Below are positions 1-64,000 of a DNA stretch of 64,000 nt, in pieces. Under the pieces are notes generated by a model that saw nothing but the letters and a program-made list of their open reading frames with translations, was not told the origin of the DNA and ran no database searches. The DNA is taken from NCBI GenBank assembly GCA_965223265.1, contig OZ244999.1, positions 288,001 to 352,000 on the forward strand, read 5' to 3'. Position numbers and translations under genes: made by a program. Source of the DNA: Planctomycetota bacterium (GTDB taxonomy: Bacteria > Planctomycetota > UBA8108 > SXIK01). Numbering within the stretch: the first letter of the stretch is position 1; each line of letters starts with the position of its first letter.

Positions 1-2
1 AT

Positions 3-1229
3 CCCCAGCATGCATGGCGCCAGATCCGCGGCTTTGTTGGCAGTGAGCGCAGCGTCCAGGAGGTCAGCCGGTCGCTTTACTTTGCTTGCCGCGAACTGAA
101 GCCCGCGGCGGTAGGAGCGATGCTGATCACCTGCGCGGATGAGTCTGAGCACGAGTGCGCCGATGCGTTCCAGACGGGTTTCTCTCAGTATCTTTTACCG
201 GAGTTAAAGTTCGCACACCGGTCGGCGTTTCGGCTTGCGAACCTTGGAGGTCGCTATGAGTGGGGGGCGGTGCGCATCGCCGAGGATCACTTCGTCACTG
301 CGGAAACAGAAAACAGCGACAAGCTGCTCGTCTGTAAGATCAACGCCCATGTCGCGGTCGAAGAGGAGAACGGCGCGCCCCGCTTCGGCATCATGACGCG
401 TTACCAGCGGCCGTCCGCATGCTGCGGCGCCATGCAGGCTCTGATGGGAAACGCGGCACTTCCGTTCGCCAGCGATCTGCGCGAAGCGTTTCGTAGCGAG
501 GGGGTTGATCGCCTTGCAGCACTTCTTGACCCGAAGCGCGTCGCGCCGGATGAACGCCCCCTCTTGGCGGCGGTCGTCTCCGCGCGGCTGCAAGCGCGGC
601 GCGCAATGCTCGACATCCAAGACTATCGTCCGGCCTCACCGACGTTCTACATCGTCGTTGCGTCGGTGACACTGAATCGCCGCGGCACCGACGGTGAAAT
701 CGTCTGCGGGGTCTACACCGCGGACCATCGCCGCGAAGGAGAGCGGCAAGAGAGTTACTTTGGTCTAGGAGATGACCCAGCAGCCTACACGGTCAGCCGC
801 GAGGGGCACCGACTGCGCATCGACGACGATGCGTTGGGGAACGAACGCAAGGCGCGCAATCATCGTCGACTGGTCGCGGCAGCGTGGGAGAAAGAGCGGC
901 CGACCGCAGTGCGCCGCGACGAGCGTCTGCAGAAGGTGTGGAAGGCAGTCGCCGAGAAGAAGCATCTCCAAGACGTTCACTGCCGGACACTGCTGAAAAC
1001 CTCTCTCCTACTACTGTCACAGGTCTCACCCGTCCCGGCAGCGGTGATCCTGTTCGCGCACGGCGCGGCGGCCATCCATCACGTCCACCGCGCGCACGGC
1101 TTGACGCACCGCGTCGCATCGGACGACGACGCCAGGCGCATCCTCGCCGAGGTCGAGAGCCAGCTCGACCACCTAGACGCCGAAAAAGCGCGCGACGTGC
1201 TGGAGGTTTTGGCGCGGCACCATGCGTGA
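3..1229 (+). CDS. LCIB-like (theta-class carbonic anhydrase fold) protein with C-terminal extension; probably 5'-truncated by window edge
   Basis: Frame is open from position 3. Motifs TCADES, F-x-L-A-N-L-G-G, NAHVAV and SACCGA occur in the order of the LCIB Cys/His/Cys zinc ligands. Confidence 0.55.
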   Translation, partial: PQHAWRQIRGFVGSERSVQEVSRSLYFACRELKPAAVGAMLITCADESEHECADAFQTGFSQYLLPELKFAHRSAFRLANLGGRYEWGAVRIAEDHFVTAETENSDKLLVCKINAHVAVEEENGAPRFGIMTRYQRPSACCGAMQALMGNAALPFASDLREAFRSEGVDRLAALLDPKRVAPDERPLLAAVVSARLQARRAMLDIQDYRPASPTFYIVVASVTLNRRGTDGEIVCGVYTADHRREGERQESYFGLGDDPAAYTVSREGHRLRIDDDALGNERKARNHRRLVAAAWEKERPTAVRRDERLQKVWKAVAEKKHLQDVHCRTLLKTSLLLLSQVSPVPAAVILFAHGAAAIHHVHRAHGLTHRVASDDDARRILAEVESQLDHLDAEKARDVLEVLARHHA

Positions 1230-1242
1230 GAGAGAGCTACTC

Positions 1243-2391
1243 TCAGCGACTAAAATCACTCTCGGCAAGAGTGAAAATCTTCGGACTCCACTCGCTTCCA
1301 TCTATGAAGATCAACTTCACACAGACGTAGTTGGTCGACATCGGTATCTTGACGTAGATCTCATCGTCATCGGATATCCCCGGACTAGCCTGACGATCAT
1401 CTCGTGTGAAATGAAGACGATTCGAGACGGTCTGTTCATCGATCGAGTAACGGATCTCTCGGAAGGCGTTCTTGTATGAGAGCAGGTGGGTGAAATAGAC
1501 CAGCATGTTTCCTGCGGGATACTCCCGAAACGCCAACCAGGAGCGGCGAGTCGCTTGGAGTGTATGCTTTGCCGAGGCGACCGTCTGCTCCGTCGCATCG
1601 AAAGTCAGCCGGTAAGGGCCCTGCTCGCGTCCGTCAGCGTCGACATACTTGACAAAAAGAATCCGCTTTCCCTGTATGTTTCCAAGCGACGCGTGACTGA
1701 CGGGTCTTGGAAGACCAGACTGGGGATCTCGGAATCGGCTAAGTCCCGTGCTGCTGTAGCCATCCTGATCTTCGAATCGGTAGAAGATTTCTCTCACGTG
1801 CTCTTCCTCAACATCGATAGTCACCGACCAGCCTGAGCTTGTCGGCATGCCGCTCAGGCGTACGGGAGCACTATTGCGTTGCGTTGGTCTCGGATCGATG
1901 GCTTGATCGATCAGGTGCAGAGCCACTAGTAAGATGAGGGTGACCGCTGCGACGAGAGCGGCTCGGCGCAGCCTGTAGCGCCAGATCTGGCGGTGGACTC
2001 GCTGCGCAGCTAAGGCTATCTCCGCTGGTATGTCTCCTGCAGGTCGGAGTACTGTCACGGCATGCAGAAATGGTGGCAGCTTCTCTATGTCGGTGGCGAC
2101 CGTCATAACGGGTAGAATTCGGCCTGCCGGTCTTTTCCATCGGCGCTTTGCCATCTCGAGCTCGGTCAGTGCATAGCTGCCACCGGAAATGGAATCTGGG
2201 CTGATGAGAAAAACGAAAAGGTCGCAGCTTTCGATTGCGTACCGTATCCGTGCGTCGTAGTCCTCACCAGGAGGCAGAGAGGAGCGGTCGAAAAACACCT
2301 CATGGTCGTCGTTCCGAAGGGTATAAGCGATACGCTCGGCGAGCGGTTCCTGAGGAGAAGAATAGCAGAGGAATAGCTTCATCGACGACAA
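1243..2391 (-). CDS. TIR domain + single TM helix + C-terminal duplicated beta-rich domain
   Basis: KLFLCYS..EVFFD..SLPPGEDY..CDLFVFLISPDS..YALTEL (catalytic Glu kept); TM AALVAAVTLILLVALHLI; internal repeats REIFYRFE..FVKYVDADG and REIRYSID..CVKLIFIDG. Confidence 0.85.
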   Translation of the reverse strand: MSSMKLFLCYSSPQEPLAERIAYTLRNDDHEVFFDRSSLPPGEDYDARIRYAIESCDLFVFLISPDSISGGSYALTELEMAKRRWKRPAGRILPVMTVATDIEKLPPFLHAVTVLRPAGDIPAEIALAAQRVHRQIWRYRLRRAALVAAVTLILLVALHLIDQAIDPRPTQRNSAPVRLSGMPTSSGWSVTIDVEEEHVREIFYRFEDQDGYSSTGLSRFRDPQSGLPRPVSHASLGNIQGKRILFVKYVDADGREQGPYRLTFDATEQTVASAKHTLQATRRSWLAFREYPAGNMLVYFTHLLSYKNAFREIRYSIDEQTVSNRLHFTRDDRQASPGISDDDEIYVKIPMSTNYVCVKLIFIDGSEWSPKIFTLAESDFSR

Positions 2392-2600
2392 TTCTCGCGA
2401 ACTAGGGCAGGACTCTCATCATGCTGACGTTTTCCCGATTGCGCTACGTTTTCTAGACTATATGAATGACACCAAGACACGCAAGACGCGGCGCAGCCCA
2501 TCGAGTTGACTCTGTCGATTCCGCACCTCTCGCGCAGCTTTCCGCGTGCACTACCTCGATCCGCTTCCTATGCGGTGCCGCGTCAGCGTAGAATGAGGCT

Positions 2601-3065
2601 ATGCGCATCTTCGTCAGTTACACCCGCGAGCACCGTGAGGCGGCCCGCGCGTTGACGCGCGATTTGGAGGCTGTTGGCCATGCTGTGTGGATGGATGACG
2701 CGCTCCAAGGCGGACAGACGTGGTGGGAGCAGATCCTCGAAGAAATCCGCCGCTGCGATTTCTTGGTGCTCGTCCTCACGACTGAGTCTCTCGACTCGAC
2801 CGCCTGCGATCGGGAAATGAACTATGCCGCCGCCGTGGGGAAACCGATCCTGCCGGTCTTGGCTGCCGACGGTGTGTCGATCCGTCTTCTGCCTTCTCTC
2901 CTCGCCCAGGTTCAACATGTCGACTACCGAGAGCGAGACAAAGCTGCGGCGCTGAGGGCAGCTGGGGCCACATGGCCAGGAACTGCCGCTCGGCGCCGTT
3001 TCACGGACTCCGCGTTGGACCGCGGCACCGCCATCGGTTTTTGTCCCGCCAGGTCGTCACCGTAG
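2601..3065 (+). CDS. Stand-alone TIR domain protein, possibly C-terminally truncated
   Basis: MRIFVSYTR..VWMD..LQGGQTWWEQILEEIRRCDFLVLVLT..SLDSTACDRE; sequence loses protein-like character after VDYRERDKAAALR. Confidence 0.8.
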   Translation: MRIFVSYTREHREAARALTRDLEAVGHAVWMDDALQGGQTWWEQILEEIRRCDFLVLVLTTESLDSTACDREMNYAAAVGKPILPVLAADGVSIRLLPSLLAQVQHVDYRERDKAAALRAAGATWPGTAARRRFTDSALDRGTAIGFCPARSSP

Positions 3066-3086
3066 GGCGGTCTTACCTTCTTACCT

Positions 3087-3113
3087 CTTCTTCTTCTTCT
3101 TCTTCTTCTTCTT
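3087..3113. repeat. (CTT)9 intergenic microsatellite
   Basis: Nine perfect CTT units, preceded by two CTTACCT units. Confidence 0.95.
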
Positions 3114-3327
3114 GCCCGCCTGGCGCGCGCGGCCGCCAGCGCGGGCCGGTCGCGCTGGTAGGGGAATGGGCACACGTCCCTGTCGAGTCAACTTACGCTA
3201 TCCCAAGGAGACAGAGATCCGCTAACGAGCGCTGACTAAAACCTCGTTTCGCTCAGGCGTTCCTGTCGATTCGTCACCTCGCATTCGCTTCTCGCCGCCG
3301 CTCCTCATCTGAGGTAGACTTCACGTC

Positions 3328-3717
3328 ATGACTTCTCGACGACGTTACCGTAAGAAGGCGAGCCAGTTCGTGACCGCCGTGCAGCTCAACCTTGAAACGG
3401 ACGGCTTCGCCTACGACAAATGGGGAGCGGAGCAGCGCTGCAAGAAGGGCGATTGGCTCGTCAACAACGCTGGCGACACATACACCATCGACGCCGACGT
3501 CTTCGCGCGCACCTATCGCCAGCTCACCCCCGGAGTGTACGTCAAGACAACGCCCATTTGGGCTGAGGTGGCGTCAGAGGCCGGCGCCATCGACACCAAG
3601 GAGGGCAAGTCGCACTACGCGGCCGGCGACTACATCGTTTGGAACACCTCAGACGGCACTGACGGCTACTGCATCAGCCGCGCCAAGTTCGACACTATGT
3701 ACGAGCCTGACGAGTAG
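3328..3717 (+). CDS. PGDYG-domain-like protein (two tandem repeats)
   Basis: Repeats WGAEQRCKKGDWLV..DVFARTY and TKEGKSHYAAGDYIV..AKFDTMY. Confidence 0.65.
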   Translation: MTSRRRYRKKASQFVTAVQLNLETDGFAYDKWGAEQRCKKGDWLVNNAGDTYTIDADVFARTYRQLTPGVYVKTTPIWAEVASEAGAIDTKEGKSHYAAGDYIVWNTSDGTDGYCISRAKFDTMYEPDE

Positions 3718-4074
3718 ATCGACGGACGGCGGGTTCTGGTCCTCGGTTCACGCTCTGCGAGCATCCCCATGGAGCCTCGGCGAGCCGCCACTTTTTCTGT
3801 CGCCGATGGTGATTGGTGAAGTAGACGCTTCGCGCCCACTTGAGCGCCCCGAGCTCTCAGTTTGTCATCTAATCAATTAGTTTGATTTGATCAATCAACG
3901 GAAAGGGAATTGATCGTTTCCTCTCGTCGGTGTTTACTGACTGAATCGTCAACACGGCAAACTGGGGCACTCACGACAGAACTTCGCGCCGAGCATCCTT
4001 CCGTCGCGGGTCACAGTCCACGGTCGTCGCAAGTCGATAACCGTCGGCCACCAAAACGAACAAAGGGGTCAGCC

Positions 4075-5724
4075 ATGCGTCTTCGTTTTGTGTCGTTCCG
4101 CATGATCCGACATTTTCGTCCGTTGCGCTTGGCTCAACTCGGTCTCTTGCTTGCACTCCTGCTTGCGGCCTTCCCGGGCTGCAGCTCATACCTCAAACGC
4201 AAGCAGCTTGAGGCGGTCGCAAAGGACTGGTCCATGGTGGTCCGAGCCAGTCAGGTGATCCCCGTCTATCCGCTCACGGAAGACCTGCAGCCGGGCGATC
4301 TCTTCCTCGTGCTGACGCCCATTCCCGAGCAGGCGGATGAATACTCACGACGAGGCTTTCTGCCACTCGACCAGCACCTCGCGAGGCTACCCGACCTCGA
4401 CTACGGTGAGTTCTACGATGACTCGTACGGTGTCGCCGAGCACGAATCGACGCCGCGCGATTGGCAATTCCCTCCACGGGTGCGCACGCCAGGCGGTGAG
4501 CCGGCTTCGACATCACCTCCGCCGACCGTCGATGAACCTGCGGGCCCCTCGACGGCAACGAGCGCACCGGCGAGCGGCGGCACGTCTGATGCAGGCGCAA
4601 CGAATGCGGCTTCTGCAGCTGCAGTAGCAGAAACTACGGCCGACGAGTTGTCGTCCGAACACACTGCAGACACGGATTGGCACCTAGCACCGCGGGCGGC
4701 GTTTCCGAGCTACAACTTCTCGGTAGCAAGCGGTGGCGCGCTTGGACTCGCCTTGCCGATCCAGGGAGTCCCCGTCGCCCTGAGTCTCATGCAGACGGAC
4801 ACCGCGAGCGGCTCGGTCACGATAGCGGATGCGTACACCTATGGGGTGCCGTTTGAAATGATCGCCGACAAGGTCGAGGAGTGGGCGGGCCGGCTCGGGA
4901 ATCTGGACATGTTGAAGGGGCTGCGTGAAACCGTGATCGCGAGCGAGAGCACGTGCTCGCGGATTGCCCGCTGGTTTAAGGATGAGCCGGAGCCGACGAT
5001 CTACCTCAGGGTCGTGAGCCGTGTGTACTTGACGGGTCGAGTCGTCGCCCAGGTGAATAGTGCGAGCGCCGGTGGCGCCGCAGCCAAGGGCGGCGTGTCG
5101 CCTGACGTGGAGCTTCCGGCGCCGGACGTGGTGACTGCGGCGAGCCGGGAGAATCGGGAGCCGGAGGCATCCGGAGATGGTGAGGTCCCGACCGCGATAC
5201 CGCAGTCGTCCAAGACTCTGCTTTCTCACGCAGAGAAGCTGGAGGACCTGAGTGATCAGTTGAGCGGCGCCCTCCCGGGCGGCAAGATCCGCCTGGCGTG
5301 GGCGACGAATCGCTCGGTCTCACTCTCTGAGACCTTCGAGCGACCACTCGTGATCGGCTATCTTGGATTCGATTTCCCGGTTTTGGAAGATGGGTCTCTT
5401 GGCTCACCCGTCGCAACTCGGGACCAGTTCGAACGCAGGAAGATACGCAGCGTCAAGGCCAACTTTGACTACTATCCCGATCTTAGGGAGAGGTGCGCCG
5501 CACTGCCCGTTGAAAAACGTTATCCAATTTTCGACGCGGCCGCGGAGTACATCGGCGGCGACTTTCAACAAGAATATAGTGCCGCGAAGTCAGAGGGGCG
5601 TAACTCTGAGGCAGCGTTCGGAGAGGCGCGCCGAAAGTATCTCTTCGGGAAGAGCCCTATTGGCAAGTACATCGACGATGTGGACCGCGGCTTGAACGCC
5701 GCGTTGCCGCCCGAGCCAAAGTGA
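4075..5724 (+). CDS. Predicted lipoprotein with gasdermin-like motif order
   Basis: AAAGGGG RBS then ATG 4075; basic N-region, hydrophobic LGLLLALLLAAF and Cys36; motifs VIPVYPLTEDLQPGDLFLV, YLRVVSRVYLTGRV and ETFERPLVIGYLGF. CDS is secure, fold call tentative. Confidence 0.5.
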   Translation: MRLRFVSFRMIRHFRPLRLAQLGLLLALLLAAFPGCSSYLKRKQLEAVAKDWSMVVRASQVIPVYPLTEDLQPGDLFLVLTPIPEQADEYSRRGFLPLDQHLARLPDLDYGEFYDDSYGVAEHESTPRDWQFPPRVRTPGGEPASTSPPPTVDEPAGPSTATSAPASGGTSDAGATNAASAAAVAETTADELSSEHTADTDWHLAPRAAFPSYNFSVASGGALGLALPIQGVPVALSLMQTDTASGSVTIADAYTYGVPFEMIADKVEEWAGRLGNLDMLKGLRETVIASESTCSRIARWFKDEPEPTIYLRVVSRVYLTGRVVAQVNSASAGGAAAKGGVSPDVELPAPDVVTAASRENREPEASGDGEVPTAIPQSSKTLLSHAEKLEDLSDQLSGALPGGKIRLAWATNRSVSLSETFERPLVIGYLGFDFPVLEDGSLGSPVATRDQFERRKIRSVKANFDYYPDLRERCAALPVEKRYPIFDAAAEYIGGDFQQEYSAAKSEGRNSEAAFGEARRKYLFGKSPIGKYIDDVDRGLNAALPPEPK

Positions 5725-5743
5725 GCGAGCGTGGGGAAAAACA

Positions 5744-5902
5744 ATGGCAGAGCGCATCGAAGAATACGAGATTCCAAAGAGCTGGCCGCTGAAGGATATG
5801 GCGGGCTGGATCAAAGCGACTCTTCAGGAGCCAGACGTGACGTCTGTAGAGATCGTGCGGCGAAGTGGTACGTACTTCTTCTTGGTGCACATTCAGGAGT
5901 GA
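5744..5902 (+). CDS. 52-aa small protein, below the ORF-track cutoff
   Basis: MAERIEEYEIPKSWPLKDMAGWIKATLQEPDVTSVEIVRRSGTYFFLVHIQE; GGGG purine tract upstream; 19 nt after the previous stop codon. Confidence 0.6.
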   Translation: MAERIEEYEIPKSWPLKDMAGWIKATLQEPDVTSVEIVRRSGTYFFLVHIQE

Positions 5903-6403
5903 GTTCGACGAATGCGACTCGCAAGGAATTGCTTCCCACAAAGATCCCTGCCCCGACAACAGTGAGCATACCTACGTCGGTGTATCTCGGGTTCCAATAG
6001 GAGAACCAGGATCTTGGCAGTCTGTCCTGCGGAACGCAAAGCTGTTCCGTCTATGTTTGTCGTCAAATCAGAGTAGATCTCGAGTGAGTCCACTGGCCTC
6101 AATTGACTTTTCCGACCGCAGCTTCGTAGCATGTTGAGGTCGGAAGGATTGTTGGCCGCGTTTTCGAGGTGGCCTTTAGTGGGTAGCGGGTTGAGAGTCT
6201 TGTTTTTCGGCATCACTCGGCCCGTTCAACAAGTCGTTCGACCCGGTAACTGGGCCATCATGCCCAGCTTGTCTGCCAATCGCCGTGTAGGCTTGGCAGC
6301 GGCGTTTGCACAGCGGCTGGCAAGCGATTGAGTCGGATTCTCGATCCTCCACCAACCGCACTGTCTGATCGTAGGTTCCGATTCGTACCGGACGGGGGGT
6401 GAG

Positions 6404-7813
6404 ATGGGACTGCCGAAAGTTCTCATCATCGGGTTGGCGAAAAACTCGCCACTCGGGGAAAGACTCAGGCAGATTCTGTGCCGGGCCTATACCACCGCGT
6501 TCGAAGAGGAGAAGGTTCCTCATCGAGTCGTCGAGGGTTCTGGAGGAGTCGAAACGGATCCATGCAGCGCTCCGAGTGCGGTGATTCTTCGAGCCGCGAT
6601 GACCAGCTCGGAGACGACGGGCGAGCTGATCGCCGCGGTGCGCAGAGCCAGCCCGGCGGTGCCGATTGTGTTGCTGATTGACGCGCGGGAGCGATGCCCC
6701 CGTGCGGTCGCAACGCTGCTTCGACGCGGTGCGGACGATTTCGTCACCCCTCCCCTTGAGCCCCGAGATCTCCTGCCGCGCTTGTGGCGTCTTGGTTCGT
6801 ACCACGAGGAAGGAACAATCCCTCGCGTTGTTCGTCAGGTTGGGCTCAAACGATTGATCGGTGAGAGTGCAAGGTTCTTGCAAGTCACCGAGAAGATCCC
6901 GGTGGTCGCGAAATGTGATGCGGCAGTGCTGATCAGTGGGGAAACAGGGACCGGCAAAGAAGTGTGCGCGCGAGCCATCCATTACGTCAGCCCACGTTCG
7001 CGCCAGACTTTCCTTCCAGTCAACTGCGGTGCGATCCCCGTCGATCTCCTCGAAAATGAGCTCTTCGGGCATGAGCGAGATGCTTTTACAGGCGCTTCCA
7101 CTTCCCGGCGAGGTCTGGTTGAAGAAGCGACGAGAGGAACACTCTTTCTTGATGAAATCGACTGCCTGCGACCGTCCGCACAGGTCAAGCTGCTGCGGCT
7201 TCTGCAAGAGAAGGAGTATCGCCCCCTGGGTTCAACGCACACAAAGAGCGCAGATATTCGACTCATTGCCGCAACGAACGTCGACCCTTCAGAGGCGGTC
7301 CGAGGAGGGAAGATTCGTCAGGATCTCTACTACCGCCTAAACGTTCTGCCGATTCAGTTGCCTCCGCTTCGCGATCGGGGCGACGACGTTTTACTCCTTG
7401 CGAGGCACTTCCTTCTCAAGGCAGCGGCGGACGCCAATGTGCCAGCGCCCTTACTGTCACCTGAAGCGGAAGCCGCCCTTCGACTTCACGACTGGCCAGG
7501 AAACGTGCGCGAGCTCGAACATGTGATCGCGCGGGGCGTCATCTTGGCGGATGGACGTCCCGTGATCGAGGTGCGTGACATCCAGATTGCCGGCTCAAGC
7601 TCGCGAGAAACGACGCCCTTCCAAGAGAGCAAGCGGCGGGTCATTGAGGAGTTCGAGCGGAAATACATCAGCACCCTACTGCGGGTTCACCGGGGCAACA
7701 TCACTCACGCGGCGCGCGCTGCGAAGAAAAACCGGCGCGCATTTTGGGAGCTCATTCGCAAGCACGGAATCAATGTCGAACAGATTCGCGCATCTACGAC
7801 GCCGCACTGTTGA
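6404..7813 (+). CDS. Sigma-54-dependent enhancer-binding protein (degenerate receiver + AAA+ + HTH)
   Basis: GETGTGKE, VNCGAIP, ELFGHERDAFTGA, TLFLDEI, RQDLYYRLNV, WPGNVREL, C-terminal GNITHAARAA; GADDFVTPP receiver remnant. Confidence 0.95.
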   Translation: MGLPKVLIIGLAKNSPLGERLRQILCRAYTTAFEEEKVPHRVVEGSGGVETDPCSAPSAVILRAAMTSSETTGELIAAVRRASPAVPIVLLIDARERCPRAVATLLRRGADDFVTPPLEPRDLLPRLWRLGSYHEEGTIPRVVRQVGLKRLIGESARFLQVTEKIPVVAKCDAAVLISGETGTGKEVCARAIHYVSPRSRQTFLPVNCGAIPVDLLENELFGHERDAFTGASTSRRGLVEEATRGTLFLDEIDCLRPSAQVKLLRLLQEKEYRPLGSTHTKSADIRLIAATNVDPSEAVRGGKIRQDLYYRLNVLPIQLPPLRDRGDDVLLLARHFLLKAAADANVPAPLLSPEAEAALRLHDWPGNVRELEHVIARGVILADGRPVIEVRDIQIAGSSSRETTPFQESKRRVIEEFERKYISTLLRVHRGNITHAARAAKKNRRAFWELIRKHGINVEQIRASTTPHC

Positions 7814-8090
7814 CCCAACTGCTCGTTTGTGCGCAGAGTGGGTGTGCGTACGCCATGTGGTCTGCCGGACTGAGACATTTGCCGACCAAAGTGGGACAGA
7901 TTTGTCCACGTGGAACGAGACGACAGGCTTTCTTCGACGGACGGGCGGCCGTGGCCCAGACCACTTTCACGAGAAGGCTATCTTAGGTCACGCCGGATCG
8001 GCAGAGCCCAATCGAGCTAAGTTGGCCCGGCGTGTCGTTTCTGTCCTAGCTGAAGACCTTCGCCGAGCTTGGGAACGGTAGTTACGAATT

Positions 8091-8106
8091 CGGAACAAGT
8101 TTTGCT
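8091..8106 (+). promoter_or_regulatory. Candidate sigma-54 -24/-12 promoter
   Basis: CGGAACAAGTTTTGCT has exact GG-N10-GC spacing with TTGCT, about 50 nt before GTG 8156 and directly downstream of the activator gene. Confidence 0.45.
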
Positions 8107-8155
8107 ATGCGTGTTTCGTACCCCATTTTCCCACGCACACCAGCAGTACCGAGCG

Positions 8156-8416
8156 GTGAAACCGTCAGCTACGATCGAAATTCTCGGCTATCTGACTGAG
8201 CGACCTCGCGCAGGAGACAGCCTCGATGGCATTGCCGAGTGGTGGGTGCTCAGTCGCTGCGTCGAGCATCGGCTAGCGGAAGTGCGAGAGGCGCTGTCAG
8301 AACTCGTTCAGCGAGGCTTCGTGACGGAATGCGTGTTGAAGGATACGACCCGCCTCTACCGACTCAACGAAGACAAACTACCTGAGATTCAAAACTTCCT
8401 TGAGCAGCAGCCATGA
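8156..8416 (+). CDS. Small winged-HTH protein
   Basis: EILGYLTERPRAGDSLDGIAEWW..VREALSELVQRGFV..YRLN; ATGA overlap with next gene; start uncertain. Confidence 0.7.
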   Translation: MKPSATIEILGYLTERPRAGDSLDGIAEWWVLSRCVEHRLAEVREALSELVQRGFVTECVLKDTTRLYRLNEDKLPEIQNFLEQQP

Positions 8417-8874
8417 AAGCAACACAAGTTAAGGAAAGCCTCACCGAGGAGCAGGCCCGGATCGCGACATTTGCGAAGTCGCCTCCTGATGCTGACTCGC
8501 CGAACTGCGGTGCGATGGATCGACTGACCCAGGAGCTTCGCAGCCTGTTGGTCAAGTACGAAGACGAACTCGGCGAGTGGGTTGAACTCGACCACAACTC
8601 GGGAAACGATTCGGGACAACTGACCGTCGCTGGCGTCGAACTCGATGGCTTCACCTATGTGCTCTGTCGCATGCCGACCGCGACCCAGCAGCCGCTCTCT
8701 CAGAGACAGCGTGAGATCGCGCTCCTCGTTGCAGATGGTCTGCCGAACAAGACGATCGCTTGTCGACTCGGCATAAGCAGCGCGACGGTTGCAGTGCATC
8801 TACAGAGGATTTTCCGCAAGCTCAACATCGATTCACGCACACAGCTTGCCCGGCAAACTGTGCTGTTCGCCTAG
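8413..8874 (+). CDS. LuxR-family HTH transcriptional regulator
   Basis: LSQRQREIALLVADGLPNKTIACRLGISSATVAVHLQRIFRKLNIDSRTQL. Confidence 0.92.
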   Translation: MKATQVKESLTEEQARIATFAKSPPDADSPNCGAMDRLTQELRSLLVKYEDELGEWVELDHNSGNDSGQLTVAGVELDGFTYVLCRMPTATQQPLSQRQREIALLVADGLPNKTIACRLGISSATVAVHLQRIFRKLNIDSRTQLARQTVLFA

Positions 8875-8974
8875 GCGTGGCCATTGGTGCAGTGGATGTG
8901 CAGCTTTGCTCGTGCGGAGAATCTGCCACGCGTTCCCTGGTGCCCTCCCCAGGGTATTCGCGCCCCAGCCTTAG

Positions 8975-9163
8975 CAGCAGCCCGCTGAACGTTGAAAAAG
9001 CCAGTCGGCTGAGAAACAGGCCTCTTCACGCCCAGCTCGACCACGGCGAGCCTCGCCAGTCTGTCTCATAAAAAGAGGGCTCGGAGATTGTCTACGTTCG
9101 CCGCGGCCGATCTGGACGCGAAGCGACCAGTTTTCAGCTCGAAGCACTTTCTCAGGCAGGCTG
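8975..9163. mobile_element. MITE / internally deleted IS (IS5/IS1182-like ends), copy 1
   Basis: Flanked by TTAG direct repeats (8971-8974, 9164-9167); decayed CAGCC..TTGAAAAAG terminal repeats; 9080-9160 closely matches the reverse complement of 58392-58472. Confidence 0.8.
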
Positions 9164-9168
9164 TTAGG

Positions 9169-10614
9169 TTAGAGTCCACGGAGAAGTATGTAGACCATGT
9201 ATTGGTCATGTATGTAGGTGCGTCGACTGAACTTTTCGTCGTGTAACTTTCTGAACGCAGCTTTGATTTCGTCCCAAACTTCTTCTTGATCATCTGATGA
9301 GGTGTAAGAGAGAAGAGGAGCCATGTAGATATCATTCCCATAGCCCTTCGCCGCTTCCACGTACTGATCTGTATCGTCGTAGCGAACGGGCTCGTACGTC
9401 AATTTGGCTTCGAGGATTTTAAAGTTGTCACGAGCATGGCCAACGATCATGGGCAGAGTCTGGAGTCCGATGGGGTTTTCGAGGAAACTCTGCCACAAAT
9501 TGACGGCGTCCCCTCCGGACTTCAGGGCAATTCTTTCGCGAAGAACCTGCCTGTAGGCGCTCAAAAAATCCCGGCCCGTTCCGGCAGCAGCTATCGATGC
9601 AGCGAGCGTTCCACCGGGGAGCAATACCTCTCTGCATGCTTGGAATGCCCGGCCGATCACGGTCGAATCGAGAAGCCAATGGAACACGTTGTTGGCCAAG
9701 ATCAGACTGACACGTCCTCCCGCGGACACCCGGTTTTGAAGGGCATCTGGAGCCATCTCGCGCAAATCTGCCTCGAACACGTCTGAGTAGGTTTCACTCG
9801 CTGCCGACGTCAAGCTCGCAATCATGTTCGGGGCGTTGTCGAAGCCGAGCTTCGTGTGAGCTTCGCGTATCCAATCACATCGATGTTCCTCCACGGCGTA
9901 TTGAGCTACTTTGCCGACCAAGCCAGTTCCGCAACCGATGTCCAGCCACGAGTCGTGGCTGCTCGGGATATCTTCCCGGTCCACCGCTGTCTTGATCATT
10001 CGGAAGAGTTCGACGGCATTGCGTCGTTGCATCGAATTCTGAGCATCTAACGTCGCAGCATATCGATCAGCATTTCGTTCGAAATTCAACTTGACGACGT
10101 CAGGCAAGTCTTGGGGCCCCTTGACATTCACATGCTCTGTCAGTCGCTGATTGACGATCGGGTGGTGCCTGCCGTGTTCGTTGCTCATCGCAATCGATCC
10201 CTGAGGCGCGAGACTTGCGAACTGATCTTTGAGCTCGCGGCGAACGTCGACGACATTGCGAACGTCAATGTGATTGATTGTCGCGAGATGCTTCGGCACT
10301 TCGCCTTCTCTGATGATGGCAAGAATCTTCGCTTCTTTCGTTCCGCGTTCGATGAAATGCTGGACAATCCATTGGTACTCCGCGTGGCAAGCACCTTGTT
10401 GAGCGTCGAGACTCTCCTGGTAGCTTTTCGTTATCAAGAGAATCACATAATCGTTGTCTTGGATTTCTTTCAACACCCAGTCGGTCCAAATCGCCGTCTT
10501 CGGGATGTCTTTATCGGTGCGAACTTGGATGCCATAGCCATCTTGGAGAGTGGGAATGATCAGATCATCGATGAGTGATCGATCCTCTCGTGCGTAAGAA
10601 ACGAATGCTCGCAT
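9169..10614 (-). CDS. TIR domain fused to class I SAM-dependent methyltransferase
   Basis: N-terminal MRAFVSYAREDR..NDYVILLITKSY..ACHAEY; C-terminal WLDIGCGTG, GFDNAPNMI, ILANNVFHWL, VLLPGGTL. Confidence 0.88.
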   Translation of the reverse strand: MRAFVSYAREDRSLIDDLIIPTLQDGYGIQVRTDKDIPKTAIWTDWVLKEIQDNDYVILLITKSYQESLDAQQGACHAEYQWIVQHFIERGTKEAKILAIIREGEVPKHLATINHIDVRNVVDVRRELKDQFASLAPQGSIAMSNEHGRHHPIVNQRLTEHVNVKGPQDLPDVVKLNFERNADRYAATLDAQNSMQRRNAVELFRMIKTAVDREDIPSSHDSWLDIGCGTGLVGKVAQYAVEEHRCDWIREAHTKLGFDNAPNMIASLTSAASETYSDVFEADLREMAPDALQNRVSAGGRVSLILANNVFHWLLDSTVIGRAFQACREVLLPGGTLAASIAAAGTGRDFLSAYRQVLRERIALKSGGDAVNLWQSFLENPIGLQTLPMIVGHARDNFKILEAKLTYEPVRYDDTDQYVEAAKGYGNDIYMAPLLSYTSSDDQEEVWDEIKAAFRKLHDEKFSRRTYIHDQYMVYILLRGL

Positions 10615-11227
10615 GACTTCGCCTTTCCGTCAGTTGACGGACAGTTGGCACTAACTACTCGGCGATTCCCGTCCATCTCCTACTGGGTTAGACGCAGGAC
10701 GGCGCGCCATCCAGCGCCGTTCGGTCGACAAGCGCTAAGCTCGAACATAGGCTACGTCAGGAAGAGTTAGATTTCCATACACTCGGAGTCGACACGTCAG
10801 ACTTGGCTTGTGAGGCCGCGAGTGAGCGATGGAGCACTCTATCCGGCTGCCATGAGTGCGTTGAACGTCATCGAAAGAGTGCATCGAGGTAGTGGCAAGA
10901 GCTACGGCTCATCGTGCCGTCCGGCCATTTCACAACTGCGTAGAGTGTCGGCCGAGCTAGCTCTGTTGGCAGGTGCGTACCGAGCGCATTGCTGGTCTTT
11001 CTAGTGGCCCTCGACGCGGAAGCTGTGGCTGCGTTCGTGAGTTGGATTCGTTCGCTTCGTTTTGGCTAAGCGCCAGCAAGTAGCAGATGGGAGTCATCCA
11101 TCTTGTGTACTTTACTTTATGTACACCTACTCGATGACTTGCAGGCGATACGAACGCCGGTACCTTCGCTACTAAGGAGCAGTCTCATCTTCTTTTCGGT
11201 CGACGTCTCTCGCGACGCTGGAGGTAA

Positions 11228-12001
11228 ATGATGGTCAAGGCAGTCTTCAAAGGTTTTCGCATCCTTTTCGCTTTGCCGCTTAAGGCCACGATCTATGCAG
11301 CTCTGGTAGCAGCTGGTGCCTGTCTGGGAGTCTTTGGTCCGTCGTTGTGGGAAGCAGGCACCGAAGCGCTGGCGCTCTTGCAGAGTAGTGCGAACGATTC
11401 GACATTCGATCCTCAGGTGCTTTTGAGCCCCGAGAAGGAGCTCGATCTGATTCGCGACGTGAAAGAAGACACGGAGCCGCGACTCAAGCGCGCACAGATT
11501 CTCATTCGGAAGCAGCGCGCCGAGATTGAGTACCTCAAGGAAAGATCGACATTCATTGAGGAGCGAGTTCCCCGCGGACCTGGAGAGACCCGTACGGGCA
11601 CCGAGATTCTGCGCGGCCTCGAGGCCACCCTTGCCGACTCGACATCGGCGACGGACGAAGTCCGTGAGCGTTTTGACAGGTGGGGAGGTCCAAGGTGGAC
11701 TGCGCTTCGCGAAAAGAGCCAAGCGCTTGAGGATTCCCTCAAAGACCTCCTGCGAATGCAAGATCGCGTTGAGTTTCTCCACGATCGACTCGAGCAGCGG
11801 CGACTGGCGACACTCCGTTTCGCTCCCGACAATGAACGAGATTCCAAAGGGACGGAGCGCAAAATGGAGCTCCCTGAGGTCGAGGAGTCACGACAACTTC
11901 TTAGCCAAGTTCATGAGGAACTTTTCAAAACGGTGTACGCGCTCGATCCGACTCTAGTGAGAGAACGGCCTGAGGTCGCTTCGCACGCCAGTGGTGAATA
12001 G
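11228..12001 (+). CDS. Membrane-anchored coiled-coil hypothetical protein
   Basis: GGAGG RBS; N-terminal hydrophobic helix followed by E/R/L-rich heptad sequence. Confidence 0.7.
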   Translation: MMVKAVFKGFRILFALPLKATIYAALVAAGACLGVFGPSLWEAGTEALALLQSSANDSTFDPQVLLSPEKELDLIRDVKEDTEPRLKRAQILIRKQRAEIEYLKERSTFIEERVPRGPGETRTGTEILRGLEATLADSTSATDEVRERFDRWGGPRWTALREKSQALEDSLKDLLRMQDRVEFLHDRLEQRRLATLRFAPDNERDSKGTERKMELPEVEESRQLLSQVHEELFKTVYALDPTLVRERPEVASHASGE

Positions 12002-12059
12002 GCTGACGACGGGGGGGTGATCATAACCAAAGCGGAGGCGTTCGTCTGGAGGCGTAACC

Positions 12060-12911
12060 ATGCCCGTTGCAAAGATCGTCGTACTCACTTTTGTTGCCTT
12101 TTGCGTGCAGTGCGTCGCCATCGTCAGAGCAACCCCGACCGAACGACTGTCTGAGGAGGAGGTCTACGACAAAGTCGTCGCCTACTTGAAATCGGCTGCC
12201 GCCGACGACAAGAAATGGAAAAACGTCAAGGACAAAAAGAATCCTGACGTCGGTCTTCCGGGAAATCACGGATACGACATTGGCTATCAATTCTACGAAG
12301 AGGAGATCAAAGAGTCGGATGAAGGGCACTTTCACGCCCGGGGTATCGTGGGATGGCGCTGCGTGAGGTATTGGTATTACCCAGCTGGCGAGCACTCCGG
12401 GACTAAGAAGATACGTGTTCACTGTGTCCCGAATTACAGAGCGGACAAGGATATCGACAGTGGCTTGCCTAAGTCAGTCAAGCCGGGTGGCGGCTATGCT
12501 TTCTACCGAGCCTTGACTGTGGAGGGGAAACTTGTCTACGAGTGCCGTGCTGACGAAGCAGGCAAATTCTCGTGGAGTCTGATCGGTGTCGACTCCGGCA
12601 AACTGTACGACGAGAATCGGAAGAGTGTCGGGGACGTTTCGGTCGACGAAGGCAAGTGGGTCTGGACCATCGACGGCAAGAGGGTCACTGGCAAGTTGGA
12701 AGACGGGAAAGTGTCGACACCGAAGAGACCCGGGGCTGCTAACTGGCAACGCTTTAAGGTAACAGAGGATCCGCACACTTTGGCGAAGTACGTCGTACGA
12801 CTCAACACAAAGGGCGGTGCGGCTCCAGTAGGCGGTTGCAACGCGACGCATCACGGCACGGAAGCTCGAGTTCCGTTCACAGCGTCCTATCGTTTCTACC
12901 GTGTGGAGTAG
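12060..12911 (+). CDS. Secreted protein with C-terminal DUF3455-like domain
   Basis: Signal peptide ending VRA; GKLVYEC..W..LYDEN..VG; YVVRLNTKGGAAP..C..RVPFTASYRFY. Confidence 0.75.
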   Translation: MPVAKIVVLTFVAFCVQCVAIVRATPTERLSEEEVYDKVVAYLKSAAADDKKWKNVKDKKNPDVGLPGNHGYDIGYQFYEEEIKESDEGHFHARGIVGWRCVRYWYYPAGEHSGTKKIRVHCVPNYRADKDIDSGLPKSVKPGGGYAFYRALTVEGKLVYECRADEAGKFSWSLIGVDSGKLYDENRKSVGDVSVDEGKWVWTIDGKRVTGKLEDGKVSTPKRPGAANWQRFKVTEDPHTLAKYVVRLNTKGGAAPVGGCNATHHGTEARVPFTASYRFYRVE

Positions 12912-12920
12912 GCGGTAGCG

Positions 12921-13490
12921 CTAAGTCGCGCCGGCGTCAGCTATGTTGCTTCCACGACTCTCAGAGGCGATGAGGCGTTCGATCTCGGCACGTTCGTTCG
13001 CGAAACCCTCCCCGATGTCTGAGCGCATGGCGAGGATGAGCTCGAGAAGAGACGGCTCGATCTCGTCGTCGTCGCCGCACGCTCGTTTGAAGTCTCCATA
13101 GCGGCTCAAGACACCTCGTGGCGCTGACAGTAAAAACCTCGGCTCGATCATCGCGACGCTTGTCGTGAACTCGGTGGGATTCATCGGCGCGCGTACCTGC
13201 CGGAGGCCGAGACTAACAAGCTCTTCGTACATCCTTCCCCTGTCTTCTTTCATACGTGCCCGAGCTGTAAGCCTAGCACCGCCCCGGAAACCACCCGAGA
13301 TGACAAGAGCACCCAACACCAGTGCTACTGAGACCACGAGCAACACGGTCGCTGTTTCGTGTTGAAGCTTCGAAACGTTGCCCTTCAGGTACGCAAAGAG
13401 TCGGTAGCCTCCCCAGCTGACCAAGGCAAGAGCAGCAAGGCCGACTATGAGCTGTGCGATAGGTCTGAGCATCTTCATCCGACTCGCCAA
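12921..13490 (-). CDS. Two-TM membrane protein at the end of the eCIS operon (candidate immunity or anchor)
   Basis: Begins 10-22 nt after the toxin stop; two hydrophobic helices then a soluble helical domain. Confidence 0.6.
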   Translation of the reverse strand: MASRMKMLRPIAQLIVGLAALALVSWGGYRLFAYLKGNVSKLQHETATVLLVVSVALVLGALVISGGFRGGARLTARARMKEDRGRMYEELVSLGLRQVRAPMNPTEFTTSVAMIEPRFLLSAPRGVLSRYGDFKRACGDDDEIEPSLLELILAMRSDIGEGFANERAEIERLIASESRGSNIADAGAT

Positions 13491-13500
13491 AGGTAGTCGT

Positions 13501-16500
13501 CTACAGTTCTAATAGACTGCCGCTTGCGTCAAAAGTTACGATTCTCGGGCTCGGTGGAGGCGCCACTTCGATGTGTATTAAGAGGCTTCTCGTGCGCTCT
13601 CCGGGGATCCTTTGCACCAAGTCATATTCGGCTGTTCTCAAGAATGGGACAAGCCCGACGGGTGACGCAAACTCCTGAGCTTCCGCCCGGGCCAAGAGCT
13701 GGAGAGTGCCGTTGCGGCTATTTGTCAGCTGAGAAGCTTGGCGGATCATGCTCTCTATACGATCGTTCTGCCACCTCAGGTTTACCGAACGTGGCCCGAG
13801 CCACAGACCAGCGGCCGCTTCATCGCCAAATCCAGGTCCCCAAAGATGAAGTTGTTGCCACTGATGAGGGTTCGGGAGCCCCACCTCGCGCGGACTGAAG
13901 AGGAAACTTCGTCGACTGTTGAAGTTGGCAAGCCGCCCTCCAGGAGGAGGGCGCACGACACCCTCAAGGCTAACGCCGTAGATTCCGCCGGGGGTGCGAC
14001 GTATTGTTATACGCTGCACGCCCGGAGTCGGCACTCTGCCTTCAGTAAAAGCTGTTCGCCGCTCGAAATCGGTGAGCTGGGACGCGTCGCCTCGAATTCT
14101 GCCGGTTTCGGGGTGAAACACCACACAGAATGGAGCCGTGCTATGGCGGCACCACCGACCTGGCGCGCTCTGTCGCCATGTGTGCCCGCCGAGCGTGACT
14201 TCGTCGAGCCCCGGTCGTGCTTCTAAGCGACGGCGGACAATCGCGAGTTCGGCGTCGAGCTCGGCTCCCGTCAGATCTCGTCCTTCCCTTCGTGTCGTCC
14301 GATTGACGACGGAGGTCTCATCCGGGGTGAGCTCGTCGGCTCGACGCGATCGAACCGACGGTTCGTCCCCTACTCGACGAGACGCCCTTACACGCTCCGC
14401 TACATCGTCCGTCCCTCGTCTTCCCGCGCTCGCGGCTTCGTCGGCGTAACGTAGAATCGGTCTCAATGCGGATTCTACGCGCCTCACGATGGCTCGCATG
14501 CCCGGCAGCCGACTAACGTAGCTTGCCATGCTCGCGAGGAATCCCATCATTGGACGCAGCAGTGGTCCAACGACCCGCGTCAGCACGCCGAAGATCTCGC
14601 CCCCAAGATCAAGGAGTCGAACGAGCATCCTGAGGGGCCATTTGAGAGCATTCAAGGCCGCCGAGCCACCGGCGGTCAAGAGAGCTAACACGATTTCGAA
14701 GAGCACCATGCCAGCGACGAATCCGACTCTATTGCCGACCTGGAAATCGGGAAGGCCGATGAACTCTAGAAAAGCGTTCGCCATGCGACGGCCAAGTCCG
14801 GCTGCGCCTGTAACCAGACGATCCCACGCTTGCCACAATATGTTGAAGAGACCCGTTTCGTTCGCAACGTCGCGGCTACTCGCTTGCTCTTGACCACTTC
14901 TCCATTCAGCTTCGGCGCCTTCCATCGACGCCGCTGCAGCACCGATTGACTGCATCGTCTCCGGACTCGGTGGGGCGGGAGTCTGTTCGGCTCGCGCGGG
15001 CGCTGCCGCGTCTAGGTTGCCTCCGACCTCCTCGCTCCCCTCCTGGGCGTCGAGCGCCGCATTCAGCAGAGACGCCTCAACCTCGTCGCGTTGCATCCCT
15101 GCGATTTGAAGGTCGTCTGTCGACCGTGTGGACGGTGCCGGCTGTGAACCTCCGCTGTCGACTGTCGAGCTACTTATAGCGGGCGGCGAACTCGGTGCTA
15201 GCGATGGAGGCGCAATGGACCTTCCTACGGCTGCTAGCGGCGTTTCGCCGAAAACTCGTTGGAATGTGCTGTGAAGGAGTCGATTCAATCCGCTAACGAC
15301 TCGAATCAGAAGGGCGATGATTTCAAATGGTTCCACCAGGCCTGACCAAATCCCACGGAGAAGCCCCCAGGAGTAACCTGCCAAAAGCCGTGCAGATCCT
15401 CCCACCAGCTCGGCAATTCGATTCGCCACCTGGACGCGAAGCTGGACGGTCTCTTGGTCTTGTCCACGGAATCGATTGAGAAATCCGAGTGCGCTACGTT
15501 TGAGAAGTGTACCCAACGGACCCAATCCGAGAAACGCAGGAAAGCCCAGAAGAAACGTATACAGAACCTCAATCACAAACGTCGCGATCGGTGGCTTGAG
15601 GCGCTCGGGGACAAGTCCCCAGAGAGCCCGTGCGAAGAGAACTGGAATGCGCAGAGGGTTCGCAACTGTAAGGATTAGCTGCCCGAGGAAATCAAGGATT
15701 GGCTCTAGGAACGCGACGACAGCCCGGAACGCTTCGCTCAGCGCGTTCACAAGACCTGTAAAGTCGTTCCTCGCCCAATCCGCGAGTGCGTGGAATTGCC
15801 GAGCGATGAAATTCATCACGCGCTGAAACGACCGAACGCAGCCATTCACTCCCAGCGCGGTCTGAAGACCTTCAAAAGAACCGCTGAGGCTGGCGGTTAG
15901 ACCGCTCAGCCAGGTGGCAGCGTTGGCCATAGCGCCAGCAGCAACGGCTGAAATGCGGATCACCGATGGAATGATGTCTTCGTGGAGAATCTCGCGTGCA
16001 CGCACCAAGACATCGGTGGCGTTCCAGTTGTTCCAGAGCCATCTGAGTCGTTCCCAGAGCGGAAGAATCACTTCGTTAAGAACGATGAACGGCCCGAGAG
16101 GAGAGAAGAGGAGAAAAACTCCACCGATCACTCTCAGGGGGCCCATGATCGGCTGGAGCGTCCTGGTGACGGTTTCCCAGAAAGCCGAAGCTTTCTCGAC
16201 AATCCATTCGCGAGCTCCCGCGCTACTTTCCCAGGCGAGATTGAACTGTGCTTTGACCCAGTTCCATGCACGTGTGCCCAGGTCTCGTATTGGCTCGGTT
16301 ACATCCCATACCCAATCCGCGAGCGACGTGATCGTGTTCCACACTTCGCTCCCCGCGGCAGTCAGAAAATCAGCGACCGGTCTACCGACCGTTTGCCAAA
16401 TCTGGTTGACCTTCTCCTGCACGCCCTGGATGAAACCCTGAAGCCGACCGATGAACGGGAGACCATATTCCTGGATGGCAACGACAACTGGTTCCAGGAT

Positions 16501-17601
16501 GGATCCGAGCATCTCACTCGCGCTCGAACGTATGTCCCCGAGGAAAACTCCAACGCCCTCGCGAGCCGAACGGAAGGAGCCCGCGATTCCACCGACGACA
16601 TCGCGAAGCTCGAAACCACTCAGAATCCTGGCCACGAAAGTGTCCACACCGTCGCAGAGAAGACGCGTCAGTCGTGGACCGATACCCTCACGAAAGAATT
16701 GTAGGGCGTTGGGTGCAGCCCATTCGATGGCGGACTCGATCGAACCGCCAAGGAAGGAGAGCGTCCTATCGAGAAAATCCGGTTCTTCGTCTTCCTCCGT
16801 CTGACGCTGGACGAGCGCGCTATCGGTATGCTGCTGCACTGGCATCGGGCGCGACGTAGATGATTCGTTGGACACAGATCGTTTAGCTGTATCATGGCGA
16901 GCTACGCTGGTAGCAGCCCCTTGCTGAACGACATGGGTCAGCTCGTGCGCTATGAGTCGTCGGCCGCTCTCTGTCCCGGGAACGAACTCTCCGGCAGCGA
17001 ATCCTATGTGATTCCCGACGGCGAAGGCGCGGGCGTTCAGCGAACGCGCCACCTCCGCTGAGCGAGCGTCGGTGTGAATTCGCGTGCCACTGAAGTCTCG
17101 CCCAAAACGTGCTTCGAAGAACTCGCGTGTTTCGGGCGCCAGCGGCGATCCACCCGAGCGCAGCGATGCTATGCGACGTTCGAGATCGCCCGCAGCGGCG
17201 CAGTTCTTCGACCCTCGATCATAATGACGTTGTACGTACCGTGAGACGCGGGTCCCGACGGTGTGGTTTGAATGACTCGTCGGTGATGTGACGCTTGGTG
17301 TCACCGAGGGCGGCGCCCGGACGACCATTTCGGCGACTCGATCGGCCTCCTCTTCGAATCGATCTCTGCGGGATCCGATGCGGAGTTTCGTTTGAACCGA
17401 GTCTTCTTCGTCTGATCGGCAGTTCGGGCACGTTCCATCACACGCGCAGCTTGCTTTGCGTTGAACCAACCAGTCGGTCGATGCCGGGCGGCGAGCCTGA
17501 GAGACAACCTCCTGGCGCGAACGTGCCCGCTGCAGGGCCGATTGCCTGTTCGGTGCATCAGCACGTTTCTTGCTAGCATGAATCATCGAATTGTTGCACA
17601 A
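13501..17601 (-). CDS. eCIS effector: DUF4157 + long amphipathic helical region + C-terminal Ntox4-like toxin
   Basis: GSPL..TREFFEARFGRDFSGTRIHTD..NARAFAVGNHI..LIAHELTHVVQQ; C-terminal QLHLWGPGFGDEAAAGLWLGPRSVNLRWQNDRIE. DUF4157 is secure, toxin family moderate. Confidence 0.85.
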   Translation of the reverse strand: MCNNSMIHASKKRADAPNRQSALQRARSRQEVVSQARRPASTDWLVQRKASCACDGTCPNCRSDEEDSVQTKLRIGSRRDRFEEEADRVAEMVVRAPPSVTPSVTSPTSHSNHTVGTRVSRYVQRHYDRGSKNCAAAGDLERRIASLRSGGSPLAPETREFFEARFGRDFSGTRIHTDARSAEVARSLNARAFAVGNHIGFAAGEFVPGTESGRRLIAHELTHVVQQGAATSVARHDTAKRSVSNESSTSRPMPVQQHTDSALVQRQTEEDEEPDFLDRTLSFLGGSIESAIEWAAPNALQFFREGIGPRLTRLLCDGVDTFVARILSGFELRDVVGGIAGSFRSAREGVGVFLGDIRSSASEMLGSILEPVVVAIQEYGLPFIGRLQGFIQGVQEKVNQIWQTVGRPVADFLTAAGSEVWNTITSLADWVWDVTEPIRDLGTRAWNWVKAQFNLAWESSAGAREWIVEKASAFWETVTRTLQPIMGPLRVIGGVFLLFSPLGPFIVLNEVILPLWERLRWLWNNWNATDVLVRAREILHEDIIPSVIRISAVAAGAMANAATWLSGLTASLSGSFEGLQTALGVNGCVRSFQRVMNFIARQFHALADWARNDFTGLVNALSEAFRAVVAFLEPILDFLGQLILTVANPLRIPVLFARALWGLVPERLKPPIATFVIEVLYTFLLGFPAFLGLGPLGTLLKRSALGFLNRFRGQDQETVQLRVQVANRIAELVGGSARLLAGYSWGLLRGIWSGLVEPFEIIALLIRVVSGLNRLLHSTFQRVFGETPLAAVGRSIAPPSLAPSSPPAISSSTVDSGGSQPAPSTRSTDDLQIAGMQRDEVEASLLNAALDAQEGSEEVGGNLDAAAPARAEQTPAPPSPETMQSIGAAAASMEGAEAEWRSGQEQASSRDVANETGLFNILWQAWDRLVTGAAGLGRRMANAFLEFIGLPDFQVGNRVGFVAGMVLFEIVLALLTAGGSAALNALKWPLRMLVRLLDLGGEIFGVLTRVVGPLLRPMMGFLASMASYVSRLPGMRAIVRRVESALRPILRYADEAASAGRRGTDDVAERVRASRRVGDEPSVRSRRADELTPDETSVVNRTTRREGRDLTGAELDAELAIVRRRLEARPGLDEVTLGGHTWRQSAPGRWCRHSTAPFCVVFHPETGRIRGDASQLTDFERRTAFTEGRVPTPGVQRITIRRTPGGIYGVSLEGVVRPPPGGRLANFNSRRSFLFSPREVGLPNPHQWQQLHLWGPGFGDEAAAGLWLGPRSVNLRWQNDRIESMIRQASQLTNSRNGTLQLLARAEAQEFASPVGLVPFLRTAEYDLVQRIPGERTRSLLIHIEVAPPPSPRIVTFDASGSLLEL

Positions 17602-17627
17602 ACGCTTTGAACAACGGCGACCGCCTG

Positions 17628-19433
17628 CTAGAAGCGAACGCCCACCCCTGCAGTGCCTCCGCCTAGCACACCCTCGCTCCCCGAGAACGCCTCATCCGAA
17701 ATGAGGACAAATCCACCCACTCTCCAGAAGAATCTTGCTCCCTCGGTTCCGAACTCCTGACCCACACCTGCTGAAATCATCAGGTGAAAGTTGCCGCGGA
17801 GTCGTCCCACTTCGCGTGTCGGTATTTCGGCCAGGAGGCCGGCTTCGAGGTCGAAGAAGAGTGGATTTGAGACCCGACCGCCAAAACCAGGGCGATCACC
17901 GCTGCTTTCGAGGATGCGTGTTCCGACGGTGCCACCTACGAGCAGGTGGTCGGGCGAGAGATACACGCCACGCGCGCCAAGGTTCAGGCTTGCAATGCGC
18001 CCGAGGATCAAATCGGCTCCGACAATCGCTGCTCCGCCGGGACTCACACCTTGCCCACCGAAACCGCCGCCGCGAAGCGAGACGGATCCGCCGACGTTCG
18101 ATGGAGCTCGTTCGGGCTCGGGTTCGGTCACTGGTTCGGTGCGCTGGGCCGCGCGCTCGGCTTCGAGAGCCGTTCGTCTGCGTTCCTCTTCTCTGCGCCG
18201 AGCTTCGTTTTTCAGTCGTTCCTCTAGAGCGTCGAGTTCGCCTGAAAATCTCCTCAGATATCGTAGGAATTCGGGTTCAATTTCTCCGCGCTCAACGTTT
18301 GCTCCGTGTCCCGTCGGAAACAGAGCGGAACGCCGAGCGTTGACGAACCAGACATGCAGCAGCTCATGGTGCAGCGTCGATGCCATGCTAGACTCCGGGT
18401 CTGTGTAACTGAATACAATCAGAGCGTTACGCGGCGTAGGCCACGAGCCTCCTAGTGGGATGGCGCGGCTGTTGGGATCGCGCGGCTCGCGGCTCTGCAC
18501 CCAGACGGTGTAGCGCGGAGCGTTCGGAGTGTCGGGATCGAATTTTCCAGAGGCATCTGTCGTTTCTGGAGGGCGCTCGAGGGGAAACAGAACCGAGATC
18601 CGAGAGCGGCATCTCTGTTGCCCTCGGCAAAACATACGCCAGAGACTGTGAACCAGGTTGGCGCCAGAGGTCGTGAGAAGGAAGCGACGAATCGCTTCCC
18701 GTGCGACCCGCTGTCTCGCCTCGCCCTCCGGAAGTTGTACACTCTCTATGATCGCGTCCCAGCTATCCTGAGCATCTTCGCCTGGCGTTCGCTGGATCGC
18801 TTCGGACGGGGTGCGGGTTATTCCCAGCGTAGGCGCTGTACCTAATCGCCTCTGCACGCCCCCTTGTTGGATCGTATGCGTTAGTTCATGCGCGATAAGA
18901 AGCCGACCGGAAGATGTCTCAGGCGAGTACTCCCCTGATGCGAAAGTGATGTCTCTTCCGACCGTGTACGCGCGTGCATCGAAGCCTTGCGCGGATCTGG
19001 CTGCCTGTGAGTCTCTATGCAGGCGTACGCCGCTAAGGTCGTAGCCGAATCTCGGTTCGAAAAAGGAGCGAAGCGAGCTTGAAAGCGGGTGTCCGCTGCT
19101 GGCGGAGTTGTCGCTCAGGTCTCCTCGGGCCGACGAGCGAGATTCTGCGTACGCCGCCGGCGCGGACCGCACCGGGTTGGCCATCCGCAGGACACGGTTG
19201 GCTACTCGATCTGCTTCCTTTTCATGTCGATCTCCCGGCTGACTGATGCGCAGATTCGAGCTTCGGCAGCGGGGACAAGTGCCGCCGCAAGAGCACGACG
19301 CTTTGCGCTGAATCAGTGAAACCGTCCAGACCTGGCGATCAGGTCGATGCTGAGGCCGGCGCACCGAGTCCTCACCACGGACTTGCCGCTTCCTTCCTGG
19401 CGTTCCGACTTCTCTTATCGCGCTCGCCTGCAT
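17628..19433 (-). CDS. eCIS effector: DUF4157 + second HExxH domain + C-terminal beta-barrel-like domain
   Basis: FFEPRFGYDLSGVRLH..ARAYTVG..LIAHELTHTIQQ; TLHHELLHVWF; Gly-rich alternating strands ending GGTAGVGVRF. Confidence 0.85.
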   Translation of the reverse strand: MQASAIREVGTPGRKRQVRGEDSVRRPQHRPDRQVWTVSLIQRKASCSCGGTCPRCRSSNLRISQPGDRHEKEADRVANRVLRMANPVRSAPAAYAESRSSARGDLSDNSASSGHPLSSSLRSFFEPRFGYDLSGVRLHRDSQAARSAQGFDARAYTVGRDITFASGEYSPETSSGRLLIAHELTHTIQQGGVQRRLGTAPTLGITRTPSEAIQRTPGEDAQDSWDAIIESVQLPEGEARQRVAREAIRRFLLTTSGANLVHSLWRMFCRGQQRCRSRISVLFPLERPPETTDASGKFDPDTPNAPRYTVWVQSREPRDPNSRAIPLGGSWPTPRNALIVFSYTDPESSMASTLHHELLHVWFVNARRSALFPTGHGANVERGEIEPEFLRYLRRFSGELDALEERLKNEARRREEERRRTALEAERAAQRTEPVTEPEPERAPSNVGGSVSLRGGGFGGQGVSPGGAAIVGADLILGRIASLNLGARGVYLSPDHLLVGGTVGTRILESSGDRPGFGGRVSNPLFFDLEAGLLAEIPTREVGRLRGNFHLMISAGVGQEFGTEGARFFWRVGGFVLISDEAFSGSEGVLGGGTAGVGVRF

Positions 19434-19446
19434 GATGCAGCACTTG

Positions 19447-20541
19447 TTACCGCTTTGATTGATTAGGAGGAGACTTTTTCTCTTTCTTGAGAATGGCTGC
19501 TGCGCTCTTTCTTACTTTGCGCATCTCGTCCTTACCGAAGAATCTCCGGAGAGTGTCGTCGTCAGCATTCGACAGGTCTTCCAGTGATTTGATTCCCGAA
19601 TTTCGAAGCTCGATGCCGCGAATGATGTCGATACCCTCGATTCGGCCCAATGGACCCTCCGCCGGTGGGAGTTTGGTGACACGGGGTTCTGACGAGGCGT
19701 CGGAGGTGCGCCCCTCAGCTGAATCAGTTGATGAAGCGTCCGAGTCGGTCGCTGGTGGCTGTGGTACGTCTATGGCAGGTCCTGACGGCAACGTCGGAGT
19801 CGGCTGACTGGTTGAGAGATCGCTCTTCAAGGAGAGCATCTCCTCTCGAAGTACGTTCGACATGCTCCGAATCGCTGTGTGGGCTTCACGCATGTTTTCC
19901 AGTTTCAGATCTACGAGTTCAGCCGTGTGGAGGACCGAGTCGCGAACCGACTTGCCGAGGAGAGCGCGGTCGATGACACCATGCACACACGGGACGACCA
20001 GCTTCACGTCTCTCTTCGTTCCTTTTTCCGCAACGACGCCGTCGATCTGCTCCTGGTGCACCATCGTGTCCGCATCGAGGAGGACTCGAAAGCTAAGGAG
20101 TCCTTTCTGTTCGTTGATCAGTGCGATGTCGTCCACGTTGAATCGGAAAACGAAGTTTCCTACGTCGTCGGACGTGGTCTCACTCACGGACAAATGCGAA
20201 TCGCTATGAGTCGCTACTTCGATGCGGACTCCCGGAAGGCCGACTTCGTCCTTTTCATCGATGGTCCTGCCGGCGATCACGAACGCATCCGCCACCTCAA
20301 CACAACGATTAGCTCCAAGCGAGTCTCGAGCCTTGCTCGCAGCCTGCTGCTCTGTAGCCATGAGGTCCAGCTCCTTCTGTAGGTCACCGTCGACCTCATT
20401 GCGGAGGCTTTCCCACTTCTCTGCTAGCTCTTCGATCTGGCCGACGGCCATCTCGTTTCTTTCGCGAGTTCGATCTATCAACGCCAGGACGCGTTGGCAC
20501 ACCGAATCTTCGGCAAGCTTTGATTGATCTTGTTGAACCAT
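19447..20541 (-). CDS. eCIS-associated hypothetical protein (coiled coil, beta-sandwich, Pro/Ser linker, HhH-like C-terminus)
   Basis: IAGRTID..GLPGVRIEV..TSDDVGNF; C-terminal RIEGIDIIRGIELRNSGIKSLEDL. Confidence 0.65.
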   Translation of the reverse strand: MVQQDQSKLAEDSVCQRVLALIDRTRERNEMAVGQIEELAEKWESLRNEVDGDLQKELDLMATEQQAASKARDSLGANRCVEVADAFVIAGRTIDEKDEVGLPGVRIEVATHSDSHLSVSETTSDDVGNFVFRFNVDDIALINEQKGLLSFRVLLDADTMVHQEQIDGVVAEKGTKRDVKLVVPCVHGVIDRALLGKSVRDSVLHTAELVDLKLENMREAHTAIRSMSNVLREEMLSLKSDLSTSQPTPTLPSGPAIDVPQPPATDSDASSTDSAEGRTSDASSEPRVTKLPPAEGPLGRIEGIDIIRGIELRNSGIKSLEDLSNADDDTLRRFFGKDEMRKVRKSAAAILKKEKKSPPNQSKR

Positions 20542-20558
20542 GTTTCGACCTTGCTCGT

Positions 20559-23500
20559 TCAGAATGGCACTGAATCAGGTATGTTCGCAGTGGCTCGAAT
20601 CGAGTTGTTCAGCACCCGATACTGCACAGCTCTCTGACTATGATTTCCGACCACGATCAGGTCGCGACCGACGAGGCGAGCCCAATAGTCGAAGACGTTT
20701 CCAGAGACGTTCGCCACAAGAGCTCGATTGCCCTCTTTCGCCAGTTCTTCTTCCGTCCAGGACATTCCAGCGGTGGTCTGCGCGATCGCGACGTAGCCGC
20801 GTACCACACGATTGTCAGAGAACTGCACAACAGGGCGGTCTTTGTGTGGGTCGTGAATCAAGAAACCTTGACTCAGGATCCGCAAGAACTCGGGATTGAA
20901 TAGAACGCTGAAGCTCGACGTCTCCTCAGACGTCTTGGCTGCGAAGAGCTGTCCTAAAATGCCAGCGTCCACCTTCAACGAGTTGTAGTAAGTGGGAATG
21001 TGGGGAATCTCCAACACACCCGCAGCTCGCAGACCGAAAGCCGCAAAAGGATCCGCGCCAATCATGACGGACCCCTCGAACCGATTGCCGAGGACTGCGA
21101 GATTGCCAGCGACAAGTCCAGGAATCGAAAGTGCGAACGGGGTGAATCTCTGTCCGCCAGTCGAGGGTTGCCCTGTTGCTCTTAACGTGTTTCCTTCGAT
21201 GCGAGCATCTCCCCCCGAGGTTCCGCCGAGTGATCGCATCACTAGGCTCTCTCGGCCGACCAAGACTTCATTCCCCCGCATCTCGCCAGATTGGGAGTGG
21301 ATCAGAACGCCGCCGGCAAGATTTGGGTGTGTGCTCCAGATGCGATTGTCGATGACGCGATTGTCGAAGCCGCGAAGATTGACAACAAACCCTTCACGGA
21401 CCACGGCTGTGAAGATGAATCCTTCGTTGGCCAAAGGGACGAGTGTGTTGTAAGCCTGCACGTCAGCGAGAGTCTTCATGACGTAGAGTCGATCCGACGT
21501 TGCGTCCCCCGAGTTTGGCGGACTTTTTGAATGGACTTTTTCTTCTATCGACGTGCTAAGAGTTACGTGATCGATCGATGTGGGGTCTTTTTCGATCGAG
21601 TTCCTTGCCTCAGAAAAATAGATTCGCATACCTGGGATGTCGTTGGCTTCGTTCGATCTCGCGAGTGAGTTCGACCCGAAGACACCCGTTGCGAAGATGT
21701 CCGTGCTGACCTTCCAATCGGCAATGATGAAGTTCGGCTGTGATACTCGAATGTCGTTCGCTTCAACTCGCACCGCACCGATGGTTGCACGAACCGCTGT
21801 GCCAAAGATTTCGAAACGATTCTTTTCTACAAGTCGAACTTTTGTGTCTACTTGGTCACGCAACACAAAGACTCTGTCCTCCGGTTCGATGAGAATCGCG
21901 GCGAATTGACAGTTCGCGAAAGCGTTTTCGACGATGCGAAAGTCCTCGATGAGCTTCGTTCCAGACCATTCAATCCCGATTTGCGTTGCGTCAAATTCGT
22001 TGCCACGCACAAGTGTCCGTTCTGTATTCCCCAAAGAGAAGAATGAGCTCGCCATCATCGAGTAGTGTGCACGTCGCTCTTCTGTTCCTAAACTCGCGTC
22101 AGAGAAAGAGCGGGCAGATTCTACGGGCGTGGAATCGCTTTTTCCGGCCAGGAGTGCCGAGTAGTGCGTTGCCGTTTCCTTGACGCCGAACGCGTCCGAC
22201 GTGAAGACGATACCCTTCTCAACACCGCGAAACGCGTTTTCGACGATGCGGCAGTCGATGGAGTCGATGATGAAGCGCAATCCGATCTGTGGTGAGGTAT
22301 GTGTGCGACTGCGGCCTACCGAACGTTCGCCGATCTTGTTTCTCGCGAAGAGAAGGTCGCGCACGAGTCCAAACGTGCACCCGAAGACGGAAGTCCGGAA
22401 TCGGTTCGCAGAATGTCACAACCTTCAACGATCTCAGCGCTCACTCCGGTGCCACCTCGAACGTGGTTGTGAAGAAAAGTTACGTCGAGGAGCGACGAAG
22501 ACCGTAGCGCGATATATCGCGGACTTTCCGTCTGTTTCGCGTCGATAAAGAATCGTAGATCTCCGTAAATGGCGCGCCGAACTCCCGGATCGTTTGCCAA
22601 CAGTGCGAGTTTTGTCATGTCGCGATCAATCTGATCCGCGTCCTGTTCGGCGATTCCAAGAAAGAGGTTTTCCTCTAGTCGAACGTCGAGTAGATCGGAG
22701 ACGTCGACTCCCTGACGAGTTCCGAGGCAGATGTTTTCCCGAAACTGACTCTGTACCAGGCGATGTCCGGAGAGCACCGTCGCACCGGCAAACAGGTTGC
22801 CGTCGACGCGCCAATGACGCGCCTCGAGACCGGCTGTGAGGATGTGAGGGATCGCGTGTCGATAGGTCGAGTAGACAAACATTCGCTCAATGGTGAGCTC
22901 GACTGCATTGGTCGTCGACCACACAGCCGTTTCGGTGAGGTTCAGGACTGCGAAGGATCGAAAGCTGATATTCCTGACGTCGTTGAGAACGAACGTCGCT
23001 GACCCTTCAAAAACATCTCGCGTCAAAATCCGGCTCGCGAGACCGAATCCTTCCAAGCGAATGTTTGAGGAGCCGGAGAAGTCAAGTGGTTCGGTCAGAA
23101 TGTGGTCTCCGGGAAGAAGGCAGAGACAACCACCTCCCGCCCGGCGGAGTCGCCGCAGTGCTCGCGCTAAGCTCTCGCCTGGTGCCACGTGAATGCAACA
23201 CCCCTGAAGATCTGTCAGTGGCGGGAAAACCTTGCGGCAGTCGATGATCTGTTCGCGTGCGAGGTCTCTCTCTTCGTTCCAATGGAGCTCGGCGAGAGCG
23301 ACGCGATGGCGGCGAACGCCCTCGGGCGGAGCGTCGTCGAGAAGGATGTCCGACGCGTGACCGACGTCTCCGGCGCGCACCGAAAAGGTCCAGTAGTCCC
23401 CGGGCACATAGTTCGCACCGGCGGGTAGGTCGAACCGTAGCTGAATCCCGTCGCGGAGATCTGCCAGACCCGATGCAAACTCTGAGACGCGTTCGATCCC

Positions 23501-24517
23501 GTTCCATAGCCTGAAGAACACGTCCCGCCCTAGTGGCAATGTTCCGAAGCGTTTGGTGCTCATCTCCAGCTTGCTGTCCGCGGTGAGCGTCGCAGGCGCG
23601 CCAGCAGTCACGATCCACTGCTCCGCGAGCGCATCGTCGTCCTGTGAGCGTGATGGCCGGGGCTCTAAAACCTCCAGGTAGAACGTCTCGATTCCCGAGC
23701 GTAAGATGGCTTCGCGATTGGCGATAAGATTGCAAAAGACGTCGCTTCCTACCTTCTCGAACTCCCCGCGTCCGACGAGCCCTCCGTTGTATGCGCTCCA
23801 ATTGAAATGGGGCGTGGCGTCATCTACGTGGGCGATCTCGATTCGAAAGAGATTGTGCTCGAACCCGGTATAGCCACCACCGATGGTGACAGGGCACGGA
23901 CCGTTTTGAGTTTGGGTTGGCTCCAAGGTTGCGGTTAGGCGTCCGCGTTGAGACTCCAAGTCATCCTGGATGCGGCTAACGACGTCGATGCAGTCTTCGC
24001 CATCTTCGAGACGCACGAGCGCGAGGCGAAACGCCGTGAAGAGTCTCTCGCTCGTATCTGGGCCGCCGAGTGCAGGTTCGATCAGGCGCGAAGGCACTTG
24101 AAAACCGTTAACGGCCTCCCTCCAGACTTCGAGCACGACTGCGTCTCGATCACCTGGTGATGGAGACGTGGCGTCCGAGCGTCCAACCGGTAGCGATAGA
24201 TACGGGGCTGCGCGTTCCTCGGTTCCACGGAGGTGGACGAAGAGCCCATCGGCCCAGCCCTGCCCTTCTTCGAGCGCGAGGCGGACGTCGCCGCCGACGG
24301 CGCGAGCGCGATGAACGCGGAACCCGTTCGGCTCGTGAGCAGGCACGGCCAAGACTCTCGAGCCAAAGGCCGTCCTCCCCGTCTCATCTTGCCAGCGATT
24401 GACGAGGAGTGTGTGGTGATTGGTATCGGCGTCCAAAAGCACGCGGCCCTGCTGATGCAGAATGCCGCTGAAGTTTGTCTGTAGATCAAAAGACCATTCG
24501 GAGAAGTCGCCGTGCAT
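20559..24517 (-). pseudogene. DUF6519 / beta-helix tail-fibre-like gene split by a 1-nt frameshift near 22407 (or a sequencing error)
   Basis: N-terminal MHGDFS..FSGILHQQGRVLLDAD, GGYTGFEHNLFRIEI, PGDYWTF; beta-helix repeats continue across the shift as GCDIL-x-NRFRTSVFGCTFGLVRDLLFARNKIG; the joined product is about 1319 aa. Confidence 0.8.
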
Positions 24518-24527
24518 CTGTGTTTCC

Positions 24528-26825
24528 TCAAGTCACGGGCACAAGGAGGTGTCGTACTCCGACGGGCATGAACTCTCGGAAGCGGATCGTTAGGTTGCGA
24601 TAGCTATGCGATTGAAGGAGGAATCCGAACGCTCCCATCGCGTCGTCATCGGGTCCGCGTTCACGAATACGAAAGTCGGTTGTCCGGGCGAGCTGCCCGT
24701 ACGCTGGATTCAAGAAACGCTCGCTCACAAACCGTAGGTGAACGTTGCGATCTCGCGTCACGCACGCATGGTTCTGCGGTAGCCTGTTGTTATTTCCAGA
24801 AAACGTGCTGAACTTGATGCAGCCCCATTGATTGTCATGGACTTCGAGTGCATGGACGAAGATCCCACCACTGCCGGAGAGTCGATGGGCTCGCACGCGT
24901 CCGAAGAACGTGACGCCCTGAACATGTGTCTCTGCTGACCAGGATGAATCTTCGGGATCCACGGCGCCCGCCAGAGCGAACTTCGCGTCGGAATGGTTAA
25001 CGCTGACACCACTCCCGCCGTCAACAATCGATTCGCGTATGTCGATCTTATAGCTTCGTTCGAGTCGAAGAGATCCGGTGATCGAGCGCCGTATGCGAAT
25101 CTCGGGAGTCTGATCGAAAGCGATTTCTTCGTCAGGGTCGGTGAATCCGTAACTCTCGTGCAGCCGCAGCGCTAGCGAGCTGTCAGCGGGGCTGCCATCG
25201 AGGTTCTCGTACCCTCCAGGGTCGAGAGTTGTACCGTCGAGTTCGAGGGCGTGGACAGCGACTCGAGCGATCAAAGGAACGGTTGACGGAAGCGCTACGT
25301 CACGTGTGACGAAGAGACCTTCGAGTTTCACGGTCTGCGATGCGTTTTCCGCAACCGACGGTCGAAACCTTAGGGGCTTCGTGAGACGCAGAATCGGGCG
25401 CTCATTGTCCGCCGCGCGAATGGTGAGCGAGTGGGTCAGCGCAAGATTCGGGCCGCCGTCCTCGTCCACGGTTCCTGAGACGGCTGCAAGGTCAAGTTCA
25501 TGGACCAGGCTATCTGTAATCTCGACGACTCGTTGCCCCGTTGCCGTCGCCAGATCTGCCAAAGCCTCCGCGACGCTATTGTGACTTCCCGGGACGCGGC
25601 GTACGTCTGCGTCTTCAGGATTCGGTGGGCGCGATAGTGGGTGAGCGCCGACCTCGCCGACTGCGCCGTAGGTATAGCTGATTCTCAAGTGCGATATGAG
25701 TGCGTCGCGCTGCACCGCTGAATCGACACCGATCGCGAGGCGGCCATGATCGGGGTCGATCGCGACTTCCAGAGCCTTCAACGGTTGACCGAGCCCATCC
25801 TGCCAGGCACAAAGGTTCGCTCCACGAAAAGTCCAAGCCGAGGCGTCGAATGGCTGAAACTCGGATTCTGGGACGTGGAGATGGAGACCGACGTCGCCAC
25901 GAAGGTTGCCATCCTCCTCGTCGATGACAGGGGCGCCCGTTGGGTCGTACGTGTCGATGCGAATGTAAGCCTCCGGGTTTCCCGCCGGCGACCCTGTCGT
26001 CAATCGTGCCCTCGGCATAGGCCCTGGTGATCGGTCAATTGCCGCCAGGTTGCCGAGTGAGTCGCGGTTTCGCCCGGCACGGTTGAAGAGGCGTAAAGGG
26101 CGCCCAAGCGGATCGACATCGAAGCGGGCGACGAACGCCGCCGCTCCGGCTTCCGAAACTTCAACGGAGCCACGTTCGACCGGACGCGCCGCACGCACCT
26201 TGTATGCTTCGAGGCGCCAGAGAAAAATCGCCAGATTGGGGATGTTGTAACGAAGCGCGCCTTCGACTGGTGTACGCACGTCCGCGAAGTGTGCGTACGG
26301 ATCGAATGGCGAGCCGATCAGCGCCATTGTTGCGGGGTCGCGGACGGTCGCTGTGCCGCCACGTGGAACCGTGAAGCGATCTACGTCTTCCTGAGCGAGG
26401 GGAGGATTCCCGCCGGCGTCCGGCCTCTGGTGGTTCAGGTGCTGCGCCCACACGACGTTTTTGCGCAGCTCGACGGCGTGGGTATGCCATTGCGTGAGGT
26501 TGGAGGTCAGTTCCTCGATCGCGGAAAGCGTTCCCTTGCGCCGGCGGAGTTTTATTGTGTCAGCGACGTCGCGGCGAAGAGTGGCAGCTTGACCACTGAG
26601 GTGTGAAGAACCGACGAGATCGGCAAGATACGGGATGACCCAGTCGTCGCACGTTTCTATGAAAAAGTCGTGGTAGAGCCCTTCGATGTTGGCGTGAACT
26701 TCAGACCACACCTCCTCGATGATGGAGAGGTACGCTGCCAGTGGCTTTGGTCCGGTCTCTTCTGCATCGCGAATGCGGTAGATCTCTGGCAGTCGGTCGT
26801 AGAGAGGGACGCGCTTATCGCTCAT
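24528..26825 (-). CDS. eCIS baseplate wedge protein (phage tail protein I-like N-terminus)
   Basis: MSDKRVPLYDRLPEIYRIRD..FIETCDDWVIPYLADLVG..RRRKGTLSAIE; C-terminal PAYGQL..MGAF..LTIRFREFMPVG. Confidence 0.85.
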   Translation of the reverse strand: MSDKRVPLYDRLPEIYRIRDAEETGPKPLAAYLSIIEEVWSEVHANIEGLYHDFFIETCDDWVIPYLADLVGSSHLSGQAATLRRDVADTIKLRRRKGTLSAIEELTSNLTQWHTHAVELRKNVVWAQHLNHQRPDAGGNPPLAQEDVDRFTVPRGGTATVRDPATMALIGSPFDPYAHFADVRTPVEGALRYNIPNLAIFLWRLEAYKVRAARPVERGSVEVSEAGAAAFVARFDVDPLGRPLRLFNRAGRNRDSLGNLAAIDRSPGPMPRARLTTGSPAGNPEAYIRIDTYDPTGAPVIDEEDGNLRGDVGLHLHVPESEFQPFDASAWTFRGANLCAWQDGLGQPLKALEVAIDPDHGRLAIGVDSAVQRDALISHLRISYTYGAVGEVGAHPLSRPPNPEDADVRRVPGSHNSVAEALADLATATGQRVVEITDSLVHELDLAAVSGTVDEDGGPNLALTHSLTIRAADNERPILRLTKPLRFRPSVAENASQTVKLEGLFVTRDVALPSTVPLIARVAVHALELDGTTLDPGGYENLDGSPADSSLALRLHESYGFTDPDEEIAFDQTPEIRIRRSITGSLRLERSYKIDIRESIVDGGSGVSVNHSDAKFALAGAVDPEDSSWSAETHVQGVTFFGRVRAHRLSGSGGIFVHALEVHDNQWGCIKFSTFSGNNNRLPQNHACVTRDRNVHLRFVSERFLNPAYGQLARTTDFRIRERGPDDDAMGAFGFLLQSHSYRNLTIRFREFMPVGVRHLLVPVT

Positions 26826-29565
26826 CGCCGCACGCTCCTTCGCTTGTGAGCGACGCCACGGAACGCAGCTGCACGACATCGGCGCCAGGGCGCGAATAGA
26901 GCCGCAGCACGTGATCGGGATCTGCGGGTGAGACCTTCTCCGATCGCCCAGTTGTGAATGGCCCGGCAAGAGCCGTTGGGTCGTTTGTCGTGCCCAGCGA
27001 GCCAAAGGCAACGACGCGTGCCCATGAGACGCCCTCGACGTTTTGAAGTCGTCCTTCTATTTGCGTCGCGTAGACCGTCGCACCGAGTCCGAGCTGGCGC
27101 AGAGAAAAGAGTCCGCTCGAGCCATCGATACCTTCTGACTCATAGCCAGTAACGCCTAGTGCTTCGAGAAGAGCGCGGCGAACGTCGTCTTCACGCCGGC
27201 CAGCTTCAATCGAGAATTCGACGTCGACATGAACGTATTCGAATCTCGCCAATCGCACTGCGACAGCAAACCGATCAGCTCCGCGGCAGACACTTGCGGT
27301 CCGCAGAGAATTCTCAATTTTTTTTCGAATTTCCTCGCCCGGGGTGGCCACAAGCGCAGCGACCCTGAGTGTCGGAACGCCGTCAACGATCGCCCAGCGC
27401 GCCCGTGCCAACAACACTCCTGCAAAACTCGCTGTTTCGCGTTCGTAATCTTCGATGCTGACGAGACGATCGAGGCTTTGAACTTTCCCAGGAGCGGCGA
27501 AACGAGCGCTGGCAGCGTCCTCTGAGTCGTCGCCGCCGGAAACGGCACCAATGAGATGAATGGAATCGATCCCCTGACGTCGCGCTTTGGCGCTGACTTT
27601 CGTGCCTTCCTGGAGCTCGCCTCGGGCGCCGTTGCCGGTCCGGTACACTGCAACGACATTACGAATCCCTGACGGTAGACGGGAGCCGGTCTTGCCATCG
27701 CCAAACTGCACGTAGCTCTTTCCCTCCGGGTCCTCACGAACGACGTAGATCTCGTCACCGGGTCCGTGCCCAAAAAAGGATTCGACGCGCCCCCAACTGC
27801 GGCCTTCCACATAGACCGTCAGTGCGGGCACCTGCGGCGGAGTGGCATCCGAGTCGTAGTGGTACGTGAGCGGCGCCTTCGGGAGCGCGAACGTCTGAAA
27901 CGTCGCCTGGGCGTCCCCGTTTCCCAGCACTGCTTCCCTCTCCCCCTTGCCTTGATCTGCTCCGACAAGGTTGCCGAAGATCTCGAACTCTGGACCGTTC
28001 AGGGGAAAGTACTCATATTCGACCTTAACGTTGAGCGTTAGAGTGTGAAAGGCCTCGCGGCCGGAAACAGCGGTGTCATCCACCGCAACATCGGTAACAC
28101 TCGCCACGACTGGATCGTTCCCCGCTCGTTGCCAAGAGATCTGCCTTCCATCGAGCGCGTGCGCCGCTTCCGCGCTACCGAAGTAACGCAGCGTATAGCC
28201 AGAGGAGGGCGCCTCAGTTTCCTTCGCGATCGTTCGGAGCGGTGGACTGATGATCTCATGCACCTGGATCGATCTGATGTCCGCTTTTGCTCCGGCACTG
28301 TCTTCTAGCGCCGCATTGATCTTCAAACGAGTTGAGGCACCGCTGATCGCACCCCATCGCATCGAAGACGCGTTGAGTTTGAGCACGTCGCGGATCATCA
28401 TGAGTGGCCGAAGAACGGGCGGAGACTTTATCGAACCTCGGAATGCGCTCGTGGCATCGATGCTCGATGAAGATTTTGTTGCAGCCGCTAAAGCCTTTTT
28501 CCCTGTCTCTTTGAAGAGTCGTTCGTCGAGCGCGGTAGCGGTCCGTTGACCCACAATCTCCACCGGAACGGACGCAATGAGAGCGATCGCAACCTGACTG
28601 CCGACTGAGAGGTCGTCCACTTCCACGTCCAGCGGGATTTCGTCTGCGGCGATTTCTGGGTCGATATAGGCGCTATGAGTCGTCTTTCCGGACAACTCCC
28701 GTTTGTAGCTAATCACCGAACCGCTCGCCTGGGTGCCGACGAGAGTGACGAGCTGCAGCGGAGCGTTGTGGCCAAAGTGGCGGAACGTGCGACCAATTTT
28801 GAAGGCAACGACCTCCGCAGCAGGTTGCTCAAGAGAAAGCGAACCGCGGAAGGAAACGATCTGTCGGCCATGGACTGTGTGCGCCTGTTCGACGATGACG
28901 ACCTGCGAGTCGAGAAGGTTTTCAACGCCTTCAAGCGTCTGCGAACTCGGCACTCGGCCAACGAGAAGTCGATCTTCGGATGCGAGCTCGACGTCGGTTT
29001 CGATCACAAGCTCGCCCGAGTAACATGGCGCTATGTTGCGCGGTTCAACGGGGCGGTAGAGCGCAAAGCGGCTGAGTGCTGGGTGAACGATCAGACTCTC
29101 GCTGGTTTGGAAGACCGCGGGGAGCTCAGAATCTTCAAGCTGAGCTTCGACAGGGAAGCCAGTTGGCACCGTAATCGGTTCGTCACCGCGTGTTTCGAAA
29201 GCGAAGAGACCGTTCCCACCGAGTCCTGCCGACAACCGGTAGCCGAGCAGGCGAACGAGATCGCTAACGCTTTCGCGCATCGCTGCGGTGCGTAGAAAGG
29301 CTTCGTTGGCATGGACTTCTTGATACAGAGTCAGGATGTCGCCTAGAATCGAAGCGCCTTCCAACAAGGCGATACCAGGGTCGTCCGCGCCGCGGTAGGT
29401 CCACGTTGCCAGCGCGGAACTTTTGTCAAGCGCGTGCAGGAGTGCGGCTCGGAAATCACCGTAGCTGCCGATACGGTACGCGATTTTCGACAACGCTGGG
29501 CGGTTCGTGATGGTCACCGGGAAGCGCAGGGGAAGCGAACAGCGAGCGTCTTCGAGTCTTTTCAT
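26815..29565 (-). CDS. eCIS baseplate J-like assembly protein
   Basis: NRPALSKIAYRIGSYGDF, DDPGIALL, ANEAFLRTA, VQFGDGKTGSRLPSG, RLVSIEDYE. Confidence 0.9.
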   Translation of the reverse strand: MKRLEDARCSLPLRFPVTITNRPALSKIAYRIGSYGDFRAALLHALDKSSALATWTYRGADDPGIALLEGASILGDILTLYQEVHANEAFLRTAAMRESVSDLVRLLGYRLSAGLGGNGLFAFETRGDEPITVPTGFPVEAQLEDSELPAVFQTSESLIVHPALSRFALYRPVEPRNIAPCYSGELVIETDVELASEDRLLVGRVPSSQTLEGVENLLDSQVVIVEQAHTVHGRQIVSFRGSLSLEQPAAEVVAFKIGRTFRHFGHNAPLQLVTLVGTQASGSVISYKRELSGKTTHSAYIDPEIAADEIPLDVEVDDLSVGSQVAIALIASVPVEIVGQRTATALDERLFKETGKKALAAATKSSSSIDATSAFRGSIKSPPVLRPLMMIRDVLKLNASSMRWGAISGASTRLKINAALEDSAGAKADIRSIQVHEIISPPLRTIAKETEAPSSGYTLRYFGSAEAAHALDGRQISWQRAGNDPVVASVTDVAVDDTAVSGREAFHTLTLNVKVEYEYFPLNGPEFEIFGNLVGADQGKGEREAVLGNGDAQATFQTFALPKAPLTYHYDSDATPPQVPALTVYVEGRSWGRVESFFGHGPGDEIYVVREDPEGKSYVQFGDGKTGSRLPSGIRNVVAVYRTGNGARGELQEGTKVSAKARRQGIDSIHLIGAVSGGDDSEDAASARFAAPGKVQSLDRLVSIEDYERETASFAGVLLARARWAIVDGVPTLRVAALVATPGEEIRKKIENSLRTASVCRGADRFAVAVRLARFEYVHVDVEFSIEAGRREDDVRRALLEALGVTGYESEGIDGSSGLFSLRQLGLGATVYATQIEGRLQNVEGVSWARVVAFGSLGTTNDPTALAGPFTTGRSEKVSPADPDHVLRLYSRPGADVVQLRSVASLTSEGACGDER

Positions 29566-32006
29566 GCCCGTCCCCCCAGCGGTTCAAACGTGATGGAGCC
29601 TTGCTCCATGTGATCGGGATCGTTCCTGACCTGAAGGATCTCGTTTGGGCCGAACTGCAGCACGTCCGCTGTACCGACTGATTGTTCGTCGAAGCGGCGC
29701 ATGGAGACGCTGATGACGTGGTGAACTCCCTCGATTCTGTGAACGCGTCCGATGATCTGGCTCTTTTGGAGTGGCTGTCCAAACGTCCAGCGATCGGGGT
29801 GGAAGAATCCCAGATCGCCGTTCGAGGTGTAGGCATCAGAGAATTCTTCGAGCAGGAGGAAGCGGATGTCCTCCGGCCATACATCCGAACGAACACACAA
29901 CGAGATGGTGATCGTTAACGGGACGAAACGCGCCTGACGGATCTCGATGTCGTCACCGATCAGGCGAACGGATTCGAGCTTGGCTGCGATGTCGTGGCGC
30001 AGGTCATCACCGAGGTCGTGTCGACCGAGCGGATCGATGGCGATTCGTACGGCGCGCCAGCTCCCGGTCCACGCGTAGCTCGCCGCGGCGCGTGATACGC
30101 CTGGAACCTCTTCAGCACGGGCGCGGTAGTCACCGAGACTCACTGCACGAAGCTGCCGGCTTTTCCACGCTTCTACGGCGTTGCGGACGATTTCCTGAGG
30201 TGGCTCCGCAGCACGGCCATCGGTGATGTCGAAGGGGTTGCGTACTGCCTCGACTTCTGGGTGTGCGGAGCTGTCGAAATGCACAAGTCGATCGGCTCCG
30301 ATGTTCCCGTCAGGTCCGAAGCCCGTTTGATACTTGCAGAGAACCTCGGCATTGTCGGGAAGCTCTCGACCCAACACACCGTTTCCAAAGCGCACAACGC
30401 TACTTCGGTTTTCGTCAGTCTCAACCGCAAAGTTGGTTGCGCTCTCGTCGCTGTGGACAAGGCTAGAAACTTCTTGCCACTCATCTTCAACCGTGTCGGC
30501 CCTAACAGTGATAGAGAGTGTCGATTCTGGTGGTACTTCGCTGGCCCGCGTGGGGTCACGGACCCTACGATAGAGAAGCGGCGTGCTGCGGGGCAATCTA
30601 CAGAGCACGGAGCGCGTACGCGAGGGCTTCCAACTTCCGAGCACGTCGGATTGCGGATCCGTAGACCTCTCATAGTGAAACTCGCCGGCGTTCAGCCTTT
30701 CGCTCGGTTCCTTGAACGTGACGCGCACTTCTTCGCCCTGGGTTGTGCGCGCCAAGTTACCGTGAAAAAGGAAGACTCCGTCGACGGTCGATCCGTCGTC
30801 TAAGTTGGCGACCGCACAAAAGTCCCACGCTAGTGCATCTTCACTGCGCCAACGAACGCGGACAAACCACCCGTCTGCGACATCAGGGAGTGCCGGATCT
30901 CGCATCACGGTGGCTGACGGTTCGAGTTGCACGATTTGCCGTTTATTGATGTTGTGTCCACTTGCCGCGCCGGTAACCGGGCTTCTGTGCTCCTCAATGA
31001 GAAACCTCGAAGCGATACGCTGGTCGATGAGATGTTGAATCGCCAGGGCCGTCGCTTCATCGACCATCGCGATGTCGGCCGTTATGCTCCCCGCCGCAAG
31101 TCCTGGTCGGGCACCCTGCCACGTGTAGAGTTCCAAGCTGTTCAGGAGATGGTGGAGGGTTGCAGCCTCTTGTGTCGTGAACACTATGCGGCGGTCGTTG
31201 TCGATGGTAGCGGAAGCCCATGTCTCGAATCCTGCTTCGAGAGTAAACTGAGCGCCATGAGCGACGGTGAGCGCGAGCCATGTGCTTGCTTGATTCCCTT
31301 CGTCGATGTGGTAGTCCATGAGTCGTGCATGTCGAGCAAGCGATACGCGCTTCCGTGCCCGGCCGAGGTAAGCTTCCGCCATGACACGGTCCTGGAAATC
31401 GCTCAGTTCATCAGCGGAGGCGCTGAAGAGATTGATCAGTACCTGAGTCATGTCAGTTTCGCTCGTTGGCTCCCAACCGGGAACACGGGTGCGAAGCGCC
31501 GTGACGAGCGTATGGCGAAAGGACTCAAAGTCTTTGGCCAGATAGTCGATCGGAACTGACGGCGGAGGCGGCTGTGGCTTGGCGTGCTGCGGGGCGCAGT
31601 CAGTCGTGAAACATCCCGGTCGGAACTTGAAGCGTATCTCGCTAAAGACTGGGTCGATATCCTCAAACTGTACTTCGAGTGTGTACGTGGAGTAATCGCC
31701 GATGCGATTCGTCTGGAGTCTCAGGATTCTCGGCTCGCTGCCGGTTTGGATGGCCGCTACGTTGACGTCCTCATCGCGCGGTCCGCCTCGCACGCGATGA
31801 CCACCGCGCACAGGAAAAACCTCCTTCGCATCGGTGCCACTGGCGAATGCATTGACAATATCGTCCAGGCGGCTCGAGTTATGGAAGTAAACGTCCAGCG
31901 TCGCGAAGGGCTCACTCGGGTTGACAAGAACGAAGTCAATCCCGTTGCGCGTTCCGAGGTTGTTCGCACGCTCGCGCAATTGTTCTTCGTCGATAAGAAC
32001 CATCAT
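29562..32006 (-). CDS. eCIS baseplate J-like assembly protein (second)
   Basis: NGIDFV, IDYLAKDFESFR, QDRVMAEAYL..AR.RVSLARHARLMDY, VRFGNG..G, RAVSLGDY, FFHPDRWTFGQ. Confidence 0.9.
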   Translation of the reverse strand: MMVLIDEEQLRERANNLGTRNGIDFVLVNPSEPFATLDVYFHNSSRLDDIVNAFASGTDAKEVFPVRGGHRVRGGPRDEDVNVAAIQTGSEPRILRLQTNRIGDYSTYTLEVQFEDIDPVFSEIRFKFRPGCFTTDCAPQHAKPQPPPPSVPIDYLAKDFESFRHTLVTALRTRVPGWEPTSETDMTQVLINLFSASADELSDFQDRVMAEAYLGRARKRVSLARHARLMDYHIDEGNQASTWLALTVAHGAQFTLEAGFETWASATIDNDRRIVFTTQEAATLHHLLNSLELYTWQGARPGLAAGSITADIAMVDEATALAIQHLIDQRIASRFLIEEHRSPVTGAASGHNINKRQIVQLEPSATVMRDPALPDVADGWFVRVRWRSEDALAWDFCAVANLDDGSTVDGVFLFHGNLARTTQGEEVRVTFKEPSERLNAGEFHYERSTDPQSDVLGSWKPSRTRSVLCRLPRSTPLLYRRVRDPTRASEVPPESTLSITVRADTVEDEWQEVSSLVHSDESATNFAVETDENRSSVVRFGNGVLGRELPDNAEVLCKYQTGFGPDGNIGADRLVHFDSSAHPEVEAVRNPFDITDGRAAEPPQEIVRNAVEAWKSRQLRAVSLGDYRARAEEVPGVSRAAASYAWTGSWRAVRIAIDPLGRHDLGDDLRHDIAAKLESVRLIGDDIEIRQARFVPLTITISLCVRSDVWPEDIRFLLLEEFSDAYTSNGDLGFFHPDRWTFGQPLQKSQIIGRVHRIEGVHHVISVSMRRFDEQSVGTADVLQFGPNEILQVRNDPDHMEQGSITFEPLGGRA

Positions 32007-32389
32007 TACAACTCGCTACGTTGGAAGCGTAAGGTCCGTGAATCCTCTGTCCCCGCGACGCGATAGCGGATGATGACTGTCAGCATGGAATCGTCAGATT
32101 CCACCTGTAGCTCTTCGACGATTACGCGGTGGCCGAGCCAGTTGCCGAGTGCTCGAGTCACGGTCGCCTTGGTCATCCCCTTTGTTGAAGCATCGATGTT
32201 CTCGAACACGAGTCGACGGATGTTCGTTCCGATGTCAGGCTGGAACAAACGCTCACCAAGGTTCGTAAGTATGAGCTGCTTGAGCTCTTGGCTGACGTGT
32301 TCCCGCAGGTCTTGGATACGAGCTGTGCGACCATCCTCACCGATGCGGAACGGAAACGTGAGGTAGTGTGGGTATGCTGGCTGTGTCAT
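32006..32389 (-). CDS. gp25/GPW baseplate wedge (sheath initiator)
   Basis: LTFPFRI..GRT..HVSQELKQLILTNLGERLFQPDIGT. Confidence 0.92.
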   Translation of the reverse strand: MTQPAYPHYLTFPFRIGEDGRTARIQDLREHVSQELKQLILTNLGERLFQPDIGTNIRRLVFENIDASTKGMTKATVTRALGNWLGHRVIVEELQVESDDSMLTVIIRYRVAGTEDSRTLRFQRSEL

Positions 32390-32721
32390 ATCGCAGTAAC
32401 TTTCTGCTGCGTTCCTGAAATCAGCGCGACACCTTGCGGGGCGTTTTCAGCGTTGATACATTTGCCGATGCTCGACGCCAGGAGGACCTTCACACCTGCA
32501 ATCGACACGCTCGAAGCGCCGCCAGTCCATTCGATGCGAAGGCACGGGGACGGTTTCGGACCGATAGTGAACGCGCAACCTGCAACCACGTGAACATCGC
32601 TTTCGAGGAGTACTTTTCGAGATGCCTGGACCGAAACGAACTGGTTGGAGGTCATGAGCGTGGCGATGCCTCCGTGGGGGCACTGAATTTGATCTGCTGT
32701 CGTCAAGCACGCAGGCATCAC
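32386..32721 (-). CDS. PAAR-like (DUF4280-type) spike tip
   Basis: IQCPHGG..VAGCAF..PSPCLRIEW..SIGKC; directly downstream of the spike gene. Confidence 0.85.
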   Translation of the reverse strand: MMPACLTTADQIQCPHGGIATLMTSNQFVSVQASRKVLLESDVHVVAGCAFTIGPKPSPCLRIEWTGGASSVSIAGVKVLLASSIGKCINAENAPQGVALISGTQQKVTAI

Positions 32722-33242
32722 GTAATTTCCAAGTTGCTGCCGTTGATGCTCACCGAGGAGTCACTGATTTCGATCTTCTTCGCACCAACCGATAGCGTGA
32801 TGCCGTTTCCCGTCAGAGTGATGGAGGGTCCGTCCGCGTGCTCAATCTTGATCTCGCTTCCCTCGTCATCGAGGACGAACTTATGTCCTTCTGTTGTCGC
32901 CAACAGCCGCGTCTTCGGCCCACTCGGTGTAGGGATCTCCCCCTGTGCCCACCAAAAGCCGGTCCAAATCGGCTTCGAGAGATTTCCGCCCTCAAACTCA
33001 ATCCAGACACCATCATCCTCTTCAGGGATGGTGACCCAGCCGTGCTGGTTGCCGGCAAAAGGAACTGAAGGTGTCGCCCAGGGTGAGAGCTCGCTGCCGA
33101 AAATTTCAGGCACCTCCGCGCGCACGAAACCCAGGTCGTCTCCGTCGCCAACTTCTCGCACGATACCGCGATACTTGCCGAAGACGTGGGAATCGAGAAA
33201 TTCTGCGACTCGAACGAAGAGCGCTTCGGTTTCGTCGGGCAC
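32718..33242 (-). CDS. Spike protein (gpV / gp5 OB-fold; C-terminal half of a split VgrG)
   Basis: FGKYRGIV..LGFVRAEVP..WATP..P..IPEEDDGVWIEFEGGNLSKPIWTGFWW. Confidence 0.92.
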   Translation of the reverse strand: MPDETEALFVRVAEFLDSHVFGKYRGIVREVGDGDDLGFVRAEVPEIFGSELSPWATPSVPFAGNQHGWVTIPEEDDGVWIEFEGGNLSKPIWTGFWWAQGEIPTPSGPKTRLLATTEGHKFVLDDEGSEIKIEHADGPSITLTGNGITLSVGAKKIEISDSSVSINGSNLEIT

Positions 33243-34354
33243 TAGGAAATTCCTCCTGGAAGACTTGAGCTCGAAGAACTCGAGCGTGCGTTACGCACGA
33301 GGGCGAATTCTTGGCGGTGTTCCGATCGCGTCAAGGTGTGAACGACACTTGATATGACATAGTCACCGCTCTCTTGTGGTGTGACCCCTCGAACCGTGAC
33401 CATCCTGTAGGGTTCAAGGATGTCCGCGTAGCACCCCCGCCGCACAACCCCCCGCGCCACGATCGAAAAACTGTTCCGTCGGACTTCGGCTTCGATGCGG
33501 CTCTGAATGTCCGCATCCTGACGCTCTCCTGGTCGCAACCGGCACGTCGCGACGGCATTGGTGTCGGTCACCGAGGCTTGAGTACCAAGGAGCTCGACGT
33601 CGCGATACTCAGCCCGTCGGGTCGTCACAACTTTGTCCGTTATGCTGAGTGTCGCGACTTCGACGTTGCAGGGGCTCTCCTCGTCGTGACGCAGATCGAA
33701 CGTCTCGATGTTTCTATCCGAACCGGTCAACACAAGGGGCGTCAACCCGTCGGGTTCAGTTGGATATGATTCGAAGACGCCCACTGAGGCACCTGCCTGA
33801 GCGCCTGGGAGAACGTATGCATGCATATTGTTCCGTCGAGCCAAAGTCCTGAGGAGACGCATGTGCGTGCCTCGTAGAACTTCCTCGCTGCGCTGCTCGG
33901 CGGGCGGCTGCGTCGAGTCGATCCGAGTCGATGAAATCTGCTCTAAGCCTGCGTAGATCTGCTGAGCAATTTCGGAGTCACTTTTGTTTCCGAAGTTCTC
34001 CACGCCCTCCTCGCGATTGAGGTAGACGCTATCGTCGTGGACGAGAATCGTCACAGAACTCTGGCCTGGCTGTGAACTCACGTTGGTGTCGCGACCAACG
34101 ATTGGGCCGTCGATTAAGGCACGGAAGCCACCGTCGCCGACGCGCACTTCGATCCGTATTCGCCCGAGGCCACGTAAGTGATCGCCATCGTGGCCAGCCC
34201 AGTTGCCGTCGTCGTCAGCACAGATCGGAATCTCCAGACGCGCTTCAGCTGCCATGTCGGTTTCGAGCTCGACGATGACGCTCTCGAGCATGTCAAGCTC
34301 GCTACGACTGGCGTTCCGTCCGTCAAAGAAAACTCGATATTCGGTCTCGAACAT
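33242..34354 (-). CDS. Baseplate hub (gpD / gp27-like)
   Basis: LIDGPI..SDSEIA..LLRTLARRN..YADILEP..VTVRG..SGDYVISSVVHTL. Confidence 0.85.
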   Translation of the reverse strand: MFETEYRVFFDGRNASRSELDMLESVIVELETDMAAEARLEIPICADDDGNWAGHDGDHLRGLGRIRIEVRVGDGGFRALIDGPIVGRDTNVSSQPGQSSVTILVHDDSVYLNREEGVENFGNKSDSEIAQQIYAGLEQISSTRIDSTQPPAEQRSEEVLRGTHMRLLRTLARRNNMHAYVLPGAQAGASVGVFESYPTEPDGLTPLVLTGSDRNIETFDLRHDEESPCNVEVATLSITDKVVTTRRAEYRDVELLGTQASVTDTNAVATCRLRPGERQDADIQSRIEAEVRRNSFSIVARGVVRRGCYADILEPYRMVTVRGVTPQESGDYVISSVVHTLTRSEHRQEFALVRNARSSSSSSSLPGGIS

Positions 34355-34629
34355 TATTCTTTTGGAACCCTTATTGTTCCTCCGGACACGTCGATCAGAC
34401 GTCGTGCCTCGAGTTCCGTGTTGGCGTCAGCGAGATGCCAGAACTTTGCACCTTCGCGGAAGTACTTGTGCGCAACCAAGTCATGTCTGTCCTGATCGTT
34501 CACCGCCGTGGCCTCGCCTGTCGTCTCCGGGAGCCGTCGAAGCTTGACGACGCGAGCCTTTTTCCCCGATGCCAGAGTCACTTCGATCGTCTCCTGGTCG
34601 ACGTAGCGGGAACCGTTCAAGAACGCCAT
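34354..34629 (-). CDS. LysM-like baseplate glue protein
   Basis: GSRY..QDRHDLVAHKYF..KFWHLADAN..IRVP. Confidence 0.8.
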   Translation of the reverse strand: MAFLNGSRYVDQETIEVTLASGKKARVVKLRRLPETTGEATAVNDQDRHDLVAHKYFREGAKFWHLADANTELEARRLIDVSGGTIRVPKE

Positions 34630-34641
34630 GTAAGAGAACTC

Positions 34642-35319
34642 CTAGAAGATCACATCCTCGATCAACGTCTCAATTTCGCCGACTGTATTGGCAAGATTGG
34701 TGGCCGCGAGTGACTCCCTCACGACTTTGGAATACTCAAGGGCACCTTTCGCAATCTCATCACCGCCGCACAGGTCAGGTGTAAATACTGTGAGCCCAAT
34801 TCTCACGTCCGCCTCAATCGGGCTTAGTTTGTAGTCATATCGAGTCTCGGTAATCGACATCTGGTGAATGAAAACCGGTAGGACACGGGTCAGGCCCCAA
34901 ATGAAGAGAAGTCTTGGAAAATTCTCTCGAGGAACCGGTTGGGTGGCATTGTCATCCGCACCACCGATCGCATCGGCGATCTTGTCGACGACGGCTCCAA
35001 TCAGACCTGCAAGTGTTCCACTGGGGTGCACCATTTGCTCAAGCGCGGCCAGCTGCGGCTGGATTCCGGACGCTCGCGCGAGGACGTTGTCTTGATCGAG
35101 CATATCGGCAGCGCTGAAACGCGCTGTGAGATCGAGCTTCTCGAGCGGAATGTCTCCTGCCTGATTCGACTCGCGACTGGAAGATCCTGTCGGGCGTGAC
35201 GGGATTTCTAGCGTTCGCACCATTTGGTCTGGATTGAATTGAAACAGGAGGACGTTCGGTAGCGGGCCAAGAACGTCGCTTCCATACTCGACCAGTGCGC
35301 CTTTGAGCAAATAGCCCAT
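34642..35319 (-). CDS. CIS tube-initiator (Afp7-like N-terminal domain)
   Basis: LLKGALV..LFQFNPDQMVRTL..GIQPQLAALE..LLFIWGLTRVLPV..SITETRYD..L.PI.A. Confidence 0.85.
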   Translation of the reverse strand: MGYLLKGALVEYGSDVLGPLPNVLLFQFNPDQMVRTLEIPSRPTGSSSRESNQAGDIPLEKLDLTARFSAADMLDQDNVLARASGIQPQLAALEQMVHPSGTLAGLIGAVVDKIADAIGGADDNATQPVPRENFPRLLFIWGLTRVLPVFIHQMSITETRYDYKLSPIEADVRIGLTVFTPDLCGGDEIAKGALEYSKVVRESLAATNLANTVGEIETLIEDVIF

Positions 35320-35328
35320 GAGTCTAAG

Positions 35329-35610
35329 TCAGCTCCTTGTAGCTCCTTCGATCGGGATTTCTCCTCGTACTTCGCGCAGTACTGCAGAAGCGACGCGACG
35401 GGAAACTGCCGAAGCGTCGTCTCCGGCTCCCATCGCCACGTTCGGTACGTCGACTCGCTCGACACTCATCGACTGGGAAAGACCTTGTCGAAAGTCGTTC
35501 TCGAGCCGTGCAAGCTCAGGTCCTAGCGCCTGAGCCACTGCGCGCGCATACTCGACGTCCCGCCCACGCACGGTGACGAAGAGCCTCTCGAAGCGGATGT
35601 GCGGCATCAA
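35329..35610 (-). CDS. Small eCIS hypothetical protein
   Basis: In operon, overlapping the ATPase stop codon; HIRFERLFV..RRVASAV pattern. Confidence 0.65.
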   Translation of the reverse strand: MMPHIRFERLFVTVRGRDVEYARAVAQALGPELARLENDFRQGLSQSMSVERVDVPNVAMGAGDDASAVSRRVASAVLREVRGEIPIEGATRS

Positions 35611-37781
35611 TCCCTCCCTTCATCGCTGAGGATGTTTTCAACGATTGGCCTGTAGCGACCGAGCTGAGCAGGGCTCATCGAATGATTTAGCTTCTCGAGC
35701 TCACGCCAGGCACTGATCACCATGTCCCGCATCGAGAGCCTCTGCCTCTCGGCTTCCCCGACGCCCCGCGCGTGCGCGCTTTCGAGACAGGCGTTGAAAA
35801 TCGCCGATCGGATGTGGCCACCAGAGAAAGGAAACTTCTTCGCCAGAAACTCGAGGTCGACGTCAGAGGCGTCAACCGTTTCGGGAATTGATTTTTCCCA
35901 GATGGATCTGCGCTCAGAAAGCCCTGGCTTTGGAAAGTCGACGATGTACCGAAGTCTTCTGACAAAGGCTCGATCTAGATCCTCTCTACGATTCGTGGCG
36001 AGAATCGTGAGTCCTTTCGCGGATTCCATGCGTGTGAGAAGGTAGCTCACCTCAGTATTCGCGAAGCGATCGTGCGCGTCTTTGACTTCGGTACGAGAAG
36101 AAAAAACGGCTTCCGCTTCGTCAAAAAAGAGAATCAAATCGCACAGATCCGCTGCGTCGAAGATTCTCTTGAGGTTCTTCGGTGTCTCACCGACGTACTT
36201 GTTGACTACTTGCGACAGGTCAATGCGGTAGAGTGGCAATCCCAATTCAGCGGCAAGAACTTCCGCCGCCATCGTTTTTCCTGTCCCCGGAGAACCGGCG
36301 AAAAGGACTGAGATTCCAGCTTCGTTCCAGGGGCGCGCCGTTCCCCATCGGTAGTGCACGTCCGTGAGAGCCGTCATTGCGTTGCGAACGGCGTCCAGCT
36401 GGGTTCGCTGCTTGGGAGGCAGAACGAGTTCATCTTCGGTGAAGCGAGGGTGAACGCGCTGGGCGAGTTCTCCCATCTCGACGTTGATCTCCGCGCGACA
36501 CGTCGAGCGGAGGTCCCCGGGACTGATCTTACTTCGCACTTGTAGCGAACGGCATGCTGACAGAATCGTCAGTTTTTCGAGCCGATAGCGACGGGAACAT
36601 TCAGAGATCGCTTCGCCTATGTCTTGGGCCGCGGTACCGAGTCCGTCATGCCAAAGAGCTTCACGCTCGGCATGAGAAAGGCCGCGCACGGTGAGAGAGG
36701 CACCGCGGATCCCTTGTGGAATCCAGCGTAGTTCCTTTTCCGACTCGCAGACGACAAATAGATTGATCGGTACCGACGTCGGCAGTCCCAGGCAATCGCG
36801 TCGCTCGCTTGTGGACGCTGGCGGCGCCTCTAAGGGAAGAAGCAAGTCGACGCCGCGTAGCCAGCAACAGGTTGCTGCGATGTCCAAACTGCCAGCGCCG
36901 AAATCGGGCGGCGATCGTGGCGTGACGAGTGAACGTCCAGCCGCGTGAGTTATTTGTGCAACGGCGCTCGCTGCATCGGCTCCACGCGGGCAACTTACCG
37001 GAAAGAGACGTATCTTGTCCGGTTCGCCTGAGCGCAACTGGGAGACGATCACTTTCTCTCTTTCGCCAAGTTCGTTCTCCGCCGGGTCGTCGAGAGTCTC
37101 TATCGTACGCAGCGAGGAGGAAAGCTCGGTTGAAGGAAAGAGAACTGGAAGTGCAATCTGAATCGGGACAGAGAGAGTCTGGTCCCAGTCGATTTCTTCG
37201 CGTCGTCCCTCCGAAGCTCCACCAGGCCGGATCAAACCTAGGCGAAAGAGAGGGTGTGATCTGTCGGCGACTGGCAGGATCTCTGCAGGTCGATCCCAGA
37301 GCCTTTGAGCAAGCGCCAGACTTGGGCGCGTACTCATTGCGTCGTTGAGACATGCAGCAATGACATTTCCTGCGGCCTGATCGCAAGTCACCGAGAGGGC
37401 CAGTGCGAAGACGAAAGCGGCGGCGCTGTCGAGACCAACTTCGGTGGCCACCCAGCCGAAAGATCCGCGCATTGCGCCTGACGGCACCGGCGGAGTGGCG
37501 GCCAGCTGCTCCGAGAGGTGCGCCGCTGTCACGTCCGTCTCGAAGAAGCGTTTCTTCTCTTCGCGGAAGCGACTCATTTCAAGGCTCGACGAGACCTTGT
37601 CTGTGAATGGAGGAAGAATCCCCGAAGATTCGGAACTGAATCCACGCTCGTGCCATAGCCAGCATATCTCTCGGCGTAACCGGACCGTTACCTGCCGCAA
37701 CCAGTACGCAGCGAGGGGATCGTCGGGTTCGATCCCGGGAGAGAAAAGCACGGGCTGACAGCTTGTTGTCGACACGCTCAT
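35607..37781 (-). CDS. eCIS AAA+ ATPase (Afp15/Pvc15-like)
   Basis: LFAGSPGTGKTMAAEVLA..YRIDLSQVVNKYVGET.KNL..LFFDEAEAVF..AHDRFAN..LATN. Confidence 0.93.
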   Translation of the reverse strand: MSVSTTSCQPVLFSPGIEPDDPLAAYWLRQVTVRLRREICWLWHERGFSSESSGILPPFTDKVSSSLEMSRFREEKKRFFETDVTAAHLSEQLAATPPVPSGAMRGSFGWVATEVGLDSAAAFVFALALSVTCDQAAGNVIAACLNDAMSTRPSLALAQRLWDRPAEILPVADRSHPLFRLGLIRPGGASEGRREEIDWDQTLSVPIQIALPVLFPSTELSSSLRTIETLDDPAENELGEREKVIVSQLRSGEPDKIRLFPVSCPRGADAASAVAQITHAAGRSLVTPRSPPDFGAGSLDIAATCCWLRGVDLLLPLEAPPASTSERRDCLGLPTSVPINLFVVCESEKELRWIPQGIRGASLTVRGLSHAEREALWHDGLGTAAQDIGEAISECSRRYRLEKLTILSACRSLQVRSKISPGDLRSTCRAEINVEMGELAQRVHPRFTEDELVLPPKQRTQLDAVRNAMTALTDVHYRWGTARPWNEAGISVLFAGSPGTGKTMAAEVLAAELGLPLYRIDLSQVVNKYVGETPKNLKRIFDAADLCDLILFFDEAEAVFSSRTEVKDAHDRFANTEVSYLLTRMESAKGLTILATNRREDLDRAFVRRLRYIVDFPKPGLSERRSIWEKSIPETVDASDVDLEFLAKKFPFSGGHIRSAIFNACLESAHARGVGEAERQRLSMRDMVISAWRELEKLNHSMSPAQLGRYRPIVENILSDEGRD

Positions 37782-39001
37782 GGCGCATTCAGAGTCAACT
37801 CCGGACTCTGCCTCGCCTGTTGTCCGTTGACGCTGACAATGACCCGGTAGGTCCCAGCTGGGATCGCAAGAGACTCCGGAACCGAAACGACGCGTTGGGT
37901 CTGCGCGGGCACACCGGGAGGATCCCGAAGGTCATCGAAGACCGCGACGGCACGACTTCCGTTGTGAAGAGCGACAAAAACGTCATCGGTCGCGCTGCCC
38001 AGGAATGTCCCGTCGATGCGAAACTCACCGGCTAAAGGTGAGGTTGAATCCGCTGGATCCGTACGACTGAATGTGAGGGGCGCGACGGACGTGACGGTGG
38101 GGAGCAAATCGAACGCACGGAGGTTACTTGAGCGTTCACGGCCGGCGGGTAGCTTCTTGACGAGGGTCAAAGGATGGCTACCAGCGGAGATTGAGCTACC
38201 GTTGATCGTGGCTGGATCTAGCGTGATGCGCACCGCACCTGGTCGGACCGAGATCACGGGGAGCTCAACCGGCCCGAGTCGAGCCACGACATTGTCGGTC
38301 TCGAGGTTTTCTCCCGAAAGGGTCACGTCGATCCCAGCAGTCCCTAGTGCCGGATCCACTTCGTCGATCCTCATGCCGAGGTTGGCGAAAACCTCGATGC
38401 GAACTCCATCGCGTCCGATCTCGGTCGACGGTTCAGAGCTATAGTCGATCCCCACCAGGAGGCCGTACGAGGATTCTTCACGAGGGGCAATCATTACGGG
38501 GCGTACTTCGAACGCCATGGAGAAGCGATACTTCTCATCGCTTCCTTGCATAAGCGTCGAGAGAAGGCTCGAGGAGGCGTCCGCGAACGTGATCTTCAGA
38601 GGCTCAGGGTTGTTCTCAAGTGCCTGACGTCCTGCGGCGTTGAGTCCGTCGAGGGACACGTAGTTGAGTTCGTGCAAGATGCGCAGGCCGTCACCGAGAT
38701 GGCGATAAGCTGCGATCGAATCGCTTTCGCCTTCTTCGTCGAATGCTGTGATGAGAAAACGTACGGCGAGCCAGAGTGGCGGATTCTGCTGTGGATCCAG
38801 CGGTAGATTCCTGAGAGTTCCCTCATGGGATGCCTCATAGAGAAACAGATTGAAGCGAGGGTTCACGGAGGTGTCTGGATTCGGCGGTTCGGGGCGGCCG
38901 ACGGTTACGTTGAGGCCACTCCGCGCGGTGAGGTGGGTCCGGAGTAGCTCCGCGACCTCTCCGATGGCTCGACTCGAGTCAACCAGCGGCACGGCTACCA
39001 C
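37778..39001 (-). CDS. DUF4255 (Afp16/Pvc16-like cap) with C-terminal IPT/TIG-like domains
   Basis: VTVGRPE..NLFLYE..LRNLP..PPLWLAVRFLITAF..LKITF..YRFSMAFEVRPVMI, then Ig-like repeats. Confidence 0.88.
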   Translation of the reverse strand: MVAVPLVDSSRAIGEVAELLRTHLTARSGLNVTVGRPEPPNPDTSVNPRFNLFLYEASHEGTLRNLPLDPQQNPPLWLAVRFLITAFDEEGESDSIAAYRHLGDGLRILHELNYVSLDGLNAAGRQALENNPEPLKITFADASSSLLSTLMQGSDEKYRFSMAFEVRPVMIAPREESSYGLLVGIDYSSEPSTEIGRDGVRIEVFANLGMRIDEVDPALGTAGIDVTLSGENLETDNVVARLGPVELPVISVRPGAVRITLDPATINGSSISAGSHPLTLVKKLPAGRERSSNLRAFDLLPTVTSVAPLTFSRTDPADSTSPLAGEFRIDGTFLGSATDDVFVALHNGSRAVAVFDDLRDPPGVPAQTQRVVSVPESLAIPAGTYRVIVSVNGQQARQSPELTLNAP

Positions 39002-39894
39002 CTCCTCACATAGTGACGCCGAAGCCGAGACTGGGAGGAACTCGTTGTTCGTCGTCTTGAAAACGGCGATGCAGATGGCATCGGAGGAGGTGGGGGTGCG
39101 GGCGGGTTTTCCACTGTGACATGGATTGTCCCAATACTGACATCCACCGACTCAGGTGCACTAGCAGCCGCCACACTCCGCGCCTCAGGTTGGGCGGTCC
39201 CTGGCGGAGGGGCTCCTTCTGCGAGTCTATGGAGTGTGGGGATTTCTTGATTCGATTCGTATGGTTTTTGCCGGTCTGAACTGCTTGCGCCATGCGGTGG
39301 TCCCGAGCCACTCTCGTTATTAGGTGGTGAAGTCAGCCAGTCGCGCACGTTGGTCAGGATCGCCGTGACTCTCTCTCCATGATGTCCAGCACGCTCTGTG
39401 GGTGATCGTCGGTGGGCGTGTGGTTCTCTTTTCACAGACCGACCTTCTTCCTTCGGCTTTGGGATGTCGCGAGAGACGTCCGGTGCATCTAACGGAACCA
39501 AGGAATGCGTCGGGAAAGTGCGAGGGGGAATCGGCTCGTCAGGCGGCTCCGCGTGAGGTGCGCCAGCAGTCTGTCTGACGCGTCCGCCGCTGACGTGCGC
39601 TTCGTCGTCGCCGGGCTCGATCTTACTGCTGGCAAATTCCGCGCTGCTCGCGACGACTTCTTGCGGTGGAACAGCTCGCTCATTCGCCACGGAAGATTGG
39701 AGCGGTACGGTGCCCTGAGGGGACGCTTCCTGGGTTTGGTGGTCAAGTTCAGTCGTCTGCGATGCGGTCGAAGGCAAGACCGGCTGCTCCCCAAACACCG
39801 ACTCCGAGCTCTCGAACGAAGGCGCCGTGGAGACGTCGTTCGTCATCCGACTGGACGGTTCGAGCGACTGTAAGATTCTGTCAAAGTACTTCAT
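38995..39894 (-). CDS. Low-complexity Pro/Ser-rich eCIS protein
   Basis: ATGA overlap with upstream gene; MKYFDRI N-terminus, disordered body, C-terminal VDVSIGTIHVTVE motif. Confidence 0.7.
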   Translation of the reverse strand: MKYFDRILQSLEPSSRMTNDVSTAPSFESSESVFGEQPVLPSTASQTTELDHQTQEASPQGTVPLQSSVANERAVPPQEVVASSAEFASSKIEPGDDEAHVSGGRVRQTAGAPHAEPPDEPIPPRTFPTHSLVPLDAPDVSRDIPKPKEEGRSVKREPHAHRRSPTERAGHHGERVTAILTNVRDWLTSPPNNESGSGPPHGASSSDRQKPYESNQEIPTLHRLAEGAPPPGTAQPEARSVAAASAPESVDVSIGTIHVTVENPPAPPPPPMPSASPFSRRRTTSSSQSRLRRHYVRRW

Positions 39895-40718
39895 GGAGTC
39901 GTCGTCGCCGAGACGAGCGCGAGATAAGCGCTCCGGCGCCAAACTGGCAGTTGCATGATGTCTCGTTCCGGCCAGTGATAGGATGCTGCCAGGCGATGGA
40001 CATCCTCGATCACGGTGCGCTGGCGGCGATGAAACGCAGAGAGAATCAGTTCTTCCAAGTCGACCGGGAACTTCGCTTCTTGCCTACAGTCCGGGCATGA
40101 GACGCGTAGGTCGAAATTGACGAGAGGATCTGCTTGAGCGAGAGATTCTTCGATGAGTGCCAGTCGCTTCGTGGTCAGTCTTCGCACGCCTTCAGCCTCT
40201 AACAGTAGATCGCTGACTATGCGCTTGGCGCTAGGTGCCAGGCCGCGACGTTTTTGCTCCGTCCAATCGCGCTGGTCTGCTCCTGTCGGTACCCGTAGTT
40301 GCGCGGACGCGCGTGGAAAGTTGACGCGAACGGATTCTGGTGTCGCTCGGTCACTATGCGATTCAACGACGTGATGGAGAGACAGTTCACACTCCAGGTC
40401 TGCGTTGCATCCATTCACTCGGCACCGAAGTCGCAAGAGCGGAAGCGTTAACTCATCCACGAGCGCAATGCGCAGAAGGCATCCCAGGCGGGTGCCTAGC
40501 GTGAGATTCCAGAGGAATTCCGGATTCACTTTCGCTGCCGGATTGCAGGCACACGCTTCGAGGATGGCCTGTACAACTCGGCAACGATGCGTTGAAGAGA
40601 AATCGAGATCCAAATAGCTCTTTGTTGCCTCGAGTCCCGAGAGTCTTAACCCCTTCGCGCAGAAGCGTTCGGAGAGTGTGTCAGGAATTGGCGGGAACGG
40701 GATGTGATTCGTCAACAT
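39891..40718 (-). CDS. T4 gp26-like baseplate hub / tail assembly protein
   Basis: LTLGTR..LL, ADPLVNFDLRVSCPDC, EDVHRLAASYHWPERDIMQLPVWRR.AYL. Confidence 0.75.
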   Translation of the reverse strand: MLTNHIPFPPIPDTLSERFCAKGLRLSGLEATKSYLDLDFSSTHRCRVVQAILEACACNPAAKVNPEFLWNLTLGTRLGCLLRIALVDELTLPLLRLRCRVNGCNADLECELSLHHVVESHSDRATPESVRVNFPRASAQLRVPTGADQRDWTEQKRRGLAPSAKRIVSDLLLEAEGVRRLTTKRLALIEESLAQADPLVNFDLRVSCPDCRQEAKFPVDLEELILSAFHRRQRTVIEDVHRLAASYHWPERDIMQLPVWRRSAYLALVSATTTP

Positions 40719-40747
40719 GAAACGCGCCCCAAACGATAGCTCATGTG

Positions 40748-41269
40748 TTAGCTCGAGGGAGGAACTGCGGCCTTCTCATCTGGTTCTGTCGTCTGAGGGT
40801 CACGTTCCCACCCTTCGAGCTCGAGCTTCAGCGACTCGATCGCTACGGCATTGGCGTTTGCGTCAAGTTCCGGCATCGCGGTGTATTCGCTGACCCAGCA
40901 ACCGTGCAAAAAGAACCGCAGGGCTACCTGCCCGCGCTCATTCATCACCTCCAGCGATAGCTCTCGCTTGTAGTTCACGAGATCCATCGACGGATCACCA
41001 GCGAAGGAATGAACCGAACTCGCCCATTGCTCAAACTCCGGATCGTGTGTTCTGCCACGCTCGAGAGTGATTCCGTCGTAGGACGTGCGACCAGGAGATT
41101 TGTGGTCGTAGCTGTTCTCCCCGCCGGAGCGATGTGACACGACCTCGGTGGTTCGTTTCAGTGTGCTCACTTTGCTGACCCCTAGGACTGTGCGTCCATC
41201 CGCGACTTTCAATCGAAACTTGAAGTTCTTGTAAGGGTCGTAGCGATGCGCGTTCGCAGTGAATTCCAT
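40748..41269 (-). CDS. Tail tube protein (T4 gp19-like, Afp1/5)
   Basis: RYDPYKNFKFR..GVSKVS.LKRTTEVV.HRSGG..KSPGRT.YD.ITLERG.THD.EFEQWA..CWVSEY..LDANANAVAIE. Confidence 0.96.
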   Translation of the reverse strand: MEFTANAHRYDPYKNFKFRLKVADGRTVLGVSKVSTLKRTTEVVSHRSGGENSYDHKSPGRTSYDGITLERGRTHDPEFEQWASSVHSFAGDPSMDLVNYKRELSLEVMNERGQVALRFFLHGCWVSEYTAMPELDANANAVAIESLKLELEGWERDPQTTEPDEKAAVPPSS

Positions 41270-41284
41270 CGCAGCACTTCTCCT

Positions 41285-43297
41285 TTAGTCGACGTCCGGG
41301 ATCTGCTGAATCTTGATGACGACGAACTCCGCAGGCTTCAGCGGAGCAAAGCCGACTTCGATATTGACGATGCCGAGATTCCTGTCGATGGCTGTCGTTG
41401 TTGTGCCGTCACACTTCACAAAAAATGCAGTGTTGGGGCTGTCACCCTGGAAGGCTCCTTGCCTAAACAAGTTCATCATGAAGGCACCGACGTTCTGCCG
41501 AATTTGCGCCCAGAGAGGCTCGTCATTGGGTTCAAAGACGACCCACTTAGTGCCGCGGAACAGGCTCTCTTCGATCATGAGTGCCAGCCTTCGAATGGGG
41601 ATGTACTTCCACTCTGAAGCTAGTTCATCGGCTCCCAACAGTGTTCGCGCGCCCCATACCACTCTGCCGAAGATTGGAAAGTCGCGAAGGCAGTTGACCC
41701 CTAGAGGGTTGAGCGTACCGTTCTGAGCGTCAGTCAACTGGGCATCGAGTCCGACAGGAGAGAGACCACGCACGCCGGCCTCGATTCCTGCCGGAGCTTT
41801 CCACACCCCTCGTGTGCTGTCTGTGCGCGCGAAGACGCCAGCGACAGTGCCACTGGCACCCACGGAGCGTGCCCGATACTCGTCGAGCGGATCGGGAATC
41901 GATGGGCGTGGAAAAAAGATTGCTGTGTTGCGGTGACGAAAGTCGGAGTGGTCGTCAATCCAGGCCTCCATTTCCTCGACCGTGTTGACGGCCTGAGGAA
42001 TATCGAGGATGTAGAACGATCGACGCTCCTGACAAAACGCCGTGGCTGCTGCGACGACCGCTCGTACCTCTGGGTCAGAGAGATGAGGAACCGCAGCGCG
42101 CGGAATGCAGAGAATATTGAAAAGATCGACATCTGCTAGGCGATGAATTCCCGTCTTCAGGTCGGGGTCGCCGTTGAGCTCTGTCGCGGTTGGGTCGACT
42201 CCGTCCCCACCCGCGAAGTCCGCTTGCCCGACCTGCGCGGCTGCCGAACTCGCGGCTCCTAGGGAATACTCTTGCACGTTCGCGAATTCTCCTCCCCCGG
42301 TCAGGCCGAGAGAGGCCACCACAGATCCTCCGTCTTCTGAAAACGTGATGATCTCGCTTGGCACGAAGCTCCGGGATCTCCGTCCAGTTGTGACTCGTAG
42401 GCGACTACCTACAAGCTCGACGGTCGCACCTGCGAAAGAGGCGTGCGTGGGATCGGTTCCGCTCGCCGGCCGTGATTCTCGGATGGCTTTGGAGAATGCC
42501 TGACGAACTTCTTGCAGGGAACTGGACGTCGTCAAATCGCTGCCGAACGTTCCTCGATGCTGCGGCGGGGGTTCGTCGGGTCCGGTGACGTCGATCAGGA
42601 AGGTTTGACCGTTGAGTGTCGACGGGTCCGCGAGGTTGGTTGAATCGACGACGGCATCTCCTAAAGTTCCTACGACTGCTGGCAGATCAGCTGCAGAGAT
42701 CGATGTCGAGGGCGTCGCATCATGGGCAACTCGGATCAGTCGAGACTCGTCATTGATGACGGTGGGAAAGTACCGCGCGCTGTCCGGCGCCACCGAAAGG
42801 TTGAGAAAAGGGCCTTCCGCGTCAATCACAGCTCCGCTGCCGTCGTATCGCACCACCGTCAAGCCGAAACTGGGCGTACCATCCTGATCTTGTCCGTGCC
42901 GAACGGTCACCCGGAGGCGATTTCCCCAGCCGCCTTCATTTGCGGCTCTCACGGTCATGATTTGGGTTCCGGCAGTGTTCTGAAGGCCGACGCGGGCTGC
43001 ACGAAAGCGCTCGTTGGGATCGGTAGCTGCGGCGTTGTCGCGCCCGACGCGAACCACCCAGGCTTCCGTTCCACCATTGAGGAAAAACTGAGCGATTCCA
43101 TAACTCGCCGGACTCGATTGATCGAGGCCGCCGAAGATTCGGTTGAAGTCGCCCATTCCCTGCACTCGAGCAGCGGTGTCGGTTGGTCCTTCGCGAAAGC
43201 GGTCGACGAATGCGGCGATCGACGTCGCCACTGCCGTGATCGGACGAACCCCGCTCGGCACTTCTTGGACATAGACGCCCGGATAAGAGACCCGCAT
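41285..43297 (-). CDS. Contractile tail sheath protein
   Basis: SYPGVYVQEVPSGVRPI..FFLNGG..ARTDSTRGVWKAPAG..LNPLGVNCLR..VWGARTL..VVFEPNDEPLW..GFAPLKPAEFV; GGAGG RBS. Confidence 0.97.
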   Translation of the reverse strand: MRVSYPGVYVQEVPSGVRPITAVATSIAAFVDRFREGPTDTAARVQGMGDFNRIFGGLDQSSPASYGIAQFFLNGGTEAWVVRVGRDNAAATDPNERFRAARVGLQNTAGTQIMTVRAANEGGWGNRLRVTVRHGQDQDGTPSFGLTVVRYDGSGAVIDAEGPFLNLSVAPDSARYFPTVINDESRLIRVAHDATPSTSISAADLPAVVGTLGDAVVDSTNLADPSTLNGQTFLIDVTGPDEPPPQHRGTFGSDLTTSSSLQEVRQAFSKAIRESRPASGTDPTHASFAGATVELVGSRLRVTTGRRSRSFVPSEIITFSEDGGSVVASLGLTGGGEFANVQEYSLGAASSAAAQVGQADFAGGDGVDPTATELNGDPDLKTGIHRLADVDLFNILCIPRAAVPHLSDPEVRAVVAAATAFCQERRSFYILDIPQAVNTVEEMEAWIDDHSDFRHRNTAIFFPRPSIPDPLDEYRARSVGASGTVAGVFARTDSTRGVWKAPAGIEAGVRGLSPVGLDAQLTDAQNGTLNPLGVNCLRDFPIFGRVVWGARTLLGADELASEWKYIPIRRLALMIEESLFRGTKWVVFEPNDEPLWAQIRQNVGAFMMNLFRQGAFQGDSPNTAFFVKCDGTTTTAIDRNLGIVNIEVGFAPLKPAEFVVIKIQQIPDVD

Positions 43298-43810
43298 GGT
43301 CTACCTCCGTGGATGCGAATGTTGCTCCGCGACGAGTGACAAACTCTCGTCGAATGACCGCCGGCGTGAACGGATTCTGAAGGCCCCTTCACCCCGGCGC
43401 CGAATCCGTGAACTCAGAAAGGGAGCGCCGAAATCCGCTTCGACTTGTCAGCATTTGGTCACGCGGCGAGACCACCGATGACGCTGACTGATCAGCCAAA
43501 CGGTGCCATGGAAAGTCGAGAGAGATTGCGGCTTTATGTCCTCGAGGTATCGGATAGCGCCGTCTCGCACAAGTCATCGTTTCGATGTACTCACATCGAT
43601 GTACTTAGAAGCGATGACGAACAGGAGCTTGATGACAAGGTAAACGACGCGCCTCGTGCAGTCGCGATCGAGTGAGAATCTTGACGGCGTGAAGACTTTT
43701 TCTACATCGCAGTATTTTGTCCTATCATGAGGCTGTGGAGGTTTTCGTCGAACTGGAGGCGTACGATGCATAATGAGCAAGGACGTGCCCCGGTGTTTTC
43801 ATGTCGCTCG

Positions 43811-44833
43811 ATGACTCGATCCTTAGCTACCAGTTTTGGCGCCATCGTTTTGCTTGCGTCCGGTTGTGTGAGTTCTCCTCCTGTTGTGGACGCAACGCGA
43901 GTTTTCCATCGAGCCTTGGCTTTGCGGTGGGCCCCGATTCACTATCAGGACGTGGAGGAGAGCGGGGCCGATGGTTTGCGGGGCAGAGCAGATCTCCTGA
44001 CTGCTGTTGATTTCGATGGCGACTGGGACACCCAAAACAACTGGGAGAACCTTGAAGATCCCTCGAACAGAGTCATCGGGACTTGCTACTATTCGGTGGT
44101 CACCGCTTGCTCGCACTGGTTCGTTCTCTACGCGTTTTACCATCCGCGTGACTGGGAACAGGCGTCGATCGACACTCGTCACGAGATGCATGAAAACGAC
44201 ATGGAAGGCATCTTGTTGGCGATTCGTAGGCCACTCGAGCCAGGCGACGATGCGAAGTTCGGTACGCTCGAAGCGATGATCACGGTCTATCGCGACGATT
44301 TTTTTGCTTACGTCCCCTCTGGGAGTCCGTTCGAGGACGCAGATCGCATCGACGGTGAGATCGGATTCGAGTCGCTGCGCGGAGAGATGCATCCGGTGAC
44401 GGCTCAGGAGGCTCAAGGGCACGGAGTGAAGGCGAGACCGAAAGTCGACGTCTATGGTCGAGATTGGGTGAGATACCGCCCGACTGGCGGACGCGCCACA
44501 GAGACAGTTTCCACGCGTGAGGGAAGCGCAGACTACGAGCTTGTCGACATCTTTGAGTCCGGTGGACTGTGGGCCCATCGGGACGATACGCAGACGTTCG
44601 AGGCTTTTGGGGTTTTTCGCAGTAACAACGGTGGCGAGAGGCGGGCATTCGCGCCCTGGCGATGGCGTGGTCTCTGCTGCGGAGGCCAATCTCCGGGAGG
44701 TGAGATTGCTGTCGATCCGGTGCGACTTCTGAAGGATCAGTTTCGCACCGACGCATTCACCTCGCGATACGAGGAGAATCCCTACTTGGATGCGCCGCAA
44801 TCGACAGATTCTCGAGCGTCGCGAGACCGTTGA
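43811..44833 (+). CDS. Lipoprotein, NPP1/Vps62-like fold candidate
   Basis: Lipobox LASGC; RWAPIHYQD, DFDGDWD..NNWENL, YYSVV..YAFYHPRDW..HENDMEG (cf. NLP GHRHDWE), AQGHG. Confidence 0.55.
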   Translation: MTRSLATSFGAIVLLASGCVSSPPVVDATRVFHRALALRWAPIHYQDVEESGADGLRGRADLLTAVDFDGDWDTQNNWENLEDPSNRVIGTCYYSVVTACSHWFVLYAFYHPRDWEQASIDTRHEMHENDMEGILLAIRRPLEPGDDAKFGTLEAMITVYRDDFFAYVPSGSPFEDADRIDGEIGFESLRGEMHPVTAQEAQGHGVKARPKVDVYGRDWVRYRPTGGRATETVSTREGSADYELVDIFESGGLWAHRDDTQTFEAFGVFRSNNGGERRAFAPWRWRGLCCGGQSPGGEIAVDPVRLLKDQFRTDAFTSRYEENPYLDAPQSTDSRASRDR

Positions 44834-45324
44834 CGTCGACGTCGCAGCTTGACGATCATTGCTTCTCGCAAACTCAAGTTCATGCCTGACGAGAAGTGCG
44901 TTTGAACTTGTCCCCGCTGTCTTGTCCGATAGGCCGTGGTGCTACATATAGGCTTTGTTGATACGAATCCGTCTCGGTCATGCTGTGGATGTTGGCGTCG
45001 TAAACGTTTGTTTGTCATCCACATTCGTAGTCTGGACCGCTTACGCTCTTTCGCATTAGCGTAACGGTGATGAGAACGCAATTGACGGACTCTTGAGGTC
45101 TGTGTTTACTGACTCTGTCAACACGGGCGATTGGGGCACTCGATCGGGCGGTTGACTCAGTTGGTCTTCCCACGGCAGAACCATCGCTGCGATGGTTTAG
45201 CCGCTCAGGGTCGAAGCTTCGCACTGGAAGGGCTAGCGATGAATCTTCGCTCACCTGACTAGGATAGCAATTGGGATGCTTGGTCTGGTTACGCGACGCA
45301 AGCGCAGGTTCAGGAGGATAGAGC

Positions 45325-46146
45325 ATGGGAATCGCAGTGAAAGACGAGAGTCGCCGATGGCCAGGTGGGCGAGTTACGTTCAAAAAGGGCTCACCGCCAC
45401 CGACTCTGTGGACAAAGTTCACATCCGCCATTCGCATCATTCATGACTTAACACCGATTCGCATTAGGGTCGCAGACGAGCCTGACGCAGTGTCGGTGAT
45501 TCGTTCAAACGGGGCCCAGTCGTCGCACGTGGGCCGGGCTCCCGATCCGTCGACCCAGTGGCTGACTTACAGCGACAATGCGGCAGTCGGAACCGTACTC
45601 CACGAGATCATGCATGTTCTTGGAGTTGTCCATGAGCACCAGCGACCGGATCGCGACAATTTCGTCACCATCCATTTCGACCGTCTCATGGACAACAAGG
45701 CGCAGTTCTTTAACAAATCAAGTGGTGTCAACACCGTCACCATCGGGCCGTACGACTACGACAGCGTCATGCACCCAAAGGCTGTTTTCTACAGTAGGGA
45801 CGGACGCGTGACGATCGAAGCGCCGCAGCCGATCGGTCAACGCACAACGCTGAGTGCGGGCGACATTCAGGCGCTGAAGGAGATCTACCCGGATGCCGGC
45901 ACTTGGACGCTCCCCAATCCGGATGATGGTGTCGACACAGTGGAGACCATAGAGCAGCCAACTGCAGAGACGACGACCGCGCCCACCTCAATTGCCCTTG
46001 ATCCAGACGGCGTTCTTGAGGTCGGTGGCTGGACGAAAGCGAGCCAGAGGGTGGTGACGCTGAGCTCGTCGTTCTTTGTGGAGGTGACGAATCTGAAGCC
46101 GGATCCGATCGAGGTGGCGGTGCGTGACGTTTCGGCGGATCCGTGA
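45325..46146 (+). CDS. Astacin-family (M12A) zinc metallopeptidase without signal peptide
   Basis: AGGAGG RBS; RWPGGRV, SSHVGR, HEIMHVLGVVHEHQRPDRD, PYDYDSVMH, IGQRTTLSAGDI. Confidence 0.92.
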   Translation: MGIAVKDESRRWPGGRVTFKKGSPPPTLWTKFTSAIRIIHDLTPIRIRVADEPDAVSVIRSNGAQSSHVGRAPDPSTQWLTYSDNAAVGTVLHEIMHVLGVVHEHQRPDRDNFVTIHFDRLMDNKAQFFNKSSGVNTVTIGPYDYDSVMHPKAVFYSRDGRVTIEAPQPIGQRTTLSAGDIQALKEIYPDAGTWTLPNPDDGVDTVETIEQPTAETTTAPTSIALDPDGVLEVGGWTKASQRVVTLSSSFFVEVTNLKPDPIEVAVRDVSADP

Positions 46147-46448
46147 GCTTCGCGGACGGATCCGAGCAGCCTCGAAGAGCAGCGCCGCCCCCGTTCCCTG
46201 ACACGACGGCCCGCATGGTTCGATCGGTCTCGTCAGGCGACGAAAGTGAGCAACGCGGAGGAATTCTGTTCGCGATTTGTCCGATATCTTTACGAATCTG
46301 TTGAGCCATCAATAACATTCATACGGGCGGCGTGAGAATCAGCTCCTGGCTAACCAGAGCATGCCAGTCGACGCCCGACGTTTGGCACGCGGCTGGCCGC
46401 CCGTGGACACTTCCTCTCGAAGGTTCTCTAAGGTTGGAGAGTCCTACC

Positions 46449-47993
46449 GTGACCGCGCACACGAAGGTGTTTCTCTCATACAGTAGCGCAGATGCAGAGC
46501 TCGCCCAGCGACTAGCCAAGGACTTGAAGTCCGCCGCCATCGACGTCTGGATTGATCAATGGGAGCTCGAGGTTGGCGAGAAATTTGCCCATAGAATCGA
46601 GAGCGGCGTAGATGCAGCTAGTTTCGTGATCGTCCTACTGACGAAAGCGAGCGTAACTTCCGAGTGGGTCGCCCGCGAGTGGCGCCGCAAGGCTGACGGC
46701 GAGGCTGGCACCAAGAGAGTTCAGGTCGTCCCGGTGCGTGGCGAGGAGTGCGAGATTCCCGATTTTCTGGCTCAGCGCAGCTATGTGAACCTAGCCGGCG
46801 GAAGTTACCCTCTGGGATTCCGGCAGTTGCTGGAGATCCTGCGTCACCATGCAGAAAGCGACGCCATCGAGGTGCCCCGAAACACGATCTTGAAGCAGGA
46901 AGAGTACGCTGGTCAGTGGCTTCCTGTCGTGACCCCGATCACGTTGGAGGTGAGCAGCGACCTGATCCCGCTCTTCGATCAGGATCGCCGCTTTGTGGAC
47001 GAGCTGGCACCGAGAATGCGAGATGCTTTGCGAGCCGAGCTCGGCTTTCCGCTCCCCGGCATCCGCGTGCGAGGCAACGAGACCGACATGCCACCCAGCC
47101 ATGCGCTGCTCATGATTGAAGAAATACCTGAGATCATGTTCCAGGTGGGCCGGGACGAGATGTCGGTCGATGGGTCGGTTGAGAGCCTCGCGGAGCTCGG
47201 AATTACGGCGGAGCCGCGCCTGATAGCTGAGTTGGGCATCCAAGCGAGCATTGCTCCGGTCGACCGCGTTCGAGCCGAGTCGGCGGGCATGGCCACGTGG
47301 GATGCTGCCGAGTACCTATGCCGTGCGTTACAGTTCGAGCTCCGGCGCTGGGCTAGCCTGTTCCTCGACGTGGACGTCACGCGAAAGCTGGTGGACGTGG
47401 TCGCGCGCTCGGCTCCCGAGCTGGTCGCCGAAGCTATTCCGAAGGCGGTGTCCTGGTTCGAGCTCACAGAAGTTCTGATTCTCCTCGTAGAAGAAGACGT
47501 CTACATCAGAGACATGGCTTCGATCCTCGAGGCGCTCTCGCACTGGGACTCTGACCTGCGCGATCCCGTCCTGATGGCGGAGAGGGCGAGGCAAGCGTTG
47601 AGCGCGCAAATCACCGCTCGGCTCCTCCAAGGTCGAGAGTCATTGCCAGTCCTTTTAGTCGATCGCGAGATCGAAGGACTCATGTGCAGTGCAATCCAAC
47701 CGACTCCCGTAGGGTCGTACCTTTCACTCGAGCCGCAGCTCTTAAACGACATCACGGCTGCTGTGCGTAGGGAAGTGAACTCGCTTGGAGCTGAAGCGGC
47801 CGAGGTGACGATCCTGACGTCGGCCTGCGAGATCAGGCGGCATCTCCGAAAGTGCGTGGAGCTTGAGTTCCCTTCACTCCAGGTGGTGTCGCGTCAGGAT
47901 CTCGAGCCCGAAGCACCGATCAAGCCGATCGCTCAGATCAGCCTGAACGTCGCGCGCACTCGCGTCGAAAACGGTGGAGGAACATCGACATGA
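46449..47993 (+). CDS. TIR domain fused to SctV/FlhA (FHIPEP) cytoplasmic domain, copy A
   Basis: GGAG RBS then GTG 46449; KVFLSYS..VWIDQWELEVGE..SEWVAREW; then PITLEVSSDLIP..ELGFPLPGIRVR..ELTEVLILLVEEDVYIRDM..MAERARQAL..IRRHLRK..VVSRQDL. Confidence 0.9.
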   Translation: MTAHTKVFLSYSSADAELAQRLAKDLKSAAIDVWIDQWELEVGEKFAHRIESGVDAASFVIVLLTKASVTSEWVAREWRRKADGEAGTKRVQVVPVRGEECEIPDFLAQRSYVNLAGGSYPLGFRQLLEILRHHAESDAIEVPRNTILKQEEYAGQWLPVVTPITLEVSSDLIPLFDQDRRFVDELAPRMRDALRAELGFPLPGIRVRGNETDMPPSHALLMIEEIPEIMFQVGRDEMSVDGSVESLAELGITAEPRLIAELGIQASIAPVDRVRAESAGMATWDAAEYLCRALQFELRRWASLFLDVDVTRKLVDVVARSAPELVAEAIPKAVSWFELTEVLILLVEEDVYIRDMASILEALSHWDSDLRDPVLMAERARQALSAQITARLLQGRESLPVLLVDREIEGLMCSAIQPTPVGSYLSLEPQLLNDITAAVRREVNSLGAEAAEVTILTSACEIRRHLRKCVELEFPSLQVVSRQDLEPEAPIKPIAQISLNVARTRVENGGGTST

Positions 47994-49585
47994 CTTCGAA
48001 AGTTTCCACAGACGCGGTCTGTTTGTTGATGTCCTTCAGTAGTGAGTACGTCGACCTCGCCCGGCGGCTCAAGGGTGATCTGAGCACGGCAAACCTCCGC
48101 GTGCAGCTCAACCAGTGGGACGGTGGAGGTCGTATGCCCGCCGTTCAGTCTGGTGAACATTGTGTCGACGACGTGAATTTCGTACTGCCCCTGCTGACGC
48201 CTGCGCCGCTCGTCGTGCCTTCTGAGGAGGCCGTAAGCTGGGTCGGTGACGAGTGGAGGCGAGCGATCTACGATCACGCTGACGCTCGAAGCATCCCAAT
48301 ACTCGCTGTCCGGGGGGAGCGCTGCGCTGTTCCCGACTTCCTGAAAAACCGAAGCTTCGCCGATCTCTGCAGGCGCGGCTACACCCTCGAGCTTCGGCGG
48401 TTGGTCGAGACGATTCGCAATCGATCTCAAGACACGAGAATCGTGCTGCCGGACCGTGAGCCGGAGGTCGACGACTCCCGATCAACGGTGGCATCGACGA
48501 CTCCGATCGTACTCGAGTTGAGCGACGAGCTCATGCCGCTCTTCGCAGGTACCAACGGGAAGAGCCGTTTTGTCGAGGAGACTGTTCCTTGCATGCGCGA
48601 CGGGCTGTTCTACGAGCTTGGAGTTCTGTTCCCAGGGGTGCACCTGCGGGTCGCACCAGACTTGTCCGGCTCGTCCTCACGAATCGTGATCAACGACGTT
48701 TCCGAAAAAAGGCTGGAGCTTCGGCTCGAAGATGTGATGGTCAACGACAACGTCGAAGCATTGGCGAAGCGGGGGTTCGTCGCCGAGCCAGCTGTGAACC
48801 CAGCCAACGGACTTTCGTGCGGCTGGATCTCGACTCGCCACGCTGCAGCGGCTGAAGAATGTGGCCTGGCGACATGGGACGTCCATGCGTACGTGATTCT
48901 TGAGCTAACCGCGGTCCTTCGGCGCATCGCAGCGGACTTCGTCGATGCCGACGTGACGCAGGTTTTGTTGGATAGACTCAAGCTCGCCTTTCCGCTGCTC
49001 GTTGAAGAGACCGTTCCAAAGACTGTCTCTCTCTTCATCCTCACCGACGTTCTCAGGAGATTGGTTGCCGAGCGCCTCCCGATTCGCGATTTGCGCCGAA
49101 TCCTGATGGTCGTCGCAAAATGGGGACGCTGCGAAGAGGATCCACTCATGTTGACCGAGTACGTGCGCAGCGGTCTCAAGCGTCAGATCACCCATCGCGT
49201 GAGCCGTGGACAGAACAACCTCACCGTGTTCCTCCTCGATCCCGAGATGGAGACCGCGATCCAGAACGCGACGCGGCAGGCAGCAACTGGCGACTATGTC
49301 GAGCTCGAACCGGACAGTCTCAGACAGATCGTGGCTGCCATCGAGAAGCCCCTGAGTGCCCTCGCTGACGGAAGCTTTCAGCTCCCGTCAATCCTTACCA
49401 CCGCGGAGGTTCGCCCGATTGTACGCCGACTCGTCGCTCCCTGGATGCCGGCGATTGACGTTATCTCGTATCAAGAGATCAGCCAGACTCGCCAAATCGG
49501 AATTCAACCAGTTGGCCGAATTTCTCTCGATGGCTTCGAGCCGCGGCAGGGAATCTGGCCGTATCCAACGCCGTCTCATCAATGA
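47990..49585 (+). CDS. Divergent TIR domain fused to SctV/FlhA (FHIPEP) cytoplasmic domain, copy B
   Basis: ATGA overlap; LMSFSS..SWVGDEW..VPDFLKNRSFADL; then PIVLELSDEL..MRDGLFYELGVLFPGV..NPANG..DVLRRLVAERLPIRDLRRIL..LTEYVRSGL..LLDPEME..VISYQEI..QPVGRI. Confidence 0.9.
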   Translation: MTSKVSTDAVCLLMSFSSEYVDLARRLKGDLSTANLRVQLNQWDGGGRMPAVQSGEHCVDDVNFVLPLLTPAPLVVPSEEAVSWVGDEWRRAIYDHADARSIPILAVRGERCAVPDFLKNRSFADLCRRGYTLELRRLVETIRNRSQDTRIVLPDREPEVDDSRSTVASTTPIVLELSDELMPLFAGTNGKSRFVEETVPCMRDGLFYELGVLFPGVHLRVAPDLSGSSSRIVINDVSEKRLELRLEDVMVNDNVEALAKRGFVAEPAVNPANGLSCGWISTRHAAAAEECGLATWDVHAYVILELTAVLRRIAADFVDADVTQVLLDRLKLAFPLLVEETVPKTVSLFILTDVLRRLVAERLPIRDLRRILMVVAKWGRCEEDPLMLTEYVRSGLKRQITHRVSRGQNNLTVFLLDPEMETAIQNATRQAATGDYVELEPDSLRQIVAAIEKPLSALADGSFQLPSILTTAEVRPIVRRLVAPWMPAIDVISYQEISQTRQIGIQPVGRISLDGFEPRQGIWPYPTPSHQ

Positions 49586-49934
49586 TGATGAAGGCTCTGT
49601 GAGGCGTTGAGTTCGATTTTGACCTCCGTCGGCAATTAAGCGGGGATGCCCTGGAGCGAACCCAACGATCATTTTCTGGCAAGATCCAAATCTTCGCGTG
49701 CCCGAAAGATGTTCGTCGTCGGAAGGCTTTTTGATTACAGCGAGCTTCGATAACCCATCGTGCCGCGCTTCCACACGTCTTCGCTGCGCGCAGATTGGTC
49801 GCACTTCTCGCTTGAGCACTTTAAGACGGTTCGGTTATTCTAGCTGATACTTCGCCGGATGCGCAGGTTCACCGCGACGCCGTTGGTCCCAACGGAACGG
49901 CGCTGGACCCGCGGGCTTGTGGATCGAGGCAGTC

Positions 49935-51686
49935 ATGAGCGAGCGACCTCTCCTCCGCGTTTTCGTCTCCTCAACCGCCGAGGATTTGAAGGATCACCGT
50001 GCCAGGGTTTTTGAGGCGCTGCTCTTGTTGGGGGATCTACCAGTCGCCATGGAGGCGTTCGGCGCCGACCCGGGTGATCCCGTCGAGGTGTGCCGCGAGC
50101 GCGTGCGGGAGTGTGACATCCTCATCGTCCTGGTCGGCCGTCGCTACGGATGGGTTCCACGTGCGGATGAAGGCGGCGACGACCGGCGAAGCATCACGTG
50201 GATTGAAGTCGACACCGCGCTGGAAGCCGGGAAGCCCGTGTTCGCCTTTCTCGAAGTCGCGGATCCTTCAGCGGCGGAACCTGCAGAAGACGGCCCCGCG
50301 ATCGGGCGACTGCGGGAATTCCGGGAATTTCTAGAGCGGGACGCTCGCCTGACCCGCGACGTGTTCACGACTCCGGACAATCTCGGCATGAAGGTAGCCA
50401 CGAGCGTTTCCGGAGCGATCCGACCGTCGCGTGGCCGCCTTCGTGTGTGGATCGCCGCGACGGTTGTCTTGCTTGTTGGCCTCGTTTGCGAGTGGCTGCA
50501 GGTCTTCAGCGGCTCGATCGACCCTGCAACGGACGATTTGGTCATGGGCTACGCGGAACGACTCGATCCGACTTCAGTCGACGATCGCATCGCGATCGCA
50601 ATGATTGATCAGCACACCATTGATGCATTCGGCGTCGAGTTCGGACCGAGCTGGCGCGCCTTCCATGCAGAGTTCGTTTCTCGACTCTCACGTGCGAGGG
50701 CACACGTCATCGCCTTTGATATCTTCTTTCCTTCGCCGACGGAACATGACCTCTCGTTCCGCGACGCGATCAAGTCGGCTCGGAGTATAGGTTGCCGCGT
50801 GGTCGTCGGCGTTGCTGAGTGGGGCGAGCAGCAACCGCAACTCTCCGAGATTCTCCGCAGCGAAGTGAGTGGATTCGGATCGCTCTGCACGACGGAGAGG
50901 AAAGGGGCGGAGAGGTTCGTGTCCGGAGCTCTCGAATCCCGCGGTCGATCGATCGTTCCAGCCTTTGCTGTCAGCGTGTTTGCCGCGGCAGGCGAGTACG
51001 ACGACTTCGCTATTATGGAGATCGGTGACCGCCCACCGAGGATGAAGGTCTCTCTCGGCGGAGAGGAGCTTTGGTGGCGTGTTTTCGAGACGATCGAAGT
51101 CACAGAGCGAGATAAGGAATCGCCTACGCGTGGAGGGGTCGAAGCCATTGGCTGCCCGCTCGAGTCGGTTGGCGACAAAGTCGCGCTCCTCGCATTCGAG
51201 CCGACCGCTCGGGAGGCGATCGGCTCACGAATCTTAAAGTACGAGGATCTCATTTCGGCGTCGGAGTCTGATCTCGCCCGCATGATCAGTGGCAAGATTG
51301 TCTTCGTCGGCGTCGACTCCGCTGTGGAGGAAAGGCGCGTTACCTATGCTCTTTCGAAAGAGTCTCGTCTGGGGGTAAGGATTCATGCTGATGCGTTGAA
51401 TACGCTTCTAGCGAAACGCCTCCTCCACCCGGCTGGGCACGATGTGCAGATCGTCCTCCTAGTTGTGAATAGTTTCATCGGCGCGTGGCTCGTCAAGGTG
51501 CGCCTTGCATGGCTGAGGCTGCTTGGGATCTTGGGTATGACCGGTGGCGTCGTCGCCGTCGCGCTCTTTCTTCATGTCGGCTATGCAATCGTGCTTCGAC
51601 CTGTGTATCCGCTCTTTGCCCTTTACGCGGCGGCCACTGCCACTTGGTTTTCCCGGCCGCGCTGGAGGGGCATTGGAAACCGGTAG
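49935..51686 (+). CDS. DUF4062 (TIR-like) + TM + CHASE2 + 3 TM sensor protein
   Basis: RVFVSST.EDL..R..PVAME.FGA..CDILIVLVGRRYG..SITWIE; CHASE2 RIAIAMID..W.RAFHA..VIAFDIFF..GKIVFVG..GVRIHADALNTL followed by three TMs. Confidence 0.9.
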   Translation: MSERPLLRVFVSSTAEDLKDHRARVFEALLLLGDLPVAMEAFGADPGDPVEVCRERVRECDILIVLVGRRYGWVPRADEGGDDRRSITWIEVDTALEAGKPVFAFLEVADPSAAEPAEDGPAIGRLREFREFLERDARLTRDVFTTPDNLGMKVATSVSGAIRPSRGRLRVWIAATVVLLVGLVCEWLQVFSGSIDPATDDLVMGYAERLDPTSVDDRIAIAMIDQHTIDAFGVEFGPSWRAFHAEFVSRLSRARAHVIAFDIFFPSPTEHDLSFRDAIKSARSIGCRVVVGVAEWGEQQPQLSEILRSEVSGFGSLCTTERKGAERFVSGALESRGRSIVPAFAVSVFAAAGEYDDFAIMEIGDRPPRMKVSLGGEELWWRVFETIEVTERDKESPTRGGVEAIGCPLESVGDKVALLAFEPTAREAIGSRILKYEDLISASESDLARMISGKIVFVGVDSAVEERRVTYALSKESRLGVRIHADALNTLLAKRLLHPAGHDVQIVLLVVNSFIGAWLVKVRLAWLRLLGILGMTGGVVAVALFLHVGYAIVLRPVYPLFALYAAATATWFSRPRWRGIGNR

Positions 51687-51696
51687 AGGAAACTCC

Positions 51697-53346
51697 ATGC
51701 AATTCGCACGGCAAGCCATCTTTGGACTCCTGTTGTTCACGGGCGCATGCGCCCCGAGAGTCGACTCGATTGTGGTCCGCGGTAAGCTGGCCGAGGCAGG
51801 TGAGTCAGTGGATGTCCAAGTCGTTCGCGACAAGGAGCTTGTCGACGTAGAGCCCGGGATGAAGCTCAAAGAGGCCGATGTGCTGACAACAGGCTCTGAC
51901 CACACGGTGAAAGTCACAACGCGGGAAGCGGATTTTACTGTGTACCCGAGATCTACCATGACGCTCGGCGACAAGGAGGTGATCACTGACATCGCCACGA
52001 TTGCGATCAGTGCTCGCAAGGCGGTACGCGCACGGAGCTCGTCCACGGTATCTGGGACTCGCGGCACCGAATATTTTTTCGAGGAACTCGTGCTCGGCGA
52101 TCAGAGAACGGTCAAGGTCACCGTCATTTCCGGCGTTGTCTCCGTCAGCTCTCCGACGAACGCCTTTTCGGAGTTGACGCTGAGGCCTCGCGAGCAGGTC
52201 GTCGTCGCCGCGAAGCCGGAGCCAGTGCGGACGCTCGGCGCGAAAGAGTTCAATGACTACGTCAACAAGCAAAATGATGTTCAAAGGGTGATCGGGAAAG
52301 GCGCGAAGTTTCTCATGCCCGGCGTGGTTGGTCAGCCCGAGCCCGACGCGAACGGCCTTCTCTCTCAATGGGGGTTCGCAATCAATCGTGTCCCGACGAT
52401 CGAGGGTAATGAGGATCAGATGGGGAAGGTTGTTCGTCAGGACCCCGACGCTGGCACGAGGGTCAACCCAACCGGCGTCACCGTTCGGTTGCACGTCCGT
52501 GTGCGTGCTGTTGACGTGCCGAGCGTAATCGGGCTGAGCTTGTCCGAGGCTCGTAGAGTACTGCACGAGGCCGAACTGGTAGGCGAGCGCGCCGGGGAGT
52601 CGATCTCTGGCCAGTTCGCGGCGGGTGAGGTAAATAGCCAAGAGCCATCCGCATCGGCTCAGGTCCCCGAAAGTACCACCGTGCGGTTGATCGTTGAAGC
52701 CGAGTCAGTCGTCGTGCCTGATGTTCGCGGCATCGATCTCGACAGTGCCAGGCGAACGGTAGCTGAAGCAAGGCTCGAATTGAACGTCGGCGGGGAGAGC
52801 TTCCGCGCGGGCATCGAGCGTCCCGAGGTCGAGCGTCAGAAGCCAGCCGCCGGAGCGCGTGTGAGTCCTGGCACCGTGGTGTCTGTCGACGTCCTCAACC
52901 CCGGGTTCGCCGTTCCTCGACTGATCGATCTGAGCCGCCAAGCCGCCGAGCGTGCCTTAGCGGAAAACGGACTCCGGCTGGGACGTGTCACTGAAGAGCA
53001 CAGCACGCGTTACAAGGCGGGACGTGTCCTACACCAGGCGTACGGCGCGGATACTCTCTTGGGAAGCGGCGCGTCCGTCGACATCGTCGTCTCGAAGGGA
53101 CCGGAGCAGTGCAGCGTGCCTCAGCTCGCCCCATATCGGCGCAGCGATGGCCGCTGGCAGTATACCTACCTCCCTGAAGCTCGACAGAAGCTCGCTAGTG
53201 CCGGACTGCAGCTTGTGATTCGTGGTTCGGCTCCCCCTCGCGACAGAGAGGGCAAGTATTACGTCCAGGAGCAGGACATATCGCCGAATAGTCGAGTCGA
53301 CTGCGGCAGTCCTGTTGGTGTGCGCCTTCTGAGAGTCGTGGAGTGA
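51697..53346 (+). CDS. Lipoprotein with FecR-like domain and five PASTA repeats
   Basis: GAGGA RBS; lipobox FTGAC; GMKLKEADVLTTG..GTRGTEY..VTVISGVVSV; repeats MPGVVGQ, VPSVIGL, VPDVRGI, VPRLIDL, VPQL with Q.P.AG motifs. Confidence 0.88.
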   Translation: MQFARQAIFGLLLFTGACAPRVDSIVVRGKLAEAGESVDVQVVRDKELVDVEPGMKLKEADVLTTGSDHTVKVTTREADFTVYPRSTMTLGDKEVITDIATIAISARKAVRARSSSTVSGTRGTEYFFEELVLGDQRTVKVTVISGVVSVSSPTNAFSELTLRPREQVVVAAKPEPVRTLGAKEFNDYVNKQNDVQRVIGKGAKFLMPGVVGQPEPDANGLLSQWGFAINRVPTIEGNEDQMGKVVRQDPDAGTRVNPTGVTVRLHVRVRAVDVPSVIGLSLSEARRVLHEAELVGERAGESISGQFAAGEVNSQEPSASAQVPESTTVRLIVEAESVVVPDVRGIDLDSARRTVAEARLELNVGGESFRAGIERPEVERQKPAAGARVSPGTVVSVDVLNPGFAVPRLIDLSRQAAERALAENGLRLGRVTEEHSTRYKAGRVLHQAYGADTLLGSGASVDIVVSKGPEQCSVPQLAPYRRSDGRWQYTYLPEARQKLASAGLQLVIRGSAPPRDREGKYYVQEQDISPNSRVDCGSPVGVRLLRVVE

Positions 53347-53945
53347 ATTTCTGCGGCGGTCACGACCGTCGCTCCGCGGTACACTCGCGCGGCACTTGGT
53401 CGGCACACTGGTCTGGGGCCGCGAGCCGGCAGTGAATCTACGTACGTTGATCTCTGCCACGTCGCCTTCGGGAGCCACGAAGGCGCGCCCCTCAATCGAT
53501 GTCGGCTTCCGGCGTGGTCTCGTCTTAGCCGGCGATCGTCTATCTTGACGACGAACAAGAGCAGAAATAGCCAAACTAGACGATAGGCTAGACCTCAATC
53601 TACGAACTCTTTTTGATGACACGCCGCTGTTTTTTTTTCGATTCCGAGGGTCATTCGCGCTGTCTCCTGTCAGTCTGACCGTATTTCCTGGCCTGTTGGG
53701 AAAAGACTTGCGCCGAGCGCGCCTCTTCGCGACACTGCGAACGTGGACTACGGTCCATCGGCACGAGTGTTGGGGCGCGATCAGGAGGTTGTTGCAGGAC
53801 GCGGGCTCTTGGGATTTGGCGCAGTCATGGTGTCGTCTCGACCATCGGGCAGCCGATCGCCTTGTTCCTTCGCCTCGACGACCGTCTCAGTGTGGTCCGG
53901 CTAGTCGATGGCCGAGCATAACGAGAGTCTAGGGGAGGTGAACCA

Positions 53946-55076
53946 ATGAGTTGGATCGAATCGCTCGAACCAAACGCTCAGCAGCAGCGAAAGTTGCTTG
54001 CACTCGACGGCGGAGGCATCCGAGGAATCATGACGATCGAGATCCTTGCTGGACTCGAGCGCATGCTGCGCGACGAAACCGGCGGTGGAGAGGACTTTGT
54101 CCTCGCCGATTACTTCGACGCCATCGCCGGCACCAGCACAGGCGCGATCATCGCTGCATGTTTATCGCGTGGTATGTCAGTTGAGAGCGTGCGCCGCTTC
54201 TATATCGATAGCGGGCCTGACATGTTTCAAAAGGCCAATCTTTTTCGGCGTTTCCGTTACAAATACGAGGACGACAAGCTTGCCGCGAAGATACGAGACG
54301 TTGTCGGTGCCGACGCGACGCTCGGAGACCCGTCGCTGCGCACCATCCTCATGATGGTCCTGCGGAACGCCACGACGGATTCACCGTGGCCGTTGTCGAA
54401 CAATCCCAAGGCGAAATACAACGACCCTGGTCGCGGCGACTGCAACTTGCAGCTTCCACTTTGGCAGTTGATTCGCGCCAGTACCGCGGCGCCGACGTAT
54501 TTCCCACCTGAAGTGATCGAATTCGACAACGGAAGATATGAGTTCGTCTTCGTCGATGGCGGAATTACACCCTACAACAATCCCGCCTTTCAGCTCTTCC
54601 TCATGTGCACCATTCAGCCGTACCGGCTTCAGTGGCCGACCGGAGAAGACAAAATGCTTTTGGTCTCCGTCGGTACCGGGACGAATCCAGAGGCGAACGC
54701 TGACTTGGCGCCCGGCGATATGAATTTGTTCTACAACGCCGGTTCGATTCCCTCGGCTCTCATGTTCGCAGCGCTCAACGAGCAGGATCTGCTCTGCCGG
54801 GTCTTCGGCAACTGTCTTTCCGGCGAGTCCATCGATCGTGAGGTGGGCGACTTGAGAAATATTCCAGCGCTGGGCGATGAAAAGCTGTTCACCTACATGC
54901 GTTACAACGCGGAGTTGTCTGAGGACGGACTGAAGCGCCTGGATTTGCCCGACGTCAAACCGGACGACGTCGCAAAACTCGATTCCATTCGGCATATCGA
55001 GGACTTGCAGCGGATCGGTACGCGCGTCGCCGAACGCGATCTCGACAAAGCGCACTACGCCGCATTCTTGAGTTGA
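53946..55076 (+). CDS. Patatin-like phospholipase
   Basis: LALDGGGIRG, IAGTSTG, RASTAAPTYFPP, FVDGG..NNP, LVSVGTG; GGAGG RBS. Confidence 0.95.
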   Translation: MSWIESLEPNAQQQRKLLALDGGGIRGIMTIEILAGLERMLRDETGGGEDFVLADYFDAIAGTSTGAIIAACLSRGMSVESVRRFYIDSGPDMFQKANLFRRFRYKYEDDKLAAKIRDVVGADATLGDPSLRTILMMVLRNATTDSPWPLSNNPKAKYNDPGRGDCNLQLPLWQLIRASTAAPTYFPPEVIEFDNGRYEFVFVDGGITPYNNPAFQLFLMCTIQPYRLQWPTGEDKMLLVSVGTGTNPEANADLAPGDMNLFYNAGSIPSALMFAALNEQDLLCRVFGNCLSGESIDREVGDLRNIPALGDEKLFTYMRYNAELSEDGLKRLDLPDVKPDDVAKLDSIRHIEDLQRIGTRVAERDLDKAHYAAFLS

Positions 55077-55157
55077 CGCTGCTTTGTCTCTAAACGGGGC
55101 GTGCAACGAGCTCGTGGGAAACCGCCCCGCTCTCTTACTGATCGAAACGGAGGCGTG

Positions 55158-56468
55158 ATGAACGAACAGGTCAGAGCGATACGCGATCAGCAGCAAGTAG
55201 AGCTTCAGCAGCGCTGGCTCAAGTTTGCCCCGGTGCCGCCGGAGCGTGGAACGAACTCTTATGACGTCTTCATCAGCTACCGGTCTTCGGATCGCGAATG
55301 GGCCATGGCGCTTTACGACGCACTCGAGATGGCGGGCTGGAAGGCGTTTCTGGATCAGTACGAGCTCGTTCCCGGGAGCGACCTGGAAACAGCGCTCACG
55401 GAAGCGCTCGAAGCGAGCTCGTCCGGCGTGATCCTCTGGTCGAGTCGGACGGAGGACTCGGAGTGGTGCAAGCGCGAGCGCAGGGCCATGCGATCGCTGA
55501 AGGACCAGTCGGCGTCGTTTCACTACCTTTTTGCAAAACTCGACACTAAGCCGCTGCCGCGGTTTGCTCAAGCCGATCTCTACACCGACTTCGAGGATAG
55601 CCCGGAGGGACCGCGTGGCGTTCACCTGCTGCAGCTCATGTGTGGGATGCGTGGCGTCAAATTGGCGCCAGAAGCGGTGGCGATGGCGCAGCAGGTCGAT
55701 CAGAACGCAAAGGAGATGTTGGTGGCCATACGAGGTGCGTTCCAAGGGGACAATGCGGACCGCCTCCTTGAGCTCGGCACGTCGGGAGAACCTGGCGTGC
55801 TCGCGTCACCGACACCCATGCTGGAGGCGGCCCAGGGCTTGATCAGCATGGGACGAGTTGATGCCGCACTCGAGGTGCTACAGCACGCGCACGCGTACTT
55901 TCCCAAGTCGATTCGGGTGCGGCAGCTCGAGGGGCTCGCGCTGCGCCGAGCGGAGAAGTATCAGGAAGCCATCGATGTCCTCTCCGAGCTGAAAGCCGCG
56001 GGGCACCAGGATCCTGAGACCATGGGGATCCTGGCGGCGGCTTGGGATGGCCGCTACCGCGAGTCCGGCAAGTTGCTACACCTCCGCAAGTCGCGCGAGC
56101 TGTACCGTACGGCCTTTCAGGCCGACCCGACGGACTATTACACAGGGATCAACGCCGCGTCGAAGTCGCTCTTTCTCAGCGAGGCGGACGAAGCGTCGCG
56201 GCTCGCCGCCGAGGTTCTTCCTTTGGTCGAAACGGCCGTCGACGGCGAAGATTTTTACGCCGGCTGCACGTTGGGTGAGGTCCACCTCTTGCAGAAGAAT
56301 GTGGGATCTGCGGCGGCGCTGTATCAGAAGGTCGTCGACAAGCACTTCGAGCGAGCTGGCGACCTTCGCGGAACGCGACAACAGGCAGCAAGAATCTGCG
56401 CAGCGCACGAGCTAAGTGTGGAGGAGACTGAGAAGGTGTTGACGCCGTTCGCGTTGATCGAAGAGTGA
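55158..56468 (+). CDS. TIR + TPR domain of DUF4071 / MAP3K TRAF-binding type
   Basis: YDVFISYRSSDREWA..FLDQYELVPG..SEWCKRE; DPETMGILAAAW..SRELYRTAF..DYYTGINAAS..FYAGCTLGE. Confidence 0.88.
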   Translation: MNEQVRAIRDQQQVELQQRWLKFAPVPPERGTNSYDVFISYRSSDREWAMALYDALEMAGWKAFLDQYELVPGSDLETALTEALEASSSGVILWSSRTEDSEWCKRERRAMRSLKDQSASFHYLFAKLDTKPLPRFAQADLYTDFEDSPEGPRGVHLLQLMCGMRGVKLAPEAVAMAQQVDQNAKEMLVAIRGAFQGDNADRLLELGTSGEPGVLASPTPMLEAAQGLISMGRVDAALEVLQHAHAYFPKSIRVRQLEGLALRRAEKYQEAIDVLSELKAAGHQDPETMGILAAAWDGRYRESGKLLHLRKSRELYRTAFQADPTDYYTGINAASKSLFLSEADEASRLAAEVLPLVETAVDGEDFYAGCTLGEVHLLQKNVGSAAALYQKVVDKHFERAGDLRGTRQQAARICAAHELSVEETEKVLTPFALIEE

Positions 56469-56622
56469 CGTATGTCGTCGAGCTGTGAGATGGCCAACTC
56501 GTTTGATCCGTCTGTTGTGAGAGAGTCTGCGGCCGAAGTTTCGTGTCGGCGGACGACGACCACCATGCTTCAATCGCTTCAGCCGTGCTTTCAGTGTGCT
56601 GGGTGTCTTCGCGAGTCGTGAT

Positions 56623-58164
56623 ATGAGACAGCGCTATCGGCCTCAGTTCGACCTTGACACGTGGCGCCGGATGCTCGACGCGAGCGACCAAGCCTGGTCA
56701 GCCGTCGTGACGTCTGTGCGCAGGGACTCGGCTTACGCCTTCATTGCAGCTTTTACGGTGTGGCCGGCGATCGACGCGATCCGATCAGGTGACAAAGCCG
56801 CTCTCGCCCTGCTGCGTCGCTTGTTGCCGTCAACCGGTGAACAGCTTGCGTCGCTGCTGGCGGACTGCTCGGACGAGCTCGAGGCCGCTAAACGGCTCGA
56901 TGAGGTTTTGCGCTCACAGCGGTGGCTCTACGACGTGCTGGACCTCTTGATCGAAGAGCTCGGCTCGATGGAGCTCGTCTTGAGGCAGGCGGCAGGCGGC
57001 GAGCGACGTCACGAGTTTTTCATACTCGCGAGCGAGCTGCGCGCACGCCGACGAGGACGAACACCTGCGGACCCGGGTCGTCGCTCGGCGCGAAGAGGGC
57101 GTGCTCGCACTTTCGACGAAGAAGCTCCTTCGGCCGCTCGCGAGGCGCCTCCGGTCTTTCGCGAGGCGTTCACCGACGGCGCGGCAGAAGAGTCTCCAGC
57201 ATCTGAATCGGGAGAGGAGATCGCGGAAACAGAAGCCGCGGTAAGCGAAGCGGGAGCCGGTGAAGCCGCAGCCTCCGAGGGTGCCGATACTGGTGTGATT
57301 CCACCCGCACCACCCGACCCGGTTCTCCTCGGCGCCTCCGCTCCCAGCGCCGTTCAGCCCGGCGATGAGTTCACCGCGCGCTGCGTCGCCTACGTCGAGG
57401 CGCACGAGCCTAAGATCCGCGAGATTCTCACCAGCCTTAGTCCGCGCTCCCCTCAGCACCTCGGTCTGAAGAAGTGTCGCTGGCAGCGTGGGACCCCCGT
57501 TACCGTCATCTGCGAAGGAAGGCACCTGAACGTCGACGAACCCGCGCGTGAGTTCGTTTGGGACGGCGAGTTTGCCTTGGTCGAATTCGACGTCACGGTC
57601 GCGGAGTCTGCGCCTGATGGAACAACGGTCCTCAAGTTCAATGTCGCCGTCGATGGCGTTCGGCTTGCACGACTGCGCGTCGACTTGCAAGTCTCGTCTG
57701 CGAAGCAGTCGAGCGATCCTCAATTTATCGAGGCGCGCCCAGCTGAAACCGCGTTCGCTTCCTACGCCTCCGAAGATCGCCCGCGCGTTCTCGATCGAGT
57801 CTCAGCGGTCAAGATCAGCGCCGGACTCGACGTCTTTCTGGATTGTGTCTCGCTGCGTGTCGGCGAGGAGTGGAAGCCAGCTCTGCTACGTGAGATCGAT
57901 GGCCGCGATCTTTTTCTTCTCTTCTGGAGTAAGAACGCACGTACTTCAGACTGGGTCGAATGGGAGTGGCGAACCGCTCTGGAGAGCAAGGGGCGCGAGG
58001 CGTTCCAGTTCCATCCACTGGACACCCCGGACGACGCGCCGCCGCCCCAGGAGCTGAAGGGACTCCACTTCGGCGACCCGCTTGTGGTGCTGCGGCGTGA
58101 TGCGCAGGAGCGGCGCAAGAAGGCAGGCGGTGATGCGGATTCGAAGGGCTCTGGAGATCGGTGA
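56623..58164 (+). CDS. Helical N-domain + acidic linker + beta-sandwich + C-terminal TIR
   Basis: C-terminal AFASYASEDR..DVFLDCVSLRVGEEW..DLFLLFWS.NA..SDWVEWEW..PPPQEL..LHFGD. Confidence 0.85.
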   Translation: MRQRYRPQFDLDTWRRMLDASDQAWSAVVTSVRRDSAYAFIAAFTVWPAIDAIRSGDKAALALLRRLLPSTGEQLASLLADCSDELEAAKRLDEVLRSQRWLYDVLDLLIEELGSMELVLRQAAGGERRHEFFILASELRARRRGRTPADPGRRSARRGRARTFDEEAPSAAREAPPVFREAFTDGAAEESPASESGEEIAETEAAVSEAGAGEAAASEGADTGVIPPAPPDPVLLGASAPSAVQPGDEFTARCVAYVEAHEPKIREILTSLSPRSPQHLGLKKCRWQRGTPVTVICEGRHLNVDEPAREFVWDGEFALVEFDVTVAESAPDGTTVLKFNVAVDGVRLARLRVDLQVSSAKQSSDPQFIEARPAETAFASYASEDRPRVLDRVSAVKISAGLDVFLDCVSLRVGEEWKPALLREIDGRDLFLLFWSKNARTSDWVEWEWRTALESKGREAFQFHPLDTPDDAPPPQELKGLHFGDPLVVLRRDAQERRKKAGGDADSKGSGDR

Positions 58165-58389
58165 GGTGCCGACACGTACCCTTGGGCGTTGGCAATTTCG
58201 GTAGTGAAGGTCACACGTTCGATCAGGAGCGTGGAGCGACGCACACCACCTCCTCAAGTCGGGGAAGAAAGCGCCTCCGCCGACCAACGCTCATCGATTC
58301 CGTGTACACCGATCGCACTACGCATCGGTTCGGCAGAAGCGGAATTCGATTGAAGTCGAAGTCAACTGGGGAAATACTGCGAATGTTAA

Positions 58390-58532
58390 CGAGCCTATTG
58401 AAAAGTGCGTCGAGCTGAAACTGGTCGCTTTGCGTCCAGATCGGCAGCCGCGAACGTGGGTAATCTCCGAGATTTTCAGGGCGCACCGCGACCGGACTGG
58501 TTTCTCAGCCGAATGACTTTTCAACGGGCTGG
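58390..58532. mobile_element. MITE copy 2 (143 bp), inverted relative to copy 1
   Basis: Terminal inverted repeats CGAGCCTATTGAAAAGT / ACTTTTCAACGGGCTGG (14 of 17 match), flanked by TTAA at 58386-58389 and 58533-58536. Confidence 0.85.
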
Positions 58533-58553
58533 TTAAACGCCAGAGGAACGCGC

Positions 58554-59069
58554 ATGGCATTTCAACTCGCGCGCAGTGGCAAGGCTAGGCTGGTCGACAG
58601 CTCGCCACCTGTGGGGAAGTCGAGCAGATCGATTCCGGGAGTGTCCGTCCTTCAGCTCCGACGCGGGACGCGGGGACATGTCATTTCACCTGTGCTCGAT
58701 GTTCGGAGGATCCAGAGAAAATGTTCCTGCGAGGGGAATTGCCCTCGTTGTGCGCACACCAACGTGCAGGTGAGCCAGCCGGGCGATCGGTACGAGCTCG
58801 AAGCTGATCGCGTTGCCGAAGAAGTGATCTGGAGGTCCGAGCCGGTAGAGAAGGCGGGTCATGGATTCGTGCAGCGCTTCACGGGGAGGGGCGTTCAACG
58901 GAAGTACAAAAGCCACGAGTCGCAGCCGCAATTCGTCGAAAACCGGAGAGAAGAACTGCGAGGATCGCGGGCTGAAGTAGCGGAACCCGTACGTGACGTG
59001 TTGCGCTCATCGGGTCGTCCGCTGTCTGACCCTTGTCACAACCGCTGGAGATCTACCGGAGGCGCGTAA
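58554..59069 (+). pseudogene. N-terminal fragment of a DUF4157 eCIS effector
   Basis: IQRKCSCEGNCPRC..VSQPGDRYELEADRVAE..VRDVLRSSGRPL, then breaks off exactly where the DUF4157 core should begin. Confidence 0.8.
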
Positions 59070-59422
59070 GTCACTGAGCACGGCGTGCACCGTCGAACTC
59101 GCAACGAGCTCGATGCTCCACGCAAGGCTGAACGTAGATTCGCTGCGGTGATGCCCCCCATTGGAAGGCCAAACCCAAGGTTGATGGAAGCGGTGTCTTC
59201 CGGCGTGTCCCAGCCTCGACTCGAGCTCGGCAAAAGCTCAGCGAATTGAGACCTCAACTGAAGCGCATTGAGTGAGAACCCGCAGAACCTCCCGATATAG
59301 GCATAGAATATGTTCCCTGGCAAATCGTGCTCGAAACACGTTCCGATGGACACTGTTGGGTCGCCAGAGCACTGCGGGGGACAGTGGGCACTCGAAAGAT
59401 TCGACCGGTTCAAGACAGAACT
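59036..59422 (-). pseudogene. Orphan C-terminal toxin fragment, Ntox44-like RNase
   Basis: HDLPGNIFYAYIG..GFS..L..SQFA..WDTPEDTASINLG; in-frame stop immediately upstream and no convincing start. Confidence 0.7.
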
Positions 59423-59641
59423 CTAACGTAACGACTTGGCGGGGCGGCACCGACTCTGAGGATGCGGTCCGACGCGGGGAACCTGCCCGGCACGCCGAGC
59501 GAAAGCCCGGGCACCGTAGTTCCAGTTACCGCCGCGAAGGACCCGGTCCCTCGAGCCCGACCGACGAACAGGAATTCTCCCCCCGCTTCGGGTGCCATAG
59601 AAGTCTGCATCCCAGGGGCGCCTCAAGATCCCAATCGATCA

Positions 59642-59893
59642 TCAGCACGCGTCTTGGGGCGTTGCCGTCGAGCTTCGCAGGAGGCAGGCGACGTTCGCCG
59701 GCGCCATGGTGCGACCCGCTAACTCTTCGTTGTAGCGGTAGCCGGGAACGAGGCGGTCGTCGACGTAGACGCGCTCGTCGAGGTAGGGCTCGATACTGCT
59801 ATTGAGGGCTTCGCGGAGCTCGTCGATGAAGCGACGCATCAGCGTGTGCTGGCCGTGGCAGTAGCTGATGAAGCAGGAGTTTTCGATCGCCAT
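59642..59893 (-). pseudogene. Truncated TIR domain
   Basis: CFISYCHG..FIDELREAL..VYVDDRLVPGYRYNEELA then unrelated sequence; the catalytic Glu region is missing. Confidence 0.75.
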
Positions 59894-60079
59894 CGGTGAG
59901 AGCCCCTTGATCGTCGCGCCCGTGAAGAGTCAAAATATGCCAAAGCGCGGCGGCGTGCAAGGCAGCGTGAGGCGGTTCGACCGGGGCGGTTCGGCGCCGG
60001 CGGTGCCGCTTGGCGCGTTGCGCGACTGCGAGGGCGCCCGGCGTTCGGTCGCGGTCGACGCAGCTACGCAGTTCGGACT

Positions 60080-63000
60080 ATGTGCACCATGGCAGGTCGA
60101 CGCTATCACACGTTCCTCTCCCACAACGGCGACGACAAGCCAGCGGTCGAAGAGTTGGCGCACCGGTTGCGCGGCGAAGGCATCGAGCCGTGGCTCGACA
60201 CGTGGAACTTGATTCCTGGCGATCCGTGGCAGGAGGCGATCGAAGAGGCGATCGCGGAGTGCGACACGTGCGCGGTGTTCGTCGGCCCCGGTGGGATCGG
60301 TCCCTGGCAGCACGAGGAGATGCGGGACGCCATCGATCGCTGCGTCGCCGACGCCGGTCGTCGCTTTCGCGTCATCCCGGTGCTGCTGCCGGGCGCCGAG
60401 CGGGGCGATCGAAGCTTGCTACCGCGGTTCCTCGTGCGCGCGACGTGGGTGGAGTTCCGGCGCAGCCTTGACGACGAAGATGCGTTGCATCGACTCAAGT
60501 GCGGCATCCGCGGCATCGCGCCGGGGCCGGGTCGCAACGGAGCGATTGACGTTGGTGTGTGCCCGTATCAAGGCCTCAAGGCGTTCGATCGCGATCAAGC
60601 TCGGTTTTTCTTCGGTCGCGAGGGGCTGACGGGCTGGCTCGTCGACGCCTTGCGGCAGCGGCCGGGAGCTGTCGAGCAGAGTCGCTTTCTCGCCATTCTC
60701 GGGCCCTCGGGAAGCGGCAAATCCTCACTCGCGCGCGCGGGTCTCCTGCCTGCAATTGAGCGCGGCGACATCGACTCTAGTAGTGAGTGGCCGATCGTCG
60801 TGCTGAGGCCAGGCCCGCGTCCTGTCGAAAGCCTCGCGGTCGCGCTGGCGGCAAACCCGGCGTTTCGCGACCACCTGCCGGCGGTGGACGAAGTGGAAGC
60901 GAAGCTCGATGGTGACGAGCGTGCGCTCCACCTCAGCCTCCGCGTCGCGCTTCACGAGGAACCCGAAGACCGGCGTGTGGTCCTTCTCGTCGATCAGTTT
61001 GAAGAGGTGTTCACGCTGTGCGAGAAGGAGGAGCTCCGCCGCGCGTTCATCGCGAACTTGCTCTACGCCTCGAGCGTCACTGGCGGCCGGACGATCGTCG
61101 TCCTCACCATGCGGACGGACTTTTACAGCCGCTGCGCCGCGTACACCGACCTCGCCGCGGCATTGTCGGCTCACCAAGAGCTCGTCGGTCCGATGAATGA
61201 CGAGGAGCTGCGCAATGCGATCGAGCAGCCAGCGTTCTTGACCGGCTGCGAGCTCGAGCCGGGGCTCACCGATGCGCTCGTAAACGATGTGGAAGGTCAA
61301 GCTGGTGCGCTCCCGCTTCTTGAGCACACACTCCTCGAGCTCTGGGAGGGGCGCGTGGGGCGCAAGATGTCGTTCGATCGTTACCGCGAGATCGGCGGTA
61401 TCAAAGGCGCGCTCGAACGCAAAGCCGAGGAGATCTTTGCGACCTTCGATCCCGAGGAACAGGACGCTTGTCGGCGCCTTTTCCTGCGTCTGACGCAGCC
61501 GGGCGAAGGTACAGAGGACACGAAGCGCAAGGTGCCGCGCCGAGAACTCTTGCCCGCCCGGGGTGACCCCGCACGGCTCGACAGCTTGCTCCTTCGACTC
61601 GCCGCTGCGGACTCGCGCCTCATCACGACGGAAGGCGAAGCCGAGGCGGGATATGTGGAGGTCGCACACGAAGCGCTGATTCGCGAGTGGTCGCGACTGC
61701 GGCAGTGGATCGAGGCGGAGCGCGGGGACTTGAAGATCCACCGCCAGCTCACCGCCGCGGCTGACGAGTGGCGAAAGAACGGTCGTGACCGCAGCGACCT
61801 CTATCGTGGCCGGCGCCTCGAGGAACTTGAAGACTGGGCGCAGGGCCATGCGAAGGATGAAAGCGAACTGGAGCGAGAGTTTCGTCAAGCGAGCGTGCGC
61901 AAGCGAGCCGGTGTGACCTGGGCGAAGAGAAGCACCGTGATCTTACTCGCCGCGGCGCTCGTCGGCGTGACGCTTTGGGCGGTCTCGTCGTATCGAGCGC
62001 GCGCGGAAGAAAAGAGACGGGGCGCCGACCTAGGCCTCTTGGTGCATCTTGAAAACGAGGTGCGCGATCTGCGGCGCTGGCCGCCGCCGTCTGTATTGCG
62101 GGCTGTGGCGCATCGCGCCGGCGGCCGAGTCGCGGAGGTGCTCGATGATCCGTTCTTTGCTGCCAAGCAGTGGCGTCGTTCGGCGGCGCTCCTCGTCGAT
62201 CAGGCTGCAGAATACACGCGCGCGTTCGACGACTTGGTGAAGCGTAAGCAGTTTCAAGTGGAGCGAAACGGCGTGAAGACGCACCAGTTTGAGTCGGCCG
62301 AAGACCAGGCCGAGTACGAACGACTGCGCGAGCTCGTTCTCGGCATCGCGGCGCTGCAGATCGATCCGCCGGGTCGCTTCACTCTCGGCAAGGTCCCGCC
62401 GCGCTTCGAGCGCCTGCGCTGGGCCGCGGTAGTGCTCAAGGAGTTCGTCGCCAGCGAAAGGCTTTGGAGGAATGCCATCGAGGTGATCCGAACGAGTCCT
62501 AAGTACAGAGGGCTCGAGATACCGCCTCAGGTAGGGATGATTCCGATGCGCTCTCCGAATGCAGAGAGCGGTCTGTACGAGTTTCGTCAGTTGCTCCCAC
62601 CGCACAGTTTCTCGAGGAGCGATAAGACGCAAGTGGACGAGGCCGTCGAAGTTCCACCGCCACTGCCAGTTTCTGGCACAGGGAACGACGACCTGACAGG
62701 CGCCCAACAGCAGATACGAAACGACGAAATCGTCTTGGTGTTGTTGCCGGGGGGCGAGTTCTCCATGGGGAGCCCGGAGAGCGAAGACGACCGAGAGACT
62801 AACGAGAAGCGTCACGAGGTTACCCTGAGCCCGTTCTTCATCGCGAAGCATGAGGTGACGCAGGAGCAGTGGTTTCGCGTGCACGGGACCGAGTCTTCGT
62901 TCCACAAAGGCCCACACCTCCCGGTCGATACCGTCTCGTGGGATGATTGCCAGGAGTTCTGTGCGCGAGCGGTTCTTCAACTCCCATCAGAGGCGCAGTG

Positions 63001-63385
63001 GGAATATGCCTGTCGTGCCGGTACTCTCACACGTTACTCGTCGGGAGAGAGTGAAGCCCGCTTAGCCAAAGTCGCTCGATACAAGGAAAACTCGGGCGGT
63101 GAACCGCACGGGGTCGGCGGCAAGCTAGCGAACCGGTTCGGCCTTCACGACATGCATGGAAATGTCTGGGAGTGGTGCGAGGACGGCTGGGATGCAGACT
63201 TTTACTCGAAGCCAGAGGCATCGGAGAAAGATCCTTTGTGCCGCCCGGGCTCCGTGTACCGGGTCCTTCGCGGCGGCGGCTGGTTCAGCGACGCCAGGCG
63301 CTGCCGCTCGTCGTTCCGCAGCGCCTTGCGCGCGTTGGTTCGCAACAACACCGTCGGTTTTCGCCCCGCCAGGTCGTTACGCTAA
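60080..63385 (+). CDS. TIR + nSTAND1-type NTPase + TM + FGE-sulfatase (SUMF1 / CLec-fold) domain
   Basis: YHTFLSHN..PWQHEEM; CPYQGL..FFGRE..GPSGSGKSSLARAG..VDQFEEVFT..LPLL..EVAHEALIREW; TM TVILLAAALVGVTLWAV; PGGEFSMGS..LPSEAQWEYACRAG..DMHGNVWEWC..RVLRGGGW..VGFR. Confidence 0.93.
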   Translation: MCTMAGRRYHTFLSHNGDDKPAVEELAHRLRGEGIEPWLDTWNLIPGDPWQEAIEEAIAECDTCAVFVGPGGIGPWQHEEMRDAIDRCVADAGRRFRVIPVLLPGAERGDRSLLPRFLVRATWVEFRRSLDDEDALHRLKCGIRGIAPGPGRNGAIDVGVCPYQGLKAFDRDQARFFFGREGLTGWLVDALRQRPGAVEQSRFLAILGPSGSGKSSLARAGLLPAIERGDIDSSSEWPIVVLRPGPRPVESLAVALAANPAFRDHLPAVDEVEAKLDGDERALHLSLRVALHEEPEDRRVVLLVDQFEEVFTLCEKEELRRAFIANLLYASSVTGGRTIVVLTMRTDFYSRCAAYTDLAAALSAHQELVGPMNDEELRNAIEQPAFLTGCELEPGLTDALVNDVEGQAGALPLLEHTLLELWEGRVGRKMSFDRYREIGGIKGALERKAEEIFATFDPEEQDACRRLFLRLTQPGEGTEDTKRKVPRRELLPARGDPARLDSLLLRLAAADSRLITTEGEAEAGYVEVAHEALIREWSRLRQWIEAERGDLKIHRQLTAAADEWRKNGRDRSDLYRGRRLEELEDWAQGHAKDESELEREFRQASVRKRAGVTWAKRSTVILLAAALVGVTLWAVSSYRARAEEKRRGADLGLLVHLENEVRDLRRWPPPSVLRAVAHRAGGRVAEVLDDPFFAAKQWRRSAALLVDQAAEYTRAFDDLVKRKQFQVERNGVKTHQFESAEDQAEYERLRELVLGIAALQIDPPGRFTLGKVPPRFERLRWAAVVLKEFVASERLWRNAIEVIRTSPKYRGLEIPPQVGMIPMRSPNAESGLYEFRQLLPPHSFSRSDKTQVDEAVEVPPPLPVSGTGNDDLTGAQQQIRNDEIVLVLLPGGEFSMGSPESEDDRETNEKRHEVTLSPFFIAKHEVTQEQWFRVHGTESSFHKGPHLPVDTVSWDDCQEFCARAVLQLPSEAQWEYACRAGTLTRYSSGESEARLAKVARYKENSGGEPHGVGGKLANRFGLHDMHGNVWEWCEDGWDADFYSKPEASEKDPLCRPGSVYRVLRGGGWFSDARRCRSSFRSALRALVRNNTVGFRPARSLR

Positions 63386-63741
63386 CTCGCTCTCACGATC
63401 TCACACGCTTCTTCTTCGTCTTCCTCTCCCGCCACCCGGCCGTGCGTAGTCACCGCGGTGGCACACGGGATGTAACGGTTACCGACCGTAAGCCACCAGC
63501 TCAGCTCTAGGTGCGGGCGATGCTCGCGCCGCCAGAGGTCGAGGAGAGCCATGGCGAGGGTGTCGCCGCCGCTGATCGGCAGACAAAAAGACCGCGTCTT
63601 CCTTCGTTCCCTTTGCTACCTTCTGTTCATTCCTTCTGTTCCTTTTGTCGATTCCGAATTCTTTGCCGGCTGATTTTCTGCGAAAACGTTGCCAAAAGGA
63701 ACTCCCTGCCTTCACGTCTGCGTTGAAAAGGAGACTTTCGC

Positions 63742-64000
63742 ATGAAACCCCGCGCCTGCAAGCAGTCTCATCTTCTGTTCGTTTGTAGCACGTTCATCGT
63801 TATGACGTTCATCACCCGGCCAATCGCCGCCGATCCCATCGGCTGGCGTGCCGCCGGCAAAGGCGGCGCCGTGGCCGCCGGTCGTCCCGAAGCCGTCGCC
63901 GCCGGCATCGGCATTTTGAAGCGCGGCGGCAACGCAGCCGACGCCGCCGCTGCCACTCTGCTAGCGCTTTCCATCACCGACTATGGCCGCTTCGCGATCG
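63742..64000 (+). CDS. ggt: Gamma-glutamyltransferase family protein, 3'-truncated by window edge
   Basis: AGGAG RBS; signal-like N-terminus, then GAVAAG.PEAVAAGIGILKRGGNAADAAAATLLALSITD. Translated by hand; absent from the ORF track. Confidence 0.85.
   Translation, partial: MKPRACKQSHLLFVCSTFIVMTFITRPIAADPIGWRAAGKGGAVAAGRPEAVAAGIGILKRGGNAADAAAATLLALSITDYGRFAI

Follow-up and report, generated by a model that had tools for sequence, protein, structure and literature searches.

CHASE2 receptors of the inner membrane have been described together with a separate envelope protein in several bacteria. According to the available text of these reports, NsrA, an outer-membrane protein, is upstream of the CHASE2 cyclases CyaD1, CyaD2 and CyaK in Sinorhizobium meliloti (PMC13001267), and clusters of a FecR outer-membrane protein and a CHASE2 cyclase occur in Campylobacterota (PMC9239204). 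The Burkholderia 'BiofilmReg' operon comprises a response regulator, a LysM-FecR periplasmic protein, and a CHASE2 histidine kinase (PMC5192318). An initial annotation of the locus described here had taken the association of CHASE2 with FecR genes as established, and these three sources bear it out. Caspase-CHASE2 fusions are also in print, in papers whose available portions mention no partner (PMC8195603, PMC2853523).

The DUF4062 domain, which the initial annotation called TIR-like, is a TIR-like NADase by experiment in the available text of three 2026 preprints. The DUF4062 enzymes tested so far yield ADP-ribose and nicotinamide and deplete NAD+; the specific NADase activity of TEP1 grows with concentration, and KpSwz requires an activating assembly (2026 preprints). 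In the DUF4062/NIR defence NADases Swarozyc (KpSwz), PsAvs2, Vulcan, Vesta, and Evangelion, activation links NAD+ depletion to a sensor or an auxiliary component, and the sensors are described as cytoplasmic (phage portal, STAND, replication intermediates). None of the three preprints uses the words 'CHASE2' or 'transmembrane' in its main text.

Here we describe a two-gene module, A and B, in a 64,000-nt stretch of DNA (the window), and document its domain anatomy, topology, intact catalytic glutamate, and gene-pair conservation. Like the NsrA and Campylobacterota systems, it pairs a CHASE2 membrane receptor with a separate envelope protein; unlike the DUF4062/NIR systems as described, it places DUF4062 on a membrane receptor.

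A CHASE2 receptor with a DUF4062 head

The features of gene A are as follows.

49935..51686, + strand: gene A, a DUF4062-TM-CHASE2-3TM receptor of 583 aa (ORF, start site, Pfam, full-length relatives)
49956..50219, + strand: DUF4062 domain (TIR-like NADase family), aa 8-95, cytoplasmic (Pfam, E = 1.3e-20)
50205..50207, + strand: codon GAA of E91, the putative catalytic glutamate (alignment to KpSwz and relatives)
50445..50504, + strand: first transmembrane segment, about aa 171-190 (hydropathy, window of 19)
50505..51443, + strand: extracytoplasmic CHASE2 domain, aa 191-503 (Pfam; AF2 model)
51447..51650, + strand: three C-terminal transmembrane segments, about aa 505-572 (hydropathy; sequence end)

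Gene A begins with ATG, with GAGG 5 nt upstream. Pfam identified DUF4062 (PF13271) at aa 8-95 with 73.7 bits, above the gathering cut-off of 24.7, and CHASE2 (PF05226) at aa 182-516 (E = 1.3e-17, 64.7 bits, cut-off 26.3). Hydropathy places one transmembrane segment N-terminal to CHASE2 and three C-terminal to it, at about aa 505-523, 527-547, and 550-572, followed by a tail of 11 residues. The Pfam scan returned nothing beyond these two domains and none C-terminal to CHASE2; the classical CHASE2 C-terminal output (cyclase, kinase, or GGDEF) is absent from A by both Pfam and the sequence end, in contrast to the C-terminal adenylate cyclases reported for the NsrA and Campylobacterota systems. 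DUF4062 is the sole cytoplasmic part of the receptor apart from the 11-residue tail. Pfam did not assign TIR_2 to this N-terminal domain, which is DUF4062 alone, a related fold of a different family, and gene A matched none of the defence families modeled in PADLOC-DB 2.0.0 (0 families). An AF2 model of the CHASE2 domain had a pLDDT of 87.4 and a pTM of 0.90. Alignment with relatives revealed that the conserved Cys pair (C318/C407) and the conserved residues R241, H244, D262, D272, H484, and D486 are kept.

The motif S86-I-T-W-I-E91 is present in A, as the initial annotation had noted (SITxxE). Both A (phmmer E = 2.2e-8) and a profile of 39 DUF4062 domains (E = 1.3e-11) matched the solved KpSwz structure 10wc, in which E91 aligns with an Ala at chain position 84. 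This structure is the E97A mutant of KpSwz; chain positions R5 and D58 are residues R18 and D71, and because this gives a numbering offset of 13, chain position 84 is residue 97. On this alignment, E91 corresponds to the catalytic glutamate (E97) of KpSwz, a residue conserved in the DUF4062/NIR defence NADases. Among the 111 nearest DUF4062 domains in an alignment, 107 have Glu at this position, and the Glu column is conserved to at least 90% in the TIR_2-CHASE2 relatives of A. The DUF4062 domain of A is 50-60% identical to DUF4062-STAND proteins, and its CHASE2 domain about 30% to its relatives. The best reading of the predicted output of A is NAD+ cleavage.

A phmmer search of 1.84 billion representatives with A gave 10,929 matches. 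Among the best 150 of these, full-length relatives are 550-613 aa long and 26-32% identical to A, share its topology (matched stretches cover aa 8-570 of A), and carry TIR_2 and CHASE2 in 16/16 cases. Pfam analysis of 29 of the best 150 identified 19 TIR_2-CHASE2, 5 CHAT-CHASE2, 1 Pkinase-CHASE2, and 1 nSTAND1-CHASE2 proteins and 3 with CHASE2 only; the nearest ESM Atlas cluster (80 members) likewise combines CHASE2 with TIR_2. The TIR_2-CHASE2 proteins thus have the length and topology of A and are alignable with it end to end, differing in the N-terminal domain. These proteins are uncharacterised; in Accumulibacter spp. and Azotobacter chroococcum, for example, their annotation goes no further than 'CHASE2 domain-containing protein', and our literature search found no paper describing TIR_2-CHASE2 with its FecR lipoprotein as a family. 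The CHAT-CHASE2 proteins also set an N-terminal death-type effector on the CHASE2 chassis, but they are larger (about 820-850 aa) and the effector is a caspase-like protease rather than the NADase-type head of A.

The DUF4062-CHASE2 architecture of A is a singleton among the best 150 of the 10,929 representatives, where no second such protein was found, and 400 other genomes of the phylum contained no full-length match to A. In a CHASE2 tree, A lies on a very long, unplaced branch, and a CHAT protein (locus L049) and a TIR_2 protein (L051) are sisters with support of 98/97. Independence of the tree rows is limited because a single Rhodocyclales clade supplies 17 of the 27 and three of the metagenome rows duplicate genome rows. 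Judged from these domain assignments and alignments, the effector head (DUF4062, TIR_2, or CHAT) swaps on one CHASE2 sensor chassis.

A singleton on a long branch could also be a decayed CHASE2 receptor that has lost its C-terminal output, its N-terminal domain being a functionless accidental fusion. We give this reading almost no weight. It is contradicted by the nearest full-length relatives, which carry an N-terminal effector and all lack a C-terminal output, so that A is not a truncated copy minus its cyclase, an outcome that the initial annotation had named as fatal to its proposal. In addition, the ORF is intact, A retains the putative catalytic Glu as well as the CHASE2 Cys pair and the charged residues that are conserved, and it is closely linked to the gene that follows it, as described below.

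The predicted lipoprotein partner and conservation of the gene pair

Gene B follows A on the same strand.

51687..51696, + strand: spacer between A and B, 10 nt (sequence)
51697..53346, + strand: gene B, a predicted lipoprotein of 549 aa with a FecR-type domain and five PASTA repeats (Pfam, relatives)
51697..51750, + strand: signal peptide and lipobox-like T-G-A-C18 (sequence)
51775..52293, + strand: FecR-type beta-rich domain, aa 27-199 (hhalign, custom HMM, AF2 and Foldseek)
52315..53097, + strand: PASTA repeats 1-4, aa 207-467 (Pfam; whole-genome PASTA search)
53110..53343, + strand: C-terminal PASTA-like repeat with Cys pair C472, C536 (Pfam, sequence)

Pfam, hydropathy, and the sequence confirmed the architectures initially claimed for A and B and the 10-nt gap between them (51687-51696). 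The Shine-Dalgarno sequence of B (AGAGGA) overlaps the TAG stop of A, and the two genes show signs of tight translational coupling. The N-terminus of B (MQFARQAIFGLLLFTGAC) has a positive n-region and a hydrophobic core. C18 is invariant in 19/19 aligned partner proteins; position -3 of the lipobox is Thr, which is atypical (not Leu, Val, or Ile), whereas relatives of B have a canonical L-S-G-C or L-x-G-C.

The FecR-like domain claimed for B held up except in the Pfam FecR model itself (PF04773), which did not match aa 1-268 even at E ≤ 10. Three routes lead to the predicted assignment. A full-length homologue of B (P0043) has a Pfam FecR match. An hhalign comparison of the B family with Pfam-FecR-positive partners covered aa 27-199 of B (probability 99.8, E = 7.6e-28), and a custom partner HMM also matched B (E = 1.5e-16). 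An AF2 model of aa 17-205 (pLDDT 90.3) matched only FecR-type anti-sigma domains in a Foldseek search of the PDB, namely PupR (6ovk, 6ovk_R; E = 2.6e-5, TMq 0.55) and BDI_1681 (4m0n; E = 7.9e-5), the next entry having E = 0.04. We rejected B as a FecR anti-sigma factor because it begins with a signal peptide and lipobox Cys; it has no N-terminal cytoplasmic anti-sigma domain and transmembrane helix.

Pfam PASTA (PF03793) matched five stretches of B (E = 1e-47), and the C-terminal repeat aligns with the Cys-bearing C-terminal repeats of the partner at locus L037. A PASTA search of the whole 9.18-Mb genome gave four matches, all inside B, and found no other PASTA protein. The repeats match PASTA Ser/Thr kinases in the PDB and, in PADLOC-DB 2.0.0, the PD-T4-6 kinase models; this match runs through the PASTA repeats only, and we did not accept B as a member of a known PADLOC anti-phage system. 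PASTA kinases of the PknB/PrkC/StkP type couple extracytoplasmic PASTA repeats to a cytoplasmic output, as we propose for A and B. Here, however, the repeats belong to a protein of their own, the predicted lipoprotein B, the organism is a diderm, as judged from two Omp85 genes in the genome, and the output is on the other protein and is not a kinase.

The pairing proposed in the initial annotation recurs. A partner-type FecR gene adjoins the receptor gene at 27/32 related loci (14/15 from genomes and 13/17 from metagenomes), upstream, downstream, or convergent; a receptor gene without a partner occurs at L033. In five genomes, the partner profile gave 1-3 matches per genome, and the best match was always the neighbour of the receptor. 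The neighbours of the Rhodocyclales relatives are housekeeping genes (UvrD, MscS, ABC transporter) and not those of a defence island.

The architecture search came out in part as anticipated: no second DUF4062-CHASE2 protein appeared in the best 150 matches, but FecR-PASTA neighbours were found at four other loci. PASTA repeats are present in 4/21 partner ORFs scanned at other loci: beside TIR_2-CHASE2 at L037 (7 repeats), beside CHAT-CHASE2 at L049 (4) and L053 (5), and beside a receptor fragment at L056 (2). From its lipobox Cys onward, B can be aligned with the partners at L037 (29% identity over 472 aa, E = 4e-41) and at L053 (31% over 534 aa, E = 7e-55), in the latter case over its full length. 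Because the other 17 ORFs, including most partners of TIR_2-CHASE2, are without PASTA, the FecR core is constant and PASTA is an add-on to it; a wall cue cannot, for the same reason, be the signal of the whole family. The 'BiofilmReg' partner, as far as its source describes it, also combines a FecR domain with a peptidoglycan-binding module, but the module is LysM rather than PASTA and the output is a kinase and response regulator (gene regulation) rather than an NADase (PMC5192318).

Proposed mechanism and the nature of the cue

With moderate confidence, we favor the reading that A and B together sense the envelope as a two-protein unit whose output, suicidal or of an immune type, is delivered by oligomerisation-driven NAD+ cleavage. 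B would be lipid-anchored at the outer face of the cytoplasmic membrane. Its FecR-type domain, directly after the anchor, would serve as the constant adaptor that binds the CHASE2 domain of A outside the cytoplasm, while the five PASTA repeats would extend in the direction of the peptidoglycan and contribute a cue from the wall (candidates are muropeptides, lipid II, and uncross-linked strands). An altered contact between B and CHASE2 may rearrange or cluster A in the membrane, the N-terminal DUF4062 domains would meet, and NAD+ would be hydrolysed, leading to growth arrest or cell death. Activation that depends on oligomerisation has been shown for KpSwz and TEP1. A role in defence or programmed death is what such an output would suggest. 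Because the pairing recurs in other bacteria, the module has the look of an alarm that monitors the cell envelope and shuts the cell down. The interpretation in the initial annotation, wall-triggered clustering of a nucleotide-cleaving domain, is thus partly supported.

It is somewhat unlikely, but deserves weight, that the same receptor and co-sensor respond to a cue other than peptidoglycan, with the FecR/CHASE2 core sensing a protein or other envelope signal and PASTA serving only to hold B in place in the periplasm, as a rigid spacer or an anchor. The conserved portion of the partners is the FecR domain, 17/21 partner ORFs do without PASTA, and not all PASTA domains are known to bind peptidoglycan. 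The available text on S. meliloti reports that its CHASE2 cyclases answer a plant protein through NsrA, which is described as an outer-membrane beta-barrel where B is a predicted PASTA lipoprotein (PMC13001267), and the CHASE2 ligand is described as unknown in the available text of PMC5192318. Against this, at least four other loci have PASTA partners, with effector heads of three kinds; a TIR-TM-PASTA x3 receptor adjoins the TIR_2-CHASE2 gene at L039 (unpublished genome G402); a LysM-FecR partner, which bears another wall-binding module, is known for CHASE2 kinases (PMC5192318); and no PASTA protein other than B turned up in its genome.

The wall-sensing reading also resembles animal Toll-like receptors, in which one membrane passage connects an extracellular pattern sensor with a TIR-type domain in the cytoplasm that is activated through assembly. 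The TIR protein SARM1 is an NADase. Toll-like receptors have an LRR ectodomain, which is absent here, and the sensor of A and B is unrelated by descent and split over two proteins; 'Toll-like' is an analogy of logic only. We tentatively entertain a wider form of it, in which the CHASE2 family reads the wall through a lipid-anchored FecR co-receptor and fires interchangeable death domains outside-in. Just as tentatively, these might comprise the TIR NADase, the DUF4062 NADase, and the caspase-like protease, the co-receptor here bearing PASTA repeats. If so, a constant sensor chassis would carry three swappable effector heads, an arrangement that is a hallmark of conflict systems. With an extracytoplasmic sensor pair acting on TIR or DUF4062, such a receptor would let NAD+ depletion or proteolytic death be set off from outside in, and an envelope-triggered suicide or immune pathway could act before or without cytoplasmic sensing of an invader; the available literature describes TIR and DUF4062 systems with cytoplasmic triggers. 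CHASE2 would gain a testable partner and a read-out, NAD+ loss being easily measured. The hypothesis is directly testable because cultivable organisms, A. chroococcum among them, carry the TIR_2 version.

TIR, patatin, and eCIS genes in the window

Besides a patatin and a STAND NTPase, the window encodes nine members of the TIR superfamily. A locus for an extracellular contractile injection system (eCIS) at 13.5-43.3 kb, with TIR genes on both flanks, lies 6.6 kb upstream of the module on the opposite strand. This proximity would fit a module that regulates the eCIS or belongs to its accessory set rather than acting as an autonomous sensor-effector, but we consider this very improbable: within flanks of 4-5 kb, eCIS genes adjoin the pair at 0/32 related loci, and A has no DNA-binding or kinase output.

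Downstream of the module lies one further candidate.

53946..55076, + strand: patatin-like phospholipase (Pfam and PADLOC phospholipase effector models)

This gene and the eight other TIR-superfamily genes bear on whether DUF4062 acts through something other than killing by NAD+ depletion, by making a nucleotide signal or by hetero-assembly with neighbouring TIR proteins or the patatin in a TLR-adaptor-like cascade. According to the introduction of a 2026 preprint, TIR domains are able to make signalling nucleotides. A DUF4062-patatin fusion exists (P0037), and a patatin 61% identical to that of the window is encoded two genes from the TIR_2-CHASE2 gene at L039 in the unpublished genome. We nevertheless judge this reading improbable, since the tested DUF4062 enzymes gave ADP-ribose, nicotinamide, and NAD+ depletion (2026 preprints), members of the patatin family are also found on their own in housekeeping surroundings, and most relatives of A have no TIR or patatin neighbour. 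NAD+ depletion by A itself is the output we prefer, and the patatin is a possible but unproven third component of the module. Its 53% homologue in the L037 genome is on a different contig from the receptor gene, among housekeeping genes.

Layout and anatomy of the receptor and partner genes

The initial annotation had described two genes 10 nt apart, and this was confirmed: both open reading frames lie on the forward strand, with 10 nt between the stop codon of the receptor gene (A) and the ATG of the adjoining partner gene (B).

49935-51686, + strand, gene A: receptor, 583 aa; ATG start with GAGG 5 nt upstream, TAG stop
51697-53346, + strand, gene B: partner, 549 aa; ATG start

The AGAGGA Shine-Dalgarno sequence of B overlaps the TAG of A. 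Intergenic gaps of 349 nt before A and 600 nt after B flank the pair, which thus resembles a single bicistronic unit. Neither promoters nor terminators scored above shuffled sequences across 49.4-54.1 kb, and the window gave no Rfam or tRNA matches.

Pfam assigned DUF4062 (aa 8-95, E 1.3e-20) and CHASE2 (aa 182-516, E 1.3e-17) to A and no further domain. Hydropathy placed one transmembrane helix ahead of CHASE2 (about aa 171-190) and three behind it (about aa 505-572), followed by an 11-residue tail. Therefore, the view of A as a CHASE2 protein that ends after three transmembrane helices, with DUF4062 as its sole cytoplasmic domain, was upheld. The CHASE2 domain keeps the conserved cysteine pair C318 and C407, which fits a periplasmic location, along with conserved charged residues (R241, H244, D262, D272, H484, and D486), a possible ligand or contact site. 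Its fold was predicted with a pLDDT of 87.4. Foldseek found no match to this model in the PDB at E ≤ 0.001, and the best VIA-align (wide) score was Z 5.4, inside the tool's stated noise range; matches at that level were solute-binding protein 5er3, the Mur-ligase C-domain 3mvn, and subtilisins.

B begins with MQFARQAIFGLLLFTGAC and carries five PASTA stretches by Pfam (E 1e-47); all PASTA matches in the 9.18-Mb genome fall inside this one protein. The genome has two Omp85 genes and is therefore that of a diderm. The Pfam FecR model gave no match to B even at E ≤ 10, and three other lines of evidence show that its N-terminal part is FecR-like. First, the Pfam FecR model does match P0043, a full-length homologue of B (30% identity, 95% coverage), which also has five PASTA repeats. 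Second, when a profile of B and three relatives was compared using hhalign with one of nine Pfam-FecR-positive neighbours of CHASE2 genes, aa 27-199 of B aligned with a probability of 99.8 (E 7.6e-28). Third, all PDB entries matched at E ≤ 0.001 by the AlphaFold2 model of aa 17-205 (pLDDT 90.3) were periplasmic domains of the FecR anti-sigma type: PupR (6ovk_R, E 2.6e-5, TMq 0.55) and three BDI_1681 chains (4m0n and 4m0h). The next match was at E 0.04. A word-index search with the same segment returned B itself as its sole match. All 19 partner proteins in the alignment share C18 of B, and a canonical L-x-G-C lipobox is present in most relatives. Because B has Thr at position -3, we grade it as likely, not proven, to be a lipoprotein. 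The earlier description of a FecR-PASTA lipoprotein thus stands for both domains, with the lipid anchor probable.

The DUF4062 effector head

According to the text of three 2026 preprints, DUF4062, there renamed NIR, is an NADase of TIR-like type with ADP-ribose and nicotinamide as its products, and a catalytic glutamate is required in the defence systems KpSwz (E97), PsAvs2 (E108), Vulcan (E98), Vesta (E103), and Eva01 (E87). For the TEP1 domain, specific activity increases with concentration (2026 preprints). Against the solved KpSwz chain (10wc), the DUF4062 domain of A scored E 2.2e-8 and a profile of 39 DUF4062 relatives scored E 1.3e-11. In both alignments, E91 of A lies opposite an alanine at chain position 84. 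The residues named in the paper (R18 is chain R5 and D71 is chain D58) give a numbering offset of 13; therefore, position 84 is residue 97. The same paper states that the solved structure is the E97A mutant. E91 sits opposite this mutated residue and is thereby the putative catalytic glutamate of A. An assignment opposite W89 in the KpSwz alignment was rejected because the solved chain is the mutant. The E91 column holds glutamate in 107 of the 111 nearest DUF4062 rows aligned, and E91 aligns with a glutamate that is at least 90% conserved in TIR_2-CHASE2 relatives.

A word-index search with A returned separate relatives for each half and no full-length relative: aa 1-160 matched DUF4062-STAND-TPR proteins at about 50% identity, and the other half matched CHAT-CHASE2 proteins (CHAT being a caspase-like domain). 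We then considered the best 150 of 10,929 matches from an exhaustive phmmer search of 1.84 billion representatives. Sixteen of these are near-full-length relatives (554-613 aa, 26-32% identity), and all 16 are TIR_2 + CHASE2 by Pfam. Among the 29 of the best 150 that were scanned with Pfam, architectures were TIR_2-CHASE2 (19), CHAT-CHASE2 (5), Pkinase-CHASE2 (1), nSTAND1-CHASE2 (1), and CHASE2 only (3). These relatives bear on whether A is simply a receptor that lost a C-terminal cyclase or other output. Every extra domain in the scanned set is N-terminal, and the full-length relatives carry TIR_2 in that position, so this explanation was rejected. The nearest ESM Atlas cluster, with 80 members, is likewise CHASE2 + TIR_2.

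DUF4062-CHASE2 itself was found in A alone among the matches listed. Across 401 genomes of its phylum, the only full-length match was in its own genome, and other CHASE2 proteins of the phylum are Pkinase-CHASE2 or CHASE2-cyclase. The DUF4062 domain of A is 50-60% identical to STAND-linked DUF4062 domains, far closer than its CHASE2 domain is to any relative (about 30%, and 41% to one fragment, P0095). On sequence grounds, this difference fits a swap of the effector head onto a CHASE2 chassis. The CHASE2-domain tree did not place A, whose branch is long (2.5 changes per column), and a metagenome scan with P0095, the nearest CHASE2 fragment, returned no matches. Two proteins from the same phylum (L004:1429-3297 and L009:1489-3417) have an N-terminal TIR_2 followed by FGE-sulfatase or Glucodextran_B domains; their receptor-profile match runs beyond the TIR domain to profile position ~186-189, and they may be further TIR-headed membrane receptors.

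Conservation of the pair and exchange of its parts

CHASE2 genes had been said to neighbour FecR-domain genes, an association already in print: in Burkholderia, a CHASE2 kinase is accompanied by a LysM-FecR protein (PMC5192318), and in Campylobacterota, CHASE2 cyclases by a FecR outer-membrane protein (PMC9239204). In S. meliloti, the outer-membrane protein NsrA acts upstream of CHASE2 cyclases (PMC13001267), and caspase-CHASE2 fusions have been reported (PMC8195603; PMC2853523). For CHASE2 with TIR, our literature search matched only PMC8195603, whose single CHASE2 passage concerns the caspase fusion, not TIR, and PMC3501461. The three DUF4062 preprints mention neither 'CHASE2' nor 'transmembrane' in their main text, and their figures and supplements may list more architectures.

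A scan of species-representative genomes identified 15 related loci, comprising 14 TIR_2-CHASE2 loci (Accumulibacter, Dechloromonas, Azonexus, Burkholderiales, and Gammaproteobacteria MAGs) and one CHAT-CHASE2 locus (Thermoanaerobaculia MAG). The TIR_2-CHASE2/FecR pair is also carried by the cultivable Azotobacter chroococcum. In 12 of the 15 loci, Pfam detected a FecR ORF adjoining the receptor gene or close to it. A partner HMM found the partner directly adjacent in 14, with L033 alone lacking it; the HMM was trained on nine of the Pfam-detected partners, which match by construction, and eight other matches, including B, are independent of the model. In metagenomes, 13 of 17 loci had the partner. 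The four without it were L052, L060, and L062, on contigs of 1.5-2.9 kb, and L063, a double-CHASE2 cyclase (131-3322; 1064 aa, two tandem CHASE2 domains and then a cyclase domain). Gene order varies: the partner precedes the receptor gene in the Rhodocyclales loci and follows it in the window and in L034, L036, L039, and L041, and the two genes converge in L037. In five of the genomes with related loci, the partner profile had only 1-3 matches per genome, and the best was always the receptor's neighbour (E 1e-39 to 1e-121). Independence is limited: a single Rhodocyclales clade accounts for 17 of the 27 CHASE2-tree rows, and three rows from metagenomes duplicate genome rows, leaving about ten deep lineages; two of the 27 partner-bearing loci, L034 (G403) and L039 (G402), come from unpublished genomes. 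The receptor and its adjoining FecR-type partner are thus a conserved pair, and of the proposed module it is this pairing that recurs, the DUF4062-headed form being confined to A among the matches listed. At L040 (4992-6768, Accumulibacter MAG), the TIR_2-CHASE2 gene is broken into two overlapping frames, which may reflect a frameshift or an assembly error.

By Pfam, PASTA repeats occur on 4 of 21 partner ORFs.

FecR partners with PASTA repeats and the receptors they adjoin
L037: FecR + 7 PASTA, beside TIR_2-CHASE2
L049: FecR + 4 PASTA, beside CHAT-CHASE2
L053: FecR + 5 PASTA, beside CHAT-CHASE2
L056: FecR + 2 PASTA, beside a receptor fragment

From the lipobox cysteine onward, B aligns with the partner at L037 (29% identity over 472 aa, E 4e-41) and with that at L053 (31% over 534 aa, E 7e-55), the latter alignment reaching the C-terminal repeat of B. 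Together with the PASTA partners at L037, L049, and L053, these alignments define the FecR-PASTA lipoprotein as a family, one predicted to serve receptors with three different heads. The CHASE2 domains of L049 (CHAT head, PASTA partner) and L051 (TIR_2 head, plain FecR partner) are sisters (support 98/97); therefore, both the head and the PASTA add-on change between close relatives.

Collectively, the pair is supported in architecture and conservation. The receptor-plus-partner family joins two known kinds of system, CHASE2/FecR sensing and TIR-type NADase effectors, and what is new is a DUF4062 head and a putative PASTA co-sensor on this conserved but undescribed family. We propose that B would be held by its lipid anchor, with the FecR domain directly after it. 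The simplest geometry would anchor B in the outer leaflet of the inner membrane, with FecR lying next to CHASE2 and the PASTA repeats extending up to the wall. A signal would alter the FecR-CHASE2 contact, A would then cluster, and the DUF4062 domains of clustered A would assemble and cleave NAD+.

Genes surrounding the pair

Nine TIR-superfamily genes, A among them, lie within the 64 kb and flank an extracellular contractile injection system (eCIS) locus on both sides.

1243-2391, - strand, TIR-superfamily gene
2601-3065, + strand, TIR-superfamily gene
9169-10614, - strand, TIR-superfamily gene
13501-43297, - strand, eCIS locus: sheath, gp19-like tube, Pvc16_N, AAA ATPase, Baseplate_J
46332-49585, + strand, two tandem TIR-FlhA genes (46332-47993 and 47990-49585, 4-nt overlap)
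49935-51686, + strand, gene A
53946-55076, + strand, patatin-like phospholipase, downstream of B
55101-56468, TIR-superfamily gene
56596-58164, TIR-superfamily gene
60080-63385, TIR-superfamily gene

The eCIS locus also encodes two eCIS_core proteins, one of which ends in an Ntox4 toxin domain. TIR types in the window include TIR-methyltransferase, TIR-TPR-S, X-TIR, and TIR-nSTAND1-FGE-sulfatase.

The patatin is far more conserved than the adjoining receptor pair, being 61% identical to the patatin at L039 (Burkholderiales MAG) and 53% identical to a homologue in the Gammaproteobacteria MAG that carries L037. An obligatory third component was not supported: the 53% identical homologue stands among housekeeping genes, and we left the patatin out of the module because the same family also stands alone. 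The window also encodes an astacin, which is weakly similar to the L034 and L039 astacins and has no signal peptide; it was not supported as a conserved component. At L039 (1214-2710), a protein with TIR_2, one transmembrane helix, three PASTA repeats, and a Cys-rich tail is encoded between the patatin and the TIR_2-CHASE2 gene, giving a single-chain receptor with a TIR head and a PASTA ectodomain. This architecture and the patatin neighbour are statements about L039 in unpublished genome G402 only.

Each of the two TIR-FlhA proteins carries a TIR at its N-terminus, joined to FlhA's cytoplasmic C-terminal half (FHIPEP profile positions 320-655). Judged by title, our literature search returned no related paper on a TIR-FlhA fusion in an anti-phage context. 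The two proteins are 34% identical to each other, and one full-length FlhA is encoded elsewhere in the genome.
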